A stretch of DNA of 64,000 nt, taken from assembly GCA_943372485.1 (NCBI GenBank), contig CALRYW010000007.1, positions 4,936 through 68,935 of the forward strand, given 5' to 3'. Shown in pieces: positions 1-64,000 of the stretch. The stretch is from Bosea thiooxidans (lineage in GTDB: Bacteria; Pseudomonadota; Alphaproteobacteria; Rhizobiales; Beijerinckiaceae). Positions within the stretch are counted from its first letter, which is position 1, and each line of letters starts with the position of its first letter. The notes under the pieces were generated by a model, which saw nothing but the letters and a program-made list of their open reading frames with translations, ran no database searches and was not told the origin of the DNA. Both the position numbers and the translations under genes were made by a program.

Positions 1-555
1 GACCGCTCCCGCCAGAGCCAAGTCGAGCCGCTCCGCCAGTCGCGAGAGATGCCGCAGGAAACGCTCGTAGAAGGCATGGTCGGCGCCTTGCAGCAGCAGC
101 GGCGAATGCGAGAGCAGCGAGATCAGCCGCCGCGCCGCCACGGCGGGCCTGCGGGCGATCTCGCCCCGCTCGCGCTTGCGGCCAATGAAATCCTCGACGA
201 GGGCGCGGGCATTGGCCCGAGCGATGGCCGTGTCGGCGGCGTGCATATGGCGCAGCCAGCCGAACCCATGCAGCGCCTCGGCCCAGGCCTCGCTCGGGGG
301 GGCGCTGTCGAAGGGCGATTCGCCATGGGTGCGCAGCGTGCGCCCGGCGAAGGCGTAGTAGCCGGCATAGATGTCGCCGGCCGTGGTCGGATCGGCGGTG
401 CGCAGGTCATGCGGGGCGAAGAGCAGGCGGGTGGCGGCCGAGCGGCCGAACGGCCAAAGGCGGCGCGCGATGCCGACGAACTGCCCACGGATCCTCCTGG
501 CCGCTCGTCCGATCGCGGCCTGCGCCAAACCCCTGCGCTCAGACCAGCCGTTCAA
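1..555 (-). CDS. Heparinase II/III-family protein, N-terminal part (runs off the left edge)
   Basis: Not in the ORF track. Manual minus-strand translation from TTG at 555 is open to position 1 and reads ...LLFAPHDLRTADPTTAGDIYAGYYAFAG...WAEALHGFGWLRH..., typical of the alphaproteobacterial heparinase II/III-like protein found downstream of the RsmB-family gene. Start codon uncertain. Confidence 0.75.
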   Translation of the reverse strand, partial: MNGWSERRGLAQAAIGRAARRIRGQFVGIARRLWPFGRSAATRLLFAPHDLRTADPTTAGDIYAGYYAFAGRTLRTHGESPFDSAPPSEAWAEALHGFGWLRHMHAADTAIARANARALVEDFIGRKRERGEIARRPAVAARRLISLLSHSPLLLQGADHAFYERFLRHLSRLAERLDLALAGAV

Positions 556-618
556 TGCCCCGATATGCCCCGTACTCACGACACCCGGCGTCGACCGCCT
601 GTCCGATTCCTCATCATG

Positions 619-1989
619 TCATAGCCTGATCAGGCGGGTTGCGTAAAATCCGCTCCATCCGGAGAGCCGCGGCGTCTCGTTGCGCAGCTGGTGCGGCAGG
701 GTCCTGAGGTCGCCGTTGCGGTCGATGGCCTCGCCGAGACCGCCGATTTCTGCCGCTTCGATCGGCTTTCTGACGAAGTCGGGATGGGCCTTCAGGAAGG
801 CCTCGATCTGGGCTTCGCCCTCTTGCGGCTCGAGCGAGCAGGTGCAGTAGACCAGCCTCCCGCCAGGCTTCGTCAACCGGGCGGCGGCCTCGAGCAGCCG
901 CGCCTGGAGGGCGACGAGCTTGTTGCGATCGTCCGGAGATTTGGTCCAGGCGACGTCGGGGTGGCGGCGGATGGTGCCGGTGGCGCTGCAGGGGGCGTCG
1001 AGCAGCACGGCGTCGAACGGCTCGGCGTCCCAGAGGGTCGCATCCCTGGTGACGATCTCCGCCGACAGGCCGAGCCGCTCCAGATTGGCGCGCAGACGAC
1101 GCAGGCGCGGTCCCGAGCGGTCGACGGCCGTGACGGCGGCTCCCATCGCGGCGAGCTGCGCGGTCTTGCCGCCCGGGGCGGCGCAGAGATCGGCGATGCG
1201 CTCGCCGGGCTTGGGCGCGAGCAGGCGGACGGGAAGCGCCGCGGCAGCGTCCTGCACCCACCAGGCACCCTCGTCGAAGCCGGGCAGGCCGGTGATGCCG
1301 CCGCGCTCGCGCAGGCGGATCGAGCCCGTCGGCAGGAGGAGGCCGTCGAGCTTCTCCGTCCAGCCTTCGGGATCGGATTTCACGGAGATGTCGAGCGGCG
1401 GCTCGTCGCGGTGGCTCTCCGCGATGGCGGCGGCGGTCTTGTCGCCATAGCTTTCCATCCAGCTCTCGGCGAGCCATTCGGGCGTGTCGAGGAAGGGGTC
1501 GACGGCCTCGGCGAGGATGGCCTCGCGTTCGCGGGCGAGCCGCCGCAGCAACGCATTGCCGAGCGAGACATAGCGCGAGGAGCGTGCATCCTCGTGGAGC
1601 TGGCGGATGGCGAGGTCGACGGCGGCATGGTCGGGCACGTCGAGAAACAGGATCTGCGCGGCGGCCGCCACCATGATCGGCTCGAAGGGACCTGAATTGC
1701 GCGGGCTGCCGCGCTCGAGCCGGGCGTTGATCGCCTCCTGGATCGTCCCCAGGCGGCGAAAGGCGGTGATCGCGATGGCGCGCGCCAGCGCGCTGTCGGC
1801 GGCATCGAGCCGATAGGCCGGCGCGAGCCGCTCATGGGTGTCGTCGAGCGACAGCTTCGCCCGCAGCACCTCGTCGATGACGGCGGCGGCGAGCTTGCGC
1901 GCCGGCAGGCCCGGCGCCGGCCCGGCACCGCCATCGGCAGGCTCGCTGGTGTCGTCGTGGAGATCGTCCGCCTTCTCTCCCTTCGCCAC
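619..1989 (-). CDS. rsmB: RsmB/NOP2/Sun-family RNA m5C methyltransferase with N-terminal NusB-like domain
   Basis: DLCAAPGGKT SAM motif, DAPCSATGTIRRHPD and YCTCS catalytic-Cys motifs. Confidence 0.88.
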   Translation of the reverse strand: MAKGEKADDLHDDTSEPADGGAGPAPGLPARKLAAAVIDEVLRAKLSLDDTHERLAPAYRLDAADSALARAIAITAFRRLGTIQEAINARLERGSPRNSGPFEPIMVAAAAQILFLDVPDHAAVDLAIRQLHEDARSSRYVSLGNALLRRLAREREAILAEAVDPFLDTPEWLAESWMESYGDKTAAAIAESHRDEPPLDISVKSDPEGWTEKLDGLLLPTGSIRLRERGGITGLPGFDEGAWWVQDAAAALPVRLLAPKPGERIADLCAAPGGKTAQLAAMGAAVTAVDRSGPRLRRLRANLERLGLSAEIVTRDATLWDAEPFDAVLLDAPCSATGTIRRHPDVAWTKSPDDRNKLVALQARLLEAAARLTKPGGRLVYCTCSLEPQEGEAQIEAFLKAHPDFVRKPIEAAEIGGLGEAIDRNGDLRTLPHQLRNETPRLSGWSGFYATRLIRL

Positions 1990-1993
1990 CGGA

Positions 1994-2920
1994 TCAGCCC
2001 CAGGGCCCGGGCTGGCGGCCGGCTCCGCCGCCCCAGGGGCTCTGGGCCGCCTGGCTCATGAAGCCGCCGGCGCTGCGGCCGATGCCCATGGCGCGGGCCT
2101 GCTCCATCAGCGCGGCAATGCGATTGCCGGTATCGGGGTGGGTCGAGAACAGGGAATCCATGCCGCCAGCCGTGAGGGGATTGATGATGAACATGTGCGC
2201 CGTAGCAGGCTTCGCTTCCGCCGTCTCGTTTGGCGTATGGGCGACGCCGCCGGCGATCTTCGCCAGCGCATCGGCGAGCCAGACCGGATTGCCGCAGATC
2301 TCGGCCCCGAGCTTGTCGGCCTCGTATTCGCGCGACCGCGAAATCGCCATCTGGATGATCATCGCGGCCATCGGCGCCAGGATCGAGAGCAGGATCTGCA
2401 CGATCAGGTTCGGCCGGTTCTCGCGCGAGCCGAACATCATGCCGAAGGTCACGAGCGAGGAGATCGCGCCGGCCATGGTGGCGGTGATCGTCATCGTCAG
2501 CGTGTCGTGGTTCTTGATATGGGCAAGCTCATGCGCCATCACGCCGGCCAGTTCCTCATAGCTCAGCGTCCGCAGGATGCCGGTCGTGGCCGCGACGGCG
2601 GCATTCTGCGGGTTGCGGCCGGTGGCGAAGGCGTTGGGCTGGTCTTCCTCGATGAGGTAGACGCGCGGCATCGGCATATTGGCCCGGGCCGCGAGGTCGC
2701 GGACCATGCCGTAGAGTTCCGGCGCGCTCCGTTCGTCGACCTCATGGGCGTTGTGGGCAGCGAGCGCCAGTCGGTCGGAGTTCCAGTAGCTGAACAGATT
2801 GGTGACGGCCGCGAAGCCCAGCGCCATCAACATGCCGCCGCCGCCGCCGAGCAGATAGCCGACCGCGCCGAAGAGGGCGGTGAGACCGGCCATCAGCATG
2901 CCGGTGCGGACATAGTTCAT
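1994..2920 (-). CDS. htpX: Zinc metalloprotease HtpX (M48)
   Basis: Start trimmed to MNYVRTG; [15 protein letters not shown] zinc motif, [14 protein letters not shown]. Confidence 0.95.
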
Positions 2921-3074
2921 CGTCATCCCCATCAGGCGCCATCGCGGCTCGCGGCGACATGCCACTCCCCGGATGCCGTTCGCAGGCTTATGTGGTGAAG
3001 GTGCCGGTGGTCCTGCAAGAGAACCGCTTGCAAGAGAATCGGCTCCAAGCGAGTTCTGGCGAGAGAAGGCGGCG

Positions 3075-3305
3075 ATGAGCGAGGCGAACCATCCCAGGCC
3101 GATCGGTCCCGACAGCGGCGAGGATACGCCGCGGGTGCTGTCGCCGGCGGCGCAGCGCGCGCTGGCTGAGGCGCAGGCCAGACGGGCCGAGATCGATGCG
3201 CGCGCGGCAGATGTCGCCAGCCGCAAGGAAATCGACGGCCGCGGCGGGCTCGAGCCCGTGCGCTACAACGACTGGGAAGTGAAGGGCCTGACCAGCGACT
3301 TCTGA
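3075..3305 (+). CDS. DUF1674 / SDHAF4-like small protein
   Basis: C-terminal [26 protein letters not shown] motif; start trimmed to MSEANH; divergent from htpX. Confidence 0.85.
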
Positions 3306-3337
3306 CGGCGCGCCGTCTGCCCTGTGAGACCCGTCTG

Positions 3338-4102
3338 CTAGCCGGGCAGAAAGGCGATGCGGCCGTCGCCGTCCCGCACCGTCTCGATGGCGACACCGTA
3401 AAGCTGCTCCAGCCGCCCGGGCGTGAGCAGTTCGGCTGTTCCCCCACTGGCAATGGCCTGCCCGTCGCGGATCATCATGACGCGGTCGGCATGGCGCAGT
3501 GCCTGGTTGGGATCATGCGTCGTGAACAGCACGCCGAGCCCTTCCGCCGCGAGCCGGCGGATCTCCTGCATCACCCGGCCCTGATTGCCGAAATCGAGGC
3601 TCGCGGTCGGCTCGTCCAGCACGACATAGGCCGGCTCCTGCGCCAAAGCGCGGGCGATCAGCACGAGCTGACGCTCTCCGCCGGAAATCTCCGTATAGGG
3701 CCGCTGCGCCAGCTGCGCGATGCCGAGGCGCTCCAGCATCGCGGCGGCGACCGCATGGTCGCGGGCCGAGGGCGCGGCAAACAGCCCGGCATGGGCGCTG
3801 CGGCCCATCAGCACCACGGCCTCGACGGTGAAGGCGAAGGTGCCGGCATGGGCCTGCGGCACATAGCCGAGCAACCGCGCCCGTTCCGGCGGCGAGAGCG
3901 CGGCGACGGGACGGTCGTCGAGCAGCAGCGTCCCGCCGCGCGCCGGGAGCAGCCCGAGCAGGGTCTTCAGCAGCGTGGTCTTGCCGCTGCCATTGGGACC
4001 GAGCAGGGCCAGCACCTCGCCCCGGGACAGCGAGAGTGCGATGTCGCGGCCGATGACGCGCTCGCGATAGCCGTAGACCAGGTTCGCAGCGGCGAGGCTC
4101 AC
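3338..4102 (-). CDS. Type II ABC importer ATPase (FecE/MolC-like)
   Basis: GPNGSGKT, ISGGERQ, LDEPT, FTTHDPNQ. Confidence 0.92.
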   Translation of the reverse strand: MSLAAANLVYGYRERVIGRDIALSLSRGEVLALLGPNGSGKTTLLKTLLGLLPARGGTLLLDDRPVAALSPPERARLLGYVPQAHAGTFAFTVEAVVLMGRSAHAGLFAAPSARDHAVAAAMLERLGIAQLAQRPYTEISGGERQLVLIARALAQEPAYVVLDEPTASLDFGNQGRVMQEIRRLAAEGLGVLFTTHDPNQALRHADRVMMIRDGQAIASGGTAELLTPGRLEQLYGVAIETVRDGDGRIAFLPG

Positions 4103-5112
4103 GACCAGCCTCCGCGTGCCGAGGCGAGCAGCCAGATGAAGAAGGGCGTGCCGATGACGGCGGTGAGGATGCCGAGCGGGGTCTCGACCGCGCCTGCGGT
4201 GCGCGCCAGCGTGTCGATGACGAGCAGATAGCCGCCGCCGAGCGCGGCTGCCGTCGGCAGCAGACGGCTGAAGTCGGGTCCGACGAGGAAGCGGGCGAGA
4301 TGGGGCACGACGAGCCCGACCCAGCCGATGATGCCGGCGGCGGCGACGCTCGCGGCCGTGACCAGCGTCGCGGCGGCGACAATGGCCAGCCGCAGGGGCC
4401 CGGTGCGCAGGCCGAGCGCGCGGGCCTCCTCCTCCGGCAGCGACATCGCGTTCATGCGCCAGCGCAGCGCCATGAGCACAACCGATCCGGCGAGCACAGG
4501 GCCGAGCAGCGGCACGAGATCGCTGCGGTCCGTGCCGGCGAGGCTGCCGAGCAGCCAGAAGGTCATGGCCGGCAACTGGTTGTAGGGGTCGGCCCAGTAT
4601 TTCACCAGGCCGATGCCGGCGCCGAGCAGCGAGCCGATGACGACCCCGGTCAGGACGAGGACGAGGACGGGGTCGCCGCGCCGGATCGTCGAGCCGACCG
4701 CATAGACTGCGCCCACCGCCAGCAGGCCACCGGCGAAGGCGGCGAGCTGGATCGCAAAGAGTCCGAGCGAGAGATAGATGCCCAGCACTGCTCCCAGTGC
4801 CGCCCCGGAGGAGGCGCCGAGGATATCCGGCGAGACCAGCGGGTTGCGGAACAGGCCCTGGAAGGCCGTGCCCGCCACCGCCAGCGCGGCGCCGCAGAGC
4901 AGCGCCGCCAGCACGCGCGGGCCGCGAATGTTCCAGATCACGGTCTCGAGCTGCGGTGACAGGCCGGAGGGCTGGCCGCTCAGGCCCGACCAGAGGATGC
5001 GCGCGAGATCGCCGGGCGCGACCGGGAAGCGCCCGACCCCGAAGGCGAGCAGGATGGCGAGCGCCAGCAAAGCGAGCGCGATGGCGTTGCCGCGCAGGAG
5101 CGAAGGGCGCAT
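4099..5112 (-). CDS. Type II ABC importer permease (FecCD/BtuC/MolB-like)
   Basis: FRNPLVSPDILGASSG, LPAMTFWLLGSL, IGWVGLVVPHLAR motifs; hydrophobic. Confidence 0.92.
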   Translation of the reverse strand: MRPSLLRGNAIALALLALAILLAFGVGRFPVAPGDLARILWSGLSGQPSGLSPQLETVIWNIRGPRVLAALLCGAALAVAGTAFQGLFRNPLVSPDILGASSGAALGAVLGIYLSLGLFAIQLAAFAGGLLAVGAVYAVGSTIRRGDPVLVLVLTGVVIGSLLGAGIGLVKYWADPYNQLPAMTFWLLGSLAGTDRSDLVPLLGPVLAGSVVLMALRWRMNAMSLPEEEARALGLRTGPLRLAIVAAATLVTAASVAAAGIIGWVGLVVPHLARFLVGPDFSRLLPTAAALGGGYLLVIDTLARTAGAVETPLGILTAVIGTPFFIWLLASARGGWS

Positions 5113-5145
5113 CGGGTCAGAGCCGCCCTGACGCTGTCACGGCGT

Positions 5146-6177
5146 TCACCCCCGCCCCGCGAGGATGCGGTCGAGCTGCGGCTCGCTCGGTGCCACCTGA
5201 TAGAACAGCGTGTGGAAGTCGCGGGCGATGGCCCGGATGTCTTGGGGAAAGGCTTGCGGATAGAGCAGCTTCGCCAGCCACCAGAGCCCGACCATGCGGT
5301 TGACCGAGGGCGGGAAATCGACCCAGCCGAAGGGAATCTTGGGGGAAAGATGGACGCGGCCGGCTTTAACGGCCCTGACACCGGCCCAGGCGGGGTCGCG
5401 GCGCACGCTCTCGGAGAAGGCGAGGTCGATGGTCACGATCACCTCCGGGTCCCAGGCCAGGACCTGTTCGAGCGAGACCTGCGCCAGCCCGCTGCCCGGC
5501 TGGTCGGCGACGTTGCGGGCGCCGAGGAAGGAGAGCGTCTCGACATTGATCGAGCCGCCGAGCCCGGTCTCGAGACCGCGCGGCCCTCGGGCATAGTAGA
5601 CGGACGGACGCTTCTCGGGAGCGATGTCGGCGATGCGGCTGCGGATCGTGCCCATCGCGGTCTCGCACCAGGCCGCGAGCGTCTCGGCGCGCTCGTTGCG
5701 GCCGGTCAGCCGGCCGAGGATGCGGTAGCTCTCGGGGATCGCGCCGAAGCGGCCGTCGAGCAGCGCATAGGGGATGCCGGTCTGGCTCTGCACCCGCTCG
5801 GCCAGCTCGACATAGGTGCGCCCGGTCGAGCCGGCATCGACGATCAAATCCGGTTTGAGCTGGAGCACGGCTTCGAGATTGGCGCTGTTGCCGCGCCCGG
5901 TGATGCGGCCGATCTCGGGGCGGTCGCCGATGCCGGGCAGCAGGAATTCGCGTTCCTCGGGCCGGTTCGCGCGCGGCCAGCCCAGCAGCAGATCGGGCGC
6001 GAGCGTATAGAGCTGGATCGCGGCGGGCGGGCCGGCGGGAAAGACGCGTGTGACGGTGGCGGGAACGGCGACAGCGCGGCCGGCCCCGTCGCGTACCGAC
6101 GCGGCATGGCTGAGCCGTGGAGCCCCGACCGTCGCGGCAAGACCGGCGAGAAGGGCGCGGCGGTCAGGACGGGGCAT
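5146..6177 (-). CDS. Class III (FecB/BtuF/MolA-like) periplasmic binding protein
   Basis: Start trimmed to MPRPDRRALLAGLAA (Tat-like RR signal); NLEAVLQLKPDLIV and VSLEQVLAWDPEVI helical-backbone motifs. Confidence 0.85.
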   Translation of the reverse strand: MPRPDRRALLAGLAATVGAPRLSHAASVRDGAGRAVAVPATVTRVFPAGPPAAIQLYTLAPDLLLGWPRANRPEEREFLLPGIGDRPEIGRITGRGNSANLEAVLQLKPDLIVDAGSTGRTYVELAERVQSQTGIPYALLDGRFGAIPESYRILGRLTGRNERAETLAAWCETAMGTIRSRIADIAPEKRPSVYYARGPRGLETGLGGSINVETLSFLGARNVADQPGSGLAQVSLEQVLAWDPEVIVTIDLAFSESVRRDPAWAGVRAVKAGRVHLSPKIPFGWVDFPPSVNRMVGLWWLAKLLYPQAFPQDIRAIARDFHTLFYQVAPSEPQLDRILAGRG

Positions 6178-6643
6178 GGCCGGGCTCCGTTGGCAGGCTG
6201 TGCCGGCAGCGATGCGGCTTGATGTCGAGCAGCGGCGTTCCGTCGAGGCAGTCGAGCCCGCGCACCATGAGCGCGCCGTCCTCGACGCCGAGCAGGCGCA
6301 CGCGCGACAGCGCGATCGGGTTGGGCCGGACCGGCGAACGCAGCGCGAAGGTCCCGAGCGGCTCGCCGCCGCGCGGCGTCTGGGTGACGAGGTCGCGCCG
6401 GGCCTGATGCATCCAGTAGAGCAGGTCGAGCCAGGCGAAGTCTTCGATCCCGGCGAGCGCGGCCTGCCAGGGTTCGTCGATCTCGACCCGGCAGACCGGG
6501 CCGGCCTCGGCGTCGCCCTGGCGCGGGCACTGGTCGCGGCTGGTGAAGGGCGTGCGCAGGCGGCCGATGAAGACGAGATGCGCGTCCCGCCGTTCGGGCA
6601 GGGGCGCGCTGGTTTCGCCCGGTCGTGTCGCCTGCCAGTCCAT
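6164..6643 (-). CDS. TsaA/TrmO(YaeB)-like SAM-binding beta-barrel protein, single domain
   Basis: IGRLRTPF, LYWMH, GTFALRSPVRPNPIALS, GLDCLDGTPLLDIKP; ~159 aa from MDWQAT. Confidence 0.85.
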   Translation of the reverse strand: MDWQATRPGETSAPLPERRDAHLVFIGRLRTPFTSRDQCPRQGDAEAGPVCRVEIDEPWQAALAGIEDFAWLDLLYWMHQARRDLVTQTPRGGEPLGTFALRSPVRPNPIALSRVRLLGVEDGALMVRGLDCLDGTPLLDIKPHRCRHSLPTEPGHAPS

Positions 6644-6656
6644 CGCCGCTCTCCGG

Positions 6657-7478
6657 TCAGCCGCCTTCGCGCGGGAGCGTCGGCGCGGCGAAACCGTGCC
6701 GGGCCAGGATCGCCTGGCCGTCCTGCGCGAGGATGAACATGGCGAGGCGGCCCGCATTTGGCGAGGCCCCGCTCATCACGGTCAGCCCGTATTCGGCGCC
6801 CACCGCCAGCTCCGGCGGCAGTCTGACGAGGCGGATCCCCGGCTGTTCCTTCGCGATCGGCGCCGCATTGGTGCAATAAGCGAGGAAGATGTCGGCCGCG
6901 CCGCTGGCGAGCTTGTGACCGTAGACGTTGAGGCCGTCCGGCGCCGGCGCGCTGCCGGGCCCGCCGGTGAGCTGCAGCGCCTTGGCCTCTAGCGCCGCCC
7001 GGGCGCCGGGTTTCACCGCCTCGGCTCGCGCGAAGACCTGGAAGGCATAGTCGCCGGACGGGTCGGCGCGCGGGGTCGAGGTGCCGAGCTTGAGGTTCGC
7101 ATCGAGCATGCGCTCCAGCAGCGTCTCCGGCGTCACGGCGAGGCCGGGACGGACAAAGGCGCAGAGTTCGTTGCGGGCGAAGAGCACGACCGGGCCGCTG
7201 CGCCCCTCCTTCGCCAGAGCGCGGGGATTGCCGAGATCGGCGGAGGCGAAAACCTCCGCCGCCTCGCCCTTGGCGATGCGCTCGCGCAGCAGGCCCGAGG
7301 CGCCGAAGGCCGGCTTCACGGGCAGCCCGCTCTGCGCGGTGAAGGCTTGCGTCACCTCGGTGAGCGCGGCCCGCAGGCTGCCGGCCGCATGTAGGAGAAG
7401 GGGTTCCTGCGCCCGGACGGCGGAACTCATGGCGAGGCCACCCATCAAGAGGAAGCCAGCGAGAAAACCGTGGCGCAT
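6657..7478 (-). CDS. ModA-like molybdate/tungstate-binding periplasmic protein
   Basis: LHAAGSLRAAL, FGASGLLRERIAKG, VFASAD, TSTPRADPSGDYA. Start is 7478 or 7430. Confidence 0.85.
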   Translation of the reverse strand: MRHGFLAGFLLMGGLAMSSAVRAQEPLLLHAAGSLRAALTEVTQAFTAQSGLPVKPAFGASGLLRERIAKGEAAEVFASADLGNPRALAKEGRSGPVVLFARNELCAFVRPGLAVTPETLLERMLDANLKLGTSTPRADPSGDYAFQVFARAEAVKPGARAALEAKALQLTGGPGSAPAPDGLNVYGHKLASGAADIFLAYCTNAAPIAKEQPGIRLVRLPPELAVGAEYGLTVMSGASPNAGRLAMFILAQDGQAILARHGFAAPTLPREGG

Positions 7479-7482
7479 GGGA

Positions 7483-8361
7483 TCACGCGCCCGCCTGGGT
7501 CGCATTGGGGAAGAAGAGTTGCTGCCCCTCGATCTTGTAGTCGGCGATCGCCTTCTGACCCTCGGGGCCGACCAGCCAATTCACGAAAGCCTGTCCGTCA
7601 TTGATCTTGACGTGCGGGTGCTTGGCCGGGTTCACCGCGATGACGCCGTACTGGTTGAACAGGCGACGGTCGCCCTCGACCGCGATGGTGAGGTCGCCGC
7701 GGTTCTTGAAGGAGATCCAGGTGCCGCGATCGGCCAGCACATAGGCGCCCATGCCGCCGGCGGTGTTGAGCGCGGCGCCCATGCCCTGGCCGATCTCGCG
7801 GTACCAGGCGCCCTTCTTGGCAGCGAGATCGACGCCCGCGACCTTCCAAAGCGCGAGTTCGGCCGAATGCGTGCCCGATTTGTCGCCACGCGAGACGAAG
7901 GGCGCGCCCTTCTCGGCGATTGTCACCAGCGCGGCGGCGATGTCCTTGGTGCCGGCGATGCCGGCCGGGTCGGCCTTCGGGCCGATCAGGACGAAGTCGT
8001 TGTACATCACCGGCTTGCGCTCGAGCCCGAAGCCGTCTGCGACGAACTTCTCCTCCTGCGCCTTGGCATGGACGAAGACGACGTCGGCATCGCCGCGCCG
8101 GCCGGTATCGAGCGCCTGGCCCGTGCCTTGCGAGACGACGCGGACCTCGATGCCGGTCTTCGCTTTGAACAGCGGCAGGATATGGCCGAACAGGCCTGAA
8201 TCCTGGGTCGAGGTGGTCGAGGAGACCGTGATGAAGCGGGTACCCGTCGCGGCCGGGGCCGAGGCGGCCGGCGGCGTGGCGGTGGTGGTCTGGGCCAGCG
8301 CGAGGCCGGTCAGGACGGCGGTGAAGCCGGTGGCGAGGAGAAGGCGGCGGGTCGTGGTCAT
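7483..8361 (-). CDS. tupA: Tungstate ABC transporter substrate-binding protein
   Basis: STTSTQDSGL signature, SRGDKSGTH, MYNDFVLIGP; start trimmed to MTTTRR. Confidence 0.9.
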   Translation of the reverse strand: MTTTRRLLLATGFTAVLTGLALAQTTTATPPAASAPAATGTRFITVSSTTSTQDSGLFGHILPLFKAKTGIEVRVVSQGTGQALDTGRRGDADVVFVHAKAQEEKFVADGFGLERKPVMYNDFVLIGPKADPAGIAGTKDIAAALVTIAEKGAPFVSRGDKSGTHSAELALWKVAGVDLAAKKGAWYREIGQGMGAALNTAGGMGAYVLADRGTWISFKNRGDLTIAVEGDRRLFNQYGVIAVNPAKHPHVKINDGQAFVNWLVGPEGQKAIADYKIEGQQLFFPNATQAGA

Positions 8362-8399
8362 GGTCGTCTCCTTGGGGTTCTTGTGGGGCAGGACGGGGA

Positions 8400-9131
8400 T
8401 CACCAGAGCAGCTCTCCGGCGAGGAAGGCGCGCGCCTCGGGCGAGGGCGGGCCGGCGAAGAAGTCGGCGGCCGGCGCATCCGCGATCAGCCGGCCGCGAT
8501 GCAGGAACAGCACGCGCGAGGCCAGCCGCCGGGCCTGGCCGAGATCATGGGTCGACATCAGCACCGTGATACCCTCGGCCACGAGGCCGGCGAGCAGGTC
8601 CTCGATCTGGCGGGTGGCGGCGGGGTCGAGCTGCGAGGTCGGCTCGTCCAGGAAGAGCAGTTCCGGGCGCAGCGCCCAGGCGCGGGCGATGGCGAGGCGC
8701 TGCTGCTCGCCGCCCGAGAGCAGCCGTGCGGCCTGGCCGGCGCGTTCGCTGAGGCCGAAGCGTTCGAGTGCGGTCCGGCAGCGCTCGCGACGTTCGGGGC
8801 CGGCGACCCCCGCCGCCGCCAGCGCGTGCAGCACATTCGCCTCGACCGAGCGGCGCAGCATGATGGGTTTCTGGAAGACCATGGCGTGACGCCGGTTGCG
8901 CCCTTCCGCGCCCTGCGCCCAGGCGATCTTGCCTTCGCTCGGCGTCAGCAGGCCGTGGCAGAGGCGCAGAGTCAGCGATTTGCCCGCCCCGTTGGGACCG
9001 AGAATCACGGTCAGCCCGCCGGCCGGAAGCTGGAAGCTGATGCCGTCGACGAGGCGGCGACCGTCGCCATGGAAGGCGACGGCGCGGACGTCGAGCGGCA
9101 GGATCGACGCGAGGTCACGCATGGCGCTCAT
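8400..9131 (-). CDS. tupC: Tungstate ABC transporter ATPase
   Basis: GPNGAGKS, LSGGEQQR, LDEPT; lies between tupB and tupA. Confidence 0.85.
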   Translation of the reverse strand: MSAMRDLASILPLDVRAVAFHGDGRRLVDGISFQLPAGGLTVILGPNGAGKSLTLRLCHGLLTPSEGKIAWAQGAEGRNRRHAMVFQKPIMLRRSVEANVLHALAAAGVAGPERRERCRTALERFGLSERAGQAARLLSGGEQQRLAIARAWALRPELLFLDEPTSQLDPAATRQIEDLLAGLVAEGITVLMSTHDLGQARRLASRVLFLHRGRLIADAPAADFFAGPPSPEARAFLAGELLW

Positions 9132-9829
9132 CCGGCATAGCGCGCGCCGATGCGGCTGGCGCCGAAGGCGATGGCGTTGATGGCGAGCGTCAGGACGATC
9201 AGCACGAGGCCGAGCCCCAGCGCCAGCGGCAGGTCGCCCTTGGAGGTTTCGAGCGTGATCGCCGTGGTCATGGTGCGGGTGTAGCCGGCGATGTTGCCGC
9301 CGACGATCAGCACGGCGCCGACCTCGGCGCTCGCACGGCCGAAGCCGGCGAGCAGGGCGGTGGCCAGCGCGAAACGCCCGTCGAAGAGCAGGGTCGGGAT
9401 GGCGCGGACGCCTTCGAGCCCGACCGAGCGGAGATGGTCGCGATACTCGCCCCAGAGATCCTCGACGGTCTGGCGCGTCAGCGCGATGACGATCGGCAGG
9501 ACCAGGAGCACCTGCGCCAGGATCATCGCCGTCGGCGTGAAGAGCAGCCCGAGCGGCCCGAGTGGGCCCGAGCGCGAGAGCATCAGGAAGACGACGAGGC
9601 CGGCGACGACCGGTGGCAGGCCCATCAGCGCGTTGAGGCAGACGATCACGGCGGAGCGGCCGCGGAAGCGCGCCAGGGCCAGGGCCGCGCCCAGCGGCAG
9701 CCCGATCAGTGCCGCGATCAGAACCGCCGTCAGCGTGACTCGGAGCGACAGGCCGACGATCGCGAGGAACGCCGGATCGAGCCCGACGATCAGGGCGAAG
9801 GCGGCCGACAAGATCGCTGCGAAGTCCAA
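9128..9829 (-). CDS. tupB: Tungstate ABC transporter permease
   Basis: LMGLPPVVAGL, EVGAVLIVGGNIAGYTRTMTTAI; TTG start. Confidence 0.9.
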   Translation of the reverse strand: MDFAAILSAAFALIVGLDPAFLAIVGLSLRVTLTAVLIAALIGLPLGAALALARFRGRSAVIVCLNALMGLPPVVAGLVVFLMLSRSGPLGPLGLLFTPTAMILAQVLLVLPIVIALTRQTVEDLWGEYRDHLRSVGLEGVRAIPTLLFDGRFALATALLAGFGRASAEVGAVLIVGGNIAGYTRTMTTAITLETSKGDLPLALGLGLVLIVLTLAINAIAFGASRIGARYAG

Positions 9830-9859
9830 GCCGCCCGCTCCCTGGGTGTCGTTTCCTGC

Positions 9860-9907
9860 AAAGACTTGTCTTTCTTAGTATTCAATGCGACCAAATGCCA
9901 ACTTTGG
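9860..9907. promoter_or_regulatory. Candidate operator palindromes in the divergent tup/regulator promoter
   Basis: AAAGAC-TT-GTCTTT at 9860-9873 and CCAAA-N7-TTTGG at 9891-9907 in an AT-rich ~100 bp divergent intergenic region. Confidence 0.4.
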
Positions 9908-9932
9908 AACAAATGCAGGTCAGCGCATGACA

Positions 9933-10823
9933 ATGCAGGATCAGATCTATCTGACGACCGAGGAGGCGGCCGGTTACCTCCGGCTGAAGGAGCGCAAGCT
10001 CTACGACCTCGTCGCCAGCGGTGGGGTGCCCTGCACCAAGGTCAGCGGCAAATGGCTGTTTCCGCGCGCGGCGCTCGACCGCTGGCTCGAGGCAGGGCTC
10101 TCGCGGCCGGAGGGGATGCAGCCTTTGTCCCCGCCGCCGATCATCGGCGGCAGCCAGGATTCGCTGCTCGAGGTGGCGGTGCGCGACTCGGGCTGCGGGC
10201 TGGCCCTGCTGGCCGAAGGCTCACAAGCCGGGCTCGACCGGCTGGTGCGCGGCGAGGTCGCGATCGCGGCCATCCATCTCCATGCCACGCCCGACGATGA
10301 CGAGGCCAATCCGGCGGCCGTGATGGCGGAATCAGGCCTCCATGATGCCGTGGTGATCGGCTTCGCGCGCCGCGAGCAGGGTCTTCTGGTCGCGCCCGGC
10401 AATCCGCTCGGGCTCACGGGGATCGCCGCTGCGGTCGAGCAACAGGCGCGGTTCGCCCGTCGCCAGAAGGGCGCCGGGGCGCAGCTCCTGCTCGAGAGCC
10501 TGATCGCCCGCGAAGCCGTGCCGGCGCAGGCCATGGTGCTGGCCGAGGGCATCTGCGCCACGGGCCAAGATCTCGCGCTCGCGATCCGCACCGGGCGCGC
10601 CGATTGCGGCATCGCGTCGCGGGCGATCGCCAGCGCGTTTGGGCTCGATGTCCTGCCGCTGGTCTGGGAGCATGTCGATCTGGTGATGCGCCGCCGGACC
10701 TATTTCGAGCCGGCCGCGCAGAGCCTGCTGGGCTGGATGCGCGGCACGGCGATGGCCGCCCGGGCGCGCGAGCTCGGCGGCTACGATCTGTCGCGCAGCG
10801 GGGCGGTGCGGCTGAACCGCTGA
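9933..10823 (+). CDS. Excisionase-type HTH (HTH_17) + PBP_like molybdate/tungstate-responsive regulator
   Basis: N-terminal YLTTEEAAGYLRLKERKLYDL...GKWLFPR; C-terminal GSQD, REQGLLV, RQKGAG PBP-like motifs; divergent from tupB. Confidence 0.85.
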   Translation: MQDQIYLTTEEAAGYLRLKERKLYDLVASGGVPCTKVSGKWLFPRAALDRWLEAGLSRPEGMQPLSPPPIIGGSQDSLLEVAVRDSGCGLALLAEGSQAGLDRLVRGEVAIAAIHLHATPDDDEANPAAVMAESGLHDAVVIGFARREQGLLVAPGNPLGLTGIAAAVEQQARFARRQKGAGAQLLLESLIAREAVPAQAMVLAEGICATGQDLALAIRTGRADCGIASRAIASAFGLDVLPLVWEHVDLVMRRRTYFEPAAQSLLGWMRGTAMAARARELGGYDLSRSGAVRLNR

Positions 10824-10832
10824 GAGCGCCCG

Positions 10833-11969
10833 TCAGGTCAGGGCGCCACGTCCCGCGATCGGCCAGAGCGCCTCGACATGGGCGTCCGGCGTGTGCAGGC
10901 CGCGGACACCGACATACCAGTCGTGCAGGTTCACCGTGGGGTCGCAATGGCCCGGGATCAGCAGCAGCCGGTCGCCGCGATGCGGCAGGGCGATCGGATC
11001 GCCCGTCAGCACGCCATGCTCGTCGGAGGGCTTGGTGTAGATCACGCCCTCGCGCCGGAACGGCATCGGCATGCCGGAATCGACCGAGGCTGCCTTGTGG
11101 CCGGCATCGACGACGGCCCGGTCCGGTACCGGCTTGCTCATCACCCCGGTGAGGATGAACAGCGCATGCTCGAAGGTGCGGAAGGGCGTGCCGTCGGCCT
11201 GGCGGTTGCGGGCATAATCGGCGTCCATGAAGATGTAGGAGCCGGCCTGGATCTCGTTCCAGATGCCGGACTGGCTCTCGATCTCGAAGGTGCCGGTGCC
11301 GGCGCCGCCGACCACGGCGCAGGCGAGGCCGGCCTGCTGCAGCCGCTCCACCGTGTTGCGGGTGCCGAGCGCGGCGCGCTCGATCGCCTCGCGGCGCTCG
11401 TCGATGGAGCGCATGTGCTGGGCGGTGCCGTGATAGGCCTGCAGCCCGCCGAAGCGCAGCGTGTTGCTGCGCGCGACCGCCTCCGCCAGCCGCACCGCCG
11501 TCTCGCCGGGCGCGACGCCGCAGCGGCGGCCACCGATATCGATCTCGACGAGCACATCGAGCACGACATCGTGGCGGGCGGCGGCCTCGGCCGCCTCGCG
11601 AATGCCGTCGAGATGATCGACGCAGAGCCCGATCCTGGCCTGGCGCGCGAGTTTCGCCAGCCGGTCGAGCTTGGCGGCGCCGCTGATCTCGTTGCTCACG
11701 AGCACGTCGGTGACGCCGCCCTCGACCAGAACCTCCGCCTCGGAGACCTTCTGGCAGCATTGGCCGACCGCGCCATGGGCGATCTGGCGCAGCGCGATCT
11801 CCGGGCTCTTGTGGGTCTTGGCGTGGGGTCGCAGCCGGACGCCATGTCCCTGCGTATAGGCCGCCATGGTGACGAGGTTGCGCTCGAAGGCGTCGAGATC
11901 GAGGATCAGCGCCGGTGTGTCGATCTCGCCGAAACTCTGGCCGGGCTGGGCCGGCGGGTGCAGGGGCAT
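10833..11969 (-). CDS. DSD1-family PLP-dependent enzyme (D-threonine aldolase / 3-hydroxy-D-aspartate aldolase-like)
   Basis: LRPHAKTHK PLP-Lys motif, GLQAYHG, IQAGSYIFMD, SDEHG, PGHCDPTVNLHD; start trimmed to MPLHPP. Confidence 0.9.
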   Translation of the reverse strand: MPLHPPAQPGQSFGEIDTPALILDLDAFERNLVTMAAYTQGHGVRLRPHAKTHKSPEIALRQIAHGAVGQCCQKVSEAEVLVEGGVTDVLVSNEISGAAKLDRLAKLARQARIGLCVDHLDGIREAAEAAARHDVVLDVLVEIDIGGRRCGVAPGETAVRLAEAVARSNTLRFGGLQAYHGTAQHMRSIDERREAIERAALGTRNTVERLQQAGLACAVVGGAGTGTFEIESQSGIWNEIQAGSYIFMDADYARNRQADGTPFRTFEHALFILTGVMSKPVPDRAVVDAGHKAASVDSGMPMPFRREGVIYTKPSDEHGVLTGDPIALPHRGDRLLLIPGHCDPTVNLHDWYVGVRGLHTPDAHVEALWPIAGRGALT

Positions 11970-12081
11970 GGTCTGTCGCGCTTTCCTGAATCGGTCGCGC
12001 CCATGGGACGCCAGCTTCTTGTCCGGAGCAAGACCCGGCCGGCCGTAGCGCTCGCTCCGGCGCCGTGATAGGTCGCGCGCC

Positions 12082-13902
12082 ATGAAGATTGGCCGCGTCA
12101 CCGACGATACGTTCGCGCTTCTCCTCCGCGTCTGGCGCGAGCAGGTCCAAGCCTATCTGCCGCAGATGGCGATGATCCTCGGCCTCGTCGTGGTGATCGC
12201 GGCGACGACGAGCTTCTACCCGCTGCTGATCAAGGCGGCGTTCGATGCCTTCGCCGACCCGATGACGGCGGAGGCGACCGGTTTCGTGCGGCGCATGGAG
12301 CGACTGGTCTCGAAATCGCTCGGCATCGAGATCGGCGTCGTCAACGCGGTCGCGGTCGTCGTCGTCATCGTCACGGCGGTGAAGGGGTTCTCGCTGCTGG
12401 CCCAGACGGTGATGACCAACAGCGTCGTCAGCCGGATCGAGGCGGACATGCAGACGGCGCTCTATGCGCATCTGATCCGGGCCGATCTCGCCCAGCTCCA
12501 TCGTGAGAACCCGGCCTCGCTGACCCAGCGCTTCACCACCGATTTCACCTTCGTCAAGGAGGCGCTGACCCGGTTGATCAATATCGCGGTGCGCGACGTG
12601 CTGACGGCGATTGCCCTGGTCGGCGCGATGTTCTGGATCGACTGGCAGATGACGCTGGTGGTCATGCTGATCGCGCCGATCGTTGCGCATCCGATCGGCA
12701 AGATCGGCCGGAAACTGCGCCGCATGGCGACCTCCCAGCAGGAGCAGACCGGGCTGATGGCGAGCCTGGTCACCGAAAGCCTTCAGGGCGCGCGCGCCGC
12801 CAAGACCGACACGCTCGAGCCCTATCTCGAGCGGCGGGCGGCGAGCGCCTTTGAGACCATCCGTTCTCTCAAGATGAAGGCCGCCAATGCGCGCGGCCGG
12901 CTCGATCCGCTGCTCGAGGTCGGCGGCGGGCTCGCGGTCGCCGGGGTGCTGGCGGCGATCGGCGTGCGCATCACCGGCGGCGGTTCCACCGTCGGCGACT
13001 TCACCGGCTATGTCTCGGCGCTGCTGCTGGCGGCCCAGCCGATGCGCTCGCTCGGCAACCTCAACGCCATCGTTCAGGAGGCCGGCGCCTCCCTGAAGCG
13101 CTATTACGCCCTGCTCGACGAGAAGCCGCGGATTGTCGACGCCGCCGACGCCAGGCCCCTGGTGGTCGGTACGGGCGAGGTCGCCTTCCGGCAGCTGCGC
13201 TTCCGCTACCGCGACGACCAGCGCGCGCTCGAGGGCATCGATCTCGTCGCCGAGGGCGGCAAGACCACCGCACTCGTCGGGCGCTCGGGCTCGGGCAAGT
13301 CGACCCTGCTGGCCCTGGTGCCGCGGCTCTACGACCCGACGGAGGGACGCGTCGAGATCGATGGGCAGGATCTGCGCGGGCTGACGCTGGCGTCGCTGCG
13401 CTCGCAGATCGGCGTCGTCAGCCAGGATGTCGTGCTGTTCGACGATACGGTGCGCGCCAACATCGCCTTCGGGCGACCGGGCGTCAGTGACGAGGAGATC
13501 GTCGCGGCGGCAAAAGCCGCCGCCGCGCATGATTTCATCCTGGCGATGCCGGAGGGCTACGATTCCGCCGTCGGCGAGCGTGGCCAGAAGCTCTCCGGCG
13601 GCGAGCGCCAGCGTATCGCGATTGCCCGCGCCATCCTCAAGGACGCGCCGATCCTGCTGCTCGACGAGGCGACGAGCGCGCTCGACGCCGAATCGGAGCG
13701 GTTGGTCCAGCAGGCGCTGGCCCGGCTGATGAAGAACCGGACCACGCTCGTCATCGCCCACCGGCTGTCGACGGTCCGCGAAGCGGACCTCATCGTCGTG
13801 ATGGAAGAGGGCAAGATCGTCGAGACCGGCAGCCATGAGGCGCTGCTCGCGCGCGACGGCGCCTATGCGCGGCTGCACCGGCTGCAGGTCATCGCGGACT
13901 GA
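12082..13902 (+). CDS. MsbA-family ABC exporter (TMD-NBD fusion)
   Basis: N-terminal TM helices; GRSGSGKS, LSGGERQRIAIARAILKDAPILLLDEATSALD. Confidence 0.9.
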   Translation: MKIGRVTDDTFALLLRVWREQVQAYLPQMAMILGLVVVIAATTSFYPLLIKAAFDAFADPMTAEATGFVRRMERLVSKSLGIEIGVVNAVAVVVVIVTAVKGFSLLAQTVMTNSVVSRIEADMQTALYAHLIRADLAQLHRENPASLTQRFTTDFTFVKEALTRLINIAVRDVLTAIALVGAMFWIDWQMTLVVMLIAPIVAHPIGKIGRKLRRMATSQQEQTGLMASLVTESLQGARAAKTDTLEPYLERRAASAFETIRSLKMKAANARGRLDPLLEVGGGLAVAGVLAAIGVRITGGGSTVGDFTGYVSALLLAAQPMRSLGNLNAIVQEAGASLKRYYALLDEKPRIVDAADARPLVVGTGEVAFRQLRFRYRDDQRALEGIDLVAEGGKTTALVGRSGSGKSTLLALVPRLYDPTEGRVEIDGQDLRGLTLASLRSQIGVVSQDVVLFDDTVRANIAFGRPGVSDEEIVAAAKAAAAHDFILAMPEGYDSAVGERGQKLSGGERQRIAIARAILKDAPILLLDEATSALDAESERLVQQALARLMKNRTTLVIAHRLSTVREADLIVVMEEGKIVETGSHEALLARDGAYARLHRLQVIAD

Positions 13903-13976
13903 AACCGGCGCAGGCCGCGACGCTGTCGACATGCGGCTGTCATAAAACGCTCATCCGCTGCGCCGAGTCTGGTGCG

Positions 13977-14351
13977 ATGGCTGATTCGATCCACCGTCTC
14001 CACGCCGCCGTGCTCGCGGCCCGTTCCCGCGATCCCGCCCATTCGCGGACGGCCCGGCTCGTCGCCGAGGGCCTGCCCAAGATGGCCAAGAAGCTGGCGG
14101 AAGAGGCGTTCGAGGTCGGTCTCGACGCCGTTCAGGGCGACCGCTCCGGGGCCATCCGCGAGAGTGCCGACCTGATCTACAACCTCGTCGTCCTGTGGAG
14201 CGCCATGGGCATCGCGCCCGAGGATGTCTGGCGCGAGATGGACCGGCGCGAGGCGCTCCACGGCATCGCCGAGAAGCTGCCGAAGAGCCGGGGCAAGCTC
14301 GCTGCGCCCTCCCTGCCGGCCGGGCTGCCGTTGCTGGCGGTGAAGCGCTGA
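13977..14351 (+). CDS. hisE: Stand-alone phosphoribosyl-ATP pyrophosphohydrolase (HisE-like)
   Basis: SRTARL...KMAKKLAEEAFEV...ESADLIYNLVVLW HisE/MazG-fold motif. Confidence 0.75.
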   Translation: MADSIHRLHAAVLAARSRDPAHSRTARLVAEGLPKMAKKLAEEAFEVGLDAVQGDRSGAIRESADLIYNLVVLWSAMGIAPEDVWREMDRREALHGIAEKLPKSRGKLAAPSLPAGLPLLAVKR

Positions 14352-14420
14352 CGGGCGGGGCGTGAACGGCCCGGTCGTGCGGCGGCGGACTCCGCGGGAG
14401 ACGGGTGGAGGACAGGCGAG

Positions 14421-14439
14421 GCGGCAAAACTTTTGCCGC
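14421..14439. terminator. Perfect inverted repeat between hisE and tRNA (terminator or binding site)
   Basis: GCGGCAAAA-C-TTTTGCCGC. Confidence 0.35.
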
Positions 14440-14455
14440 GCCGCGACATTGAGGG

Positions 14456-14484
14456 TTGCCAAGCGCGGGGAGAGCGGCTATTTC
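14456..14484 (+). promoter_or_regulatory. Putative sigma70 promoter of tRNA-Arg
   Basis: TTGCCA-N17-TATTTC, ~40 nt upstream of the tRNA. Confidence 0.45.
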
Positions 14485-14525
14485 GGCCCCCATCGAAGCC
14501 GCGGCGGCACGCCGCGATCCGATAC

Positions 14526-14602
14526 GCGCCCGTAGCTCAGCTGGATAGAGCATCAGACTACGAATCTGAGGGTCAGAGGTTCGAATCCTTTCGGGCGCGC
14601 CA
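14526..14602 (+). tRNA. tRNA-Arg (anticodon ACG), CCA encoded
   Basis: GCGCCCG/CGGGCGC acceptor stem, D arm GCTCAGCTGGATAGAGC, anticodon loop CT-ACG-AA, GTTCGAATC T loop, terminal GCCA. Confidence 0.97.
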
Positions 14603-14629
14603 CTTCGGTACAGATCTGCGAACTCCCTG

Positions 14630-14976
14630 CACGTTGGCCGGGCAGCACCGACGATGTTGCAGGACCGACGTTCCGACAGGCTCATGACGGTCTGCAGATG
14701 CGCGACGGCCCTACTATTTTTTGATAGAAGCTCCCGCATCGCCGCCACGTCCAGCATCTGCTCAGCCAGCAGCTTCTTCAGCTTGCCGTTCTCGTCCTCG
14801 AGCTGCTTAAGGCGCTTGGCTTCGGACACGTCCATCCCGCCGAACTTGGCCTTCCAGTTGTAAAGGGTCGCCTCGGAGACACCGTGCTTGCGCGCCAGAT
14901 CGGCGGTCTTCGCACTGGCCCCATGCTCGCGCAAAATCGCGATGATCTGCTCTTGCGTGAACCGTGTCCGCTTCAT
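14630..14976 (-). pseudogene. IS3 transposase orfA/orfB remnant
   Basis: Complete orfA HTH runs directly into a short orfB fragment and then into the tRNA antisense; the ORF-track 341-aa product is a read-through artefact. Confidence 0.8.
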
Positions 14977-15039
14977 CTGTCCGTCCTTGAAAAGGCCGGA
15001 CTCTAAATCTCCGTGGCGGAAAATCGCAGTGGCAGGTCA
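14630..15039 (-). mobile_element. Truncated IS3-family element (left IR + orfA + first codons of orfB)
   Basis: Left end reads TGACCTGCCACTGCGATTTTCCGCCACGGAGATTTAGAGTCCGG on the minus strand; orfA MKRTRFTQEQIIAIL...HGVSEATLYNWKAKFGGMDVSEAKRLKQLEDEN; A6 slippery site; then AVAHLQTVMSLSERRSC. No DDE domain or right IR. Left boundary approximate. Confidence 0.88.
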
Positions 15040-15069
15040 GGCGCTGTCGATATCGGCGACCTTTAGGTT

Positions 15070-16692
15070 TCACTCGAAGGCGGTGATGACCGCATCGACA
15101 TCCGTGACGACACAGACATTCTGCATCGCGTAATTGACTGACGCCGTGTGCCATTCGGCGTTCATCGTCGAGCAGGCATCCTCCGGCACCAGCATGAAAT
15201 AGCCCTTGTCGGCGCCGCTGCGTGCCGTGTGCTCGATCGACATGTTGGTCCAGGCGCCGGTGACGATGACGACGTCGCGGCCCAGCGCCTTGAGCACGGT
15301 CTCCAGCCTTGTCCCCTCCCAAGCGCTCATGCGGCACTTCTCGACGACATGGTCGCCAGCCTGCGCCTCGAGCCCTGGCACCGGCGCGCAGCCCCAGGTC
15401 CCGCGCACCAGCGCCTTGGCGTCCGCCAGGCCCTCGAACAGCGGTGCGTTCATGGTGACGCCCGGCGCGCCGGGCTCCACCACGAACCAGACATGGATCA
15501 CCGGAATGCCGCGGGCACGCGCCGCTTGGGCCAGACGGCCCGCATTGCCGATCGCGTTCTGCTGCCGGCAGTGCTCCGGCGAACCCGAGGAGGCGAAGGC
15601 GCCGCCCTCCATGATGACGTCGTTCTGCATGTCCTGGATGATCAGCGCGCAGCGGCCCGGATCGAGCCGGTAGCCGGAGGCCGCCTTCTTCGCGCCGCTG
15701 GCGGCGATCGTCGCGGCGGGTTTGACGCCTGAGACCGGCTCGGACGGGGGAGGGCCGCCGCTGCGACTGCGCTCCGGGCCGCCAGCCTTCATATACGGCT
15801 CCATCCGGGGGCCGACCTTGGTCTCGACGGCATAGAGCGAATGCGTCGCGGTCAGGAACAGCGTGCGCCAGTCCGGCCCGCCCCAGGTCAGGTTCCCAAC
15901 GAGCTCGGGCACGCGCAGCTTGCCGATGAGTTCGCCCCTGATGGTGTAGACCCAGACGCCGCCGGGGCCGCAGACCCAGAGATTGCCCTGTGCATCGCAT
16001 TTCATGCCGTCGGGCACGCCGGGCTCGCTGGCCGAGACGATGCCGGAGGCGAAGATGCGCCCCGGTCCGAGCCGCCCATCGCCGAGGATCGGGAAGACGC
16101 GGATGTTGTGCTGCACCGTGTCGTTGACGAAGAGGCGGTCCTCGGTCGGGCAGAAGCACAGGCCGTTGGGCTGGTCGAACAGATAGCGGTCAACCACGAG
16201 CTGCGGTTCGCCGCCGCCCGGCGGAATCCGATACACCCCCTGAAAGCCGAGCTGCCGCGGCCGCTCGACGCCGAAGACCGGCATGCGGCCATACCAGGGA
16301 TCGGAAAAGTAGATCGCCCCATCGGACTTCACCACGACGTCGTTGGGGCTGTTGAGCTCCTGCCCGTCGAAATGCGAGGCCAGCACCTCGCGCCGGCCGT
16401 CCGGCCGCTCGCGGACCAGCGACGACGTCGCGTGCTCGCAGACGATCAGGTTGAGGTCGGCATCATAGGTCATGCCGTTGCATTTGTTCGCCGGCCGCTT
16501 GACGTCGCGCACGCCGCTTCTGTCCCAGCGACGGCGGACGTCGCCAGGCATGTCGGAGAACAGCAGATGCTGTTCGCGCGGATGCCAGACCGGCCCTTCG
16601 CAGAATTCGAAGCCGGTGCCGAGCTGGCGCACCGGCGCCCAGAGATCGATCAGCTCGGCGAAGGCCGGGCGGACGGCGACGTGCGTGGTCAT
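15070..16692 (-). CDS. SMP-30/gluconolactonase domain fused to isochorismatase-like hydrolase domain
   Basis: N-half FCEGPVW, NSPNDVVVKSDGAIYFSDP, PDGMKCD; Pro/Ser/Ala linker; C-half IIQDMQND, VEKCRMSAW, GAWTNMSIEHTAR. Confidence 0.88.
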   Translation of the reverse strand: MTTHVAVRPAFAELIDLWAPVRQLGTGFEFCEGPVWHPREQHLLFSDMPGDVRRRWDRSGVRDVKRPANKCNGMTYDADLNLIVCEHATSSLVRERPDGRREVLASHFDGQELNSPNDVVVKSDGAIYFSDPWYGRMPVFGVERPRQLGFQGVYRIPPGGGEPQLVVDRYLFDQPNGLCFCPTEDRLFVNDTVQHNIRVFPILGDGRLGPGRIFASGIVSASEPGVPDGMKCDAQGNLWVCGPGGVWVYTIRGELIGKLRVPELVGNLTWGGPDWRTLFLTATHSLYAVETKVGPRMEPYMKAGGPERSRSGGPPPSEPVSGVKPAATIAASGAKKAASGYRLDPGRCALIIQDMQNDVIMEGGAFASSGSPEHCRQQNAIGNAGRLAQAARARGIPVIHVWFVVEPGAPGVTMNAPLFEGLADAKALVRGTWGCAPVPGLEAQAGDHVVEKCRMSAWEGTRLETVLKALGRDVVIVTGAWTNMSIEHTARSGADKGYFMLVPEDACSTMNAEWHTASVNYAMQNVCVVTDVDAVITAFE

Positions 16693-16704
16693 GGCGGCAG
16701 GCCC

Positions 16705-17553
16705 TTACGCCGCAAACCAGTTGCGCGGCGGCAGCGACTGCACGACCGGGCCGGGAACCGCCATGTCCATCCGGCCGACGACCTGACCGTGGGCGATCTT
16801 GGCCGGCTTGTCATGGACCGGCAGCAGGAATTTCCCGACCGAGAGCAGCTTCTTGATGGCCGCCTTTTCCTCGCGCTTGGAGACGCCGTGATTGCCGGTG
16901 GTGCGCGGCTCGTTGGCGCTGATCTCGTGGAAGGGCGTGACGATCTGGTCGTTGAAGTCGTAGATCACGTCGCCGCAGATGATGGCGCGCCCCTCGATCG
17001 TGTCGACATGGACATTCATCGAGCCCTCGGTATGGGCGCCGGCCGCTTCCAGATAGCAGCCGGGGAAGAGCTCGATCATCCCGGACAGCTCCAGATCCTC
17101 GAAGCGAAGTGCGTCGCGCGTGTGCAGCCGGTCGATCAGATGCTTGATGTCGGGCGCCGGATACTGCGGATGCATCAGCCCGGAGACGGAGTATTCCAGC
17201 TCACGCCGGTTGACGATCACCGTCGTGTTCATCGGGAAGAGCTCGTCCTTCCCGGCATGATCGATATGGAGATGGGTGTGCATCACGTAGCGCACATCGC
17301 CCATCCGCACGCCGTATTTGGCGAGCTGGTTCTCGATCATGTTCTCGTGGAACTGGAGGCCGCGCATGCCGAGCGTCTCCATGATCTGGTTGTGCCGGTA
17401 GCCGGTGTCGACGACGACTGGCCAGGGGCCGCCGAGGATCAGGAAGCCATAGGTCGGCACGCGCCGCGTGCGGCCGCAGTCGCGGCCGAGGACCAGGAAG
17501 CTCGATTCCAGCTCGATGTCGCCATAGTCGAGGATCTTGATTTCGAGCGCCAT
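16705..17553 (-). CDS. Metallo-beta-lactamase-fold hydrolase, AHL-lactonase (AiiA/AttM)-like family
   Basis: VVVDTG, HTHLHIDHAG (HxHxDH), GAHTEGS, GDVIY, PVHD. Confidence 0.88.
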   Translation of the reverse strand: MALEIKILDYGDIELESSFLVLGRDCGRTRRVPTYGFLILGGPWPVVVDTGYRHNQIMETLGMRGLQFHENMIENQLAKYGVRMGDVRYVMHTHLHIDHAGKDELFPMNTTVIVNRRELEYSVSGLMHPQYPAPDIKHLIDRLHTRDALRFEDLELSGMIELFPGCYLEAAGAHTEGSMNVHVDTIEGRAIICGDVIYDFNDQIVTPFHEISANEPRTTGNHGVSKREEKAAIKKLLSVGKFLLPVHDKPAKIAHGQVVGRMDMAVPGPVVQSLPPRNWFAA

Positions 17554-17565
17554 GGAGGTTCTCCG

Positions 17566-18450
17566 TCAGGGCTGGGCGAGGCGGTAGACCCGCCGCGCGG
17601 TTTGGCTGAAGACAGCGTCCACCGCGCCTTCAGGCACGGCGGCGCGATGGGCGCCGATCAGCTCGGGATAGCTCGTCCAGAGCTTCTCGATCGGGAAGTT
17701 GGAGCCGAACAGACAGCGCTCGGCCCCGAACAGCGCGAGCGTGTCCGTCACGACGAAGGTGATCTGCGCGGGATCGTTGCGGCGCTGGAACGTGCCGAGT
17801 CCCGAGAGCTTGCTGACGATGTTGGGCTGGTCGGCGAGCGACCGCATCCCTTCCCGCCAGTGCGCGATGCCGCCCGTCGACAGGTCCTCCAGCATGCCGG
17901 CGTGCTGGAGCACGAAGGTCACCTCGGGACAGGCCGCGGCGAGTTCAGCCGCGCCCGCCATCTGCGGGGCGAAGACCTGCAGGTCGAAGCTGAAGCCGTA
18001 ACCGGCCAGCCGGCCGATATTGGCCTGCAAGAGCGGGTCGCGGCAGAGATCGGCGCCGCCTGCGAAGCGATAGAGCGGGTTCGCGTGCCAGTGCAGCTGC
18101 ATGCGCACGCCGCGCACCCGCGGGTTCTGCGCCAGCGCGTCGAGCTGCGGCCGGACGTCTTCTGCGAGCATGTCGGCATAGGCGACGATGGCGATTGGGA
18201 AGCCGGAGTCGTCGGAGGCCTGCGAGACGAAGGCGACCTCGTCGAGATGGCGCGCCGGCGCCCAATTCGCCTGGACATAGACGGCCTGCGTCACGCCGCA
18301 GGGGCGGCACTCCGCCAGGTACTCCGCAACCGGATAGTCGCGCCGGATCGGCTCATAGGGGCCGAAGATGCGCGGTTGCATCGGGCCCAGCAGCCAGGGC
18401 AGATCGGCTTGGCGCCAGATATGGAAATGCGAGTCGATGATGCCGGTCAT
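17566..18450 (-). CDS. Amidohydrolase_2-family hydrolase (LigI / L-fuconolactonase-like)
   Basis: IDSHFHIW, VLQHAG, SKLSG, LFGSNFP. Confidence 0.85.
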   Translation of the reverse strand: MTGIIDSHFHIWRQADLPWLLGPMQPRIFGPYEPIRRDYPVAEYLAECRPCGVTQAVYVQANWAPARHLDEVAFVSQASDDSGFPIAIVAYADMLAEDVRPQLDALAQNPRVRGVRMQLHWHANPLYRFAGGADLCRDPLLQANIGRLAGYGFSFDLQVFAPQMAGAAELAAACPEVTFVLQHAGMLEDLSTGGIAHWREGMRSLADQPNIVSKLSGLGTFQRRNDPAQITFVVTDTLALFGAERCLFGSNFPIEKLWTSYPELIGAHRAAVPEGAVDAVFSQTARRVYRLAQP

Positions 18451-19559
18451 GCCGCGGCCGAGCCTCCGAGCGACAGGATGTGGCGGCAGATCCGCGCCGT
18501 GCTGCCGCCATGGCCGAGGCTGGCGAGCGCCGGCGCGATCAGCCGCAGCGCCTCGGTCTCGGGCCTGTAGCCGGGATCGGCGGCGAGCGGCGTCAGCCAG
18601 TCGATACGGTGGGCGCGGGCGGCCAGTCTTTCGACGGCCGACACCAGCGCGGCCGGGTCGCCGCGCTCCAGCCCGTCCGACAGTACCACGACCACGGCGC
18701 CACGGGCGTAAGAGGCAAAGCGCGGCATGGCGAGGAAGGCCTGCAGCGCATCGCCGATGCGGGTGCCGCCGTCCCAGTCGGCAACGAGGCCGGACGCTTC
18801 GGCGAGCGCCTGCTCGCGACGCCGGCGGCGCAGTGCGCGTGTCACCCGCGTCAGCCTGGTGCCGAAGGTAAAGACCTCCGCCCGCGGCGCCGCCTGCACC
18901 ACCGCATGAGCCAGGGCGAGATTGGCGTCGCTGCGCTGCTTCATCGAGCCGGAGACGTCGATCAGCAGCAGGATCGGCCGGGGCCGCGGGACGCGCCTGA
19001 GCTTCTTCAGGCTCATCACCTCGCCATCATGGCGGATTGCGGCGCGCAGGCTGCGGGCGAGATCGACGCTCGCCCCCCGCCGGGCGCCGCGATGGCGGTA
19101 GCCGCGGCGGCGGGGCAGGGCGGCCGGCAGCGCCCGGGCAAAGCGGCGCAGGGTCTCGGCTTCGTCGAGCGGCTTCAGCGCCCGGACCGACAGGGCCTCC
19201 GCCCCCGTTGCAGCCTGACCGGTCTCGTTGACCTCCTCGCCGATCAGGATCTCGCGCGAGCCGGAATCCTCCTGGACCGCCATCTCCTCGTCGGGCGCGA
19301 AGTCGTCGTCGCCGGGTTCGGCGACGGCGCCGAGGAAATGCAGGTCGAACAGCGCATCGAACCGGTCGCGCTGTTCGGGATGGGGCGCGAACGTCGCCAC
19401 CGCCGCTTTGCGGATATGCTCGATGCTGCGCGGCCCGAGCAGCTCGACCGCCATCAGGAAGCTCGTCGTCTGCTCGGGCGCGACCGAGAAGCCATGGCCG
19501 CGCAGCAACGTTGGGAAGGCGACGAACAGGCGTGCAGCGGCAGGGAGCGGGGCGATCAT
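18447..19559 (-). CDS. CoxE-like VWA-domain protein
   Basis: LLIDVSGSM MIDAS, FTFGTRLTRVT, WDGGTRIG, VLSDGLERG. Confidence 0.9.
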   Translation of the reverse strand: MIAPLPAAARLFVAFPTLLRGHGFSVAPEQTTSFLMAVELLGPRSIEHIRKAAVATFAPHPEQRDRFDALFDLHFLGAVAEPGDDDFAPDEEMAVQEDSGSREILIGEEVNETGQAATGAEALSVRALKPLDEAETLRRFARALPAALPRRRGYRHRGARRGASVDLARSLRAAIRHDGEVMSLKKLRRVPRPRPILLLIDVSGSMKQRSDANLALAHAVVQAAPRAEVFTFGTRLTRVTRALRRRRREQALAEASGLVADWDGGTRIGDALQAFLAMPRFASYARGAVVVVLSDGLERGDPAALVSAVERLAARAHRIDWLTPLAADPGYRPETEALRLIAPALASLGHGGSTARICRHILSLGGSAAA

Positions 19560-19572
19560 GGCCGCCTCCAGC

Positions 19573-19662
19573 CGTCATTGCGAGGAGCGCCAGCGACGAA
19601 GCAATCCAGGGGGGCGTCGAGCACGGCCGCCCCTGGATTGCTTCGTTGCGCCCGCAATGACG
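19573..19662. repeat. Rhizobial REP/RIME-like palindromic intergenic element
   Basis: Nested inverted repeats: CGTCATTGCG (19573-19582) / CGCAATGACG (19653-19662) and CGAAGCAATCCAGGGG (19597-19612) / CCCCTGGATTGCTTCG (19630-19645). Confidence 0.85.
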
Positions 19663-19671
19663 ATTGAATGC

Positions 19672-20556
19672 TCATGCCGCCAGCCCCGGGATGATCGCCG
19701 GCAGACGGGGACGCAGATGGACGAAATCCTCCTCGTCCTTGATTGCGGCACCCAGCGAGCGACGGAACGCCTCCGGCCAGGGCGCTCCGGCCCGGGCGAG
19801 CGCGGTCGCGGCCTCCGCCCAGTCGACGGCCTCGGCCACGCCCGGCGGCTTGGCCAGTGGCTCCTGCCTCAGGAGCCCGATGGCCTGGACGACGGCGCGC
19901 GCCGTGCCCTCGGCGACGGCCGAGGAGCGCATCATGATGATCTGCGCTTCGCGCTCGGGCTCGGGATAGGCGATGTAGTGGTAGACGCAGCGGCGCCGCA
20001 GCGCCTCGTGCAGCTCCCGCGTACGGTTCGAGGTCAGCACCACGACCGGCCGCTCGGCGGCGCGCAGGGTGCCGCGCTCGGGGATCGAGATCGAAAAGTC
20101 GGACAGGAATTCGAGCAGGAAGGCCTCGAATTCATGGTCCGAGCGATCGATTTCGTCGATCAGCAGCACGGTCGATTCCGGCCGCCGCAGGGCTGTCAAC
20201 ATCGGACGCTCGATCAGGAAGTCGTCTCGATAGATGTCGAGTGTCTCCCCTTCGCGGGCTTGCCTGATGGCCAGCATCTGGCGCGGATAGTTCCACTCGT
20301 AGAGCGCGGCCGAGGCGTCGATGCCCTCGAAGCATTGCAGCCGGATCAGCTGGCGCCCGAGGATGCCGGCGATCGCCTTGGCGGCCTCGGTCTTGCCGAC
20401 GCCGGGCGCGCCCTCGAGCAGCAGGGGCTTGCCGAGGGCTAACGCGAGGTAGCCGGCCGTGGCGATGCCGTCATCGGCGAGATACATCGCGCCCGTCAGG
20501 GCCTGCGCGAGGTCCTCGGGGCTCGAGATTCCGGCGACGGTGGTGCGCAGCGCCAT
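19672..20556 (-). CDS. CoxD-like MoxR-family AAA+ ATPase
   Basis: LLEGAPGVGKT, LQCFEGIDASAALYEWNY, LLIDEIDRSD, TSNRTRELHEALRRRC. Confidence 0.92.
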   Translation of the reverse strand: MALRTTVAGISSPEDLAQALTGAMYLADDGIATAGYLALALGKPLLLEGAPGVGKTEAAKAIAGILGRQLIRLQCFEGIDASAALYEWNYPRQMLAIRQAREGETLDIYRDDFLIERPMLTALRRPESTVLLIDEIDRSDHEFEAFLLEFLSDFSISIPERGTLRAAERPVVVLTSNRTRELHEALRRRCVYHYIAYPEPEREAQIIMMRSSAVAEGTARAVVQAIGLLRQEPLAKPPGVAEAVDWAEAATALARAGAPWPEAFRRSLGAAIKDEEDFVHLRPRLPAIIPGLAA

Positions 20557-20560
20557 GCGA

Positions 20561-21604
20561 TCACCGCCAGGTCACGGGGCCGCCGCGGCGCGGGCCGGGC
20601 TTGACGCCGCCATTGGCCTTGAGGCCGCGCAGGATCTTCTCGGGCGTGATCGGCAGCTCGTCGACGCGCACGCCGACCGCGTTGTAGACGGCGTTGGCGA
20701 TCGCCGGCAGGACCGGATTGGCGCACATCTCGCCGGGCCCCTTGCCGCCATAGGGCCCGTCGGGCGCCGGGCGCTCCAGAACCGTGACGTGATAGGGCGC
20801 GATCTCGCCCGGCCCCGGCATCAGGTACTCGTTGAAGTCGCGCGGGCCATGGGCGGTGTCGGGATAATAGGGCTCGGGCGTCTCGTAGAGGGCGTGGCTC
20901 ATGCCCATCCAGGCCCCGCCGACGAGCTGCTGCTCGACCATGCGCGGATTGATTACCCGGCCGAGCTCATAGGCGCTGGTCATCCGGAGCACCTCGACCT
21001 CGCCGGTCTCGTCGTCGACGGCGACGTCGGCCACCAGGCAGGCATGGGCGAAGGCGGTGTTGGGGTTCATTTCGCCGGTTTCGGCATCCACCGCCGAGAG
21101 CGGGATCAGGAAGATGCCGCGCCCGGCGATGGTCTTGCCCTGCTTGAACTGCGCCGCCTGGGCGGTGGCCTTGACCGTGATCGAGCGCGAGGGCGCGCCG
21201 CGGACATGGATGTTGCCGCGCCCGTCGGTGACGAGGTCGCCGGCATCGACCTCGAGCTCCTCGGCCGCCGCCTCCAGCAGCACGCCGCGGGCCTCGCGCG
21301 CCGCGACGATGATGGCGTTGCCCATGCGATGCGTGCCGCGCGAGGCAAAAGAGCCCATGTCATGGGGGCCGGTGTCGCTGTCGGCAGTGTCGACATAGAC
21401 GTCCTCGACGGGCACGCCGAGCGTTTCCGCCGCGATCTGCCGCGAGACCTGCTTCATGCCCTGGCCGAGATCGATCGCCGAGAGCGCCACGGTGAACTTG
21501 CCGTCCGGGTTGGAATGGATCAGCGCCTGGCTCGGATCGCCGCCGAGATTCATCCCGATCGGGTAGTTGACGGACGCCATGCCGCGACCTTCGTGACGGG
21601 CCAT
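20561..21604 (-). CDS. Molybdenum hydroxylase, C-terminal ('medium') molybdopterin subunit
   Basis: Start trimmed to MARHEGRG; DLGQG, DMGSFASRGT, GQLVGG-like QQLVGGAWMG, GKGPGE with catalytic Glu, VDELPITPEKIL. Confidence 0.88.
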   Translation of the reverse strand: MARHEGRGMASVNYPIGMNLGGDPSQALIHSNPDGKFTVALSAIDLGQGMKQVSRQIAAETLGVPVEDVYVDTADSDTGPHDMGSFASRGTHRMGNAIIVAAREARGVLLEAAAEELEVDAGDLVTDGRGNIHVRGAPSRSITVKATAQAAQFKQGKTIAGRGIFLIPLSAVDAETGEMNPNTAFAHACLVADVAVDDETGEVEVLRMTSAYELGRVINPRMVEQQLVGGAWMGMSHALYETPEPYYPDTAHGPRDFNEYLMPGPGEIAPYHVTVLERPAPDGPYGGKGPGEMCANPVLPAIANAVYNAVGVRVDELPITPEKILRGLKANGGVKPGPRRGGPVTWR

Positions 21605-21605
21605 G

Positions 21606-23393
21606 TCAGCGCCTCCTGCCGAAGACGGATGAGAAGCGCACCGCGCCATGCTGGGTCTGCGCGGGTGCCGCCGGCGCCGGAGCTGGCGCGGGCGAAGGCG
21701 GCGTCGGGGGCGGCTGATAGGGTGGCGGCTGCTGGCCAGATACCGGCTGGTAGGGCGAGGGGGGCTGCGGCGGCGGAGAGGCCGGCTGCGCTGCGTAGGA
21801 CGGTGGCACGGCCGTTGCGGGGCGCGGCGCCTCGTAGCGCGGCACTTGCGTCGGTGCGGCACGCCCGTCGCGCGCGCCCTCCATCACCGGCTGCTTGCTC
21901 AAGGCGATGCGGGAGGTGCCGGCCGGCAGGGTCTGCGTCGGGCCTGAGTTGCGGCTGTCGGGCCGACCGATCTGGCCGCGCGCATCGAGCACGGTCGCTG
22001 GGATCTGCCCTCGCTCGCCGGCGCCGCCGCCGGTCAGGGACGACTGGCGCTGCGCCTGCTCGGAGATCGGCCAGTTCGCCTTCCCGGCCGCGACCTGGAC
22101 GCATTCGATCAGCGCCGTGTTCGAGGCCTTGCGCCGATGCGGCTTCATATCCCCATCGCGATAGGCGTTGAGGATCCGGAACTCCATCGGGTCCAGGCCG
22201 GCCGCTTCGGCCAGCCGGTCCATCTGGACCTCCAGCGCAAAATCCACCGCCGTAATGCCGAAGCCGCGCATGGCGGTGGAAGGGCAGCGATTGGTGTAGG
22301 CGACATGGACGTCGGAGGCGACGTTGGGGATCCAATAGGGGCCGGGTAGATGCGCTGTGCACTTGATCGCGGCATAGCTCGACAGCCGCGTATAGGCGCC
22401 GGCGTCGAAATAGCTGCGGATGTAGCGGGCGACGATGCGCCCATCGCGCATCAGCCCATCCTTGATGTAGATGCGCTCGGCCCCGCGCGGTGAGCCGGAG
22501 AGCATCTCCTCCTCGCGATCGAGCACGAAGCGGACCGGGCGCCCCGTCACCATCGCGCCCAGGACCGCCAGCGGCTCGGTCAGCGAGTCGACCTTGCCGC
22601 CGAAGCCGCCGCCGACCGTGCCGCCGATGAAATGCAGGCGGTTGGACTCGACCGCGACGATCTTCGCGGTGGTGCCGAGCGCGAAGAACAGACCCTGCGC
22701 GCAGGAATGGACGACGAAGCGGCCATTCTGCTCGGGCGCGGCGATCGAGCCGTTGGTCTCGGTCGGCGCATGCTCGATCGGTGACATCTGGTAGCGGTGC
22801 TCCAGCACCATGTCGGCGCCGGCAAAGGCGCGCTCGACATCGCCGAAGCGCAGCTTCTGATGGTCGAAGCGCTCGTGATACTCGAAGTAATTGGCGGGAT
22901 AGGTCTCGTTGACGACGGGCGCGCCGGGTTTGAGCGCCTCCTCGACATCGAAGACGGCGGGCATCGGCTCGTAGTCGATCCGGACCAGCGTCTTCGCCGC
23001 CAGCGCCTGCGCCTCGCTTTCGGCGATGATCGCGACGACGGGCTCGCCGACATAGTGCACCTTGTCGACCGCCAGCGAGGGCTCGTCGTCCTTGCCGAAA
23101 TTGATCAGGCTCAACAGCGTGTTCTTGTTCACCGGCACGTCCGCCGCGCGCAGCACGCGCTTCACGCCCGGCGCGCGCGCCGCGGCCGAGACGTCGATCG
23201 AGCGGATGCGGGCGCTGGCATGGGGGCTGCGCACCACCTTGAGATGCAGCAGGCCGTCGAAGCCATGATCGTCGAAATAGCGCGTCAGCCCGGTGACGTG
23301 ACCGGGCATGTCCTGACGCTGGATGCCCTTGCCGACGACGTTGAGATTGTCGTCGCGCTCGTCGGCGAAGAGGTCCTTGCGCATTTCCAGCAT
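21606..23393 (-). CDS. Molybdenum hydroxylase, N-terminal ('large') molybdopterin subunit with Pro-rich C-terminal tail
   Basis: Start trimmed to MLEMRKD; VVRSPHASARI, VGEPVVAIIA, GGGFGGK, DAGAY, AMRGFG; last ~100 aa are P/Q/A-rich. Confidence 0.88.
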   Translation of the reverse strand: MLEMRKDLFADERDDNLNVVGKGIQRQDMPGHVTGLTRYFDDHGFDGLLHLKVVRSPHASARIRSIDVSAAARAPGVKRVLRAADVPVNKNTLLSLINFGKDDEPSLAVDKVHYVGEPVVAIIAESEAQALAAKTLVRIDYEPMPAVFDVEEALKPGAPVVNETYPANYFEYHERFDHQKLRFGDVERAFAGADMVLEHRYQMSPIEHAPTETNGSIAAPEQNGRFVVHSCAQGLFFALGTTAKIVAVESNRLHFIGGTVGGGFGGKVDSLTEPLAVLGAMVTGRPVRFVLDREEEMLSGSPRGAERIYIKDGLMRDGRIVARYIRSYFDAGAYTRLSSYAAIKCTAHLPGPYWIPNVASDVHVAYTNRCPSTAMRGFGITAVDFALEVQMDRLAEAAGLDPMEFRILNAYRDGDMKPHRRKASNTALIECVQVAAGKANWPISEQAQRQSSLTGGGAGERGQIPATVLDARGQIGRPDSRNSGPTQTLPAGTSRIALSKQPVMEGARDGRAAPTQVPRYEAPRPATAVPPSYAAQPASPPPQPPSPYQPVSGQQPPPYQPPPTPPSPAPAPAPAAPAQTQHGAVRFSSVFGRRR

Positions 23394-23404
23394 GTTGGCC
23401 TCCC

Positions 23405-23887
23405 TCAGGCGCGGCGCAGGCCGGGCGAACCGGCGGCGGCGAGGATCGCGGCGACGATGGGTTCGTAGCCGGTGCAGCGGCAGATGTTGCCGCTGATCGC
23501 CTCGATGACCTCGTCGCGGGTGGGGTTGGGTTTTTTGTCGAGCAGGGCGCGCGCCGCCGTCAGCATGCCCGGCGTGCAGAACCCGCACTGCGCGGCGAAA
23601 TGCTCCATGAACTGCACCTGCAGCGGGTGCAGCTCGGGTCCATTGGCCATCCCGGAGGCCGTCTCGACCTGCCTGCCCTCGCAGGCGACCGAAAGCGTCA
23701 GGCAGGAGAGATGCGGCTCGCCATCGATCAGCACGGTGCAGACGCCGCAGGCTCCCTGGCCGCAGCCATATTTCGGGGCGAAGTCGCCCAGGCTCCGGCG
23801 CAGCGTGTCGAGCAGCGTCTCGGGCGCATCGACGAAGGCGGCGCGGTCGGTGCCGTTGAGGCGGAACTGGACGGGGATCTTGGCCAT
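23405..23887 (-). CDS. Molybdenum hydroxylase 2x[2Fe-2S] subunit
   Basis: KYGCGQGACGVCTV...SCL and QCGFCTPG...NICRCTGY. Confidence 0.95.
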   Translation of the reverse strand: MAKIPVQFRLNGTDRAAFVDAPETLLDTLRRSLGDFAPKYGCGQGACGVCTVLIDGEPHLSCLTLSVACEGRQVETASGMANGPELHPLQVQFMEHFAAQCGFCTPGMLTAARALLDKKPNPTRDEVIEAISGNICRCTGYEPIVAAILAAAGSPGLRRA

Positions 23888-23896
23888 GCGCGCTCC

Positions 23897-24718
23897 TCAG
23901 CGGGGCTCGCCGGCGAGCAGCCGGCCGAGATGGACGGGCAGCACCTCGCGGCGATACCACTCGCTGGCGATCGCATCGGTGGCCGGGCGGCAGCCTTCGA
24001 GCGCGGCCTGTTTTGCGGCGGCGATGGCCGCGGCATCGAGTGCCTTGCCCTCTAGGGACCGCTCGACGCCGCGCGCGCGGATCGGCGTCGGCGCCATCGC
24101 GCCATAGGCGACCCGCGCCTGGCTGACGCGCCCGCCCGCCTGCGGCAGATGCGCGGCGATCGACAGCACCGAAATCCCCTTCGGCTTGACCCGGCTGATC
24201 TTGCGGAAGTGGAAATCGCCGGGGCTGGCGGGTCGCGGGAACTGGATGGAGGCGACCAGCGCCGGCCCCATGCGCTCGCGGGCCGCCAGGAACTCCTCCA
24301 GCGGAGTCGCCCGCCCGGAACCGAAGCCAGACTGCACCACGACCTGTGCATCGAGCGCCAGCAGCGCCACGGTGAAATCGCCGTAAGGCGTGGGTGCGAA
24401 GAGATTGCCGCCGACACTCGCCATGTTGCGCACGGCCGGGCCGCCAATCGCACGGGCCGGCGCATGGAGAAAGGCGAGCTCGCGGCTGGCCAGGATCTGG
24501 CCCATCGTGACCCCGCCGCCGAACTCGATGCGGGCACCATGGGCCTCGATCCGCCGGAAGGCGGGATCGGTGACGCGCAGCAGCGTGCCCTCGGTCAGCC
24601 GGCCCTCGTTGACGTCGCGCATCACCAGCGTGCCGCCGCCGATCAGCACCGCCTGCCGGTCACCGGACAGGATGCCGGCGGCTTCGGAGAGCGTCGCGCA
24701 GCTTCTCACAGCGAGCAT
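23897..24718 (-). CDS. Molybdenum hydroxylase FAD-binding subunit
   Basis: LIGGGTLV, IGGPAVRNMASVGGNL, VAYGAMAPTPIRA, IASEWYR. Confidence 0.92.
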   Translation of the reverse strand: MLAVRSCATLSEAAGILSGDRQAVLIGGGTLVMRDVNEGRLTEGTLLRVTDPAFRRIEAHGARIEFGGGVTMGQILASRELAFLHAPARAIGGPAVRNMASVGGNLFAPTPYGDFTVALLALDAQVVVQSGFGSGRATPLEEFLAARERMGPALVASIQFPRPASPGDFHFRKISRVKPKGISVLSIAAHLPQAGGRVSQARVAYGAMAPTPIRARGVERSLEGKALDAAAIAAAKQAALEGCRPATDAIASEWYRREVLPVHLGRLLAGEPR

Positions 24719-24719
24719 G

Positions 24720-25172
24720 TCAGACCGCCTCCCCCGCGAGTTCCGGCAGGCGGCGTACCGCCTCGATGCCGTTGGTGTAGACCTCGTCGCCGACGATGCG
24801 GGCGAGCTCGGCCTCGCGGCCGCGGGGCGTGGTGAATCGGCTTTCCCAGTGCCAGAAGGCGCGGTTGCCGTCGGTCACCGGCAGCAGCCGGACATGGGCG
24901 ACGTAGTTGAAGAGCGGGATCGGCGTATCCAGCAGGCAGTAGCTGAAGGTCATTTCGAGGTCCGACAGCGTGAGGAGCTGCTCGCGCAGCTCGCTGCCGT
25001 CCTGCAGCCAGAAGCGGCGCACGCAGCCGATCCGGTCGGACGGGTGGCCGCGCTCGATCTCGCTCCTCGCGACGATCGGGTGCCAGCGGTCATGGCCGTT
25101 GAAGTCGCGCAGCACCGACCAGAGCAGGTCGACCGGCGCGTCGATGATCGTGCTGCGGACGACGTGAGGCAT
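24720..25172 (-). CDS. SRPBCC (Polyketide_cyc2 / MxaD / PYL-like) protein, copy 2
   Basis: LWSVLRDFNGHDRWHP, IGCVRRFWL, LREQLLTLSD, NYVAH. Confidence 0.88.
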   Translation of the reverse strand: MPHVVRSTIIDAPVDLLWSVLRDFNGHDRWHPIVARSEIERGHPSDRIGCVRRFWLQDGSELREQLLTLSDLEMTFSYCLLDTPIPLFNYVAHVRLLPVTDGNRAFWHWESRFTTPRGREAELARIVGDEVYTNGIEAVRRLPELAGEAV

Positions 25173-25175
25173 GCC

Positions 25176-25613
25176 TCATCCCCCGAATGCGCGCTTGAGG
25201 GCATCGAATCCGCCCTGGAAGACATTGGTGCCGATGCCCTCGACCAGCTCCGCCTCGCGCTCCGGCGCACAGTCGAAATCGGCCGACCATTCGATGAAGG
25301 TACGCTCCTGGTCGGTGATCGGCGTGAGCCGCAGCGTCGCAACGTAATTCGTCAGCGGCATCGGCGAATCCAGGATCGAGTAGGTGCAGAACATGTCGTA
25401 GTCGGAAAGGCCGAGCAGCTGCTCGCGCAGGCGATCGCCGCTGCGCAGCGAGAAGGCGCGGATGCAGCCGACCTTGTCGGCCGGCTCGCCGTTTTCGATC
25501 CGGCTTTCGGCGATACGCGGATGCCAGTTCGGCAGGCCGTTGAAATCGCGTACGCGGGCCCAGACCTTGGCGGCGGGGGCGGAGATGACGCTGGAGACGT
25601 AGACGCGGGCCAT
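25176..25613 (-). CDS. SRPBCC (Polyketide_cyc2 / MxaD / PYL-like) protein, copy 1
   Basis: VWARVRDFNGLPNWHP, VGCIRAFSL, LREQLLGLSD, NYVAT; clearly paralogous to its neighbour. Confidence 0.88.
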   Translation of the reverse strand: MARVYVSSVISAPAAKVWARVRDFNGLPNWHPRIAESRIENGEPADKVGCIRAFSLRSGDRLREQLLGLSDYDMFCTYSILDSPMPLTNYVATLRLTPITDQERTFIEWSADFDCAPEREAELVEGIGTNVFQGGFDALKRAFGG

Positions 25614-25625
25614 GATGCTGCAGCC

Positions 25626-28526
25626 TCAGGAGGTCTTGCCGGGGCCGGCTTCGGGGGCAGGGCCTTCGCCACCGGCCTTCGCATCGCCACTGCCTTTCGG
25701 CTTGGCTGGTTGGGCCTCCTTGGCGACGCGCTGCATGTCGGAGGCCTCGCGCATCAGCCCGCCCATCTTGGCGAGGTTGCCGCCTTCGATGCCGATCTCC
25801 TTCAGCACCTGGTCGATCATCGGCGCCTGGACGCGGTAGCGCAGCGCCGACTCGATCACCTCGTCGGTCGGCGAGCGCGCCGCGCCGCCGGCCCCGCCCG
25901 AGCCGCCGCCTCCGGCGAGTCCGTCGACATGCAGGATGCGGATGCCCTCGATCTTCTCCATCGGCTTGACGCTCTCGCGCACGATGCCCTCGATCTTGTC
26001 GAGCAGGCGGCGCCGGAACAGCCCGTAGCGGGCGCCGTCGCTGAGCACGTTCTCGGCTTCGTAGAGCAGCTTCTGCGCCTCGGCCTCGACGGTCCGGCGG
26101 ACTTTGTCGGCGGCAGCGGCGATATTGGATTCCTCCGCCGCCTTCTCGGCGAGTAGCACCTCGACGGTCTTGCGGCGCTTGGCGCCTTCGCTCTCGCGGA
26201 TCGTCTTGACCTGCTCCTCGGCCTCGACCGCCTTGGCGCGGGCGCTCTCGGCACTGGCCTGGGCGGCGGATTCCTCCAGCGACTTGGTGTAGAGCGCGAT
26301 CGCCTTGTCCATGGCGGCCGCCTCGACATCCCGCTCGCGGGCGATCTCCAGCTTGCGCAATTCGCGCTGGCGCCCCACGCGGGCCTCGTCGAGCCCGCGA
26401 TCCGACGAGATGCGGGCCCGCTCGACCTCCTCGTTTGACGCGATCTGCGCCTCCTGAAGGGCTTGTGTCCGGGCGATCTCGAGCTGTTCGAGCGCGCGCC
26501 GCCGCTCGATCCGGGCGGCCTCCAGGGCCTGTTCGCGGACGATGTCGACGGACTCGACCTGCTGCTTCGCCGCGATCTCGGCCTGGCGCAGCGCGCTGTC
26601 GGCGTCGGTGCGCTCGACCCTCTTGGCGGCGAGCACGATGGCTCGGTCCTCTTCCGCGACCTCGACGGCCTTCTTCTGGGCGATCTGCAGCATCTCGCGG
26701 GACTTCACCGAGTTGATGCGCTCTTCGTCCAGGCCAAGTTCCGTGGCGATGCGCCGGCGCTCGACGGTGTCGCGGCGCTTCAGTTCGGCGGTGTCGAGAT
26801 CGGCGTTGCGGCGGATCTCCAGCTCCTTCGTGGCGAGTTCCGCTGCGATGCGCTCGGCGGCGACGACCTTCTCCTGGGCGATGCGCGCGGCTTCCGTCGC
26901 CTCGCGCGCGGCGATTTCAGCGGTGTCGATCGCCTGGTTGCGGGCGATTTCGAGATTGCGGACCTCCTCGTCGCGGCGGATGCGCTCGCTGGCGACGCTC
27001 CGTTCCTGGCTGATGCGCGCCTTCTCGACGCTCTCGCGCGCCGCGATCTCGGCCGCCTCGATCGTCTCGGTCTGCTCGATCTCGAGCAGGCGCTTGCGCT
27101 GCTCCAGTGCGATGCGCTCGGCCGTCAGCACGTTTTCCTGAGCGATGCGGGCCTTCTCGACCGCCTCGCGGGCGGCGATCTCGGCTTCGTCGAGGGCGCG
27201 GTTGCGCGCGATGCCGAGTGCGCGGATTCGCTCCTCTTGGCCGATTCGGGCGGTGTCGACCGCCTCGCGCGCCGCGATGTCCTCCTGGTCGAGCACGCGG
27301 GTGCGCTCAATCTCGCGGTTGCGGATCTCTTGCTCGCGGATGATGCGCTCGGCGCTGATCGCGGTTTCCTGCAGGATGCGCGCCTTCTCGGTCGCCTCCC
27401 GCGCCGCGATCTCGGCGGCTTCGAGCGTCTGCGCGCGCTCGATTTCCTTCTGGCGGATGTCGCGCTCCGAGGCTATGCGGGCGGCGCTGATCGCCTGTTC
27501 ATTGGCGATGCGGGCCTTCTCGATCAGCTCGCGCGAGGCGATTTCGGCCTCCTCGACGGCCTGCGTACGCGCGATTTCCTGCTGGCGAATGTCGCGCTCG
27601 GAGGCGATGCGCGCCTCGCTGATCGCGCGCTCGTTGGCGATGCGCGACTTCTCGATCTCCTCGCGCGAGAGGATCTGCGCCTGCTCGGCTTCCGTATCGC
27701 GGGCTGCGCGCTCGCGGGCGATTTCGGCCCGCTGCACGGCGCGCTTGATCTCGATCTCGCGCTGCTGTTCGAGCCGCGCCGCCTCGCTGTCGCGCTCGAT
27801 GTCGAGCGCCTGGCGCTCGGCTTCGAGATTTCGGGTGCGGATGCGGATCATCGAGTCCTGCTCGATGTCGTTGCGCAGCTTCCGCTTATCCTCGATCTCC
27901 TCGATGATCCGCGTCAAACCGGCGGCGTCGAAGCGGTTGGACGGGTTGAAATACTGCAGATCGGTCTGGTCGAGATCGGTGAGCGCGACCGATTCCAGCA
28001 ACAGGCCGTTCTGGTCGAGCGCCTCGGCCGCAGCCTCCTTGACGCGCTGGACATACATTCCGCGCTGCTCGTGCATCTCCTCCATCGTCATCTCGGAGGC
28101 GACGGTGCGCAGCGCCGAGATGAACTTGCCCGAGAGCAGCGCATGGAGTTGGTCGGGCTGGAGCGTGCGGCGGCCGAGCGTGGCGGCGGCGACCGAGACC
28201 GAGTCTCGCTCCGGCTTCACCCGGACATAGAACTCGGCGTCGATGTCGACGCGCATCCGGTCGCGGGTGATCAGCGCGTCGTTGCTGGCGCGCGTCACGG
28301 CGAGTTGCAGCACGTTCATATTGACCGGCGTGACGTCGTGGATGATCGGCAGAACGAAGGCGCCGCCATTGATCACCACCCGTTCGCCGAACAGGCCGGT
28401 GCGGACGAAGGACACCTCCTTCGACGAGCGCCGATACAGCCAGTTCACCAGATAAACGACGATGGCGATGACGATCACCGCCACGATCAGCCAGAGGATC
28501 AGCGATCCGATCAGCTGTCCCGTCAT
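25626..28526 (-). CDS. Giant flotillin/SPFH-family protein (YqiK-like) with repeat-expanded coiled coil
   Basis: N-terminal TM helix, SPFH domain (FVRTGLFGERVV, ALITRDRMRVD, NGLLLESVALTDLDQT, NPSNRFDAAGLT), long E/R/A/I repeats, flotillin C-terminal PMEKIEGIRILHVDGL...ALRYRVQAPMIDQVLKEIG. Confidence 0.9.
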   Translation of the reverse strand: MTGQLIGSLILWLIVAVIVIAIVVYLVNWLYRRSSKEVSFVRTGLFGERVVINGGAFVLPIIHDVTPVNMNVLQLAVTRASNDALITRDRMRVDIDAEFYVRVKPERDSVSVAAATLGRRTLQPDQLHALLSGKFISALRTVASEMTMEEMHEQRGMYVQRVKEAAAEALDQNGLLLESVALTDLDQTDLQYFNPSNRFDAAGLTRIIEEIEDKRKLRNDIEQDSMIRIRTRNLEAERQALDIERDSEAARLEQQREIEIKRAVQRAEIARERAARDTEAEQAQILSREEIEKSRIANERAISEARIASERDIRQQEIARTQAVEEAEIASRELIEKARIANEQAISAARIASERDIRQKEIERAQTLEAAEIAAREATEKARILQETAISAERIIREQEIRNREIERTRVLDQEDIAAREAVDTARIGQEERIRALGIARNRALDEAEIAAREAVEKARIAQENVLTAERIALEQRKRLLEIEQTETIEAAEIAARESVEKARISQERSVASERIRRDEEVRNLEIARNQAIDTAEIAAREATEAARIAQEKVVAAERIAAELATKELEIRRNADLDTAELKRRDTVERRRIATELGLDEERINSVKSREMLQIAQKKAVEVAEEDRAIVLAAKRVERTDADSALRQAEIAAKQQVESVDIVREQALEAARIERRRALEQLEIARTQALQEAQIASNEEVERARISSDRGLDEARVGRQRELRKLEIARERDVEAAAMDKAIALYTKSLEESAAQASAESARAKAVEAEEQVKTIRESEGAKRRKTVEVLLAEKAAEESNIAAAADKVRRTVEAEAQKLLYEAENVLSDGARYGLFRRRLLDKIEGIVRESVKPMEKIEGIRILHVDGLAGGGGSGGAGGAARSPTDEVIESALRYRVQAPMIDQVLKEIGIEGGNLAKMGGLMREASDMQRVAKEAQPAKPKGSGDAKAGGEGPAPEAGPGKTS
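26325..27686 (-). repeat. Intragenic 132-bp (44-aa, 4x11) tandem repeats in the flotillin gene
   Basis: Units such as EEAEIASRELI-EKARIANEQAI-SAARIASERDI-RQKEIERAQTL; 27686-26664 = 341 aa = 31 consecutive 11-mers (seven 44-aa units plus one 33-aa unit), with more degenerate units to ~26325. Confidence 0.88.
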
Positions 28527-28554
28527 GTCCTCATCCTCCCACCCGTGGCCCGGG

Positions 28555-29430
28555 TCACTTCGCCTTGCCCGCCTTGCCGGCGTGCTTTTTGTTCGTGAGA
28601 TCGCGGCCGATGCGCTTGAAGGCGCGCGTCTGCTCGCGGATCGCGACCTCGACCGGCAGGCGCTCCATCGAGGAGGCGCCGTAGAAGCCGTGGCAGTGCT
28701 CGGTGTGCTTCATGATGAAGTCGGCATCCGCCGGCTCGGCGACCGGGCCGCCATGCACGAGGATGAGCGCGTCCTTCTTGACCGCGAGCACGGCCGCGGC
28801 CCAGGCATCGACCAGCGCCGGGCAGTCGGCGAGCTTGAGCGCCGTCTCGGCGCCGATCGCCCCGCCGGTTGTCAGCCCGAGATGGCAGACGATGATGTCG
28901 GCGCCCGCCTTAGCCATGGCGCGCGCATCGGCCTCGCAGAAGACGTAAGGCGTCGTCAGCAGGCCCTTCGCATTGGCGAGACGGATCATCTCGACCTCAA
29001 GGCCGAAGCCCATGCCGGTCTCTTCGAGGTTCTTGCGGAAGATGCCGTCGATCAGCCCGACGGTCGGGAAGTTCTGCACCCCGGCGAAGCCGATCCGCGC
29101 GACCTCGTCGAGGAAGACGTCCATCCGCCGGAACGGATCGGTGCCGCAGACGCCGGCGATCACCGGCGTGGTCTTCACCACTGGCAGCACCTCGGCCGCC
29201 ATCTCCATCACGATGGCGTTGGCGTCACCATAGGGCATCAGCCCCGAGAGCGAGCCGCGGCCGGCCATGCGGTAGCGCCCCGAATTGTAGATCACGATGA
29301 GATCGATCCCGCCGGCCTCTTCGCATTTGGCCGACAGCCCCGTGCCTGCACCCCCGCCGACGATCGGCTCGCCGGCCTTCACCATTGCCTGGAAGCGCTT
29401 CAGCAGGCTCTTTTTGTCGAAGCTCGCCAT
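28555..29430 (-). CDS. Phosphoenolpyruvate-hydrolase-like TIM-barrel protein (homologue of the Tm-1 C-terminal domain)
   Basis: Start trimmed to MASFDKK; [50 protein letters not shown]. Confidence 0.9.
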
Positions 29431-31703
29431 CAGGCCCCTCCAGCCTTCGCCCGCTCGCGCCGGCGCCCGGCATGCAGCGCGCGGAACTGCTGCACGAGGG
29501 CGGTGGCGAAGGCCGGATCGTTGATGTGATGCGGGCAGCGGATCAGCTGCCGCGTCGGCGTCTGGCGCACGGTCTGCTCCAGCGCCTGGAACAGGGCGGC
29601 ATCCGCGGCGGGATCGTGGAAGGGCTGGCCAGGCGCATCGAGCGCCGAGACGCCGCGCTCGGGCAGGAGGAAGCGCACCGGCCCCTCCATTAGGTTCAGT
29701 CGCTCGCCGATCCAGCGCCCCATCCGCGCATTCTCGTCCGCCGTCGTCCGCATCAGCGTGATCTGCGGATTGTGCGGATAGAGATTGCGGCTGCGATAGC
29801 GTTCCGGAACCGTCTCGGGCGCGAAGAAATTGACCATGTCGAGCGCGCCGACCGAGCCGATATAGGGAATGCGCGTGCGGATGATCGCGCCGAAGCGATC
29901 CTCCGTCGCCGGCAGGACGCCACCCATCATCAGGTCGCAGATTTCGGTGGTGGAGACGTCGATCACGGCGCCGACCAGGCCGGAGTCGACGAGCTTCTCC
30001 AGAGCGCGCCCGCCCGTGCCGGTGGCGTGGAAGACGAGCGGCTCCCATTCGGCCTCCAGCAGCTGCGAGACCTGCTTCACACAGGGGGTCGTCACGCCGA
30101 ACATGGTGAGCCCGACCAGCGGCTTTTCGGGCCCAGCGCGCCGCGTCGTCGCGGGCTTGGTCAGCTCGGCCAGCCGCGCCTTGGCCATCGCGGCCATCGC
30201 CCGCGCCCCGTTTCCGAGCACCAGCCGCGAGACCCGGTTGATCCCCTGCACATCGGTGACGGCATGCATCATCGTGATGTCGGCGGCGCCGACATAAGCC
30301 GCGACATCGCCCGAGGCCATGGTCGAGATCATCAGTTTCGGCAGCCCGATCGGCAGGGCCTGCATGGCGGGTGTCACCATCGCGGTCGCCCCCGAGCCGC
30401 CGGCGGAGATCACGCCGAGAACGCCCTGCTGGCGCGGCAGCCAGGCCTTGAACGCCTCTGTCATCGCCGCCACGGCCGCTCCGCGGTCGCCGGAGGCGAT
30501 GCCGGCCGAGCCGCGCGGATGGGCGAGCGCGATCTCCTGCGGGGTGACGTCGCCGCCGGCGCTGCGGCCCGAGGTCGAGATGTCGACGAGCCGCGCCCGC
30601 CCCCCCTCCGCCTGGATGAGATCGCGGATGAAGCGCAGCTCCTCCCCTTTGGTGTCGAGCGTACCGACGACGATGACATGCGGCTCGCCGCTGCCCGAGG
30701 GCGCATGGCGCCGGCCGTCCGCGACCCGGGCACCGTCGCGCGTCGCCAGCGTCGGGCGCGAGATCGTCCGCGCCTGGGCCTCGATCCGCGCCGCCGGGAC
30801 GGGCTGCGACCAGCGCGTCGGGATCACCGGATTGGCGTTGTAGACCCGCATCGGGCCGCTCGGCTGGGCAGGGGCGCGGGCCGTCCCGCTCTCCGACGTC
30901 GCCGCTGGTTCGGGCGCGCCGTCAGTTTCGTCATGGCTGTGCCGGCCGACGCCGAGCAGGCGCTGCTGCAGGTCGCGGTCGCCGGCCAGCGTCGCCGAGG
31001 CGATGATGCGGTTGATCCGGCCATTGACCATGATGGCGACCGGGTCCGACATTTCGGTCGCGACGCCGATGTTCTGCTCGATCACGAGAATCGCGACGTC
31101 GCCCTGCTCGGCGAGGCGCACCAGCATCTCCTCGACATGGGCGACGATGACGGGCGCGAGCCCCTCCGTCGGCTCGTCCATGATCAGCAGGCGCGGATTC
31201 ATCAGGAGCGCCCGGCTGATCGCCAGCATCTGCTGCTCGCCGCCCGAGAGCTGGGCGCCGCCATTGTTGCGGCGCTCCGCCAGCCGCGGGAAGGCTTCGT
31301 AGATCCGTTCCGGCGTCCAGGCCCCGCGCTTGGACCGTTGCATCAGCCGCAGATGCTCGTCGACCGTGAGCGAGCGCCAGAGCCGGCGACCCTGTGGTAC
31401 ATAGCCGATGCCGAGCCGCGCGATCTCGGCCGGGCTGCGCCCCGCGATCTCCTCGCCGAAGAAGCGGATCGAGCCCGAGCTGACCGGCACCAGCCCCATG
31501 ATCGCCTTGCACATGGTCGTCTTGCCCATGCCGTTGCGGCCGACCACCGAGAGCACGCCGCTTTGGAGCGTGAGGTCGACGCCCTGAAGCGCATGGGAGC
31601 GCCCATAAAACACGTTGAGACCGGCGATCTGCAGGATCGGCATGCCGACGCCGGGAGGGGCCTTGAGGCGCTCAGCCATGCCCGCCTCCGCCGTGACCGC
31701 CAC
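29430..31703 (-). CDS. LivF-type ABC ATPase fused to a Tm-1-like / UPF0261 domain
   Basis: aa ~20-250: [31 protein letters not shown]; linker; then [57 protein letters not shown]. One open frame. Start may be slightly downstream (MPILQ). Confidence 0.88.
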
Positions 31704-32475
31704 CGAGATAGAGCTCCTGGACCTCGGGGTCGCTCTCGATCTCCTGCGGCGCGCCTTCCTTGAAGATGCGGCCGTTGTGCATCATCGTCACGCTCTCGAC
31801 GACGCGCAGCGCCACATCCATGTCGTGCTCGATGATGATGTAGCCGATATGGCTCGGTAGCGAGGTCAGGATGTGGACGAGGTCGCGCCGCTCGGTGGGA
31901 GACAGCCCCGCCGCCGGCTCGTCGAACAGGATGAAACGCGGCGCGCCCGACAAAGCGAGCGCGATTTCGAGCTGGCGCTGCTGGCCATAGGCGAGCTCGC
32001 CGACCAGCCTGTCCTTGACGGCCGAGAGATGCACCGCCTCGACCAGCGTCTCGGCCGCATGGACCAGCGCGTCGTCCCGGCGCGGGCGCAGCAGCGAGAA
32101 GCGGTTCCGCGAGACGCCCCGGCAGGCGAGATAGACATTGTCGAGCACCGAAAGCCCGGTGAACAGCGACGAGATCTGGTAAGTCCGGCGCAGACCCCGC
32201 CGGATGCGCTCCTGCGGCGGAAAGGCGGTGACATCCTCGCCGAAGAAGCGGATCACGCCCGAACTCGGCGCGAAATCGCCGGTGACGCAGTTGAACAGCG
32301 TCGTCTTGCCGGCCCCGTTCGAACCCAGCACGGCCCGCCGCTCGCCGGGCTTCACCGAGAGCGTGATGTCAGTCAGCGCCGCCAGGGCGCCGAACAGCCG
32401 CGAGACCCCGCGCAGTTCGAGCGCGTTGGCGGAGCCCGCCGCCGTCAGCCGCTCGCGAGAGACGACCGCGCTCAT
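31672..32475 (-). CDS. LivG-type ABC ATPase
   Basis: Start trimmed to MSAVVS; GSNGAGKTT, LAYGQQRQLEIA, FDEPAAGL, IEHDM, VQELYLG. Confidence 0.92.
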   Translation of the reverse strand: MSAVVSRERLTAAGSANALELRGVSRLFGALAALTDITLSVKPGERRAVLGSNGAGKTTLFNCVTGDFAPSSGVIRFFGEDVTAFPPQERIRRGLRRTYQISSLFTGLSVLDNVYLACRGVSRNRFSLLRPRRDDALVHAAETLVEAVHLSAVKDRLVGELAYGQQRQLEIALALSGAPRFILFDEPAAGLSPTERRDLVHILTSLPSHIGYIIIEHDMDVALRVVESVTMMHNGRIFKEGAPQEIESDPEVQELYLGGGHGGGGHG

Positions 32476-33557
32476 GGCGCCCCTCCGCCTGCGCCCATCT
32501 GGCTGTCGCGGGCGTCGCGGCCACGGCGATAGCGTTCGCGCAGCCGCTGGAAGATGCCGATCAGCCCGTCGGGCGAGAACAGCACGATGACGAGAAAGCC
32601 GAGCCCAATCAGCAGCTGGTAGCGCCGCCCGTCGAGGCCGACACCCTCGAGCACATCGAGCGCGAAGGTGCGCAGCAGGACATAGACGAGCGCGCCGATG
32701 AAGGGGCCGATTGGGCGGCTCAGGCCGCCGACCACCGCGATGATTAGCATGTCGACGACGGGCCCGACGCCGGCCGTGCCGGGCGAGATCTGGCGCTGGT
32801 ACCAGACCAGCAACACCCCGGCGCAAGCGGCGATCAGCGAGGCGAAGGTATAGGCGGCGATGCGGTGCGCGACGACGTCGAAGCCGAGCGCCGCCATGCG
32901 GCGGGGGTTGTCGCGCGTGCCCTGCAAGGCGAGCCCGAAGGGCGCCCGCGAGACATAGATCACCGCGCCATAGGCCAGCGCCGCACAGGCCAGCGTCAGG
33001 TAGTAGAAGGGCAGGCTCTGGCCCCAGTCGATGCCGAGGAAGACCGGCGGCAGGATGCCGTTGAAGCCGCTGAAGCCGTTGAAGATCGTGTAGTTCTGCA
33101 GCGTCAGGTAATAGAACGCCGAGGCGATCGCGAGCGTGATCATGATCGTGTAGATGCCCTCGGTGCGCACCGAGAGTGCTCCGCTCAGCGTGCCGAACAG
33201 CGTCGCGACCAGGATCGCGACCGGCACCGCCGTCCACCAGGGCCAGTTCAGGCTGATCTGGGTGATGGCGCTGCCGCCGAGGATCGCCACGAGATAGCCG
33301 GCAAAGCCGGCCACCGTCATCTGGATCAGGCTGACAATGCCGCCATAGCCGGCCAGGAACATCAGGCTGAGCGCGACCATGCCCAGGATCATCGCATAGG
33401 CGATGATCTGGACGAGCCAGAACGGGCTGGCGATGGCGGGCATGACCAGCAGCAGTGCGGCCACGACCCAGAACGCCGTGCCCCGACGCGCAACCCAGTC
33501 CCCGACGCCCTCCTGGGGACGGGCGCGCTGCTCCAGCTCGAGGTCGGCGATGGCCAT
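32472..33557 (-). CDS. LivM-type ABC permease
   Basis: GYGGIVSL, GIYTIMITLA, FGLALQGTRDN, VVGGL...GPFIGA. Confidence 0.9.
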   Translation of the reverse strand: MAIADLELEQRARPQEGVGDWVARRGTAFWVVAALLLVMPAIASPFWLVQIIAYAMILGMVALSLMFLAGYGGIVSLIQMTVAGFAGYLVAILGGSAITQISLNWPWWTAVPVAILVATLFGTLSGALSVRTEGIYTIMITLAIASAFYYLTLQNYTIFNGFSGFNGILPPVFLGIDWGQSLPFYYLTLACAALAYGAVIYVSRAPFGLALQGTRDNPRRMAALGFDVVAHRIAAYTFASLIAACAGVLLVWYQRQISPGTAGVGPVVDMLIIAVVGGLSRPIGPFIGALVYVLLRTFALDVLEGVGLDGRRYQLLIGLGFLVIVLFSPDGLIGIFQRLRERYRRGRDARDSQMGAGGGAP

Positions 33558-33559
33558 CG

Positions 33560-34570
33560 TCAGCGCCTCGCCGCCAGGCCTTCGGGCCTGATCGCCAGCA
33601 CCGCGACCATGATCAGGAAGGTCAGCATCACCGCATAGGTCGGCATGTAGACTGAGCCAAACTGTTCGGCGAGGCCGACGATCAGCGCCCCGACCGCCGC
33701 GCCGGGGATCGAGCCCATGCCACCGACGATGACGACGACGAGCGAGGACAGCAGGATGCGCGTATCCTCGCCCGGCTGCAGCGACTGGAAGGTACCGCCG
33801 ACGACGCCGGCGAGGCCCGCGAGCCCGGCCCCGAAGGCGAAGACCATGACAAAGACCAGCTGCACGCGCACGCCGGTCGCCGACAGCATGTCGCGATCAT
33901 CCACCCCGGCGCGCACCAGCATGCCGACCCGCGTGCGGTTGAGCGCCAGCCACATCAGCACGCCGACGATGATCGCCCCGATCAGGATGGCGATGCGCAC
34001 CAGCGGGTAGGTCATCATCACCGCCTCGCCATTGCTGCGCAGCGCGACCGCCAAGGGCAGCGTCACCGGCCCGGAGAGCCAGTCCGGCGCGGTGACCTGG
34101 AAGGTGTCGCCGCCATAGCTCCACAAAAGCAGGTCGGCGAAGATGATCGAGAGGCCGATGGTGACGAGCGTCTGGCGGAGGTCCTGGCCCTCCATCCAGC
34201 GAAACAGCAGCACCTGCATGAGGATGCCGACCAGCGCCACGACGAGGAAGGCGACCAGCAGCGCCATCAGCCAAGAGCCGGTCCATTCGCCGACGCTGTA
34301 GCCGACATAGCCGCCGAACAGATACAGCGAGCCGTGCGCAAGGTTGACGTTGCGCATCAGCCCGAAGATCAGCGTGAACCCGCTGGCGACCAGGAAATAC
34401 AGCGCCCCCAGCGTGATGCCGTTGAACAGCGCACTCAGGAAGACGCGCTTGCGCCCGAACATCGCCTCCATCCCCGGCGTCCAGATCGAAAAGACGAGCC
34501 AGGCCAGGACGGCCAGCGCCAGCAGGATGATCAGCGACCAGATCGGGCGGCGGGCGACGAAATCAGACAT
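33560..34570 (-). CDS. LivH-type ABC permease
   Basis: Start trimmed to MSDFVA; GFTLIFGLMRNVNLAHG, VVIVGGMGSIPGA, RPEGL. Confidence 0.92.
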   Translation of the reverse strand: MSDFVARRPIWSLIILLALAVLAWLVFSIWTPGMEAMFGRKRVFLSALFNGITLGALYFLVASGFTLIFGLMRNVNLAHGSLYLFGGYVGYSVGEWTGSWLMALLVAFLVVALVGILMQVLLFRWMEGQDLRQTLVTIGLSIIFADLLLWSYGGDTFQVTAPDWLSGPVTLPLAVALRSNGEAVMMTYPLVRIAILIGAIIVGVLMWLALNRTRVGMLVRAGVDDRDMLSATGVRVQLVFVMVFAFGAGLAGLAGVVGGTFQSLQPGEDTRILLSSLVVVIVGGMGSIPGAAVGALIVGLAEQFGSVYMPTYAVMLTFLIMVAVLAIRPEGLAARR

Positions 34571-35435
34571 GGCAGGCCCGCAGCGACGGGCCGGACAGGG
34601 GCGGCGGCTGGCCGACACGGCGCAGGACCCGGCGATAATCCCGCGGCGCCATCCCCATATGGGCGGTGAAGAAGCGGGTGAAGACGCTCTGGCAGGAGAA
34701 GCCGAGCCTCTGGCTGATCTGCGTCACCGGATCGCCCGAGAGCACAAGGCGATCGAGCGCCGCATCGAGCCGGACGGTGTTGGCGAAGACGGTCGGGGTG
34801 ACGCCGACCTGCTCGCGGAAGAGCTTGAAGAAATGCGCCCGCGACAGCCCGGCCTCTCGGGCGACACGGGCGAGTGCACCCTCATGGGCGGGATGGGCCT
34901 CGATCAGACGCTGCGCCCGCACCACCCGCCGGTCGAGCACGCTTTCCGGCGCGACATGCAGCAGGGCGGAGGCGAGGTCCTGGCCGATTGGCTCGCTCGA
35001 GGCCTGGGCCAGCGCCATCAGTACCGGCGCCAGATTGAGATCGCGATGCGCCGACAGCAGCATCTCGACCGCCTCGTCGCGCCAGGAGGCGAGTTCGCGG
35101 GTGATCACCAGCTCGGACGCCGGGAAGGCGAGCGCACCGGGCGGCGTCATGGTCTGGGCCGCGAGCCATTCGGGCTTGAGATAGACGACGAGGAAGAGGC
35201 CGAGCGCGCCGGCCCGTTCCGGCTGGAAGTTGTGCGGCTCCCAGGGATTGATCGCCACCCCCATGAAGGGGTCGACCAGCGTGGCGCGGCCATTCACGGT
35301 GACGATACCGCGCGACCCTTCGAGGAAGAAGATCAGATGGGCCTCGCGGTGGGCGTGCAGCACCAGCGGGCGGTCGAGATCGTAGATCGCGACGCGGCCG
35401 AAGGGGCCGTGGCAGACCGCAACTGCGCGACTCAT
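34563..35435 (-). CDS. AraC-family transcriptional regulator
   Basis: Cupin-like HAHREAH N-domain; C-terminal VAREAGLSRAHFFKLF and LGFSCQSVFTRFF double HTH; start trimmed to MSRAVA. Confidence 0.92.
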   Translation of the reverse strand: MSRAVAVCHGPFGRVAIYDLDRPLVLHAHREAHLIFFLEGSRGIVTVNGRATLVDPFMGVAINPWEPHNFQPERAGALGLFLVVYLKPEWLAAQTMTPPGALAFPASELVITRELASWRDEAVEMLLSAHRDLNLAPVLMALAQASSEPIGQDLASALLHVAPESVLDRRVVRAQRLIEAHPAHEGALARVAREAGLSRAHFFKLFREQVGVTPTVFANTVRLDAALDRLVLSGDPVTQISQRLGFSCQSVFTRFFTAHMGMAPRDYRRVLRRVGQPPPLSGPSLRACHV

Positions 35436-35597
35436 GATGCCTCGCGAAAGTAGGTCCGACGCAGGAAGCTGGGCCTCGTCAGGCAAGCCGCCGGCTTGGC
35501 ACCACGAGATCCGCTCGCAGGCGCCGGGAGTCGGGACGTGACGGAAGCGGAGGGGGCACGCATGGCGCGGGTCCCCTCCATCGGGCGCTCGGGCGCC

Positions 35598-36845
35598 CTA
35601 TTTCTTGCATTCCGGATTGGTCCGGGACGGCAGGCCGATCGCCTTGAACGCCTCCAGCGAGAGGCCCAGCGTCTGCGTCACGTCCGGCACGGCACGCACG
35701 AACTTGTTGGTCAGATCGCCATTGGGCAACTCGGCGACCTCGGTGATGAAGGTCGTGGCGATCGCCTGCCGGTTGTCGTCGAGCCGGATCTTGCCGTTGG
35801 GCGCATTCAGTTCGACCTTGGCCAGCTCGGCGCGCAGCTTGGCGCCGCCATCCGAGAGGTCGCCCTTGACCTTGTCCATCGCGATCGAGAGCGCCATCAC
35901 GGCGTTGTAGTAGTTGGTCGCGAAGAGCGAGGGGCTGGCGAAGCGCTTGTCGGCCGGGAAGGCGTCCTGATAGGTCTTCACCCAGGCCTTCCAGCGCGGG
36001 TCGTCCCAGGCGTCGGCGACGCCGCCCGACGAGGGCGTGCCGACGAGCAGGCGCTTGGCGGCGCCCTTCGACGACAGCACGGTCTGGTCGACCATGATCG
36101 AGCCGCCGATGAATTTCGCCTTGCCGCCGGTCTGGCTGTACTGGTTCAGGAAGTTGACCGCGTCGCCGCCGCCCAAGCCGAGAAACACGGCGTCGACATC
36201 GTCGGGAATGTTGGCGATCACCGAGCCGAAATCCTTGGTGCCGAGCGGCACCCACTGGCGCTGGACGATCTGGCCGCCCGCCCGGCAATAGCCGATCGCG
36301 AAGCCGAAGACCTGCGTGTAGGGGAAGGAGTAGTCCTCGGCGATCACCGAGATCTTCTTGAAGCCCTTGTCCTTCAGCACGTATTCGCCGAGACCGGCCA
36401 TCCACATGGCACCATCGCTGTTGAAGCGGAAGAAGTTCGGCGAGGGATTGACGAAGGTCGTCTCGAGCGCCCCCGACGAGCCGTTGACCATGACGAGGTT
36501 CGGCACCGTCTTGCTGTAGTCGCGCATGGCGATGCCTTCGGAGCCGGAGAGCGGCCCGATGATGAGCTGCACCTTGTCCTGCTCGACCAGCTTGCGGGCC
36601 GCGCGCAGCGCGGAATCCGGGCTGGCGTCGGTGGCTGTGATGATGAATTCGAACTCGCGCCCGGCGATCTTGTTGCCGAGTTCCTTGGCCGCGATCTGGA
36701 CACCGCGGACACCGTCTTCACCGCCGGACGTCAGAGCGCCCGACAGCGTCGCCATCACACCGATCTTGAGTTTTTCCTGGGCATGCGCGGCCGGTGCAGC
36801 CGCGACGAAACAGGCCGCGACGGCGGCCGCAAGCGTCTTGCGCAT
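35598..36845 (-). CDS. LivJ/K-type (PBP1) ABC substrate-binding protein
   Basis: Sec signal; KIGVMATLSG, IIGPLSGSEG, AEDYSFPY, VPLGTKDF. Confidence 0.9.
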   Translation of the reverse strand: MRKTLAAAVAACFVAAAPAAHAQEKLKIGVMATLSGALTSGGEDGVRGVQIAAKELGNKIAGREFEFIITATDASPDSALRAARKLVEQDKVQLIIGPLSGSEGIAMRDYSKTVPNLVMVNGSSGALETTFVNPSPNFFRFNSDGAMWMAGLGEYVLKDKGFKKISVIAEDYSFPYTQVFGFAIGYCRAGGQIVQRQWVPLGTKDFGSVIANIPDDVDAVFLGLGGGDAVNFLNQYSQTGGKAKFIGGSIMVDQTVLSSKGAAKRLLVGTPSSGGVADAWDDPRWKAWVKTYQDAFPADKRFASPSLFATNYYNAVMALSIAMDKVKGDLSDGGAKLRAELAKVELNAPNGKIRLDDNRQAIATTFITEVAELPNGDLTNKFVRAVPDVTQTLGLSLEAFKAIGLPSRTNPECKK

Positions 36846-37249
36846 CGTAGTCCTCCCTGCGTGCTGGCCGCGCCGAAGGTTCTGACGGCGAAGCCGGTGG
36901 CGGCTTTTGAATCCGCTCTAAGGACACGGTAACATAGCGCCCGACGCTGCCAAGGCTGCGGATATTGCGCAGGGTCTGCTTTTTCGGTGCCATAGCCCCG
37001 AGGTGCTGAGCCCGATCGCCTTGCGAAGGATCTAGTTGCAGCAAGTTTGGCGGAAGCCAACCCCTCGACATCGATCGCCAGCCCCAAGGATGCGCGACCT
37101 CGAAATCTGTCGGGCTCGCCGCACCGAAATGCCTGGTTCCAGACAGGGCGCCAAGTTCCGCTTATGCGCAGCTCGCCCGGGCGTAGTAGCAGAAGGGCTG
37201 ACTTACAATGCGTGCGGCCTCCGGACGGAGCCGTCATCTGGACGCTATC

Positions 37250-37951
37250 CTAAAGCTGCTTGAACCCGAGGCTATCCAGCAGGCCAACAAGCATGTCTCC
37301 AGCCTTTGCACGATGCTCATGGTGAATGCTGCGTGCAGCCTCCCCATCCCGTGCAGCGATTGCGTCCACCAACATCGCATGGTCGCGATTGGACCCGACT
37401 GGCTTCGGTCGCAGTCTCAGCGTCAGCATTCTCGCGCGATGGGCCTGCTCGCTCAGCTGGGTCACGATCTGCTGCAGACGCTGATTGCCGGTTAACTTCA
37501 CCAAGAGCTCATGGAAGCGATGATCCGCCGCCGCCCAATCGTCGAGATTGTCGCACGCCAACGCGGCTTCCATTTCGCCGACGGCATCCTTCAGGCCTTG
37601 AAGTTCCTCTGCCGTGACGCCCTTGCGCGCGACCATCTCTGCAGCCGTCGCTTCAAGCGAGGTCAAGACGTCGTAAATTTCGCGCATGTCGGCGCTTGAA
37701 ACCGGCAGGACGCGCATGCCATGGCGCGGCCTGATCTCGACGACACCATCCTGCTCCAGCCGGATCATGGCCTCGCGAACGGGCGTGCGACTCATGCCCA
37801 AGCGTAGGGCGGCCTCCTGCTCAAGCAACTGACTGCCAGCAGGCAACTCGTTGGAAAGTATCAGGTCTTTCATTGCTCGATAGGCGCGTTCCGCGCTTGA
37901 GACCCGATCTTGCTCAAAGTGCGATGCGCCGTCTTTCGGCGTCAGAGGCAT
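37250..37951 (-). CDS. GntR/FCD-family regulator
   Basis: AYRAMKDLIL...EQEAALRLGMSRTPVREAM wHTH; FCD ADHRFHELLV...GNQRL. Start overlaps the upstream gene by ~38 nt. Confidence 0.88.
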   Translation of the reverse strand: MPLTPKDGASHFEQDRVSSAERAYRAMKDLILSNELPAGSQLLEQEAALRLGMSRTPVREAMIRLEQDGVVEIRPRHGMRVLPVSSADMREIYDVLTSLEATAAEMVARKGVTAEELQGLKDAVGEMEAALACDNLDDWAAADHRFHELLVKLTGNQRLQQIVTQLSEQAHRARMLTLRLRPKPVGSNRDHAMLVDAIAARDGEAARSIHHEHRAKAGDMLVGLLDSLGFKQL

Positions 37952-38948
37952 AAACCGTTTCCTCAATCTCGATGTTGGTCAGATAGGCGCGCCCCGTATT
38001 CTCCAGATGCCCTCGACCAAGTCGATGATCGATGACATGGCGCTGAAAGCCATAGACGCAATCGCCGCCGAAATCCGTGTTGGACCACGCGTAGTCGACG
38101 GCCCGAGCTTCATTCTCGCCATGAGGGCGCAACGTCAACCCGCCATCGCCATCGAGCGAAAGGGTGCCTCGTTGCCCCTCGATCACCATCTCGCCCATCG
38201 TCAATCGGCGGTTGCAGGCCCTGTGGTCGGCCAGGCGATTGCCGTCGAACAGGCAGCGCACGCCGCTTTTCATATCTAGGAGAATCAGGCCCGCATCCTC
38301 GCCCGCTATCCGCGGATTCAACTTACGCAGGGATGCGAAGACTCCCTCCGCCTCGCCGAACAGAAAGCGAAATGTATCGATGAGGTGGATTGCCGTCTCA
38401 TGCACGAGCAGCCTCGGCATCGTCTGAAAATAGGGCTGGCGATCGAGATAGGCTCGCTCTCCTTGGCCGTCACCGGGCCGCAGACGAAACGTCGCCTGAT
38501 AGACCTCGCCGAGGGCGCCCTCGTCCAACAGGCGCTTGATCTCGCGATGCCAGGGCTGAAAGCGGAAGTTTTCATGAATGATGACCGTAACGCCCGCCCG
38601 ATCGGCGATGTCCATCGCCTGCGTGGCTTCGGCCAGCGTGCGGCAGAACGGCTTTTGACAGATGATGTCAATGCCGCGCGCGGCAACCGCCGCAATGGTC
38701 GAGAGATGGGTTTCCGGGGGGGTGATGATGTCGACCAGATCGGGGCGGGTCTCGTCGAGCATGCGACCGAGGTCGTCGAACGCCCCAGGAATCTTAAACT
38801 CTGTCGCAAAGGCCAGAGCCGGGTCGAGCGTCCGGTTGCAGATGCCGACCAGGGCGACCTCGGGGATTCGTTTCCAGGCGCGATACTGGAACCGGCTGAA
38901 ATAGCCGGCGCCGACGGCTGCGACGCGGATGGGAGTGGGGAGCGGCAT
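37914..38948 (-). CDS. Gfo/Idh/MocA-family oxidoreductase
   Basis: VGAGYF, ITPPETH, ICQKPF, HENFRFQP, ETAIHLID; start trimmed to MPLPTP. Confidence 0.9.
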   Translation of the reverse strand: MPLPTPIRVAAVGAGYFSRFQYRAWKRIPEVALVGICNRTLDPALAFATEFKIPGAFDDLGRMLDETRPDLVDIITPPETHLSTIAAVAARGIDIICQKPFCRTLAEATQAMDIADRAGVTVIIHENFRFQPWHREIKRLLDEGALGEVYQATFRLRPGDGQGERAYLDRQPYFQTMPRLLVHETAIHLIDTFRFLFGEAEGVFASLRKLNPRIAGEDAGLILLDMKSGVRCLFDGNRLADHRACNRRLTMGEMVIEGQRGTLSLDGDGGLTLRPHGENEARAVDYAWSNTDFGGDCVYGFQRHVIDHRLGRGHLENTGRAYLTNIEIEETVYASDAERRRIAL

Positions 38949-38952
38949 CGGT

Positions 38953-40062
38953 TCAGGCCGCAACCGGCTCGCAGAGCCCGATCGCATCGAGGACGCGTCG
39001 CGTGATCTCGCGGGTGCCATCTCGGCCCCCGCTTTCGCAGGGCTGGAGGCCATCCGCAAAGGCCATGTCCACAGCCGAGCGGATCAGTCCCCCCGCCATG
39101 ATGGCTTCGGTCCGCTGATGCTTGGCACCCAGCCATTCCAGCATCATCGCGGCAGACAGGAACATCGCGATCGGGTTCGCCTTGTCCTGGCCGGCGATGT
39201 CGGGTGCCGTGCCGTGGCAGGGCTGGAACACGGCCTGGCGGTCGCCGATGTCCGCCGAGGGGGCGAAGCCCATCCCACCCATCAGCCCCGCACCCAGGTC
39301 GGAAAGAATGTCGCCGAACATGTTCTCGGTGACCAGCACATCGAGGTCCCACGGCCGGCGGACCATATTGAGCGCCGTGGCATCGATATAGGCGTGCTCT
39401 GCGCGGATGTCCGGGAACAGCCTCGCCCGTTCGTCGAAAACCTTCCGGAAGAAGGCGAAGCTTGCGAACACATTGGCTTTGTCGACGCAGGTCACGACCC
39501 CCTTGCCGCCGCGGCCCTTGCGCTCGCGCGCAAGGCGGAAGGAGAAGTCGAACAGGCGTTCGCAGACCGCGCGCGTGATGACCATCGTGTCGCGCGCCTC
39601 ACGGTCTTCGACGACGACGCCCTTGCCCCGTGAGGAAAAGAGGCCCTCCGTGGACTCCCGGATCACCACGAAATCCAGCCTTTGCGCCCGCTCATCGGCC
39701 AGGACGGGCTTCATGTTCGGCAATGTCCTGACCGGACGGACGCCGGCATAGAGCCCGAACTCGATGCGCAGGTCGATCTGCGGTGAGATTTCGGTCCCGT
39801 CTGCGTAACGGATATCGGGCCAGCCCATCGCGCCGAGCAGGATGGCATCGGCCTGCGCCGCCGCCGCGAGCGTCTCCCTCGGCAGGGCAATGCCCGTGTC
39901 GCGGTAGCACAAGGCGCCGGCCTGCCTCTGGTCGAACGCCAGGCGGAAGCCGCCGACGCGCCCGGTCGCGGCCTCGAGGACGGCAAGGCTCGGTGCCGTC
40001 ACCTCAACGCCGATGCCATCGCCCGGCAGCACGCAGATCTGGAATGTGTCGTTGGCGCTCAT
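38953..40062 (-). CDS. Isocitrate/isopropylmalate/tartrate dehydrogenase-family beta-decarboxylating dehydrogenase
   Basis: LPGDGIGVEV, IRESTEG, VDKANV, ENMFGDILSD, HGTAPDIAGQDKANP. Confidence 0.9.
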   Translation of the reverse strand: MSANDTFQICVLPGDGIGVEVTAPSLAVLEAATGRVGGFRLAFDQRQAGALCYRDTGIALPRETLAAAAQADAILLGAMGWPDIRYADGTEISPQIDLRIEFGLYAGVRPVRTLPNMKPVLADERAQRLDFVVIRESTEGLFSSRGKGVVVEDREARDTMVITRAVCERLFDFSFRLARERKGRGGKGVVTCVDKANVFASFAFFRKVFDERARLFPDIRAEHAYIDATALNMVRRPWDLDVLVTENMFGDILSDLGAGLMGGMGFAPSADIGDRQAVFQPCHGTAPDIAGQDKANPIAMFLSAAMMLEWLGAKHQRTEAIMAGGLIRSAVDMAFADGLQPCESGGRDGTREITRRVLDAIGLCEPVAA

Positions 40063-41120
40063 GATGTCCTCGTCGGAGATTCGTCGGGTGACCGACTGGC
40101 GGCCAGCGCCGCCAGAGGGCCGATATCGAAATCGTAATGGGTCGGACGCTCGCCCTTCACCGCCGCGTCGAAGAAGGGAACCCGATCGTCCAGAAGGCAG
40201 CCAAGATAGGCTGTCGTCAAAGCCGCGCCTCCGAAGGCGAGACTGGAGACATTTTTCAATCTGTCGCTCTTGACCCCGTCGAGATGGGGCCGCCCCATCG
40301 TGCCTGCCTGGAAGGCCGCCTCGACCCAGGCGAGGTGCTCCGGCTGCGAGTCCTCAATCATGATCTGTTGCGCGCCGTCGGGGCTGACGCGGATCACGCG
40401 GTTCGAGACGATGCTGGTGACCCATGCGCCGCCCTCAGCGTCCAGGACGACGCCGTCGGGAAACGTGCCCTCGCCGAAGCTGGCCAGTGTCGTGCGATTT
40501 GACAGGTCGCCATCGGACCCGACGTCGAACCGGGTGAGCCGCCGCGCAAAGGTCTCGTTGACGAGAAGATGGCGCTCATCGGCGGACAGGGCGCATTCGT
40601 TGGCATAGCCCAGGCCATCGGCGACGATGCGGGCGACGCCGTTCTCGACCAGTGCGATGAAGCCCGACGAGGCCGTCGGCCGGTAGTCGTCGCCTCGGGG
40701 CACGATCCGTGTCGACACGGTGAGCCAGATGCGCCCGCGCCTGTCGCGCAGAGCAAAATTCGAGGGTGGGATCGGCGCCCCCTCGATATGCGCGATCAGC
40801 GTCTCGGTTCGGCCGTCCGGATACAGCCTGACCAGACCGCCATCATCCTGTCCGAGATGGGCGATGAGGAAGGATCCTCCCGGCTCCAAGGCGATGCCGT
40901 TGGGCCGCAGTGGCGCCGCGCGATCCCTCGCCAGCAAACGCGTGACGCGCCCATCGGTCGCGATCAGCGCGACGCCGCCGCTGCCCGTCCAGTCTGCGGC
41001 GAAGAGCAGGCCGGAGCGATGTGTGACGACGCATTCCGGACGGCTGAGCCCGCGACCCAGGAACGCCAAGCGATCCAGCGCGATGCTGCCGGCGCGTTCA
41101 GGGGTCGCGGGTTCTGCCAT
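40059..41120 (-). CDS. SMP-30/gluconolactonase-like beta-propeller protein
   Basis: LSRPEC, PNGIA, PSNF, GYANE, FPDGVVLDAEGGAWV; start trimmed to MAEPAT. Confidence 0.8.
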   Translation of the reverse strand: MAEPATPERAGSIALDRLAFLGRGLSRPECVVTHRSGLLFAADWTGSGGVALIATDGRVTRLLARDRAAPLRPNGIALEPGGSFLIAHLGQDDGGLVRLYPDGRTETLIAHIEGAPIPPSNFALRDRRGRIWLTVSTRIVPRGDDYRPTASSGFIALVENGVARIVADGLGYANECALSADERHLLVNETFARRLTRFDVGSDGDLSNRTTLASFGEGTFPDGVVLDAEGGAWVTSIVSNRVIRVSPDGAQQIMIEDSQPEHLAWVEAAFQAGTMGRPHLDGVKSDRLKNVSSLAFGGAALTTAYLGCLLDDRVPFFDAAVKGERPTHYDFDIGPLAALAASRSPDESPTRTS

Positions 41121-41166
41121 GACGAGGATCCGATCGGGATTGATGCGTTGACTAGCGCGTTTGTTA

Positions 41167-41176
41167 ATGTATGCAT
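41167..41176. promoter_or_regulatory. Candidate GntR/FCD operator in divergent promoter
   Basis: Near-palindrome ATGTATGCAT in an AT-rich stretch between the catabolic genes and the TRAP operon. Confidence 0.3.
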
Positions 41177-41305
41177 AAATCCGCGATGCAGCCAAGGCAA
41201 CCGCGTCTGCATCAAGAGTGATCTGCCAGCCGCCGACAAGAGCGGACGGCCGGGGAAGAGTAACCAGCCGGCTGATCGCGTGCCGGCGACAAGGGAGGAC
41301 AAGCC

Positions 41306-42316
41306 ATGACATCAAAGCGTCACTTTGCAGCAATCCTGGGGGCGGGCCTTTTGTCGGCGCTCTGCGCCGGTTCCGCGCTTGCGCAGACGACCCTCCGCTT
41401 CAGCCACACCGACACGCCCGTCGGTTCACGCCAGAAGGCAGCCGAGCACTTCGCCCAGAAGGTCGAGGAGTACTCCAAGGGCAAGCTCAAGGTGCAGGTC
41501 TTCCACTCCGGCCAGCTTGCAAACGATCCCAAGGCGGTGGAGCAGCTGCAGCTCGGCGGCATCGACTTCACGGTGACGGCGACCGGCACCTATGCGACGC
41601 AGAACAAGGCCTTGAATCTCGCCGGGTTGCCTTTCCTGGTCGATACCTACGAGCAGGGCTGGAAACTCTACGACGAGTCGCCCTATCTCAAGGCGCAGTT
41701 CGACGAACTGCCGAAGAAGGGCATCCGCATCCTCTCCACCTGGGAAGCGGGCTTCCGCTCCTTCACCACCAAGGACCCTCTCGCGAGCCCGGCCGACGCC
41801 AAGGGCAAGAAGATGCGGGTGTTCCCGAATGACATGATCCGCTGGATCATGGAGTCGATCGGCTTCTCGCCGATCGTCTTGCCGGTGACAGAGGTCTATC
41901 TCGCCATCCAGCAGGGCACGGTCATCGGTCAGGAGAATCCGACCGATACGATCTACTCCCTGCGCTTCTACGAGGTCGCGCCCAACATCACGCTGACGCG
42001 ACACGTCTATTCGCCACTGCCGCTCGCCATCGCGGAAGCGACCTGGCAGCGACTGTCGGCCGAGGATCGGGACGCCGTGTCGAAGGCCGCCAAGGAGTCC
42101 TCGACTCTGTCTCGCCAACTCGTGCGGGGTGACGAGGAACGGCAATTGGCTGAGATGACAGCCAAGGGTGCCAAAGTCGCGAAACCCGCGATCGGGCCGT
42201 TCCGCGACGCCGTCCAGCCGGTATACCAGAAGGCGAAAGACGCGTTCGGCGCCAAGGATGTCGATGCGATGCTCGCGTCAGCCGACGCCATCCGCAAAGC
42301 TCTCCCGTCCAACTGA
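41306..42316 (+). CDS. dctP: TRAP transporter substrate-binding protein
   Basis: LRFSH, VFHSGQL, WEAGFR, KMRV, GQENP, TRHVY. Confidence 0.92.
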   Translation: MTSKRHFAAILGAGLLSALCAGSALAQTTLRFSHTDTPVGSRQKAAEHFAQKVEEYSKGKLKVQVFHSGQLANDPKAVEQLQLGGIDFTVTATGTYATQNKALNLAGLPFLVDTYEQGWKLYDESPYLKAQFDELPKKGIRILSTWEAGFRSFTTKDPLASPADAKGKKMRVFPNDMIRWIMESIGFSPIVLPVTEVYLAIQQGTVIGQENPTDTIYSLRFYEVAPNITLTRHVYSPLPLAIAEATWQRLSAEDRDAVSKAAKESSTLSRQLVRGDEERQLAEMTAKGAKVAKPAIGPFRDAVQPVYQKAKDAFGAKDVDAMLASADAIRKALPSN

Positions 42317-42319
42317 CAC

Positions 42320-42853
42320 ATGCGCGAAACGGTGACAGCATTTTTCCACCGCCCGCAGCGCCCAGAACCCGCTGCCCTGCGGGTTCTGGGCGATGTCATC
42401 GACATCGCTCTGGTCGGGCTTTCGCTCGTGCTTGTCGTGGTGATGTTCTCCAATGTCCTGGCGCGCGGCTTCCTGAACATCGACATCGCCTGGAACACCG
42501 AGTTCGGCGAATTCTGTTTGGTCTGGGCGACGTTTGTCGGAGCCGCCGCCGCGGCGCGGCGTGGGGCCCATATGCGGATCACCGAACTGATCGAGGCTGC
42601 CTCGCCGCAAATACGTCGCCGGCTGGAACTGGTGACACGGCTCGCGATCCTGATCCTCCTTGGCCTTCTGATCTGGCGCGGCCTGCTGATCGTCGAGCGC
42701 ACCATGACGCAGGAGATGAGCGTGCTGCACTGGCCGGTGGGGCTCCAGTATCTCGCGATGCCGATCGGCTCCCTGCTCACGACGATCTATGTCGCCTATG
42801 ACGCATCGCTCTTGCTGCGCGGCGAGGATGCCCTCGCACCGGCCGTGGGGTAA
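42320..42853 (+). CDS. dctQ: TRAP transporter small permease
   Basis: Four TM helices; WNTEF...VWATFVGAAAAARRGAHMRI. Confidence 0.88.
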   Translation: MRETVTAFFHRPQRPEPAALRVLGDVIDIALVGLSLVLVVVMFSNVLARGFLNIDIAWNTEFGEFCLVWATFVGAAAAARRGAHMRITELIEAASPQIRRRLELVTRLAILILLGLLIWRGLLIVERTMTQEMSVLHWPVGLQYLAMPIGSLLTTIYVAYDASLLLRGEDALAPAVG

Positions 42854-42857
42854 CGCC

Positions 42858-44141
42858 GTGGTCCTCGTCGTCATCTGCGTGCTCTTCTTCGGCCTGGCGC
42901 TGCTCGGCATGCCGCTGGTCTGGTCCCTGCTGCTGACCACGATCGCCACGATCGCCGTATTCGGGCGCTTCTACCCAATGGAAGCGATCTTCCTGACCTA
43001 TGTCGGTGGCGTGGAGCCCCTTTATCTCGCTGCGATTCCCCTGTTCGTCCTCGCCGGCGAATTGATCAGCCAGGGCGGCGTCGGACGCCGGCTGATCGCC
43101 TTCGCGAGCACTCTTCTGGGCTTTCTGCCGGGCGGGCTCGGCGTCGTCACCGTCTCGTCCGCGACGCTGTTTGGCGCGATCTCCGGCTCGGCCGTCGCGG
43201 ATTCAGCCGCGATCGGCTCGGTCATGATTCCCGGCATGAAGCGGAAGGGTTATCCGCCGCCGTTTTCGGCGGCACTGGTCGCAACTTCCGGCACACTCGG
43301 CATCTTGATCCCGCCCTCGATCCCGCTGTTGGTCTATGGCTTCGTCGGTAACGTCTCCGTGGCGGAGCTGTTTCTGTCGGGCGTGGTTCCCGGCCTGCTG
43401 TTCGCGGGCTGCCTGATGGCGCTGTGCATCTACAAGGGCCGCAAGCTCGGCTGCGATGTTGGCGGCACGCGGCCCGACTTCATGCAGCTTCGCGCATCCT
43501 TCATCGACACGGTCCCGGCGCTTCTCGCCCCCGTCATCATTCTAGGCGGCATCTACAGCGGTTTGTTCACGCCGACCGAAGCTGCGGCGATCGCCGTCGT
43601 CTACGGTCTGGTGCTGGCGTTCGTCGTCTATCGCGAGTTGCCGCTCAGCGCGCTACCTGGGCTCGCCCTCCAGGCGATGATCACCAGCGCGGTCGTCTTG
43701 GTCGTGATCGGCGCGACGGCGGCGCTCGCCTGGCTGATCACGGTCGAGCAGGTGCCCGCGCAGTTCTCGGCCTGGATCGCCCAGATTTCCAGTTCGAAAT
43801 GGGTGTTCCTCGGATTGTTGAACGTTCTCCTGATCCTGATCGGCATCTTCCTCGAACCGCTTCCTGCGCTCATCCTGACCGCGCCGTTGTTCATTCCGAC
43901 CGCAACGGCGTTCGGTGTCGATCCGGTCCATCTCGGGCTGATCATGACCTTCAATCTCGCGATCGGGCTCTACACACCTCCGGTCGGCGGCACGTTGTTC
44001 GTTGCGGCGCGGATTGCGAATGTTGGGATGGGTGCGATTTCCCGGGAGCTGCTGCCGATGTTTGCGATTGCCCTCGCCATGCTGGTGCTCGTCACCTATG
44101 TCGAGTCGGTGCCGATGGCGCTGGTTTGGCTCAGCCGATAG
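42858..44141 (+). CDS. dctM: TRAP transporter large permease
   Basis: GTG start; AIPLFVLAGEL, FGAISGSAVAD, LIPPSIP, FTPTEAA, GLYTPPVG. Confidence 0.92.
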   Translation: MVLVVICVLFFGLALLGMPLVWSLLLTTIATIAVFGRFYPMEAIFLTYVGGVEPLYLAAIPLFVLAGELISQGGVGRRLIAFASTLLGFLPGGLGVVTVSSATLFGAISGSAVADSAAIGSVMIPGMKRKGYPPPFSAALVATSGTLGILIPPSIPLLVYGFVGNVSVAELFLSGVVPGLLFAGCLMALCIYKGRKLGCDVGGTRPDFMQLRASFIDTVPALLAPVIILGGIYSGLFTPTEAAAIAVVYGLVLAFVVYRELPLSALPGLALQAMITSAVVLVVIGATAALAWLITVEQVPAQFSAWIAQISSSKWVFLGLLNVLLILIGIFLEPLPALILTAPLFIPTATAFGVDPVHLGLIMTFNLAIGLYTPPVGGTLFVAARIANVGMGAISRELLPMFAIALAMLVLVTYVESVPMALVWLSR

Positions 44142-44220
44142 CGCTATGTCGGTATCAAACAACTGACCTAGCCTTTTCTCCGACCTGCAGGCAGGACGTC
44201 CCGGCGAACGTCGGTCCCGA

Positions 44221-44234
44221 TTGCGATTACGCAA
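44221..44234. promoter_or_regulatory. Crp/Fnr-type box TTGCG-N4-CGCAA, copy 1
   Basis: TTGCGATTACGCAA ~94 nt upstream of the TDT gene start; 44218-44239 is identical to 45773-45794. Confidence 0.75.
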
Positions 44235-44327
44235 TGCGATGACGCCTCCAGGCGTCATTCTCGCTCCGCCACGGTCGCCGGCCCTCGGGAGCGGCCACCG
44301 GCGGTGGACACGGCCGGGAGCGACGTC

Positions 44328-45311
44328 ATGACCACAGCCATCTCTGCCAGCGACCATCCAGCCGAACCACGCCTCCGTCATTTCCCGGTCAGCTTCTTCT
44401 CGATGGTGATGGGCCTGACCGGGCTTTCGATCGCGCTGGAGAAGGGAGCGAGCACGATCCATGCCCTGCAGGCCATCGGGCATGTCGTGCTGGCTCTTGC
44501 GGGGGGCCTGTTCGTCCTGCTCGCCTTGCTCTACGGCGCCAAGATGCTGCTCCACCCGCAGGCGGTCCGCGAGGAGTTCGCCCATCCGGTGCGCCTGCAC
44601 TTCGTTCCGACGATCGCGATCAGCCTGATCCTGCTCAGCATCGCCTCTCTGGAGTCCAGCCGCGATCTCGCGGCCGGGCTCCTGCTCGTCGGCGCACCGC
44701 TGCAACTGGCGCTGACCCTGCTGGTGCTCGACCGCTGGATCAACCGCGAGCATTTCCAGACGCCTCACCTCAATCCGGCTTGGTTCATCCCGATCGTCGG
44801 CAACATGCTGGTCCCGATCGCCGGGGTGAGCCTCGGCTATCGCGAAGCCTCCTGGCTGTTCTTTGCTGTCGGCATCGTGTTCTGGCTGCCGCTGTTTGCC
44901 ATCGTCCTGAACCGGATCGTGTTCCATCAGCCCTTGCCGGACCGGCTCAGGCCGACGCTCTTCATCCTGATCGCCCCACCGGCCGTCGGATGCCTCGCCT
45001 ATCTCAAGCTGGCCGGCGGGATCGACGCCTTCGCCCGCATCCTCTATTTCTTCGGGCTGTTCCTGACGCTGCTGCTGCTGACCCAGGTGCCCCGGCTGCG
45101 GCGCATCGCCTTCTACCTGTCCTGGTGGGCCTATTCCTTCCCACTGGCGGCGATCACCGTCGCGAGCTTTGCGATGGCGGAGCAGACCGGCGTTGCGGGC
45201 TATCGCCAGATCGCCTTCGTCCTGCTGGCCTTCACCAGCCTGCTCGTCGCCGGCCTGCTGCTGCGCACCGGCATCGCCGTCGCCCGGCGGCAGATCTGCC
45301 AGCCGGAATAG
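44328..45311 (+). CDS. TDT/SLAC1 (TehA/SSU1-like) anion channel or exporter
   Basis: PVSFFSMVMGLTGL, NPAWFIPIVGN, LFILIAPP, FYLSWWAYSFPLAA. Confidence 0.9.
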   Translation: MTTAISASDHPAEPRLRHFPVSFFSMVMGLTGLSIALEKGASTIHALQAIGHVVLALAGGLFVLLALLYGAKMLLHPQAVREEFAHPVRLHFVPTIAISLILLSIASLESSRDLAAGLLLVGAPLQLALTLLVLDRWINREHFQTPHLNPAWFIPIVGNMLVPIAGVSLGYREASWLFFAVGIVFWLPLFAIVLNRIVFHQPLPDRLRPTLFILIAPPAVGCLAYLKLAGGIDAFARILYFFGLFLTLLLLTQVPRLRRIAFYLSWWAYSFPLAAITVASFAMAEQTGVAGYRQIAFVLLAFTSLLVAGLLLRTGIAVARRQICQPE

Positions 45312-45319
45312 GTGGCGTC

Positions 45320-45751
45320 GTGCAGTCCGACCTGCGGCCCGCCCGCCCCCAGATCATCCATGCGCGCTACCCGGTCTTCATCCTCGACATTGCCAGGACG
45401 CAAACCGCCTGCCGAAACGTCGCCGAGATCGTGGCGCATTTTCGCCGGTTGATCGAGCGGCACCCCTGCGCCCGCTTTCTCGGCGTGTTCGACCACATGG
45501 CCCATACGCGCGCCCTGCCGGATGGCGAAATCGCCGAGGGAATCCTCGACGCCCAGAACGTCGTGTTCTGCTTCGGCATGTCGATCCCCAATCCGGAGAT
45601 CCTGGCGCTGCGACCCCGCTCGATCGGCATCGCGGAACTGGCGGACCGGTTCGTCGTCAGCTTCCTCGAAACCCCGATGCCCCTGGCGAACTCCGCCATG
45701 GAAACCTGGACGCAGGCCCTGCTCGTCTCTCCGCAGCCTGGCTCCGGCTAG
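45320..45751 (+). CDS. Conserved hypothetical protein, DUF6858-like
   Basis: GTG start; YPVFILDI...FDHMAHT...NVVFCFG...LALRPRSIGIAE...SFLETP; family recalled from memory. Confidence 0.65.
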   Translation: MQSDLRPARPQIIHARYPVFILDIARTQTACRNVAEIVAHFRRLIERHPCARFLGVFDHMAHTRALPDGEIAEGILDAQNVVFCFGMSIPNPEILALRPRSIGIAELADRFVVSFLETPMPLANSAMETWTQALLVSPQPGSG

Positions 45752-45775
45752 GAAAACGAGCGGCCCTGTTCGCGA

Positions 45776-45789
45776 TTGCGATTACGCAA
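45776..45789. promoter_or_regulatory. Crp/Fnr-type box TTGCG-N4-CGCAA, copy 2
   Basis: TTGCGATTACGCAA ~98 nt upstream of the cydA start. Confidence 0.75.
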
Positions 45790-45886
45790 TGCGACGGGGC
45801 CGCGATCGGTCTTTCGTATCGGGGCGACACACGCCGAGGCCGAACCAACTGGCCGAAGCGAGCCGCTCTCGAGGAGCCCTCCTTCC

Positions 45887-47479
45887 ATGATCGACCCGAC
45901 CTTCGTCGAGCTATCCCGGTGGCAGTTCGCCGCGGTGGCCATGTACCACTTCATTTTCGTTCCGCTGACACTGGGCCTGAGCTGGATCCTGGTGATCATG
46001 GAGTCGGTCTATGTGATGACCGGCAAGGAGATCTACCGCGACATGTCGCGGTTCTGGACCAAGCTCTTCGCGATCAACTTCGCGCTCGGCGTCACCACCG
46101 GCCTGACCATGGAATTTCAGTTCGGGATGAACTGGGCCTACTACTCGCATTACGTCGGCGACATCTTCGGCGCCCCGCTGGCGATCGAAGGTCTCATGGC
46201 CTTCTTCCTCGAATCGACCTTTGTCGGCCTGCTCCTGCTCGGGCGTGACCGCCTCAGCAAGCGGCGCTACCTCGCCGTCGTCTTTGCGACCGCGCTCGGT
46301 ACCAACCTGTCCGCGCTCTGGATCCTGGTCGCCAATGGCTGGATGCAGAACCCCGTCGGGGCCGAGTTCTCGGCCGAGACGATGCGCATGGAGATGACCG
46401 ACTTCGCCGCGGTGCTGTTCAACCCCGTGGCCCAGGTCAAGTTCATCCACACCGTCGCGGCCGGCTATGTCACGGCCTCGATGTTCGTGATCGGCATCTC
46501 GGCCTGGTACATCCTGAAGGGCCGCGACCTCGCCTTCGCCAAGCGCTCCTTCGCGGTGGCGGCCGGTTTTGGCCTGGCCTCCTCGCTGTCGGTGATCGTG
46601 CTCGGCGACGAGAGCGGCTACGAGCTCGGCGACGTGCAGAAGATGAAGCTCGCCGCGATCGAGGCCGAGTGGCACACGCAGCCGGCGCCGGCGAACTTCA
46701 ACCTCTTCGCCCTGCCGGACCAGGACAAACGCGAAAACCGCTACGAGGTGCAGATCCCCTGGGCGCTCGGCCTGATCGCGACGCGTTCGGTCGACAAGCA
46801 GGTTCCCGGCATCACGGAGCTGGTCGCGAAGAACGAGCAGCGCGTCCGTTCGGGTATCCTCGCCTATGGCGCGCTCGAGAAGCTTCGCGCGGGCGACAGC
46901 TCCGCCGAGACCAAGGCCGTCTTCAACGACCACAAGAAGGACCTCGGCTACGGGCTGATGCTGAAGCGCTATGTCGAGGATCCGGCGACCGCGACGGAGC
47001 AGCAGATCGCGACGACGGCCTGGGACAGCGTCCCGCATGTGCCCTATCTGTTCTGGAGCTTCCGGATCATGGTCGCCTTCGGCTTCACCATGCTCGGGCT
47101 GTTCGGCCTGTCCTTCTACCATCTCGCCCGCGGCACGATCGAACGGCAGCGCTGGCTCCTGCGCCTGCTGGTCTGGAGCATCCCGCTTCCCTGGCTCGCC
47201 AGCGAACTCGGCTGGTTCGTCGCCGAATATGGCCGCCAGCCCTGGGCGATCGGCGAGGTCCTGCCGACTTTCCTCGCCACATCGGCCCTGACGGTCACCG
47301 ATCTGATCGTGTCGATGAGCGTCTATCTCGTCTTCTACACGCTGCTGCTGGTCATCGAAGTCTATCTCATGGTCCGCTTCGTCCGGCTCGGCCCCAGCTC
47401 GCTGCATACGGGCCGCTATCACCACGAGCAGACCGATCCGCCCTCGCCCGTCCCGCCTCGCCTCGTCGCGGCCGAATGA
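45887..47479 (+). CDS. cydA: Cytochrome bd ubiquinol oxidase subunit I (long Q-loop type)
   Basis: LSRWQFA..MYHFIFVPLT, MEFQFG, QKMKLAAIE, AEYGRQPW; start trimmed to MIDPTF. Confidence 0.97.
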   Translation: MIDPTFVELSRWQFAAVAMYHFIFVPLTLGLSWILVIMESVYVMTGKEIYRDMSRFWTKLFAINFALGVTTGLTMEFQFGMNWAYYSHYVGDIFGAPLAIEGLMAFFLESTFVGLLLLGRDRLSKRRYLAVVFATALGTNLSALWILVANGWMQNPVGAEFSAETMRMEMTDFAAVLFNPVAQVKFIHTVAAGYVTASMFVIGISAWYILKGRDLAFAKRSFAVAAGFGLASSLSVIVLGDESGYELGDVQKMKLAAIEAEWHTQPAPANFNLFALPDQDKRENRYEVQIPWALGLIATRSVDKQVPGITELVAKNEQRVRSGILAYGALEKLRAGDSSAETKAVFNDHKKDLGYGLMLKRYVEDPATATEQQIATTAWDSVPHVPYLFWSFRIMVAFGFTMLGLFGLSFYHLARGTIERQRWLLRLLVWSIPLPWLASELGWFVAEYGRQPWAIGEVLPTFLATSALTVTDLIVSMSVYLVFYTLLLVIEVYLMVRFVRLGPSSLHTGRYHHEQTDPPSPVPPRLVAAE

Positions 47480-47507
47480 GCGCATTCCCCTTCCGAGGAG
47501 CAAGACG

Positions 47508-48659
47508 ATGCTCGACTATGAAAGCCTGAAACTGATCTGGTGGGTCCTTGTGGGCGCTCTGCTGATCGGCTTCGCCATCACCGACGGCATGGATATGGGC
47601 GTCGGCATGTTGCTGCCCTTCCTCGGCCGCAACGACAATGAACGGCGCGTCATCATCAACACGATCGGGCCGCACTGGGACGGCAACCAAGTCTGGCTGA
47701 TCACCGCCGGCGGCGCCATTTTCGCCGCCTGGCCGGCCGTCTACGCCGCTGCCTTCTCCGGTTTCTATCTGGCGATGCTGCTCGTCCTCGTCGCCCTGTT
47801 CTTTCGCCCGGTCGGCTTCGACTACCGCAGCAAGATCGACAATCCGACCTGGCGCAACGCCTGGGACTGGGGGCTGTTCGTGGGCGGGCTGATCCCGGCG
47901 CTGATCTTCGGCGTCGCCTTCGGCAATCTGCTGCAGGGCGTGCCCTTCCACCTCGATCGTTTCCTGAGGCCGCACTACGAAGGCTCCTTCATCTGGGCCC
48001 TGCTGCCGCTGCTCAACCCCTTCGCCCTGCTCGCCGGGCTAATCAGCGTCGGCATGCTGGCATTGCATGGCGCGATCTGGCTGCAGATGCGCACCGATGA
48101 CGTGGTGGCCGCACGGGCGCGGGCGCTGGTGCCGATGCTCGCCATCGGCGTCTCCGCCCTCTTCGCGCTGGGTGGATTGTGGGTCTGGCTCGGCATCGAT
48201 GGCTACCGGATCGTCTCCCAGCCGCCGCTGTCGGCCCTGCCCAACCCGCTCGCCAAGGAGGTGGTGCGTGCGTCTGGCGCCTGGTTCGACGTGTACCGCA
48301 ACTGGCCCGTCGCCCTCATCGTACCCCTGATCGGTCTCGTCGCGCCGCTTCTCGCCGCCGGCCTGTCGCGGCTGAACAGGCCCGGTCTCGGCTTCACCCT
48401 GAGTGGGTTCGGCCTGGCCGGGATCATCGGCACCGCCGGGCTGTCGCTGTTTCCCTTCATCATGCCGTCCAGCACGCACCCCTCCTCCAGCCTGACGATC
48501 TGGGACGCCGCCTCCAGCCACATGACCCTGAAGATCATGTTCTGGGCCGTGGTGATCCTGCTGCCGATCGTGCTCGCCTACACGGTCTGGGCCTATGTCC
48601 AGATGTGGGGAAAGGTCACCGTCGCCGACATCGAAGCGCGCAAGCACCAGGCCTACTGA
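47508..48659 (+). CDS. cydB: Cytochrome bd ubiquinol oxidase subunit II
   Basis: TDGMDMGVG, IGPHWDGNQVWL, FRPVGFDYR, SLTIWDAASS. Confidence 0.97.
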   Translation: MLDYESLKLIWWVLVGALLIGFAITDGMDMGVGMLLPFLGRNDNERRVIINTIGPHWDGNQVWLITAGGAIFAAWPAVYAAAFSGFYLAMLLVLVALFFRPVGFDYRSKIDNPTWRNAWDWGLFVGGLIPALIFGVAFGNLLQGVPFHLDRFLRPHYEGSFIWALLPLLNPFALLAGLISVGMLALHGAIWLQMRTDDVVAARARALVPMLAIGVSALFALGGLWVWLGIDGYRIVSQPPLSALPNPLAKEVVRASGAWFDVYRNWPVALIVPLIGLVAPLLAAGLSRLNRPGLGFTLSGFGLAGIIGTAGLSLFPFIMPSSTHPSSSLTIWDAASSHMTLKIMFWAVVILLPIVLAYTVWAYVQMWGKVTVADIEARKHQAY

Positions 48660-48676
48660 GCCGAAAGGAACCCGCC

Positions 48677-48877
48677 ATGTGGTATTTCGCCTGGATTCTC
48701 GGTGTCACGGCCGCCCTCGCCATCGCCGTCATCAACGTCATGTGGTTCGAATTCCAGAACGAATTCGAGACGCGCGACACCGCGCTGCTGGGCGCCGACG
48801 AGACGCGCGAGGGCGCGCCACAGGCCGTGGACTCCGCGCCGCGGCTTGTGGGGCCTACGGCAGCCAGCGGCCGCTGA
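48677..48877 (+). CDS. cydX: Cytochrome bd small subunit CydX with C-terminal extension
   Basis: MWYFAWILG signature; 66 aa; AAGGAA RBS-like site upstream. Confidence 0.88.
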   Translation: MWYFAWILGVTAALAIAVINVMWFEFQNEFETRDTALLGADETREGAPQAVDSAPRLVGPTAASGR

Positions 48878-48946
48878 CGGTCGCCGGTCGGTAGGCTTCG
48901 CGGATCGCGGCGCCGCGGCGAAGAGCATCAACCGAATGGCATCCTC

Positions 48947-50647
48947 GTGAGATCCTCCCCGAACGACCTCGCCTTTCTCCAGCGCCTGCGTCCCCTGGCG
49001 GCCCGCGAGCTGCGCCTCGCGCTCCTCGCCGGCGCGCTGGTGGGGGCGATGGTCGTGCTCCAGGCCTGGTGGGTCGCGGGCATCCTCGACCGGGCACTGG
49101 TCGGCCGGGAGCCGTTCGAGGTTCTGATCCTGCCCTTCGCCATCCTGCTCGGCATCGTGACGCTGCGCGCCGTCGCGGCCTTCGCCGCCGACCGGTTCGG
49201 CTTTGCCGCCGCGATGCGGGTGGTGCCGGCGCTGCGCCGCGCCCTGCTCGGCAAGCTCGGCCGGGTCGGGCCATCGGGGGCCGCGGCGCTCCCGCCGGGT
49301 GAGATCGTCTCGGCGCTGTCGGATGGCGTGCGCGCCGTCGAGCCCTTCTTCTCGCGCTACCTGCCGGCGACCGCGCAGGCGGCGATGCTGCCCACCGGCA
49401 TCCTTCTCGTCGTGGCGCCGCTGGATTGGCTGTCGGCGCTCGTCTTCCTGGTCACCGCCCCGCTGATCCCGCTGTTCATGGTCCTGATCGGCAAGGGCGC
49501 CGAAGCGCTCAACCAACGGCAATGGCTGCGGCTGCAGCGCATGTCCGGCCATTTCCTCGACGCGGTGCAGGGCCTCGCCACCATCAAGGCCTTCGGAGCC
49601 GGGGCCCGGATGGTCACCGAGGTCGGCGCCACGGCCGAGCGCTACCGGCGCGACACGATGGCGGTGCTGCGGATCGCCTTTCTGTCGTCGCTGACGCTCG
49701 AATTCTTTTCGACGGTCGCGATCGCGATCATTGCCGTTTTGATCGGCTTCCGGCTGCTCTGGGGCGACCTCGACTATCGCACCGGCCTGTTCATCCTGCT
49801 GCTGGCGCCGGAATTCTATGGTCCGCTGCGGACGATGGGCACCGCCTATCATGCCCGCATGGAGGCGCTGGGGGCCGCGTCCCGGCTGGTCGCGCTCGAC
49901 GCCCTGCCGGAGCCGGTGGTCGCCGGGGGAATGCTCAGGCCCGCATTCGGCAGGGGCGTCGCGATCCGTTTCGAGGATGTTCACCTGACCTATGACGACG
50001 GCCGCATGGCGCTGCAGGGCGTCAGTTTTGCGATCGAGCCCGGAGAGGCCGTCGCCTTTGCGGGACCCTCCGGCGCCGGCAAATCCAGCATCCAGGCCCT
50101 GTTGCTCGGCTTCGTCAGCCCGACCAGCGGCCGCATCCTGATCGACGGCCATCCGCTCGACAGGCTCGATCCGGCGCATTGGCGCCGCCATCTCGGTTTC
50201 ATGCCGCAACGGCCAAAGCTCTTCGCCACTTCGGTGCGCGGCAATATCGCGCCGGGCGAGGCCGATCCGGATGACAGCGCCATCCTCGGGGCCGCCGCAC
50301 ATGCGGGCGTCGCCGGGGTGATCGCCAGACTGCCGCAGGGGTTCGACACGGCGATCGGCAATGGCGGGCGCCAGTTGTCGGGCGGTCAGGAGAGCCGCAT
50401 CGCCCTGGCGCGCCTCTTCTACCGGGATGCGCCGCTCGTCCTGCTGGACGAACCGACCGCCCATCTCGACGATGACAGCGAAGCCCTGATCCACGCGGCC
50501 ATCGCGCAGCTGAAGGGGCAGCGGACCCTTCTGGTCAATGCGCACCGGCCGGCGAGCCTCGCACTGGCCGACAGGATCATCCGGGTCGAGGCGGGTCGCG
50601 TCGCGGTTGGAGAGGCCGAGCCTGCGGAGGCGGCCAGCCCATGCTAA
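48947..50647 (+). CDS. cydD: Thiol/heme ABC exporter subunit CydD
   Basis: PFFSRYLP, TAPLIPLFMVLIG, LLLAPEFYGPLR, GPSGAGKS, LSGGQ. Confidence 0.93.
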   Translation: MRSSPNDLAFLQRLRPLAARELRLALLAGALVGAMVVLQAWWVAGILDRALVGREPFEVLILPFAILLGIVTLRAVAAFAADRFGFAAAMRVVPALRRALLGKLGRVGPSGAAALPPGEIVSALSDGVRAVEPFFSRYLPATAQAAMLPTGILLVVAPLDWLSALVFLVTAPLIPLFMVLIGKGAEALNQRQWLRLQRMSGHFLDAVQGLATIKAFGAGARMVTEVGATAERYRRDTMAVLRIAFLSSLTLEFFSTVAIAIIAVLIGFRLLWGDLDYRTGLFILLLAPEFYGPLRTMGTAYHARMEALGAASRLVALDALPEPVVAGGMLRPAFGRGVAIRFEDVHLTYDDGRMALQGVSFAIEPGEAVAFAGPSGAGKSSIQALLLGFVSPTSGRILIDGHPLDRLDPAHWRRHLGFMPQRPKLFATSVRGNIAPGEADPDDSAILGAAAHAGVAGVIARLPQGFDTAIGNGGRQLSGGQESRIALARLFYRDAPLVLLDEPTAHLDDDSEALIHAAIAQLKGQRTLLVNAHRPASLALADRIIRVEAGRVAVGEAEPAEAASPC

Positions 50648-52305
50648 CGCTGGGCAGGATCGGGCCGCTGCTGCGGCCGCTGGCCGGCTGGATCGCGCTG
50701 GCCATCGGCCTCGCTGCGCTGGCGATGCTGGCCAATATCGCGCTGCTGGCCCTATCGGGCTGGTTCATCACCGCCATGGCCATGGCCGGGCTGGCGGGCG
50801 TCTCGATGAACTATTTCACACCGGGCGCCACGATCCGCGCATTGGCGATGACGCGCACCGCGGGCCGCTATGCCGAGCGCGTGGTCGGTCATGAGGCGAC
50901 ACTGCGCGTCGTGGCGACGTTGCGACCCTGGCTGTTCGAGCGGCTGCTGCCGCTCGCACCGGCGGCCCTCGCCGATCTGCGTGACGGTGACCTGCTGTCG
51001 CGGCTGCGGGGCGATGTCGACCGGCTCGAACTGGTGGTGCTGCGCGTCGTCGCGCCCATTGCCGTCGCCGGCATCGTTTTGGCGGTCGGCCTCGGCTGGC
51101 TCGCCGTCGCCCATGCGGCCATTGCCGCTGTCGTGGCCCCGCTGCTGGCGGTGGGAGGGCTCCTGGTGCCGCTGGCGGCCCAGCGCTACGGCGCCGGTGC
51201 CGCCGCGCGGCTGGCGGAAGGCCAGGCACGGCTCGCCGCGACGCTGGTCGATCACGTCGAGGGTTTGGCGGAACTCACGATCTACGACCCGCAGGAGCGG
51301 CATGTCGCGCGGCTGCTGGCGGAGAGTGACACGATTCTGGGCGACGAGATCCGGCTGGCGAACGCGACCGCCTTCGCCGGCGCGATGGTCGGCTTCTGCG
51401 CCCATCTCGCTCTGGTCGCGGCGATGGCCACGGCGATCGCGGGTTTCGCCGCGGGCGCGCTGACGGCCCCGCAGGTGCCCATGCTCGCCTTGTTATCGCT
51501 CGCCCTGTTCGAGGCGGTGGCGCCGCTGCCGCTCGCCGTTCAATCCCTCCCGGCGGTTCGGGCGTCGATGCAGCGCCTGGCGGCGGTGACCGAGCGCGAG
51601 CCTCCCGTGTCGGAACCGGCCGCGCCGATCGCGCCGCCGGCTTCCGGCGTCTTGCGCTTCGAGCGGGTCGGCCTGCGCTATCCCGGCACCGAGGATTTCG
51701 CCCTGAGGGATATCGACCTCGCGCTTGCGCCCGGCCTGATGCTCGGGGTCGCCGGCCCGAGCGGAGCCGGCAAGTCCAGTCTCATAGCCCTGGCCATGCG
51801 GTTCGTGCCGGAGAGCGAAGGGCGCATCACCTTCGCCGGCACGGCGCTCTCGGCCTTCGACGGCGATGCCTGGCGCCAGCGTATCGCGCTGCTGCCGCAG
51901 GATGCTCCTCTTCTCGCCGCGACCATCCGCGCCAATCTGCAACTCGCCGCGCCCGATGCGGGCGAGGCCGAGATGAAGGCCGCCTGCGAGCTGGCCGGCA
52001 TCATGCCCTTCGTGCTGCAGCAGCCTGCCGGGCTGGACACCTTCGTCGGCGCCCATGGCACGAAGGTCTCCGGAGGCGAGGCCCGGCGGATCGCGCTGGC
52101 GCGGGCCCTGCTCAAACCTGCGCCGATCCTGATTCTGGACGAACCGACCGAAGGGCTGGAACAGCAGGCGGCCATGGCCCTGTTGCAGCGCCTGCGCCGC
52201 GTGCGCGCCATGCAGGCGATCCTCGTCATCAGCCATGACGAGGCCGTCCTGAGCGCCTGCGATACGACGCTGCGTCTTGTCGCAGGACGCATGCTTGCGC
52301 ACTGA
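50641..52305 (+). CDS. cydC: Thiol/heme ABC exporter subunit CydC
   Basis: LLALSGWFIT, RTAGRYAERVVGHEATLR, GDLLSRL..DVD, VSGGEARR. Confidence 0.93.
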   Translation: MLTLGRIGPLLRPLAGWIALAIGLAALAMLANIALLALSGWFITAMAMAGLAGVSMNYFTPGATIRALAMTRTAGRYAERVVGHEATLRVVATLRPWLFERLLPLAPAALADLRDGDLLSRLRGDVDRLELVVLRVVAPIAVAGIVLAVGLGWLAVAHAAIAAVVAPLLAVGGLLVPLAAQRYGAGAAARLAEGQARLAATLVDHVEGLAELTIYDPQERHVARLLAESDTILGDEIRLANATAFAGAMVGFCAHLALVAAMATAIAGFAAGALTAPQVPMLALLSLALFEAVAPLPLAVQSLPAVRASMQRLAAVTEREPPVSEPAAPIAPPASGVLRFERVGLRYPGTEDFALRDIDLALAPGLMLGVAGPSGAGKSSLIALAMRFVPESEGRITFAGTALSAFDGDAWRQRIALLPQDAPLLAATIRANLQLAAPDAGEAEMKAACELAGIMPFVLQQPAGLDTFVGAHGTKVSGGEARRIALARALLKPAPILILDEPTEGLEQQAAMALLQRLRRVRAMQAILVISHDEAVLSACDTTLRLVAGRMLAH

Positions 52306-53057
52306 TGGGCGCTCGGGACAATGCTGTCGGCAATCGGCGCGGGAGACGGTGGGTGAAGCGAGTCGGCGCGACGGAAGCCTGGACCGGCACGGCTGATTGT
52401 CGCCTCTGCGCGATCCGCGGCTCAGTGCTGTTCGCCGGCCTGAAGGAGGACGATTTCGAGCGGTTCCACCGGCCCATCGACCAGTCCGTTTATGGAGCCG
52501 GCGCCACCATCTACGCCATGGGTGACCCCGCGACATCGCTGTTCACGATCCGCTCCGGCCTGGTCAAGCTCACGCAGTTCCTGCCGGACGGCACGCAGCG
52601 CATCGTGCGGCTCCTGCGCAGCACCGACCTGATCGGGCTTGAGGCGCTGATCGACAGCGAATACCCGCACACCGCCACCGCGCTTCAGCCGACCGAGATC
52701 TGCCGTCTGCCGGTGGAGTTCGTGCGGTCGCTCTCCCACAGCAATGCCCAGCTCTTCAACGAGCTGATGGCGCGCTGGCACAAGGCCCTGAGCAATGCAG
52801 ACCGCTGGATCACCGAATTCTCGACCGGCTCGTCGCGGGACCGGGTCGTGCGTCTCCTGCTCTGGCTCGCGGAGGCGCGCGGCGACGAGCGCTGCGAGTT
52901 GTTCAGCCGCGAGGACCTCGGTGCGGTGCTGGGACTGACCACAGAGACCGCGAGCCGGACGATGGCGGAGCTGAAGCGGCAGGGCTTCATCTCGGAACCG
53001 CGCGTGAACCAGTTCCTGTGCGACATGCCCAGCCTACGCCGGCTGCTCGACGCCTGA
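52305..53057 (+). CDS. Crp/Fnr-family regulator with N-terminal CxxC
   Basis: CRLC, cNMP-like domain (IRSGLVKL, DLIGLE), HTH SREDLGAVLGLTTETASRTM. Confidence 0.9.
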   Translation: MGARDNAVGNRRGRRWVKRVGATEAWTGTADCRLCAIRGSVLFAGLKEDDFERFHRPIDQSVYGAGATIYAMGDPATSLFTIRSGLVKLTQFLPDGTQRIVRLLRSTDLIGLEALIDSEYPHTATALQPTEICRLPVEFVRSLSHSNAQLFNELMARWHKALSNADRWITEFSTGSSRDRVVRLLLWLAEARGDERCELFSREDLGAVLGLTTETASRTMAELKRQGFISEPRVNQFLCDMPSLRRLLDA

Positions 53058-53065
53058 CCGACGTC

Positions 53066-53085
53066 GCTTCGACCAAAGTCGAAGC
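53066..53085 (+). terminator. Stem-loop after the Crp/Fnr gene
   Basis: GCTTCGAC-CAAA-GTCGAAGC; no U-tract. Confidence 0.35.
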
Positions 53086-53112
53086 CCGCCGGACCGGGCC
53101 GCCGACAGCCTA

Positions 53113-53126
53113 TTGCGAATTGTCAT
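53113..53126. promoter_or_regulatory. Degenerate Crp/Fnr-type box upstream of the SQR gene
   Basis: TTGCG-AATT-GTCAT ~98 nt upstream of the ATG at 53225, matching the spacing of copies 1 and 2. Confidence 0.45.
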
Positions 53127-53224
53127 TTCGACCGCGGCTCCACAGGCGCAGGAAGCGCGGGCGGGATGGATTCGAACCGGCCCGCCAATCGCTCCAGAAC
53201 GGGAAGCGGATTCGGGAGGGCCCC

Positions 53225-54547
53225 ATGGCATCATCGACGGAACGGGATCTGACGCGCCGCAGCGCTCTGAGGCTGGCGCTCGCCGGCGCCGCTGCCGCCG
53301 GGTGGGCGCGCCCCGGGGAAGCGGCGGCCAAGGTCGCGACGAAGGCCCGCATCGTGATCGCAGGCGCGGGCGCCGCGGGCTTGGCCGCCGCATCTCGGCT
53401 CACCCAGCGGCTCGACGGCGCGCAGATCACGATCATCGACGCGCGCCGCGCCCATTTCTATCAGCCCGGCTTCACGCTGATCGCCGCCGGGCTCAAGCCG
53501 AAGAGCTACGCGATCGGGGCCACACGTGACTATGTCGCGCCCGGGGCGACCCTCGTGGAGGACCGGGTGGTCGCCTTCGATCCCGAGTCGAACGTCGTCG
53601 TGACCGCTGGCGGCCAGCGCTTCGCCTATGACTTTCTGATCGTCGCCACCGGACTCCAGCTCGACTATGCCGCGATCGAGGGCATGGACACGCGGCTGAT
53701 CGGCATCGACGGCATCGGGTCGGTCTATGGCGGCCCCGACGCCGCCGAGGCGACCTGGGGGGAGCTGGCGCGCTTCGTCGAACGCGGTGGCGTGGGCCTG
53801 TTCCACCGTCCCGAGACCGAGATGAAATGCGCGGGTGCACCGCTGAAATACGCCTTCATCGCCGATGATCGGCTGCGCCGCGCGCGGACACGCCGCAAGG
53901 CGGAGCTGATCTATGCTGCCCAGAACAAGGCGCTCTTCAGTGTCCCGATCGTCTCGGAGAAGGTGCGCATGTTGTTCGAGCAGCGGCAGATTCGGATGGC
54001 CCATGACCATGTCATGACGGCGATCGATCCGGTGCGGCGCATCGCCACCTTCAAGACCCCGCAGGGCCGCACCGAGATCGGCTATGATTTCGTCAACGTC
54101 ATCCCGCCGATGCGCGCGCCCGATCCGGTGCGATCCAGCGCCCTGGCCTGGCAGAGCGGGATCTTCGCCGCCGATGGCTGGATGGAGGTCGATCCCGCGA
54201 CGTTGCGCCACCGGCGCTTCGCCAACGTCTTCGGCATCGGCGATGTCGCGGGCGTGCCCAAGGGAAAGACTGCCGCAAGCGTCAAATGGCAGGTGCCCGT
54301 GGCGGTTGACCATCTGGTGGCGAGCCTCCAGGGCCGCGTCTCCGAGGCCGCCTATAACGGCTACACCTCCTGCCCGCTGATCACCCGGATCGGCCGGGCG
54401 ATGCTGGTCGAGTTCGACTACGAGAACAACCTGACCCCATCCTTCCCGGGCGTGATCGCACCGCTGGAGGAGCTCTGGGTGTCCTGGGTGATGAAGGACA
54501 TCGCCCTCAAGCCGACCTATCTCGCCATGCTCCGCGGCCAGGCTTGA
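53225..54547 (+). CDS. sqr: Tat-exported sulfide:quinone oxidoreductase-family flavoprotein
   Basis: LTRRSAL twin-arginine signal; IAGAGAAG FAD motif, HFYQPG, MKCAGAPLK, GIGDVAG, YNGYTSCPL. Confidence 0.8.
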   Translation: MASSTERDLTRRSALRLALAGAAAAGWARPGEAAAKVATKARIVIAGAGAAGLAAASRLTQRLDGAQITIIDARRAHFYQPGFTLIAAGLKPKSYAIGATRDYVAPGATLVEDRVVAFDPESNVVVTAGGQRFAYDFLIVATGLQLDYAAIEGMDTRLIGIDGIGSVYGGPDAAEATWGELARFVERGGVGLFHRPETEMKCAGAPLKYAFIADDRLRRARTRRKAELIYAAQNKALFSVPIVSEKVRMLFEQRQIRMAHDHVMTAIDPVRRIATFKTPQGRTEIGYDFVNVIPPMRAPDPVRSSALAWQSGIFAADGWMEVDPATLRHRRFANVFGIGDVAGVPKGKTAASVKWQVPVAVDHLVASLQGRVSEAAYNGYTSCPLITRIGRAMLVEFDYENNLTPSFPGVIAPLEELWVSWVMKDIALKPTYLAMLRGQA

Positions 54548-54571
54548 GCCGCGCTCACCAGGAGATCTTCG

Positions 54572-54937
54572 ATGCAACAGATCGACCCCATGGTATTTGT
54601 AGCGGTCTTCCAGGAGATGCTCGGCTTCGCCTTCTGGCCGCTCGTCGGATTCATCCTGCTCATGCTCTTCGCGGTGGCCGGCATCGTGATCCGCGACGGC
54701 CGGATCTCGCCCCGTCGTCTGGTCTACGCCCAGGTGCTCGGCGCCTTGGGCGGCGTCCTCGCTGTCTGGGCCATGCTCTGGTTCACCAGTTCGCGCGCCA
54801 CCGATCTCCTTGGCGGCCCGATCGACTGGCTGCTGACGCTCGCCATCGCCGCCGCCGGCGTGATCGGCGGAGCGATGATCGTCTATGTCGCGCTCTCCTT
54901 CGGCCCCACCTCCGCGCGCCGCAGTCCGGCCCCCTGA
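54572..54937 (+). CDS. Small membrane protein, DUF5368-like
   Basis: Three TM helices; FVAVFQEM, GGPIDW; directly after the SQR gene. Confidence 0.7.
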   Translation: MQQIDPMVFVAVFQEMLGFAFWPLVGFILLMLFAVAGIVIRDGRISPRRLVYAQVLGALGGVLAVWAMLWFTSSRATDLLGGPIDWLLTLAIAAAGVIGGAMIVYVALSFGPTSARRSPAP

Positions 54938-54976
54938 GCGACGGCCTTCGCCAGCTCCTCAATCCCGGAGACAGAC

Positions 54977-55558
54977 ATGAAGCATCTTCTCGCGATCCTG
55001 CCTCTGCTGTGTGCCGCTCCCGGCCCGTCCCTGGCCGCGCCAGAACCCGCCGATCCCGCGCGACGCACGCCCTGGGGCCTCTATGTCGATTCCCGCGAGG
55101 CCTTCGCGATGAAGCAGGCACAGGGCGACAAGATCCTGCTCGTCGATGTGCGCGATCCCGTCGAGATCATGTTCACCGGCTTCGCCCCCGCCGTCGATGT
55201 CGTCGTACCGTTCATGATTGCCAACCGGGCGAAGTGGAACGAGCAGCGTTCGGTCTACCAGGTGGAGAAGAACCCGCGCTTCGAGGCTGATCTCGCCAAG
55301 GCGCTGGCCGCGCGCGGCCTGTCCAAGGACACGCCGATCCTGCTGATGTGCCGCTCCGGCGGCGAACGCGGCGCGCCCTCCGCCCAGGAGCTCTGGGGCA
55401 AGGGCTATGGCAAGGTTTATGTCGTCACCGACGGTTTCGAAGGCGACACGGTCAAGGACGGTGAGCGCAGGAACTGGCGCCTTGTCGACGGGTGGAAGAA
55501 TTCCGGGCTGCCCTGGAGCTATCGCCTCGACAGATCGAAATTCCCGCTCGGCGAATAA
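54977..55558 (+). CDS. Exported rhodanese-like sulfurtransferase
   Basis: Signal peptide; LLVDVRDP, LMCRSGGER active-site loop, DGFEGD, GWKNSGLPW. Confidence 0.88.
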   Translation: MKHLLAILPLLCAAPGPSLAAPEPADPARRTPWGLYVDSREAFAMKQAQGDKILLVDVRDPVEIMFTGFAPAVDVVVPFMIANRAKWNEQRSVYQVEKNPRFEADLAKALAARGLSKDTPILLMCRSGGERGAPSAQELWGKGYGKVYVVTDGFEGDTVKDGERRNWRLVDGWKNSGLPWSYRLDRSKFPLGE

Positions 55559-55596
55559 GGGCCGGGCAACACTCCTCCCAGCACAAGGTCGACACC

Positions 55597-56037
55597 ATGC
55601 AGGTCCGTTCGCTCGCGTTTCTCGCCGCGCTCTCCGTCTCCGCCCTGACGGCTCTGCCCGCCATGGCGGCCGGCCAAAAGCTTCTTGCCCTCCTCAGCAG
55701 CGGCGATGCCGAGGCTCAGGCCTTCTCGCTCATCCTCGCCAACGAAGCCCGCGGCGCCGGCCACGCGGTCGATCTCGTGCTCTGCGGCCCGGCCGGCGAC
55801 ATCGCCCTCAAATCCGCGCCCGCAGCCGCCACGCGTCCGGTCACCCCCACCGGCATGAGCGTGCGCGCCCTGCTCGAAAAGCTCGTCAGCCAGGGCGGCA
55901 AGGTCGAGCTCTGTGCGATCTACCTACCCAACCGGCAACTCAAGCCGGACGCCGTCATCGAAGGGGTTTCGGTCGGCAAGCCGGCCGATGTGGCCGCCCG
56001 CATGGCCGATCCGGCCGTTAAGGTGGTCAGCCCCTGA
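55597..56037 (+). CDS. Exported DsrE/DsrF-like protein
   Basis: Signal peptide MQVRSLAFLAALSVSA; LVLCGPAG and VELCAIYL Cys motifs. Confidence 0.75.
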   Translation: MQVRSLAFLAALSVSALTALPAMAAGQKLLALLSSGDAEAQAFSLILANEARGAGHAVDLVLCGPAGDIALKSAPAAATRPVTPTGMSVRALLEKLVSQGGKVELCAIYLPNRQLKPDAVIEGVSVGKPADVAARMADPAVKVVSP

Positions 56038-56042
56038 CGAAT

Positions 56043-56073
56043 CGCGGGGGGACAAGGCGCCCCGCGCCTTTAT
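56043..56073 (+). terminator. Putative intrinsic terminator of the sulfur operon
   Basis: CGCGGGG...CCCCGCG stem followed by CCTTTAT. Confidence 0.45.
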
Positions 56074-56471
56074 GGACCGGCGATCCCTCGACGTCCGCCA
56101 CGGTTCGGAGCCCGCTGGCATCGTGTTGGGCTGGAAGATCCGCTTCACGGCAGAGCCCCACTGTCAGGAGGTCGCGCGTTTCGAAGCAATTCGCCAACGA
56201 AACCGCTCATCGGCCCGGTCAAGCGATCCGTGTCGATCGGTGCGACGCGATTTGTCTGGCAACGGATGTTGAATGCCGCTGCATCGGAGCAATCGTTCTG
56301 CATGGCTTCGGCCGCAGATAGTCGGAGATTGAAAAGGACGAGTCAGGCGCAGAAGTGCAGCGCCAGACTACAGTCATGCATGGCGGTGATCACAAGCGCC
56401 GGACTTCAATTCGGCGAAACTGACGAGGTCCATCGCAGCACTGAAACCGATCTGCCCCTGATCGGCCAGAC

Positions 56472-57413
56472 ATGAGCGTCTCAGGCATCGCAGCCGTCGC
56501 CAAAGGCGAAGCCCGCAGCGTGCGTGTTGAGATAGACCGCATAAAGCGAGGTTTGTGCCGTAATGTAGAGGCGGTTCAGCTCTGGCCCACCGAAGCAGAG
56601 ATTGCCGACGAGTTCCGGGACCGGAATTCGACCGATCAGCGTCCCCTCCGGCGCATGACACAGCACCGCGTCGGCGCTTGAGGTCCAGATATTGCCGCGC
56701 CAATCGAGGCGAAAACCATCGATCAGGCCCGCGGTGCAGGCAAGCAGCGGCCCTATGGGACGCAGCGAGGCACTGTCGTCGGTGAAGCGGTAGGCATGGA
56801 TCGCAGCCGGCGTCCCCTTCACGTGGGTCGCCCCCGTCTCCGACACGTAGAGGATCTTCTCGTCGGTCGAAAATGCCAGCCCATTGGGCTGAATGCGGTC
56901 CGTTGCCACCGCCCTCACGGCTCCGGTCGCGGGATCGAGGCGATAGACATGCGATCCGCCGGTCTCGCTGGCCGCATGGAATCCTTCATAGGCGCTGTCG
57001 ATTCCATAGGTCGGATCGGTGAACCAGATGCTGCCATCGGTCTTGACGACGACGTCGTTGGGCGAATTGAAGCGCTTGCCATCGATCCTGTCGGCGAGGA
57101 TGCGCCAGCGGCCGTCATGGTCCAGTCGCGAGATGCAGCGCCGGCCGTGCTCGCAGGCGATCAGGCGGCCCTGGTGATCCAGCGCATGGCCGTTGTGGAA
57201 GCCGACCTTCGCCTCGAACACGCTGATCTCGCCATTGTCCTCGTTGAAGCGCAGCAGCCGGTCGTTGGGAATGTCCGACCAGATCAGATGGCGCGCGGCC
57301 GGCACATAGACGGGCCCTTCGCTCCAACGCGCCCCGGACCAGAGGTGTTCCAGCCGGGCATGTCCGATGATCAGCGACGCGAAGCGATCATCGAGAATCT
57401 GATAGGGACTCAT
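56472..57413 (-). CDS. SMP-30/gluconolactonase-family lactonase
   Basis: WSEGPVY, FNSPNDVVVKTDGSIWFTDP, PNGLAFS, IDGFRLD, GNLCFGG. Confidence 0.93.
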
Positions 57414-58147
57414 GGTGACGGGGCCTCATTCGCTGAGCTGGGCGCGGGGTGCCGGCGAATGCCGAAGCCGATCGGCGGACGGCGGTTGCCGGGATGGACG
57501 AGATCGCTGCCCCAATGGGCCTGATAGGTGTCGAAGGCCAGCCCGCGCCGCTGCAACCACCCGAACAGCACGAGACAGGCGAGCCACCAGGCTCCGATCA
57601 GGAGCCACATCCAGTGTGGCGCATTGGCCTGCCAGAGACCGCTGGCGATCGCCCCACAGGCGCCAAACAACGCGAGATAGCCACCGAACTTGTGAATGTA
57701 CTCGAACGCCCGCCGTCGCGGCGTCATGGCGTAGTGATCGCCATGTGCTCCGCCGTCGGACGCTCCGGGTGACGGGCCCCCCTTGCTGCCGCGCAGCCAG
57801 GCGCTGGCGAATTGCAACGCCGCGAGGCCGGCGACGCTCCAGCCGAACAGGCGATGTGTCGTAGCCGCTCCGCTGCTACCGCCAGGCAACAGGATCAGGC
57901 CCAGGGCGATCAGGGTGAGCGCTCCGGTGAGATAGTGCAGGCCGCGATGAAGATGCCACCAGCCTGGATGATCGAGTTCCTGCGGCCAGTTCTGGCCCGG
58001 CCAGAGCTTGAGGAAGCGCGCCGCCAGAATCCCGCAGGGCACCAGCCCGCCCCAGGCCAGTGTCATCAGCCGGGCGTGCCAGGCCGCGGCGCCTTGAATC
58101 TCGTGAGACCGCAGCGCGTCGATCGGGGCGAGCAGCCAGTCGAGCAT
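57410..58147 (-). CDS. Cytochrome b561-family di-heme membrane protein (DOMON/FRRS1-associated type)
   Basis: Four His at helix positions: WHARLM, WWHLHRGL, THRLFGW, YIHKFGGY. Confidence 0.8.
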   Translation of the reverse strand: MLDWLLAPIDALRSHEIQGAAAWHARLMTLAWGGLVPCGILAARFLKLWPGQNWPQELDHPGWWHLHRGLHYLTGALTLIALGLILLPGGSSGAATTHRLFGWSVAGLAALQFASAWLRGSKGGPSPGASDGGAHGDHYAMTPRRRAFEYIHKFGGYLALFGACGAIASGLWQANAPHWMWLLIGAWWLACLVLFGWLQRRGLAFDTYQAHWGSDLVHPGNRRPPIGFGIRRHPAPSSANEAPSP

Positions 58148-58149
58148 CG

Positions 58150-59037
58150 TCAGCCCTTGACGGCGCCGGCGGTCATGCCGGTGATGATCTGACGCGAGGC
58201 GAGAAGTGTGAACAGGATCGGCGGAATAGCCAGCAGCATGCCGGTCGCCATGATCACCCCCCAGTCGATGTTGTACTCGGTCAGCGAGTTGACGATGGTC
58301 ACCGGCACGGTGCGCGTCTTCCGGTCAGCCAGCGCATTGGCGAGGAGGAACTCGTTCCAGGCGATGCGGAAGGTGAAGATCGCGGCGGCGGCCAGCCCCG
58401 GCTTGATCAGCGGCAGGACGATCAGGAAAAAGGTGAGGAATGGCCCCGCCCCATCGATCCGTGCGGCTTCTTCCAGCTGGATCGGGACCTGCACGATAAA
58501 GCTCTGCAGGATCCAGATCACGAAGGGCAGGTTCATCGCGACATAGACGAGGATGATGCCCCAGTGCGTCCCAGCCGCGCACTGGTCGCCGATGCACAAC
58601 TGGAACGTCCAGATGCCGAACACCGGGACCAGCAGAACCGCCGGCGGGACCATGCGTAGCAGCAGCGTCGTCAGCGACAGGCCGCCGCGGCCCACAAAGC
58701 GGAAGCGCACGATGGCGTAGGCCGCCATGCAGCCGAGCACGAGCGTCACGACCGTCGCGATGCTGGCGATGAACAGCGAGTTCGACAGCGCCCGTCCGAA
58801 GGTCGGGTCGCAGCGGGCGATGTCCTTCGGCTCATACCAGAGCAGATCGCAGAGCACCTGCTCGTAGTTGCGCAAGGTCGGCACGAACAGAAGGCTCGAA
58901 TTGTCGCTCATGATGTCGACATTGAGGCGCAAGGAGGTGATCAGCATCAGCACGATCGGCCCGACCGACATCAGGACGAGCAGGACCAGCATGACGTAGA
59001 AGCCGGCGTTCTGGCGGCGGTCGGTGGCTGTGGTCAT
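58150..59037 (-). CDS. Carbohydrate ABC permease (CUT1, MalG-like)
   Basis: Start trimmed to MTTATD; LEEAARIDGA EAA motif, AWNEFL. Confidence 0.92.
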   Translation of the reverse strand: MTTATDRRQNAGFYVMLVLLVLMSVGPIVLMLITSLRLNVDIMSDNSSLLFVPTLRNYEQVLCDLLWYEPKDIARCDPTFGRALSNSLFIASIATVVTLVLGCMAAYAIVRFRFVGRGGLSLTTLLLRMVPPAVLLVPVFGIWTFQLCIGDQCAAGTHWGIILVYVAMNLPFVIWILQSFIVQVPIQLEEAARIDGAGPFLTFFLIVLPLIKPGLAAAAIFTFRIAWNEFLLANALADRKTRTVPVTIVNSLTEYNIDWGVIMATGMLLAIPPILFTLLASRQIITGMTAGAVKG

Positions 59038-59960
59038 GATGAAGCGGCCTCTGCCTCTGCGGCGGCGCGCAGCCGCGCCGCGCGTTGTTCGGTGAGGATG
59101 CCGTAGACGAACATGGCCAGTGTCAGCGCCATCAGCACGATAAGCAGCAGGTTCGACATCGCCGCGGCTTTGCCCAGTTCGCGGAACTCGGAGGCAGTGC
59201 GGGCGATCCGCAAGGACATGATTTCGGTCGAGAGGCCCGGCCCGCCATTGGTCAGGACCAGCACGACCTCCAGCACCTTGAAGGCGTCGATCAGCCTGAG
59301 CAGACCGGTGACGATCAGCACCGGCAGCATCAGCGGCAGCTTGATGTGCCAGATCTGCTGCCACCCGCTGGCGCCGTCGATTCGGGCCGCTTCCATGGCC
59401 GACTTCGGCAGCGACTGCAGCGCCGCCAGCGACAGGATGAAGATGAACGGAGTCCACTGCCAGATGTCGGCCAGGATGATCGACACCAGGGCCCAGTTGG
59501 AATCGGACAGCCACGGTACGGGATCGAACCCGAGTCCCGTCAAGATGCGGTTCAGCGGCCCGACGGTGGGGTGATAGAGGTAGCGCCACATCAGGCCGAC
59601 AACGATTGGGGCGATCATCATCGGCAGGATGAACAGCGTGCGCAGCAGGGTCATGCCGCGCAAGGGACGGTCCAGCAGCAGCGCGAGTCCCACGCCCAGG
59701 ATCATTTCGCAGGTCACGACGACGGCGGCGAATTTCAGCGTGACGAACAGCGACTCGCGAAAGCTGGGATCGTTCAGCAGAAACAGATAGTTCCGCCACC
59801 CGACCCAATCGGCCTGCGAGATCCGCTGGCTCGGATTCCAATCGAGAAAGCTGGCGTAGACCATGTAGCCGACGGGGTAGAGCAGCGCCACGCCGAGCAC
59901 GGCCAGGCTCGGGGCCAGGAACAGGTAGGGCGTCAGGCGGGAGGCGTTTGCGGCTTGCAT
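59034..59960 (-). CDS. Carbohydrate ABC permease (CUT1, MalF-like)
   Basis: WQWTPF, EAARIDGAS, NGGPGLST. Confidence 0.92.
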   Translation of the reverse strand: MQAANASRLTPYLFLAPSLAVLGVALLYPVGYMVYASFLDWNPSQRISQADWVGWRNYLFLLNDPSFRESLFVTLKFAAVVVTCEMILGVGLALLLDRPLRGMTLLRTLFILPMMIAPIVVGLMWRYLYHPTVGPLNRILTGLGFDPVPWLSDSNWALVSIILADIWQWTPFIFILSLAALQSLPKSAMEAARIDGASGWQQIWHIKLPLMLPVLIVTGLLRLIDAFKVLEVVLVLTNGGPGLSTEIMSLRIARTASEFRELGKAAAMSNLLLIVLMALTLAMFVYGILTEQRAARLRAAAEAEAASS

Positions 59961-60027
59961 CTCGGGAGCGGCCTGCTTCGACGGAGAGCGGCCGGGCGAC
60001 GTCGGAGACGCCGCCCGGTCCTCGACC

Positions 60028-61359
60028 TCAGGGCTTGAAGGTCTCGTAGCCGGCTTCCTTCATCGTCGTCTTGATCCGGCCGGCGAGACCGTCGAGCGAC
60101 TGCTTGATGTCGGCGTTCTCGGTCAGGATCTTCGAGACCGTCGTGCCAAGGTCGTTGTTGATCTTCCCCCAGGGCGGGATGATCGGGCGCCAGTCCGGAT
60201 CGGCCTGCTTCAGGGCCTCGCCGAAGGTCTTCATGTAGGGGTACTTGGCGTTGACGTCGGCATCGGCATGTGTCGAGAAGCGGATCGGATTGCCGCCCTG
60301 CAGGGCAATCAGCTTGTCTGCCTTCTTCGATGTCAGCCATTGCATCAGCAGGAAGGCAGCCTCCTTGTTTTTGGCGTTGCGCGGGATCGCGACGCCGAAG
60401 CCGCCGGTCTGTGAGCCGTAACGTACGCCCTTGGGATGGATGGCCCAGCCGACCTTGCCGGCGATCCTGGACTTGGTGGGATCGTCCACCTGTCCGGCGA
60501 AGACGGTGGAATCGAGGAACATCGCCGTCTTGCCCTGCAGGAAGGCTGTGCCGGCCTCGGCAAAGCCGAAGGTCTTGGCGCCTTCGGGGCCGCAATCGAC
60601 GATGGTCTTCAGCGCCTGGGCCGCCTTGACCCCGGCCTCGTTGTTGATGATCGGGTTCCACTGATTGTCGAAAACGCGGCCGCCCAGCGGAGCCAGGTGA
60701 AGCAGAAAGGCATGCGCCGCGTGCTGGCCGGACGCCGCGCGCGAAGCGAGGCCGCCCATACCCGGCTCGAGCTTGGGAATGCGGCAGGCGAGGTCGAGCA
60801 TCTCGTCATAGGTCTCGGGTACCTTCAGCCCGTGCTTCTCGAAGATATCCTTCCGATAGCCGAGGATTGAGGTCTCGGCGCCGAAGGGGATCCCGAACAG
60901 GGAGCCGGTCGGACCGGGTAGATAGCCCTTTTCGCCGCCGGCCACGCCGATGTTTTGCAGATAGCCAGGGATGATGTCGGCAGCGTCGTAGGCGGGGTCC
61001 GACAGCAGCGGGTTCATGAAGAACCGCGCGAGGTTCTCGAGCTGGTCAGCGAAGACATAGTCGGCCTTCGAGAAGACGACATAGCCGATGAGATCGTAGT
61101 CGCCCCTGGCCTTCGTCAGCTCCAGGGTCTGTTTCTCGCGCATCTTGAGATATTCGAGCTGGTCGACCTCGACCTTGATGCCGGTCTGGCGGGTGAATTC
61201 CGGCAGCACTTTGACCACGGCGTCATAGTGAGGATGGGCGGGAAAATTGACGACGAGCGTCTTGCCCTTGTGTGCGTCGTAGGGCCCGGCCTGGGCGCTG
61301 CCGCCCCCTCCCGCCAGAACCATGGCGGCCAGCGCCACGCTTGTGAAAACCTTGAACAT
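60028..61359 (-). CDS. Carbohydrate ABC substrate-binding protein
   Basis: Sec signal; FTRQTGIKVEVD, YRKDIFEKHGLKVPETYDEM, AAFLLMQWLT. Confidence 0.9.
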   Translation of the reverse strand: MFKVFTSVALAAMVLAGGGGSAQAGPYDAHKGKTLVVNFPAHPHYDAVVKVLPEFTRQTGIKVEVDQLEYLKMREKQTLELTKARGDYDLIGYVVFSKADYVFADQLENLARFFMNPLLSDPAYDAADIIPGYLQNIGVAGGEKGYLPGPTGSLFGIPFGAETSILGYRKDIFEKHGLKVPETYDEMLDLACRIPKLEPGMGGLASRAASGQHAAHAFLLHLAPLGGRVFDNQWNPIINNEAGVKAAQALKTIVDCGPEGAKTFGFAEAGTAFLQGKTAMFLDSTVFAGQVDDPTKSRIAGKVGWAIHPKGVRYGSQTGGFGVAIPRNAKNKEAAFLLMQWLTSKKADKLIALQGGNPIRFSTHADADVNAKYPYMKTFGEALKQADPDWRPIIPPWGKINNDLGTTVSKILTENADIKQSLDGLAGRIKTTMKEAGYETFKP

Positions 61360-61382
61360 AAGTCCTCCCCTCGTTGGTCTCG

Positions 61383-62471
61383 TTAGAGCCGTTGTCCGCT
61401 CTTTGCTGCGAAGATCATGATGTGCTCGGGCGCGACCGAGGCCGTGATCGCAGCGCCGGGGCGGTGCAACGCGACGCTGGGCGTCTCGATGAGAATGCGC
61501 GTGTCACCGCAGCGCGCTGCGATGACGGCGCTGGCCCCAAGATATTCCGACAGGATCACGCTCAGGCGCAGCGCGTTGCCCGGGCGCGGTGTCAACTCGA
61601 TCGCGGTGGGGCGGATGCCGACCAGGACGAGTTCGGGCCGGACGGGCCATCCACCTGGCCGCGGCGGTAGGGCAAGGTCGAAATCCTGCCCCTTCACGGA
61701 GGCCCCATTTCCGCTGGCCACGATGTTGCCGGGCAGGAAATTCATGGTCGGAGAACCGATGAAGCCGGCCACGAACTGGTTGATAGGATTCTCAAACAGC
61801 TCTCGCGGTGTGCCCTGCTGCTGGATCACGCCCTCGTTCATCACCACGATCCGGTCGCCCAGCGTCATGGCTTCGACCTGGTCATGGGTGACGTAGACCA
61901 TGTTCTTGGCGATGCGCTGGCGCAGCTCGGCCAGTTCCGTGCGCATTCTCGCCCGCAGCTTGGCGTCGAGATTGGACAGGGGTTCGTCGAACAGGAAGGT
62001 CGAGGCGTCCCGCACTAGGGCCCGGCCCATCGCCACACGCTGGCGCTGCCCCCCGGACAGCTCCGCCGGCTTGCGGTCGAGCAGATGCGCGATGTTCAGC
62101 ATCTCGGCGACACTGCGCACCTTGGCGACGATTTCCGCCTTGGGACGGCGCTGCAGGCGCAACGCGAAGGACATGTTCCGCGCGATGTTCATGTGCGGGT
62201 AGAGGGCATAGTCTTGGAACACCATCGCGATGTCCCGGTCCTTAGGGTCGCGTCGGCTGACCGGCGTCCCGTCAAAATAGATTTCGCCCTTCGTGAGAGT
62301 CTCCAGACCAGCCAGGATTCGCAGGGTCGTCGACTTGCCGCAGCCCGAGGGTCCGACCAGGACCGTGAACTCGCCGTCCGGCAAGGTCAGGTCCAGCGGC
62401 TTGAGCACCTGGACCTCTCCAAAACGCTTCTCGACGCCCGCAAAGACGATCTCAGGCACATTTCCACCCAT
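61383..62471 (-). CDS. Carbohydrate ABC ATPase (MalK-like)
   Basis: GPSGCGKST, VFQDYALYPHM, LSGGQRQRVAMGRA, YVTHDQVEAMTLGD. Confidence 0.95.
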   Translation of the reverse strand: MGGNVPEIVFAGVEKRFGEVQVLKPLDLTLPDGEFTVLVGPSGCGKSTTLRILAGLETLTKGEIYFDGTPVSRRDPKDRDIAMVFQDYALYPHMNIARNMSFALRLQRRPKAEIVAKVRSVAEMLNIAHLLDRKPAELSGGQRQRVAMGRALVRDASTFLFDEPLSNLDAKLRARMRTELAELRQRIAKNMVYVTHDQVEAMTLGDRIVVMNEGVIQQQGTPRELFENPINQFVAGFIGSPTMNFLPGNIVASGNGASVKGQDFDLALPPRPGGWPVRPELVLVGIRPTAIELTPRPGNALRLSVILSEYLGASAVIAARCGDTRILIETPSVALHRPGAAITASVAPEHIMIFAAKSGQRL

Positions 62472-62539
62472 CTTGTTTTTTGTTGCCGGCAGGATGTCGC
62501 ACCGGGCGCCCGAAGTTAATCCGGCTTTGCGAAAATCAA

Positions 62540-62553
62540 CGTTAGCGCTAACG
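62540..62553. promoter_or_regulatory. LacI-family operator
   Basis: Perfect 14-bp palindrome CGTTAGCGCTAACG with central AGCGCT in the divergent ATPase/lacI intergenic region. Confidence 0.85.
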
Positions 62554-62573
62554 CTGCCTCGAGCGGAGCGGTC

Positions 62574-63617
62574 ATGACGCGCAAGATCACTGTCGGGATC
62601 AAGGATATCGGCCGCGCGGTCGGCGTCAGCATGATGACGGTGTCGCGGGCGCTACGCGGCGTGGAGGGCGTCTCGCCCGCCATGCGCGCCGAAATCCTGC
62701 GCATGGCCGAGGTCATGGACTATCGGCCCAACCGCACGGCACGCTCCCTCGCCAGCGCGCGGTCCTCGCTGATCGGCATTTCGATTCCGACCCTGTTCAG
62801 CGACGTCTTCCCCGAAATCCTCGATGGGATGCGCGCGACCCTGAGTCATGCTGGCTTCGACACCGTGATCGACACGACCGACTATGATCGCACCCGCGAG
62901 GCGGCCTGGGTCGAGCGCATGCTGGACTGGAACGCGGCGGGACTGGTCCTCAGCGGGATCGACCATGCGCCGGAGATGCGGGACCATCTGCGTTCCCTGC
63001 AAATCCCGACGCTGGAAATCTGGGATGTTTGCGATGATCCGATCGATATCTGCGTCGGTGTCGACCACCATGCTGCCGGAGAGATGCTCGGCCGTCACCT
63101 TCAGGCCTGCGGCTATCGTCGGCCGGCCTTCGTCAGTGTTCCGGAGGGACGCGACAGGCGGGCCGATAAGCGGCTGGCAGGCCTACGCGCCAGCTTTGCG
63201 ACGGCCGGTGTTGCCGAGATGGTGGTCGAGCGGGTCGACCGGCGCGCTGCCTTTGTGGCTGGCGCCGTCGGCACCGAAGCCTTGCTGAAGCGGCCAGGGC
63301 CGCGGCCCGACGTCATCGCCTATCTCAATGACCACATGGCCTTCGGGGGCCTCTCGGTCTGCGAGAGGTTGGCGCTGCCGGTCCCGCAAGCCGTCGGAAT
63401 CGCCGGCTTCAACGGGCTGGAGCTCAACACGGTCCTGCCGCGGCCGATCACGACCGTTCGCACTCCACTGAACGCCATGGGCGTCACCGGTGCTCGCAAC
63501 CTCGTCGCGCGAATGAACGGCGCCGTCGTCGCGCGTTCGATCGTATTGCCCACTCGCTTGCAGGAAGGCGATACGACCTGCGTGGTCGGCGTATCGGCTG
63601 CCCCACAGGGCGAATAG
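62574..63617 (+). CDS. LacI-family transcriptional regulator
   Basis: IKDIGRAVGVSMMTVSRAL HTH, YRPNRTARSL hinge, NDHMAFG, IAGFN. Confidence 0.93.
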   Translation: MTRKITVGIKDIGRAVGVSMMTVSRALRGVEGVSPAMRAEILRMAEVMDYRPNRTARSLASARSSLIGISIPTLFSDVFPEILDGMRATLSHAGFDTVIDTTDYDRTREAAWVERMLDWNAAGLVLSGIDHAPEMRDHLRSLQIPTLEIWDVCDDPIDICVGVDHHAAGEMLGRHLQACGYRRPAFVSVPEGRDRRADKRLAGLRASFATAGVAEMVVERVDRRAAFVAGAVGTEALLKRPGPRPDVIAYLNDHMAFGGLSVCERLALPVPQAVGIAGFNGLELNTVLPRPITTVRTPLNAMGVTGARNLVARMNGAVVARSIVLPTRLQEGDTTCVVGVSAAPQGE

Positions 63618-63868
63618 CTTGGTCATCTTGGCCCGCAACACGGTCTGAGAGGCGATGACCACGGTGCTTCGCTGAGCCCGCATGCACGCGCGGGCTGACG
63701 GAACGCGCGGTCGGTTGCTGGCGAGATGAAGCGGGCGAGAGTGCGCTAGGTCGGCGTCGGAAGCCTTCAGGGCGGCTTCCACGCTTGGCTGAATGTATCG
63801 GCGCAGATCGTTGCGCCATGCTTCGGTCATTGCATCCCAGCCCAATTGCTCTGGACGACGCACACGCC

Positions 63869-64000
63869 TCATGCATGCCTCGCACCGAGCGAAGCCAGGT
63901 GGAGTTGACAGCGCCGCAGATCCTCAGGCTCGGTCCGATCCGGCGGCAAGCCGAGGAAGGCCGTGAACTCACGGAGCTGCCGAACATCGGCGCGCTGCGT
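63869..64000 (-). pseudogene. Truncated tyrosine recombinase N-terminal SAM-like domain (enters from right edge)
   Basis: Manual translation from 64000: TQRADVRQLREFTAFLGLPPDRTEPEDLRRCQLHLASLGARHA-stop (TGA at 63871-63869). Resembles the TQxxYxRxVxxFxxFLGRSPDxATxEDLRRYQLHL pattern, but stops before any catalytic domain. Confidence 0.65.

Follow-up and report, generated by a model that had tools for sequence, protein, structure and literature searches.

A long-walled flotillin-family protein is a fixed component of a conserved importer-kinase gene module in Bosea and other Alphaproteobacteria

A 966-aa flotillin-family protein, encoded in the 64,000-nucleotide stretch of the Bosea thiooxidans genome that was analysed here (the window; GenBank accession number CALRYW010000007.1), was found to be an invariable member of a conserved module of genes for an importer, a kinase-like domain fused to its ATPase, a TIM barrel, SRPBCC proteins and an oxidoreductase. 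This protein has a wall roughly three times as long as is usual, and the reading preferred here, which is given a probability of about one half, is that it builds a tall helical barrel, one layer thick, against the cytoplasmic face of the membrane, scaffolding or enclosing the importer-kinase and the enzymes. The module is undescribed in the literature searched, where no paper joins flotillin with hendecad and where, going by titles and abstracts, papers on Bradyrhizobium and flotillin mostly concern plant flotillins or contain one passing mention.

The genes of the module are co-oriented, in the order LivF::UPF0261 fusion, PEP_hydrolase-like barrel, flotillin, SRPBCC proteins and oxidoreductase, and are located in the window as follows:

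29430–31703, minus strand: LivF-type ABC ATPase fused to a UPF0261 (Tm-1/MarK-like kinase) domain (Pfam; co-occurrence)
28555–29409, minus strand: PEP_hydrolase-like TIM barrel, directly upstream of flotillin in a conserved position (Pfam, E 5.8e-128)
25626–28526, minus strand: flotillin-family gene, an ORF of 966 aa plus stop codon (Pfam Band_7 and Flot)
24720–25613, minus strand: two anchor-less SRPBCC (Polyketide_cyc2) proteins of 145 and 150 aa, downstream of flotillin (Pfam)
20561–24718, minus strand: Mo-hydroxylase, with an FAD subunit, a 2Fe-2S subunit and a Mo subunit split as MoN and MoC (Pfam)
21609–22000, minus strand: Pro-rich C-terminal tail of MoN, ending in the conserved RFSSVFGRRR (21609–21638)

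This synteny is common to all 80 best genomic relatives (of more than 570) and to each Mo-type locus examined. The first-pass annotation of the sequence had proposed that the flotillin is dedicated to one enzyme system. Its restriction to one gene cluster was borne out in the 80 best relatives, but the Mo-hydroxylase is not an invariant partner, and sister modules with shorter coils have an SRPBCC::Zn-ADH fusion (ADH-type) in its place. The invariant partners are the Liv-type ABC importer with the LivF::UPF0261 fusion, the PEP_hydrolase-like barrel and the anchor-less SRPBCC proteins. The genes for the latter are conserved at every locus examined, and the Pfam match covers residues 1–143 and 1–141 of the two proteins, neither of which has a TM anchor. 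Across 401 evenly sampled genomes, all 17 LivF::UPF0261 fusions have this flotillin 3–5 kb downstream, versus none of about 33 stand-alone UPF0261 genes, making the fusion the most specific genomic partner of the flotillin. Canonical flotillins are without the module context, even when they are paralogues in one genome (L111 versus L099 in G281). No NfeD partner of the kind known from SPFH-NfeD operon pairs (YqiJK, QmcA-YbbJ type) is present beside the 966-aa flotillin, the sole NfeD match in the genome being on another contig (C40) by a stomatin-like SPFH gene, and NfeD was discarded as a distinguishing partner as it is not adjacent to either flotillin type in the genomes checked. A PEP_hydrolase::flotillin fusion (P0004) and a flotillin::SRPBCC fusion (P0005) were set aside as Rosetta-stone evidence, as they derive from contigs of low coverage in which many genes are broken up.

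A frameshift in the Mo subunit was ruled out, as the two-ORF layout recurs at three other loci (L001, L004 and L088). Nearly all Mo-type loci encode a MoN protein with a Pro-rich linker of 50–140 aa and a conserved RFSSVFG(T)RRR end, a terminal motif that was found in no other protein of the genome and in none of the ADH-type loci. The tail may serve as a tether with a docking motif; the length of its linker bears no relation to that of the flotillin coil, a point that speaks against the preferred reading.

The features of the flotillin gene and its product are:

28534–28539, minus strand: Shine-Dalgarno-like GGAGGA, 7 nt 5' of the flotillin ATG (read from the sequence)
28425–28520, minus strand: N-terminal TM helix, residues ~3–34, followed by RRSSKE (sequence; AF2 helix 3–34)
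27945–28403, minus strand: SPFH/Band_7 domain, residues 42–194 (Pfam PF01145, E 7.8e-18)
26049–27917, minus strand: Pro-free helical wall, residues ~204–826, ~56 hendecads (AF2 secondary structure; G/P map)
26673–27695, minus strand: strict hendecad array, residues 278–618, 31 units in ABCD super-repeats of 44 aa (periodicity, TRF, unit typing)
27189–27287, minus strand: the sole 33-aa super-repeat of three hendecads, lacking unit C, residues 414–446 (TRF, 99 nt; unit typing; 11-residue insertion at 430 in Bradyrhizobium orthologues)
26151–26672, minus strand: degenerate hendecads, residues 619–792, with phase shifts of +3, +4 and +4 (hendecad register analysis)
25788–26150, minus strand: Flot C-terminal domain, residues 793–913 (Pfam PF15975, E 5.1e-34)
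25629–25787, minus strand: Gly/Ala/Lys/Pro low-complexity C-terminal tail, residues 914–966 (sequence; AF2 pLDDT <50)

The ORF has a GC3 of 0.90 and a start Met that is invariant in orthologue alignments, and it is separated by 28 nt from the stop codon of the PEP_hydrolase-like gene and by 12 nt from the SRPBCC genes. These tight junctions, like the shared synteny, are counted in support of a dedicated association. In the protein, the N-terminal TM helix is followed by the SPFH domain, a Pro-free helix of ~620 aa and the flotillin C-terminal domain. As RRSSKE follows the TM helix, the positive-inside rule predicts a topology in which the bulk of the protein is on the cytoplasmic side. A phmmer search of PDB sequences with the full-length protein as query returned only spurious matches to leucine-rich repeats, produced by the repeats, and a fold search was therefore used instead. 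The best Foldseek matches were solved flotillin complexes (9l3g, 9bq2), with PHB, stomatin and HflK/C ranking next, and the SPFH part aligned with solved SPFH domains at TM 0.7–0.8. The Flot domain scored 117.5 bits against the Pfam cut-off of 27. The 966-aa protein is thus a member of the flotillin family in the SPFH superfamily, yet it is not a FloT orthologue, judged by its 35.1 bits against the FloT equivalog model (NCBIfam NF058507; cut-off 700).

The first-pass annotation had described a 966-aa flotillin with 31 consecutive hendecads, and this description was upheld by the ORF, the Pfam domains and the statistics of 2000 shuffles, which served as the null for periodicity. Self-identity has maxima at all multiples of 11, the highest being at lag 44 (0.35), with z-scores of 8.4 at lag 11, 17.5 at lag 44 and 2.2 at lag 7. 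In a register with Ile at a, Ile occupies this position in 30/32 units, with Ala at b in 20/32 and I, V or L at g in 26/32. The hendecad phase is continuous across residues 278–618 (341 aa, 31 hendecads), agreeing within 3 residues with the uninterrupted stretch of 341 aa previously placed at 27686–26664, and the one unit said to be shorter by exactly 11 aa corresponds to the single 99-nt period (33 aa) that TRF detected at 27143–27326. The degenerate units described after the array were also recovered past residue 618, where G711 is conserved. However, the first-pass annotation counted only the strict array of 341 aa, whereas the whole helical segment of ~620 aa amounts to ~56 hendecads. The remaining periods at the DNA level are 132 nt (44 aa) with 76–79% identity; as the repeats are alike only to this extent, they are old. 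The best explanation of the wall helix is that it grew to its present length by duplication of the 44-aa (4 x 11) unit.

Between the SPFH and Flot domains, the wall has a period of 11, is Ala/Glu-rich and is without a heptad signal. Hydrophobic power was found at periods 11/2 and 11/4 and was near absent at 11/3 and 7/2, and the helix shows a two-striped pattern (Ile at a, I/V/L at g) together with one face rich in Ala and one that is charged. Cryo-EM of a flotillin wall has revealed 44 adjacent helices that extend over 186 aa, lack heptads and make charge-charge contacts (PMC11260169), a description that the power at 11/2 and 11/4 and the two stripes fit. The hydrophobic pattern, which looks like the signature of a barrel wall and not of a bundle, is counted in support of the barrel. 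The best placed of the alternatives, though still unlikely, is an open scaffold or stalk that encloses nothing, in which a low-order bundle or open arc would use the coil as a tether or ruler keeping the C-terminal domain and bound enzymes tens of nm away from the membrane, or as a quinone conduit like HucM. The coil is indeed very long, uniform and Pro-free (no Pro in residues 200–800), the MoN tail is tether-like, the Foldseek matches include open, nautilus-like HflK/C assemblies (9cz2), and the barrel geometry raises a concern over lumen width. However, the wall helix has no single amphipathic face, and its power of ~0 at 11/3 is unlike that expected of 2–4-stranded coiled coils and of a HucM-type stalk. 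The SPFH and Flot end domains are also identical in kind to those of cage-forming flotillins, and each solved SPFH assembly among the Foldseek matches is a large ring or cage.

Besides Bosea, dozens of species of Bradyrhizobium and further Alphaproteobacteria have the same long form of flotillin. As the first-pass annotation had stated, typical bacterial flotillins are much shorter, at 535–630 aa in the even sample of 401 genomes. The coil, or spacer, is 586 aa in the Bosea protein, which is 2.5 to 4 times the length in YqiK/FloT-type flotillins (175–230 aa, in steps of 11). It is 176–304 aa in canonical flotillins without the module, 209–366 aa in ADH-type modules (209, 330 and 366 among the lengths) and 421–751 aa in Mo-type modules, where the mode is 586; the ranges of the two module types do not overlap. 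The longest relatives have 1125 aa and a spacer of 751, and 966 aa is the modal length in its clade and no extreme. The proposal of a dedicated structure had been made dependent on equally long versions not being routine in unrelated contexts; as long forms were found only in this gene cluster, it stands on this point. That coil length tracks the class of oxidoreductase (none, then ADH-type, then Mo-type) is also counted in support of the barrel. In the tree, the module flotillins are nested among canonical bacterial flotillins. The Mo-type flotillins form one clade, so that the link between long coil and Mo enzyme is, statistically, one event plus consistency within the clade.

Of the 82 Mo-type loci, 51, almost all of them from Bosea or Bradyrhizobium, share a spacer of 586 aa despite only ~65% identity between the two genera, and the 33-aa unit is located differently in each while the total length is equal. 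With one exception, orthologue indels are multiples of 11 (sizes include 11, 22, 44, 55, 77, 88 and 121), as the first-pass annotation had predicted, and the length variation maps entirely to the strict array (residues 278–618). Quantisation of the spacer by 11 residues is general among bacterial flotillins. As the 586-aa mode, the shifted 33-aa unit, the steps of 11 and the age of the repeats all point to it, selection on coil length is probable and is counted in support. These observations bear on a second, improbable alternative, in which the flotillin merely stabilises or clusters the ABC importer as a generic microdomain organiser, as has been proposed for FloT and FloA, and the extra coil is a tolerated repeat expansion of no specific function. 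In its favour, co-occurrence is tightest for the transporter fusion, a related flotillin (L105) adjoins Liv-type permeases in another context, and repeats are prone to expansion. However, tolerated expansion is difficult to reconcile with a length kept equal across diverged genera by differently placed units, with the near-exclusive steps of 11 in old, diverged repeats, or with the separate length ranges of the ADH-type and Mo-type modules.

A triple-layer wall of ordinary height, made of three ~200-aa helices running up, down and up, is very improbable, for although AF2 splits the helix into three nearly equal segments (204–415, 435–632 and 638–826), each near the canonical flotillin wall length of 176–231 aa, the monomer model is of low confidence (pLDDT 63, pTM 0.25), the two break points have no conserved Gly or Pro, orthologue indels are confined to one segment with no matching change in the others, and versions of 421 aa and 751 aa could not both be made of equal thirds of canonical wall length. 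The AF2 monomer was too uncertain to tell whether the helix is continuous or folded back, and conservation and indel mapping were used for this purpose.

Under the preferred barrel model, the N-terminal helix and an SPFH ring would anchor the flotillin to the cytoplasmic face of the inner membrane, as in solved SPFH proteins, and the oligomer would be a right-handed barrel made of one layer of parallel helices, which the Flot C-terminal domain would close. Within the wall, the uniform array of hendecads would be a straight section, its height fixed by the number of 11-residue quanta (1.65 nm each), giving a wall contour of ~90 nm versus 28 nm in human flotillin. The barrel would surround or scaffold the importer-kinase and hold the TIM barrel, the SRPBCC carriers and the Mo-hydroxylase, the last tethered by its C-terminal peptide, at the membrane, where import, phosphorylation, hydroxylation and quinone reduction would be coupled locally; a taller wall would accompany a larger enzyme set. 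The partners, by analogy, suggest a need for membrane proximity, in that the SRPBCC proteins are anchor-less here and the MoN tail is tether-like. As the SRPBCC proteins match Polyketide_cyc2 and not the CoxG family, a role for them as quinone shuttles would be by analogy. We know of no precedent for a barrel with 600-aa walls, and with near-axial helices a Mo-hydroxylase of ~300 kDa might not fit into the lumen unless the subunits are numerous. It is doubtful, though conceivable, that the module forms a new bacterial compartment, a vault-sized SPFH barrel of several megadaltons and tens of nm that would enclose a substrate-phosphorylating importer, SRPBCC proteins as free carriers of quinone or ligand, and a peptide-loaded Mo-hydroxylase, its height tuned by 11-residue quanta to the enzyme set.

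The best structural match is the eukaryotic flotillin-1/2 complex (9BQ2, 9L3G; PMC11260169), which shares the SPFH domain, a non-heptad Ala/Glu/Arg-rich wall and the Flot oligomerisation domain, and whose right-handed single-layer barrel is consistent with a hendecad period. However, the wall is ~620 aa here versus 186, the anchor is a TM helix and not acylation, and the Bosea protein is presumably a homo-oligomer and is encoded within a predicted catabolic operon. Bacterial YqiK/FloT-type proteins have the same domain order and 11-residue quantisation of the spacer, but lack its extra length and the fixed importer-kinase/SRPBCC synteny. HflK/C-FtsH, stomatin-AQP1 and prohibitin-m-AAA are SPFH cages around specific membrane-protein clients, which would make the Liv-type importer and its fused kinase the analogous client of this flotillin. 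In contrast to those cages, the client is here proposed from synteny alone, the candidate cargo includes soluble enzymes and the wall is far taller. An SRPBCC protein also adjoins a CoxLMS-type Mo-hydroxylase in the CoxG-Mo-CODH quinone shuttle and in the 3-hydroxypyridine dehydrogenase HpdA1-4. CoxG (PMC12202499) and HpdA3 (bioRxiv 10.1101/2020.01.08.898148) have their own TM anchors, and 3hpd also requires a kinase pair (bioRxiv 10.1101/2020.01.08.898148), whereas the SRPBCC proteins here are bare domains preceded by a flotillin gene, which neither described system has. Three further likenesses are in role only. The major vault protein has an SPFH-like shoulder but gave a weak partial Foldseek match (TM about 0.1), and Pfam found no MVP repeat domains in the 966-aa protein. 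The MoN tail, a disordered linker with a short conserved end, resembles encapsulin cargo peptides in form only, and no encapsulin or BMC shell gene is among the annotated neighbours. HucM is a helical stalk joining an enzyme to membrane quinone, but the two-striped pattern of the Bosea wall helix argues against the single hydrophobic seam expected of a HucM-like bundle.

The clients of bacterial flotillins and the determinants of SPFH cage size are open questions in the field. This flotillin family has specific candidate clients next door, namely the importer-kinase fusion, the SRPBCC carriers and the oxidoreductase, and the cluster thereby names likely clients of a bacterial flotillin for the first time. 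It also provides a natural series of wall lengths (209, 330 and 366, then 421 to 751 residues) in 11-residue steps, sorted by enzyme class. Work on the structure of human flotillin has reportedly led to the proposal that wall length sets cage size, an idea that is testable in culturable Bosea and Bradyrhizobium strains. If the barrel model is true, the family would be a handy ruler-like block for protein design.

The minus-strand open reading frame encoding the 966 aa flotillin has a GC3 of 0.90 in DNA of 69% GC, which matches the expectation for a real gene. The domains of the product were assigned using Pfam and the N-terminal helix from the sequence.

25626–28526, minus strand: flotillin open reading frame, 966 aa
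Residues about 3–34 of the flotillin: N-terminal hydrophobic helix, followed by RRSSKE
Residues 42–194: SPFH/Band_7 domain
Residues 793–913: flotillin C-terminal (Flot) domain

As the N-terminal helix is followed by RRSSKE, most of the protein would be cytoplasmic by the positive-inside rule. The protein scores far under the cut-off of the NCBIfam FloT equivalog, no NfeD partner gene was found adjacent to it, and it is the sole Flot-domain protein of its genome. The only NfeD-family match in the genome (contig C40, about 10736–12078) adjoins a gene for a stomatin-like SPFH protein, forming a classical SPFH-NfeD pair unrelated to the flotillin locus.

In the region between the two domains, self-identity has maxima at all multiples of 11 with the highest at lag 44 (0.35), and z scores against 2000 shuffles were 8.4, 17.5 and 2.2 for lags 11, 44 and 7, respectively. 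With Ile taken as position a of the 11-residue repeat (hendecad), 30 of the 32 units carry Ile at a, 20 carry Ala at b and 26 carry I/V/L at g; f and j are Ala-rich, and d, h and k are Arg/Glu. The phase is unbroken through residues 278–618 (341 aa, 31 hendecads), and the hendecads are grouped in 44-aa ABCD super-repeats, one of which has no unit C. The first-pass annotation had described a strict 11-residue periodicity, 44-aa super-repeats and one shortened unit, and every element of this description was confirmed by self-identity, shuffles and unit typing. The strict array of 341 aa also stood, but the helical segment is not confined to it and covers about 620 aa. Past residue 618 come three register shifts (+3, +4 and +4), which sum to 11, and residues 200–800 are Pro-free. 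The DNA repeats of the array are only 76–79% alike, indicating that the array is old.

The hydrophobicity spectrum has its power at periods 11/2 and 11/4 and is nearly empty at 11/3 and 7/2, thus the helix carries a pair of hydrophobic stripes, at a and g, and, unlike a classical coiled coil, no single amphipathic seam. Of its other faces, one is Ala-rich and one charged. A monomer modelled by AlphaFold2 from 25 orthologues, with low confidence (pLDDT 63, pTM 0.25), is predicted to be helical at 204–826 apart from two short breaks. When this model was compared with solved structures, the human flotillin complexes 9L3G and 9BQ2 matched best; prohibitin, stomatin and HflK/C came next, and the major vault protein was a weak match. 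By cryo-EM, the flotillin wall consists of 44 helices standing side by side over 186 aa as a right-handed, single-layer barrel; it has no heptads, charge-charge contacts hold it together, and the cage is 22 nm high (PMC11260169). The two-stripe repeat pattern found here agrees with this description. The window protein belongs to the flotillin family, and its wall is strictly hendecad and exceptionally long: counting 0.15 nm per residue, the helix contour is about 90 nm, whereas that of human flotillin is 28 nm.

Scanning a single genome from each species yielded at least 574 relatives of the flotillin. The 80 best are from Bosea (87–98% identity, which marks the window as Bosea DNA), Aquabacter, dozens of Bradyrhizobium species, Xanthobacteraceae, Rhizobium, Geminicoccaceae and others, and the same co-oriented cluster was present at each of these loci that had enough flanking DNA. 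The cluster begins with genes for a binding protein, an AraC regulator, LivH, LivM, a LivF::UPF0261 fusion, a PEP-hydrolase-like TIM barrel and the flotillin, continues with two SRPBCC proteins, an FAD subunit, a 2Fe-2S subunit and a split Mo subunit, and ends with an AAA ATPase, a VWA protein and hydrolases. At loci with gene calls, a LivG-type ATPase gene is located between LivM and LivF::UPF0261. The flotillin belongs to a conserved importer-kinase-SRPBCC-oxidoreductase module. The literature searched contained no description of an importer-kinase-flotillin module and no paper joining flotillin and hendecad.

In the gammaproteobacterial MAG GCA_012103455.1, the flotillin-to-isochorismatase part of the cluster occurs twice (loci L004 and L005) with matching gene coordinates, the upstream importer-kinase genes being kept in one copy and lost from the other. 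A DDE_3 transposase gene is found between the FAD and 2Fe-2S genes in each copy. An assembly labelled 'Frankia sp. RB7' (JAUEPE010000001.1; locus L055) has the full cluster; it nests within the Bradyrhizobium clade and is probably mislabelled or contaminated. A flotillin::SRPBCC fusion (P0005, locus L002) and a PEP_hydrolase::flotillin fusion (P0004, locus L003), both on low-coverage contigs with many fragmented genes, are most likely frameshift artefacts.

The Mo enzyme is a variable partner of the flotillin and the importer-kinase an invariant one. Family members of lesser length (689–735 aa) share the same core, consisting of the transporter, LivF::UPF0261, usually the TIM barrel, the flotillin and SRPBCC. 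In ADH-type modules, the core is followed by an SRPBCC::Zn-ADH fusion in place of the Mo-hydroxylase, and the TIM barrel had no match in three such loci (L086, L094 and L131). Among 401 evenly sampled alphaproteobacterial genomes, 49 encode a protein whose Flot domain exceeds the Pfam cut-off and 17 the LivF::UPF0261 fusion, with a same-strand Flot-domain gene 3–5 kb downstream in 17/17; none of the about 33 stand-alone UPF0261 genes in this sample has a Flot-domain gene in this position. The module context is absent from canonical flotillins (535–630 aa), even in genomes with both types.

29430–31703, minus strand: LivF-type ABC ATPase::UPF0261 kinase-like fusion, with its TIM-barrel partner next

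The one demonstrated activity of UPF0261 is that of MarK, which phosphorylates small aromatic compounds in an ATP-dependent manner (PMC12624787), and it is possible that LivF::UPF0261 couples substrate import to phosphorylation. At L086, L087 and other ADH-type loci, the second SRPBCC domain is joined to the N-terminus of a Zn-ADH/MDR-type oxidoreductase; the SRPBCC::Zn-ADH fusion implies direct cooperation of SRPBCC and enzyme.

A related flotillin at locus L105 (G073:C1, 6459–16049), whose coil measures 304 aa from a fixed anchor in the SPFH domain to another in the Flot domain (the spacer), is in another cluster and again adjoins Liv-type permeases. It is preceded by genes for two unusually long Liv-type permeases and a bacteriorhodopsin-like protein (PF01036), and followed by a 131-aa open reading frame of no assigned family and genes for an alpha/beta hydrolase, an MBL hydrolase and a TetR regulator.

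Spacers, measured in the same way, revealed that coil length is quantised in steps of 11 residues, with ranges that differ among enzyme classes.

Spacer lengths (aa) by class; the window protein has 586
Canonical flotillins: 176, 187, 198, 209, 220, 231 (11-steps), 282, 304; also 221 and 234, outside the 11-step series
ADH-type modules: 209, 330, 355, 366
Mo-type modules: 421, 506–509, 542, 553, 564, 586, 597, 619, 630, 641, 652, 696, 718, 751

Differences among Mo-type spacers are multiples of 11 save for 506 (80 = 77 + 3 below 586) and values from two error-prone contigs. In an alignment of 25 sequences, the coil indels were all inside the strict array; a single indel of 80 (77 + 3) aside, they were multiples of 11, from 11 to 165. 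The 586 class is the mode (51/82 Mo-type loci), hence the window protein has the usual length for its clade, in which others are longer. Bosea and Bradyrhizobium have the very same spacer length, 586, at about 65% identity, and the position of the single 33-aa unit differs between them. Together with the 11-step indels and the age of the array, this indicates selection on both phase and total coil length. In a tree from the globular domains, the nesting order was canonical flotillins, ADH-209, ADH-366 with ADH-330, and a single Mo-type clade (SH-aLRT 96); the link between long coil and Mo enzyme therefore reflects one origin and steady maintenance, not many independent events. At locus L093 (G399:C37), the N- and C-terminal parts of a Mo-type flotillin (spacer about 718) are in different frames, and this is either a pseudogene or an assembly error.

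The authors of the flotillin cryo-EM study proposed that wall length sets the size of the complex (PMC11260169). We consider it about an even chance (roughly 0.5) that the window flotillin forms a tall barrel at the cytoplasmic face, which scaffolds or encloses the importer-kinase and holds its soluble enzymes at the membrane. The uniform hendecad array, the site of all length variation, would be the straight section of the wall, and the phase-shifted stretch after it may be the passage into the cap. That the long helix instead serves as an open stalk or tether appears doubtful. That it only organises microdomains in a generic way, its repeats having expanded neutrally, is to be weighed against the selection indicated on phase and length and is somewhat more doubtful still, and a wall folded back into three layers is very improbable.

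CoxG, the SRPBCC partner of Mo-CO dehydrogenase, has its own TM helix as tether and is a quinone shuttle to the enzyme (PMC12202499). HpdA3, an essential separate SRPBCC subunit of 3-hydroxypyridine dehydrogenase, also has a TM segment, and a kinase pair is required in that system (bioRxiv 10.1101/2020.01.08.898148). In contrast, the two SRPBCC proteins of the window, encoded directly after the flotillin gene, are bare domains of 145–150 aa. In nearly all Mo-type loci among L001–L100, MoN, the N-terminal half of the naturally split Mo subunit, ends in a 50–140-aa Pro-rich linker and the conserved peptide RFSSVFG(T)RRR.

21606–22000, minus strand: MoN C-terminal tail, Pro-rich linker with RFSSVFG(T)RRR

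The peptide is unique in the 4.5-Mb genome and was not found in ADH-type loci, and the length of the MoN linker shows no relation to that of the flotillin coil. The tail has the form of a tether with a candidate docking motif. The bare SRPBCC domains and the MoN tail thus suggest a reason why these enzymes would need a scaffold.

Follow-up and report, generated by a model that had tools for sequence, protein, structure and literature searches.

A window of 64,000 nucleotides from Bosea thiooxidans (contig CALRYW010000007.1; coordinates below are those of this whole stretch) carries on its forward strand a run of genes for an anion transporter, a cytochrome bd oxidase, a Crp/Fnr-type regulator and a sulfide:quinone oxidoreductase. 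The run begins with a TDT/SLAC1/TehA-family anion transporter gene (44328..45311; Pfam SLAC1 4e-63, with the NCBIfam TehA/tdt matches below cut-off) and a gene for a DUF6858 protein (45320..45751; Pfam 3e-53, and synteny). Across the loci compared, DUF6858 is always paired with TDT or leads cydA; its AF2 model (pLDDT 70) matches nothing in the PDB at E ≤ 0.001, PsbP/DcrB-like folds coming closest with a TM of about 0.46, and no paper mentioning the family was found in the literature. These genes are followed by cydA (45887..47479; Pfam 1.6e-169), cydB (47508..48659; Pfam 3e-106), a 66-aa cydX with the N-terminus MWYFAWILG (48677..48877; Pfam YbgT_YccB 1.3e-12) and the ABC transporter genes cydD (48947..50647) and cydC (50641..52305), both assigned by domain search and synteny. 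Beyond the regulator gene lie sqr, encoding a type II sulfide:quinone oxidoreductase with a Tat leader (53225..54547; PDB 6oi5/6mo6 at 1e-62), and genes for a DUF5368 membrane protein (54572..54937; Pfam 1.9e-29), an exported rhodanese-domain protein (54977..55558; Pfam 7e-7) and an exported DsrE-like protein (55492..56037). The Pfam DsrE match of the latter, 1e-4, is right at the cut-off, and its true start lies inside the open reading frame, near MQVRSL. DUF5368 is a conserved partner of SQR, being found 3′ of it in two further loci as well (L032 and L087). The SLAC1/TDT, cydA, Crp/Fnr regulator and sqr assignments made in a preliminary description of this DNA are all confirmed.

The FNR-like regulator, hereafter REG, is placed at 52353..53057. 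Its longest open reading frame runs from an ATG at 52305, and the start is probably the GTG at 52353, given a GGGAGA 6 nt upstream and homologues of 233-234 aa. The TGATG coupling to cydC that had been proposed therefore becomes doubtful at the translational level, while co-transcription of the two genes is still likely. Cys32, Cys35 and Cys133 of REG are invariant among its orthologues and align with C20, C23 and C122 of FNR, so that REG retains all but one of the four cluster ligands of FNR; the position of FNR C29 is Val in 25/25 orthologues, which leaves REG without the four-cysteine set of FNR. The recognition helix reads TTETASR and is nearly invariant, and no co-variation between helix and box is visible. 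REG falls below the cut-offs of the family models for Fnr (65.8 against 228 bits), FnrL (63.4 against 300) and FixK (64 against 300), its closest structural and sequence relative being FNR itself (PDB 5cvr/5e44, E = 3e-16). Orthologues are 50-96% identical to REG, and the paralogues encoded in the same genome 33% at most; the Crp/Fnr paralogues of the Bosea genome include a FixK-like (C58), an FnrN-like (C24) and a pair of NnrR-like proteins (C22/C148), the last two sharing 24-25% identity with REG. Judged on its sequence, REG is a member of a distinct, unnamed FNR-like subfamily of Crp/Fnr regulators that is neither FNR, FixK nor NnrR. About 950 database members belong to it, all with merely generic annotations, and a literature search turned up no account of such a cyd-linked regulator in Alphaproteobacteria.

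Two 22-bp boxes and a degenerate third site

The identical 22-mer noticed previously (CGATTGCGATTACGCAATGCGA) occurs at exactly 44218..44239 and 45773..45794. The first copy, candidate operator 1 (core TTGCGATTACGCAA at 44221-44234), is centred 100.5 nt from the TDT start codon, and candidate operator 2 (core 45776-45789) 104.5 nt from that of cydA. The sequence TTGCG-ATTA-CGCAA is thus present twice, with the inverted 5-bp half-sites, 4-bp spacer and footprint of about 22 bp expected of a Crp/Fnr-type site, and the identity between the two copies ends sharply at 22 nt, a dimer-sized stretch. From the end of the 14-bp core to the start codon, the distance is 94 nt for TDT, 98 nt for cydA and 99 nt for sqr, in agreement with the 94-98 nt first estimated. 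It also holds that none of the three spacers contains a canonical TTGAT-N4-ATCAA, even the nearest matches having no fewer than three mismatches. The label "non-canonical" is better dropped: TTGCG-N4-CGCAA fits the FixK2 consensus TTG(A/C)-N6-(T/G)CAA of Bradyrhizobium diazoefficiens, in the form in which PMC6710368 quotes it from Bonnet et al. 2013.

In the 4.5 Mb Bosea assembly the 22-mer has these two copies only, with no further one even at 4 mismatches, and 0/100 shuffles yielded two matches. This rules out a dispersed genomic repeat, the outcome that the preliminary description had held to be fatal to its proposal. The bare TTGCG-N4-CGCAA is no commoner in the genome than base composition predicts (5 found, about 4.6 expected), and within the window the count of the 14-bp box at 1 mismatch is at chance level. 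A matrix trained solely on non-Bosea sites places operators 1 and 2 at ranks 1 and 2 of the genome, with 27.3 bits against 19.8 for the next match. The other three perfect boxes of the genome (C5:27483, C94:13938 and C101:13202) and the next matrix matches, C68:14706 in a DoxX/VOC spacer and C22:47416 before an HlyD/ABC operon, have the look of chance occurrences or of sites of other regulators.

The third site, TTGCGAATTGTCAT at 53113-53126, lies in a conserved block, ATTGnnAnTTnnCATTTCG (53111..53131), and is centred 105.5 nt from the sqr start codon; its 3 mismatches are all in the right half. With the same non-Bosea matrix it scores 14.1 bits and ranks about 39th genome-wide, that is, within the genomic background. 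Yet the surrounding block is the best-conserved part of the REG-sqr spacer in three genera, and the Rhabdaerophilum orthologue (L027), TTGCGAATTCGCAT, reaches 20.7 bits, better than the Bosea site. In L087, moreover, sqr-DUF5368 is located within the boxed TDT operon. Of the three-promoter regulon originally envisaged, the TDT and cydA boxes stand as probable operators, and the sqr box, which scores as background, as no more than a plausible one.

Conservation of the box and its association with REG

The box accompanies REG across Bosea, Rhabdaerophilum, Breoghania, Xanthobacter, Filomicrobium, Rhodomicrobium-like genomes and a Sedimenticola, always upstream of REG or of the first gene of a TDT-DUF6858, cydABX-DC or sqr set. 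Its position tracks operon order. It precedes TDT in six loci (L024, L025, L027, L032, L086 and L087, Rhabdaerophilum among them), DUF6858 in Breoghania, and cydA where this gene comes first, as in Xanthobacter (L033, L037, L039) and Sedimenticola (L047), and also in L090. In six other loci with no cyd genes nearby (L044, L045, L057, L063-L065) the box lies about 70-80 nt upstream of the REG gene. Throughout about 400 kb of related loci, 12/12 perfect boxes lie beside REG or the genes of its cluster, against an expectation of about 0.4 for all of that sequence, and the box tracks REG in about 19/21 cluster loci. In 20 orthologous sites columns T7, T8, G9, C18 and A19 never vary; conservation extends to positions 5 and 10 (G/C) and to the A/TG flanks, beyond what the FixK2 consensus specifies.

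In held-out loci the matrix scores at the expected promoters were 27.3 bits (L086), 31.1 and 29.0 bits (L087, which has the same cluster genes in a different order) and 26.0 bits (L090), and the held-out Rhodomicrobium-like genomes have a box of 24-26 bits about 80 nt upstream of the REG gene. In two Rhodomicrobium-like genomes a genome-wide scan with the bare box was barely above control (15 vs 12 and 21 vs 13); the sites that stand out are just those with the right flanks, located before REG and before a Rieske gene. As a negative control, five cydAB loci of Bosea that lack REG show TTGATCCAGATCAA or TTGATCGAAGTCAA, both of TTGAT type, or no box. No box was found in the orthologue loci L038/L060 (Rhodobium-like), L040, L046, L058 and L022, at the stand-alone regulators L085, L088 and L089, or at the 50%-identity relatives L066/L067. 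In a Devosia locus (L041) a perfect box lies between convergent gene ends, which counts against the operator reading. Motif searching upstream of orthologous clusters, suggested at the outset, thus returns boxes at cluster promoters across genera and in held-out loci, and the view that the boxes are Crp/Fnr-type sites tied to the local regulator is upheld by cross-genus footprinting, the genome matrix scan, the held-out loci and the negative control.

Binding, mode of regulation and signal

The reading that we prefer, at a probability of roughly three in four, is that the boxes are operators of REG, which would control TDT-DUF6858 and cydABX-DC-REG and probably the sqr operon. Each 22-mer would contain an 18-bp operator, A-TTGCG-N4-CGCAA-TG, and a REG dimer would sit on one operator before TDT-DUF6858 and on another before cydABX-DC-REG, thereby controlling its own gene along with those of the anion transporter, the bd-type quinol oxidase and the assembly transporter of that oxidase. 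REG lies at the end of the boxed cydABX-DC operon and therefore would regulate itself, as had been supposed. The sqr-DUF5368-rhodanese-DsrE operon would probably join the regulon through its weaker, degenerate site. REG, operator and target genes appear to travel together as a patchily distributed unit, and a box unlike the TTGAT boxes of other Bosea cydAB loci would partially insulate this unit from the resident FNR/FixK network. Observed directly are the sites, the fact that they are unique in the genome, their conservation and their occurrence together with REG; what we infer is REG binding, the direction of its effect and its signal.

A different binder is conceivable. The boxes might be bound chiefly by a resident Crp/Fnr regulator, FixK-like, FnrN-like or NnrR-like, with REG a passenger or acting elsewhere. 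Cross-binding by these paralogues is possible, since the box fits the FixK2 consensus and resembles those that precede NnrR-dependent genes (PMC6710368) and since all three kinds of paralogue are encoded in the Bosea genome; in addition, the orthologous boxes include hybrids in which a half-site is FNR-like (TTGACGTAACGCAA and TTGCGTTATATCAA, for example). A chiefly resident binder is nonetheless improbable, as the type of box goes with REG and not with cydAB, the REG-less Bosea cydAB loci having TTGAT boxes, and as box and REG occur together even in the gammaproteobacterium L047 and before REG genes that have no cyd genes nearby. The conservation of positions 5 and 10 and of the flanks also exceeds what FixK2 would call for, and nirK has no match above cut-off in the Bosea genome. 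It is more improbable still that the 22-mer serves mainly as a hairpin in RNA or DNA, be it a terminator between genes, a stem-loop that stabilises RNA or a REP-like element, rather than as a protein operator. Both copies do lie downstream of a stop codon, and copy 2 forms the tip of a long hairpin (45757..45808; -36 kcal/mol, z = -5.0) that starts 6 nt past the DUF6858 stop, is followed by the U-rich UCUUUCGUAU and looks like a terminator of the TDT-DUF6858 transcript. L024 keeps this hairpin (z = -4.35); L025 (z = -1.39) and other genera lack the extended stem. What is conserved across genera is the sequence and not the pairing: covariation scores 0.082, where shuffles average 0.077 and 243/500 of them reach the observed score, and the half-sites hold 14 pair-breaking cells against 1 double change. 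The 22-mer has two copies in the whole genome, and in most lineages the box stands before the first cluster gene, with nothing upstream to terminate. The absent covariation rules out an RNA hairpin as the sole explanation of the box; in this Bosea strain, a dual role of copy 2, at the RNA level as well as as an operator, is possible. A further structure, the perfect 9+9 inverted repeat ATGACGCCT-CC-AGGCGTCAT (44239..44258; z = -2.3), separates operator 1 from the -10-like CATTCT. L024 has it almost unchanged and L025 in part, Breoghania shows a similar TGAC..GTCA, and the repeat might serve as another operator or act at the RNA level.

If REG is the binder, the sign of its effect is the next matter. 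The boxes are intergenic, 100-105 nt from the start codons, and in most lineages a weak -10-like hexamer follows 22-23 nt past the box. The end of the box coincides with the place that a -35 element would take, a position that is only a weak match, and a promoter scan found no sigma-70 consensus promoter. This geometry fits class II activation, with the box at the -35 position, and would fit occlusion of the -35 element equally well. It is possible, though we give it the lesser share of belief, that REG binds as a repressor by such occlusion, that the signal relieves the repression and that REG, encoded in the operon, exerts negative feedback. Both CydR of Azotobacter vinelandii, the best-known of the cyd-linked FNR homologues (in the account of PMC2885672), and CydE of Alishewanella, which is co-transcribed with cydAB (PMC6096048), are repressors. 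The weak -35 and the lack of a consensus promoter suggest activator dependence instead. FNR-family sites at class II-like spacing also act in activation in most cases. Class II activation by REG is therefore slightly favoured over repression.

As to the signal, REG would respond through a Cys-ligated site, which by default would be read as sensing low oxygen or the redox state, with sulfide as an attractive alternative. On a bolder and rather doubtful reading, the REG subfamily would be a sensor of sulfide or persulfide (or of NO or cyanide) and not of O2, its three invariant cysteines forming a modified Fe-S site or serving as a thiol switch, and would turn on a horizontally mobile module for "poison-proof respiration". 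The module would be self-contained, combining a bd oxidase that resists inhibitors with SQR, DUF6858 and an exporter of anions, and a private operator would insulate it from the host FNR/FixK network. What speaks for this idea is gene context, namely SQR-DUF5368 within the boxed TDT operon of L087, a box before an FNT channel gene in Filomicrobium, the BigR-Blh-TauE neighbours of REG in Rhodomicrobium, and rhodanese and cyanase genes nearby in L086; no assignment among formate, nitrite and hydrosulfide was reached for the FNT channel. Were it true, REG would be the first sulfide sensor of the Crp/Fnr family and would add a new sensing chemistry to the FNR fold. For the preferred reading of REG as the local regulator, the gain is that an unnamed subfamily of about 950 members acquires a predicted operator and regulon, with promoters that can be tested, and that DUF6858, DUF5368 and a TehA-like transporter are predicted to be tied functionally to cytochrome bd and sulfide:quinone oxidoreductase. 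It would also provide a clean case of regulator, operator and targets moving as a unit among Hyphomicrobiales and into a gammaproteobacterium. Experimental access is given by cultured carriers, namely Bosea sp. Leaf344, Xanthobacter autotrophicus, Breoghania corrubedonensis and Rhodomicrobium udaipurense.

Comparison with known regulators

In Bradyrhizobium diazoefficiens, NnrR-dependent boxes precede norE (TTGCGTCGGCGCAA), nnrR (TTGCGCTATCGCAA) and hemN2 (TTGCGCGAGCGCAA) (PMC6710368), and the resemblance of TTGCG half-sites to NnrR boxes that had been noted is real, in that such half-sites occur at these promoters. The likeness to NnrR promoters of rhizobia and Rhodobacter extends to the 5-4-5 palindrome with TTGCG/CGCAA half-sites, to similar distances from the start codon and to a Crp/Fnr-family dimer regulator with a box before its own gene. 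Unlike NnrR, REG has conserved cysteines that align with the FNR cluster ligands, its predicted targets are TDT, DUF6858, cydABX-DC and sqr and not nir/nor, and, apart from its low identity to the NnrR-like paralogues, it has E and not H in the recognition helix (TTETASR vs TLHTVSR, the latter being what we take as an NnrR marker). A difference of the NnrR group at a helix position has been described (PMC2908626). In its TTGC-GATTAC-GCAA form the window box satisfies the FixK2 consensus and is a Crp/Fnr-family site, and FixK2 boxes typically lie in class II position; unlike FixK, REG scores far below the family cut-off and has an invariant N-terminal CxxC plus a central Cys.

Terminal oxidases, cydAB included, are among the targets of FNR-type proteins. 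With FNR of E. coli and Aliivibrio fischeri (PDB 5cvr/5e44) and with FnrL/FnrN, REG shares the E-x-x-S-R helix and the three aligned cysteines; it differs from FNR in having Val for C29, in a box of TTGCG-N4-CGCAA and not TTGAT-N4-ATCAA, and in a predicted regulon that is small and local, not global. CydR of Azotobacter vinelandii is, as summarised in PMC2885672 from Wu et al. 2000, an Fnr homologue that represses cydAB and has wider targets such as flhDC. Going by that summary, it is like REG as an FNR homologue acting on cydAB through palindromic promoter boxes; REG, by contrast, is encoded by the last gene of cydABX-DC and probably belongs to a different subfamily. Finally, CydE of Alishewanella sp. 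WH16-1 is a GbsR-type repressor in a system where the bd oxidase is linked to sulfide/sulfate resistance (PMC6096048). It offers the parallel of a dedicated regulator co-transcribed with cydAB and having two operator sites, reached with another protein family and other operators than those of REG.

The paired putative operator and its surroundings

The 22-mer CGATTGCGATTACGCAATGCGA, built around the core TTGCG-ATTA-CGCAA, occurs twice in the window, at 44218-44239 before the gene of a SLAC1/TehA-family (TDT) transporter and at 45773-45794 before cydA, in agreement with the preliminary description. Identity between the two copies stops abruptly at 22 nt, a length close to what a Crp/Fnr dimer covers. 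The possibility raised in that description, that the 22-mer is a dispersed genomic repeat, is countered by the 4.5 Mb assembly, which holds these two copies and no third, even with up to four mismatches allowed. As the bare 14-bp pattern is not enriched genome-wide (5 copies vs. ~4.6 expected from base composition), the case for an operator rests on local pairing and comparative evidence. The degenerate third site, TTGCGAATTGTCAT, is indeed present at 53113-53126 before sqr, its three mismatches to the core all falling in the right half. Measured from box centre to start codon, the distance is 100.5 nt for the TDT gene, 104.5 nt for cydA and 105.5 nt for sqr. None of the three spacers contains an FNR-type TTGAT-N4-ATCAA site with fewer than three mismatches, in line with the lack of a canonical site noted in that description.

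The TDT gene follows DctM (ending at 44141) and precedes a DUF6858 gene (45320-45751), cydA, cydB, cydX (48677-48877), cydD, cydC and the Crp/Fnr-family regulator gene REG (52353-53057, forward strand). Next come the gene for a type II SQR exported by the Tat pathway (matching mitochondrial SQR at E = 1e-62), a DUF5368 gene and the genes for an exported rhodanese and a DsrE-like protein. The long CydX (66 aa, starting MWYFAWILG; Pfam YbgT_YccB, 1.3e-12) is concealed within a longer spurious ORF of the ORF list. The DUF6858 protein carries the invariant motifs FDH.AHT and ALRPRSIGI, and its AF2 model has no significant fold match in the PDB; its gene is always found with TDT and/or immediately before cydA. 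Since no convincing terminator was found between cydA and REG, REG is probably the final gene of the cyd operon. In addition, a perfect 9+9 inverted repeat, ATGACGCCT-CC-AGGCGTCAT (44239-44258), lies between the TDT operator and a -10-like hexamer; it is nearly kept in other Bosea, Breoghania has a TGAC..GTCA motif at the same place, and it could be the site of a second regulator.

The regulator and its probable box across genomes

The nearest relative of REG is FNR (Aliivibrio FNR, E = 3e-16), although its scores of 66 for Fnr (cut-off 228), 63 for FnrL (cut-off 300) and 64 for FixK (cut-off 300) fall far short of the curated thresholds. In 25 orthologues Cys32, Cys35 and Cys133, aligned with FNR C20, C23 and C122, are invariant, Val stands in every case at the position of FNR C29, and the recognition helix TTET(A/V)SR hardly varies. 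Orthologues across genera share 50-96% identity with REG, compared with at most 33% for the paralogues of the same genome (FixK-like, FnrN-like, FtrB and two near-duplicate NnrR-like copies). Database matches at E <= 1e-30 number about 950, all under generic names, and the subfamily is rare and patchy, being found in 12 of the 401 genomes sampled from the order and, besides the window's genome, in one of 24 sampled Bosea species. The proposed coupling of REG to cydC by way of an ATG at 52305, overlapping the stop of cydC, does not hold up well, because homologues of 233-234 aa and a GGGAGA Shine-Dalgarno sequence favour the GTG at 52353 as the probable start. The NnrR-like copies (C22:53941-54639 and C148:3997-4695, on separate contigs) are ~93% identical with the same HlyD/FtsX-type ABC neighbours, probably reflecting strain heterogeneity or an assembly duplicate; a box, TTGACGAAACGCAA, lies upstream of an HlyD-like gene (C22:47416).

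A scan of species-representative genomes yielded 24 loci encoding REG orthologues, including Bosea, Rhabdaerophilum, Breoghania, Xanthobacter, Rhodobium, Devosia, Filomicrobium, Rhodomicrobiaceae and one Sedimenticola, most of them with the cydABDC-REG arrangement. The motif search upstream of orthologous clusters that had been proposed bears out the local pattern: all 12 perfect boxes in these loci are intergenic and flank the cluster or REG, where ~0.4 would be expected anywhere in ~400 kb, and one-mismatch boxes elsewhere occur at background rate. The extended consensus is A-TTGCG-N4-CGCAA-TG. Box position tracks operon structure: it precedes cydA where cydA leads (Xanthobacter, Sedimenticola), the DUF6858 gene in Breoghania, without a second box before cydA, the TDT gene in Rhabdaerophilum and locus L032, and REG itself, by ~70-80 nt, in L044, L045 and L057, where cyd genes are not adjacent. 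The search yielded no box for the Rhodobium-like loci, for L040, L046, L058 and L022, for three stand-alone regulators or for the 50%-identity relatives. In a Devosia MAG (L041, 11011) the perfect box TTGCGGATCCGCAA lies between the convergent 3' ends of the regulator and an aminotransferase gene, where a promoter would not lie; the same locus has a weaker TTGCGGCTGGTCAA ~70 nt ahead of the regulator gene. Five Bosea cydAB loci from a different lineage, which lack REG, serve as a negative control: they carry TTGATCCAGATCAA, TTGATCGAAGTCAA or no box at all, and the TTGCG type is absent from every one.

When a matrix of 12 non-Bosea sites was scanned over the entire genome, the two window boxes ranked first and second (27.3 bits vs. 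19.8 for the next match). That third-best site, TTGCACTGACGCAA (C68:14706), lies in the divergent spacer of DoxX-like and VOC-family genes, ~100 nt from the DoxX start, and could be a chance match or an extra regulon member. Loci held out from the matrix behaved as the model predicted. L086 (TDT-DUF6858-REG) has a 27.3-bit box ~107 nt upstream of the TDT gene; in L090 a 26.0-bit box precedes cydA by 97 nt, and the TDT gene has a weaker one. L087 (GCA_963852045.1 contig, 5441-17636) reads TDT-DUF6858-SQR-DUF5368-REG-X-cydABX-DC, X being a 406-aa unknown, with a box at the start of each of its two operons (31.1 and 29.0 bits); such conserved content in shuffled order argues for functional coupling. 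In Rhodomicrobium-like genomes REG is preceded by a 24-26 bit box, and one of these genomes has a second box (28.9 bits) 150 nt ahead of a gene encoding a stand-alone Rieske subunit; in L044 and L045 this gene is divergent from REG. This Rieske Fe-S subunit gene (L065 17226-17967; L044 1205-2297; L045 6062-7148) lies outside any petABC operon, and its box suggests that the regulator swaps a bc1 subunit in these lineages. In Filomicrobium (L056, 6784-9318) and L058, a FocA-like FNT channel and a cytochrome P450 follow the regulator, with a 29.6-bit box between regulator and channel in L056; candidate substrates are formate, nitrite and hydrosulfide.

The second box also forms the tip of a long hairpin (45757-45808, -36 kcal/mol, z = -5.0), which starts 6 nt past the DUF6858 stop and is followed by a U-rich stretch, and which probably also acts much like a terminator on the TDT-DUF6858 transcript. 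Across 20 orthologous sites, however, the half-sites are conserved as sequence, while the covariation score equals the shuffled mean, with 14 cells breaking the pairing and only one double change, which argues for recognition by a dimeric protein. The hairpin, kept in L024 and not in L025, is a lineage-specific addition rather than the cause of box conservation, and may be a combined terminator and operator.

Promoter geometry and direction of control

A weak -10-like hexamer (CATTCT, CATGAG, CACTCT, TAAAGT, TTGAAT) starts 22-23 nt past the box in most lineages, and the bases adjoining the downstream half-site (AATGAC or AATGCG) coincide with the expected -35 position. This geometry would fit a class II site centred near -41.5 and, equally, occlusion of the -35. 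The promoter scan found no consensus sigma-70 promoter, which leans towards activator dependence, but CydR, the FNR homologue controlling cydAB in Azotobacter (PMC2885672), and CydE, co-transcribed with cydAB in Alishewanella (PMC6096048), are both repressors. Of the earlier proposal that REG activates three promoters and itself, predicted control of the TDT and cydA promoters and autoregulation are supported, the third promoter is plausible, and activation has a probability of ~55%.

The sqr site scores 14.1 bits, at about rank 39 genome-wide, and is thus within background. Nevertheless, ATTGnnAnTTnnCATTTCG is the best-conserved block between REG and sqr when Bosea, Rhabdaerophilum and L032 are compared, the Rhabdaerophilum orthologue TTGCGAATTCGCAT reaches 20.7 bits in a genome carrying all three sites (TDT 24.1, cydA 19.1), and SQR-DUF5368 lies within the boxed TDT operon of L087, which together make membership of sqr in the regulon plausible, with the balance slightly in its favour. 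The window's third site may be a weak one, or a FixK/FNR-type protein may share it.

Possible signal and relation to known Crp/Fnr systems

The predicted regulon comprises genes for respiration and the handling of sulfide (bd oxidase, SQR, TDT, DUF6858, DUF5368), to which other lineages would add the Rieske subunit or the FNT channel. Because three conserved Cys align with FNR ligands, an Fe-S or thiol switch is suggested. Read conservatively, the signal would be low oxygen or redox state; sulfide is a serious alternative, given the recurrent sulfur context of these loci: SQR, rhodanese and DsrE in the window, BigR-Blh-TauE adjoining REG in Rhodomicrobium, the FNT channel after the box in Filomicrobium, and rhodanese and cyanase near L086.

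The suggested resemblance to NnrR boxes is well founded, as TTGCG-N4-CGCAA precedes NnrR-dependent genes in B. diazoefficiens, and the window box also satisfies the FixK2 consensus TTG(A/C)-N6-(T/G)CAA (PMC6710368). Given these precedents, the type of motif was already known, and there may be cross-talk with regulators resident in the genome. Related, non-identical sites have been described for uncharacterised alphaproteobacterial Crp/Fnr groups by Dufour et al. (PMC2908626). What appears to be new is the predicted assignment of a private operator and a small portable regulon to a distinct, uncharacterised FNR-like subfamily.
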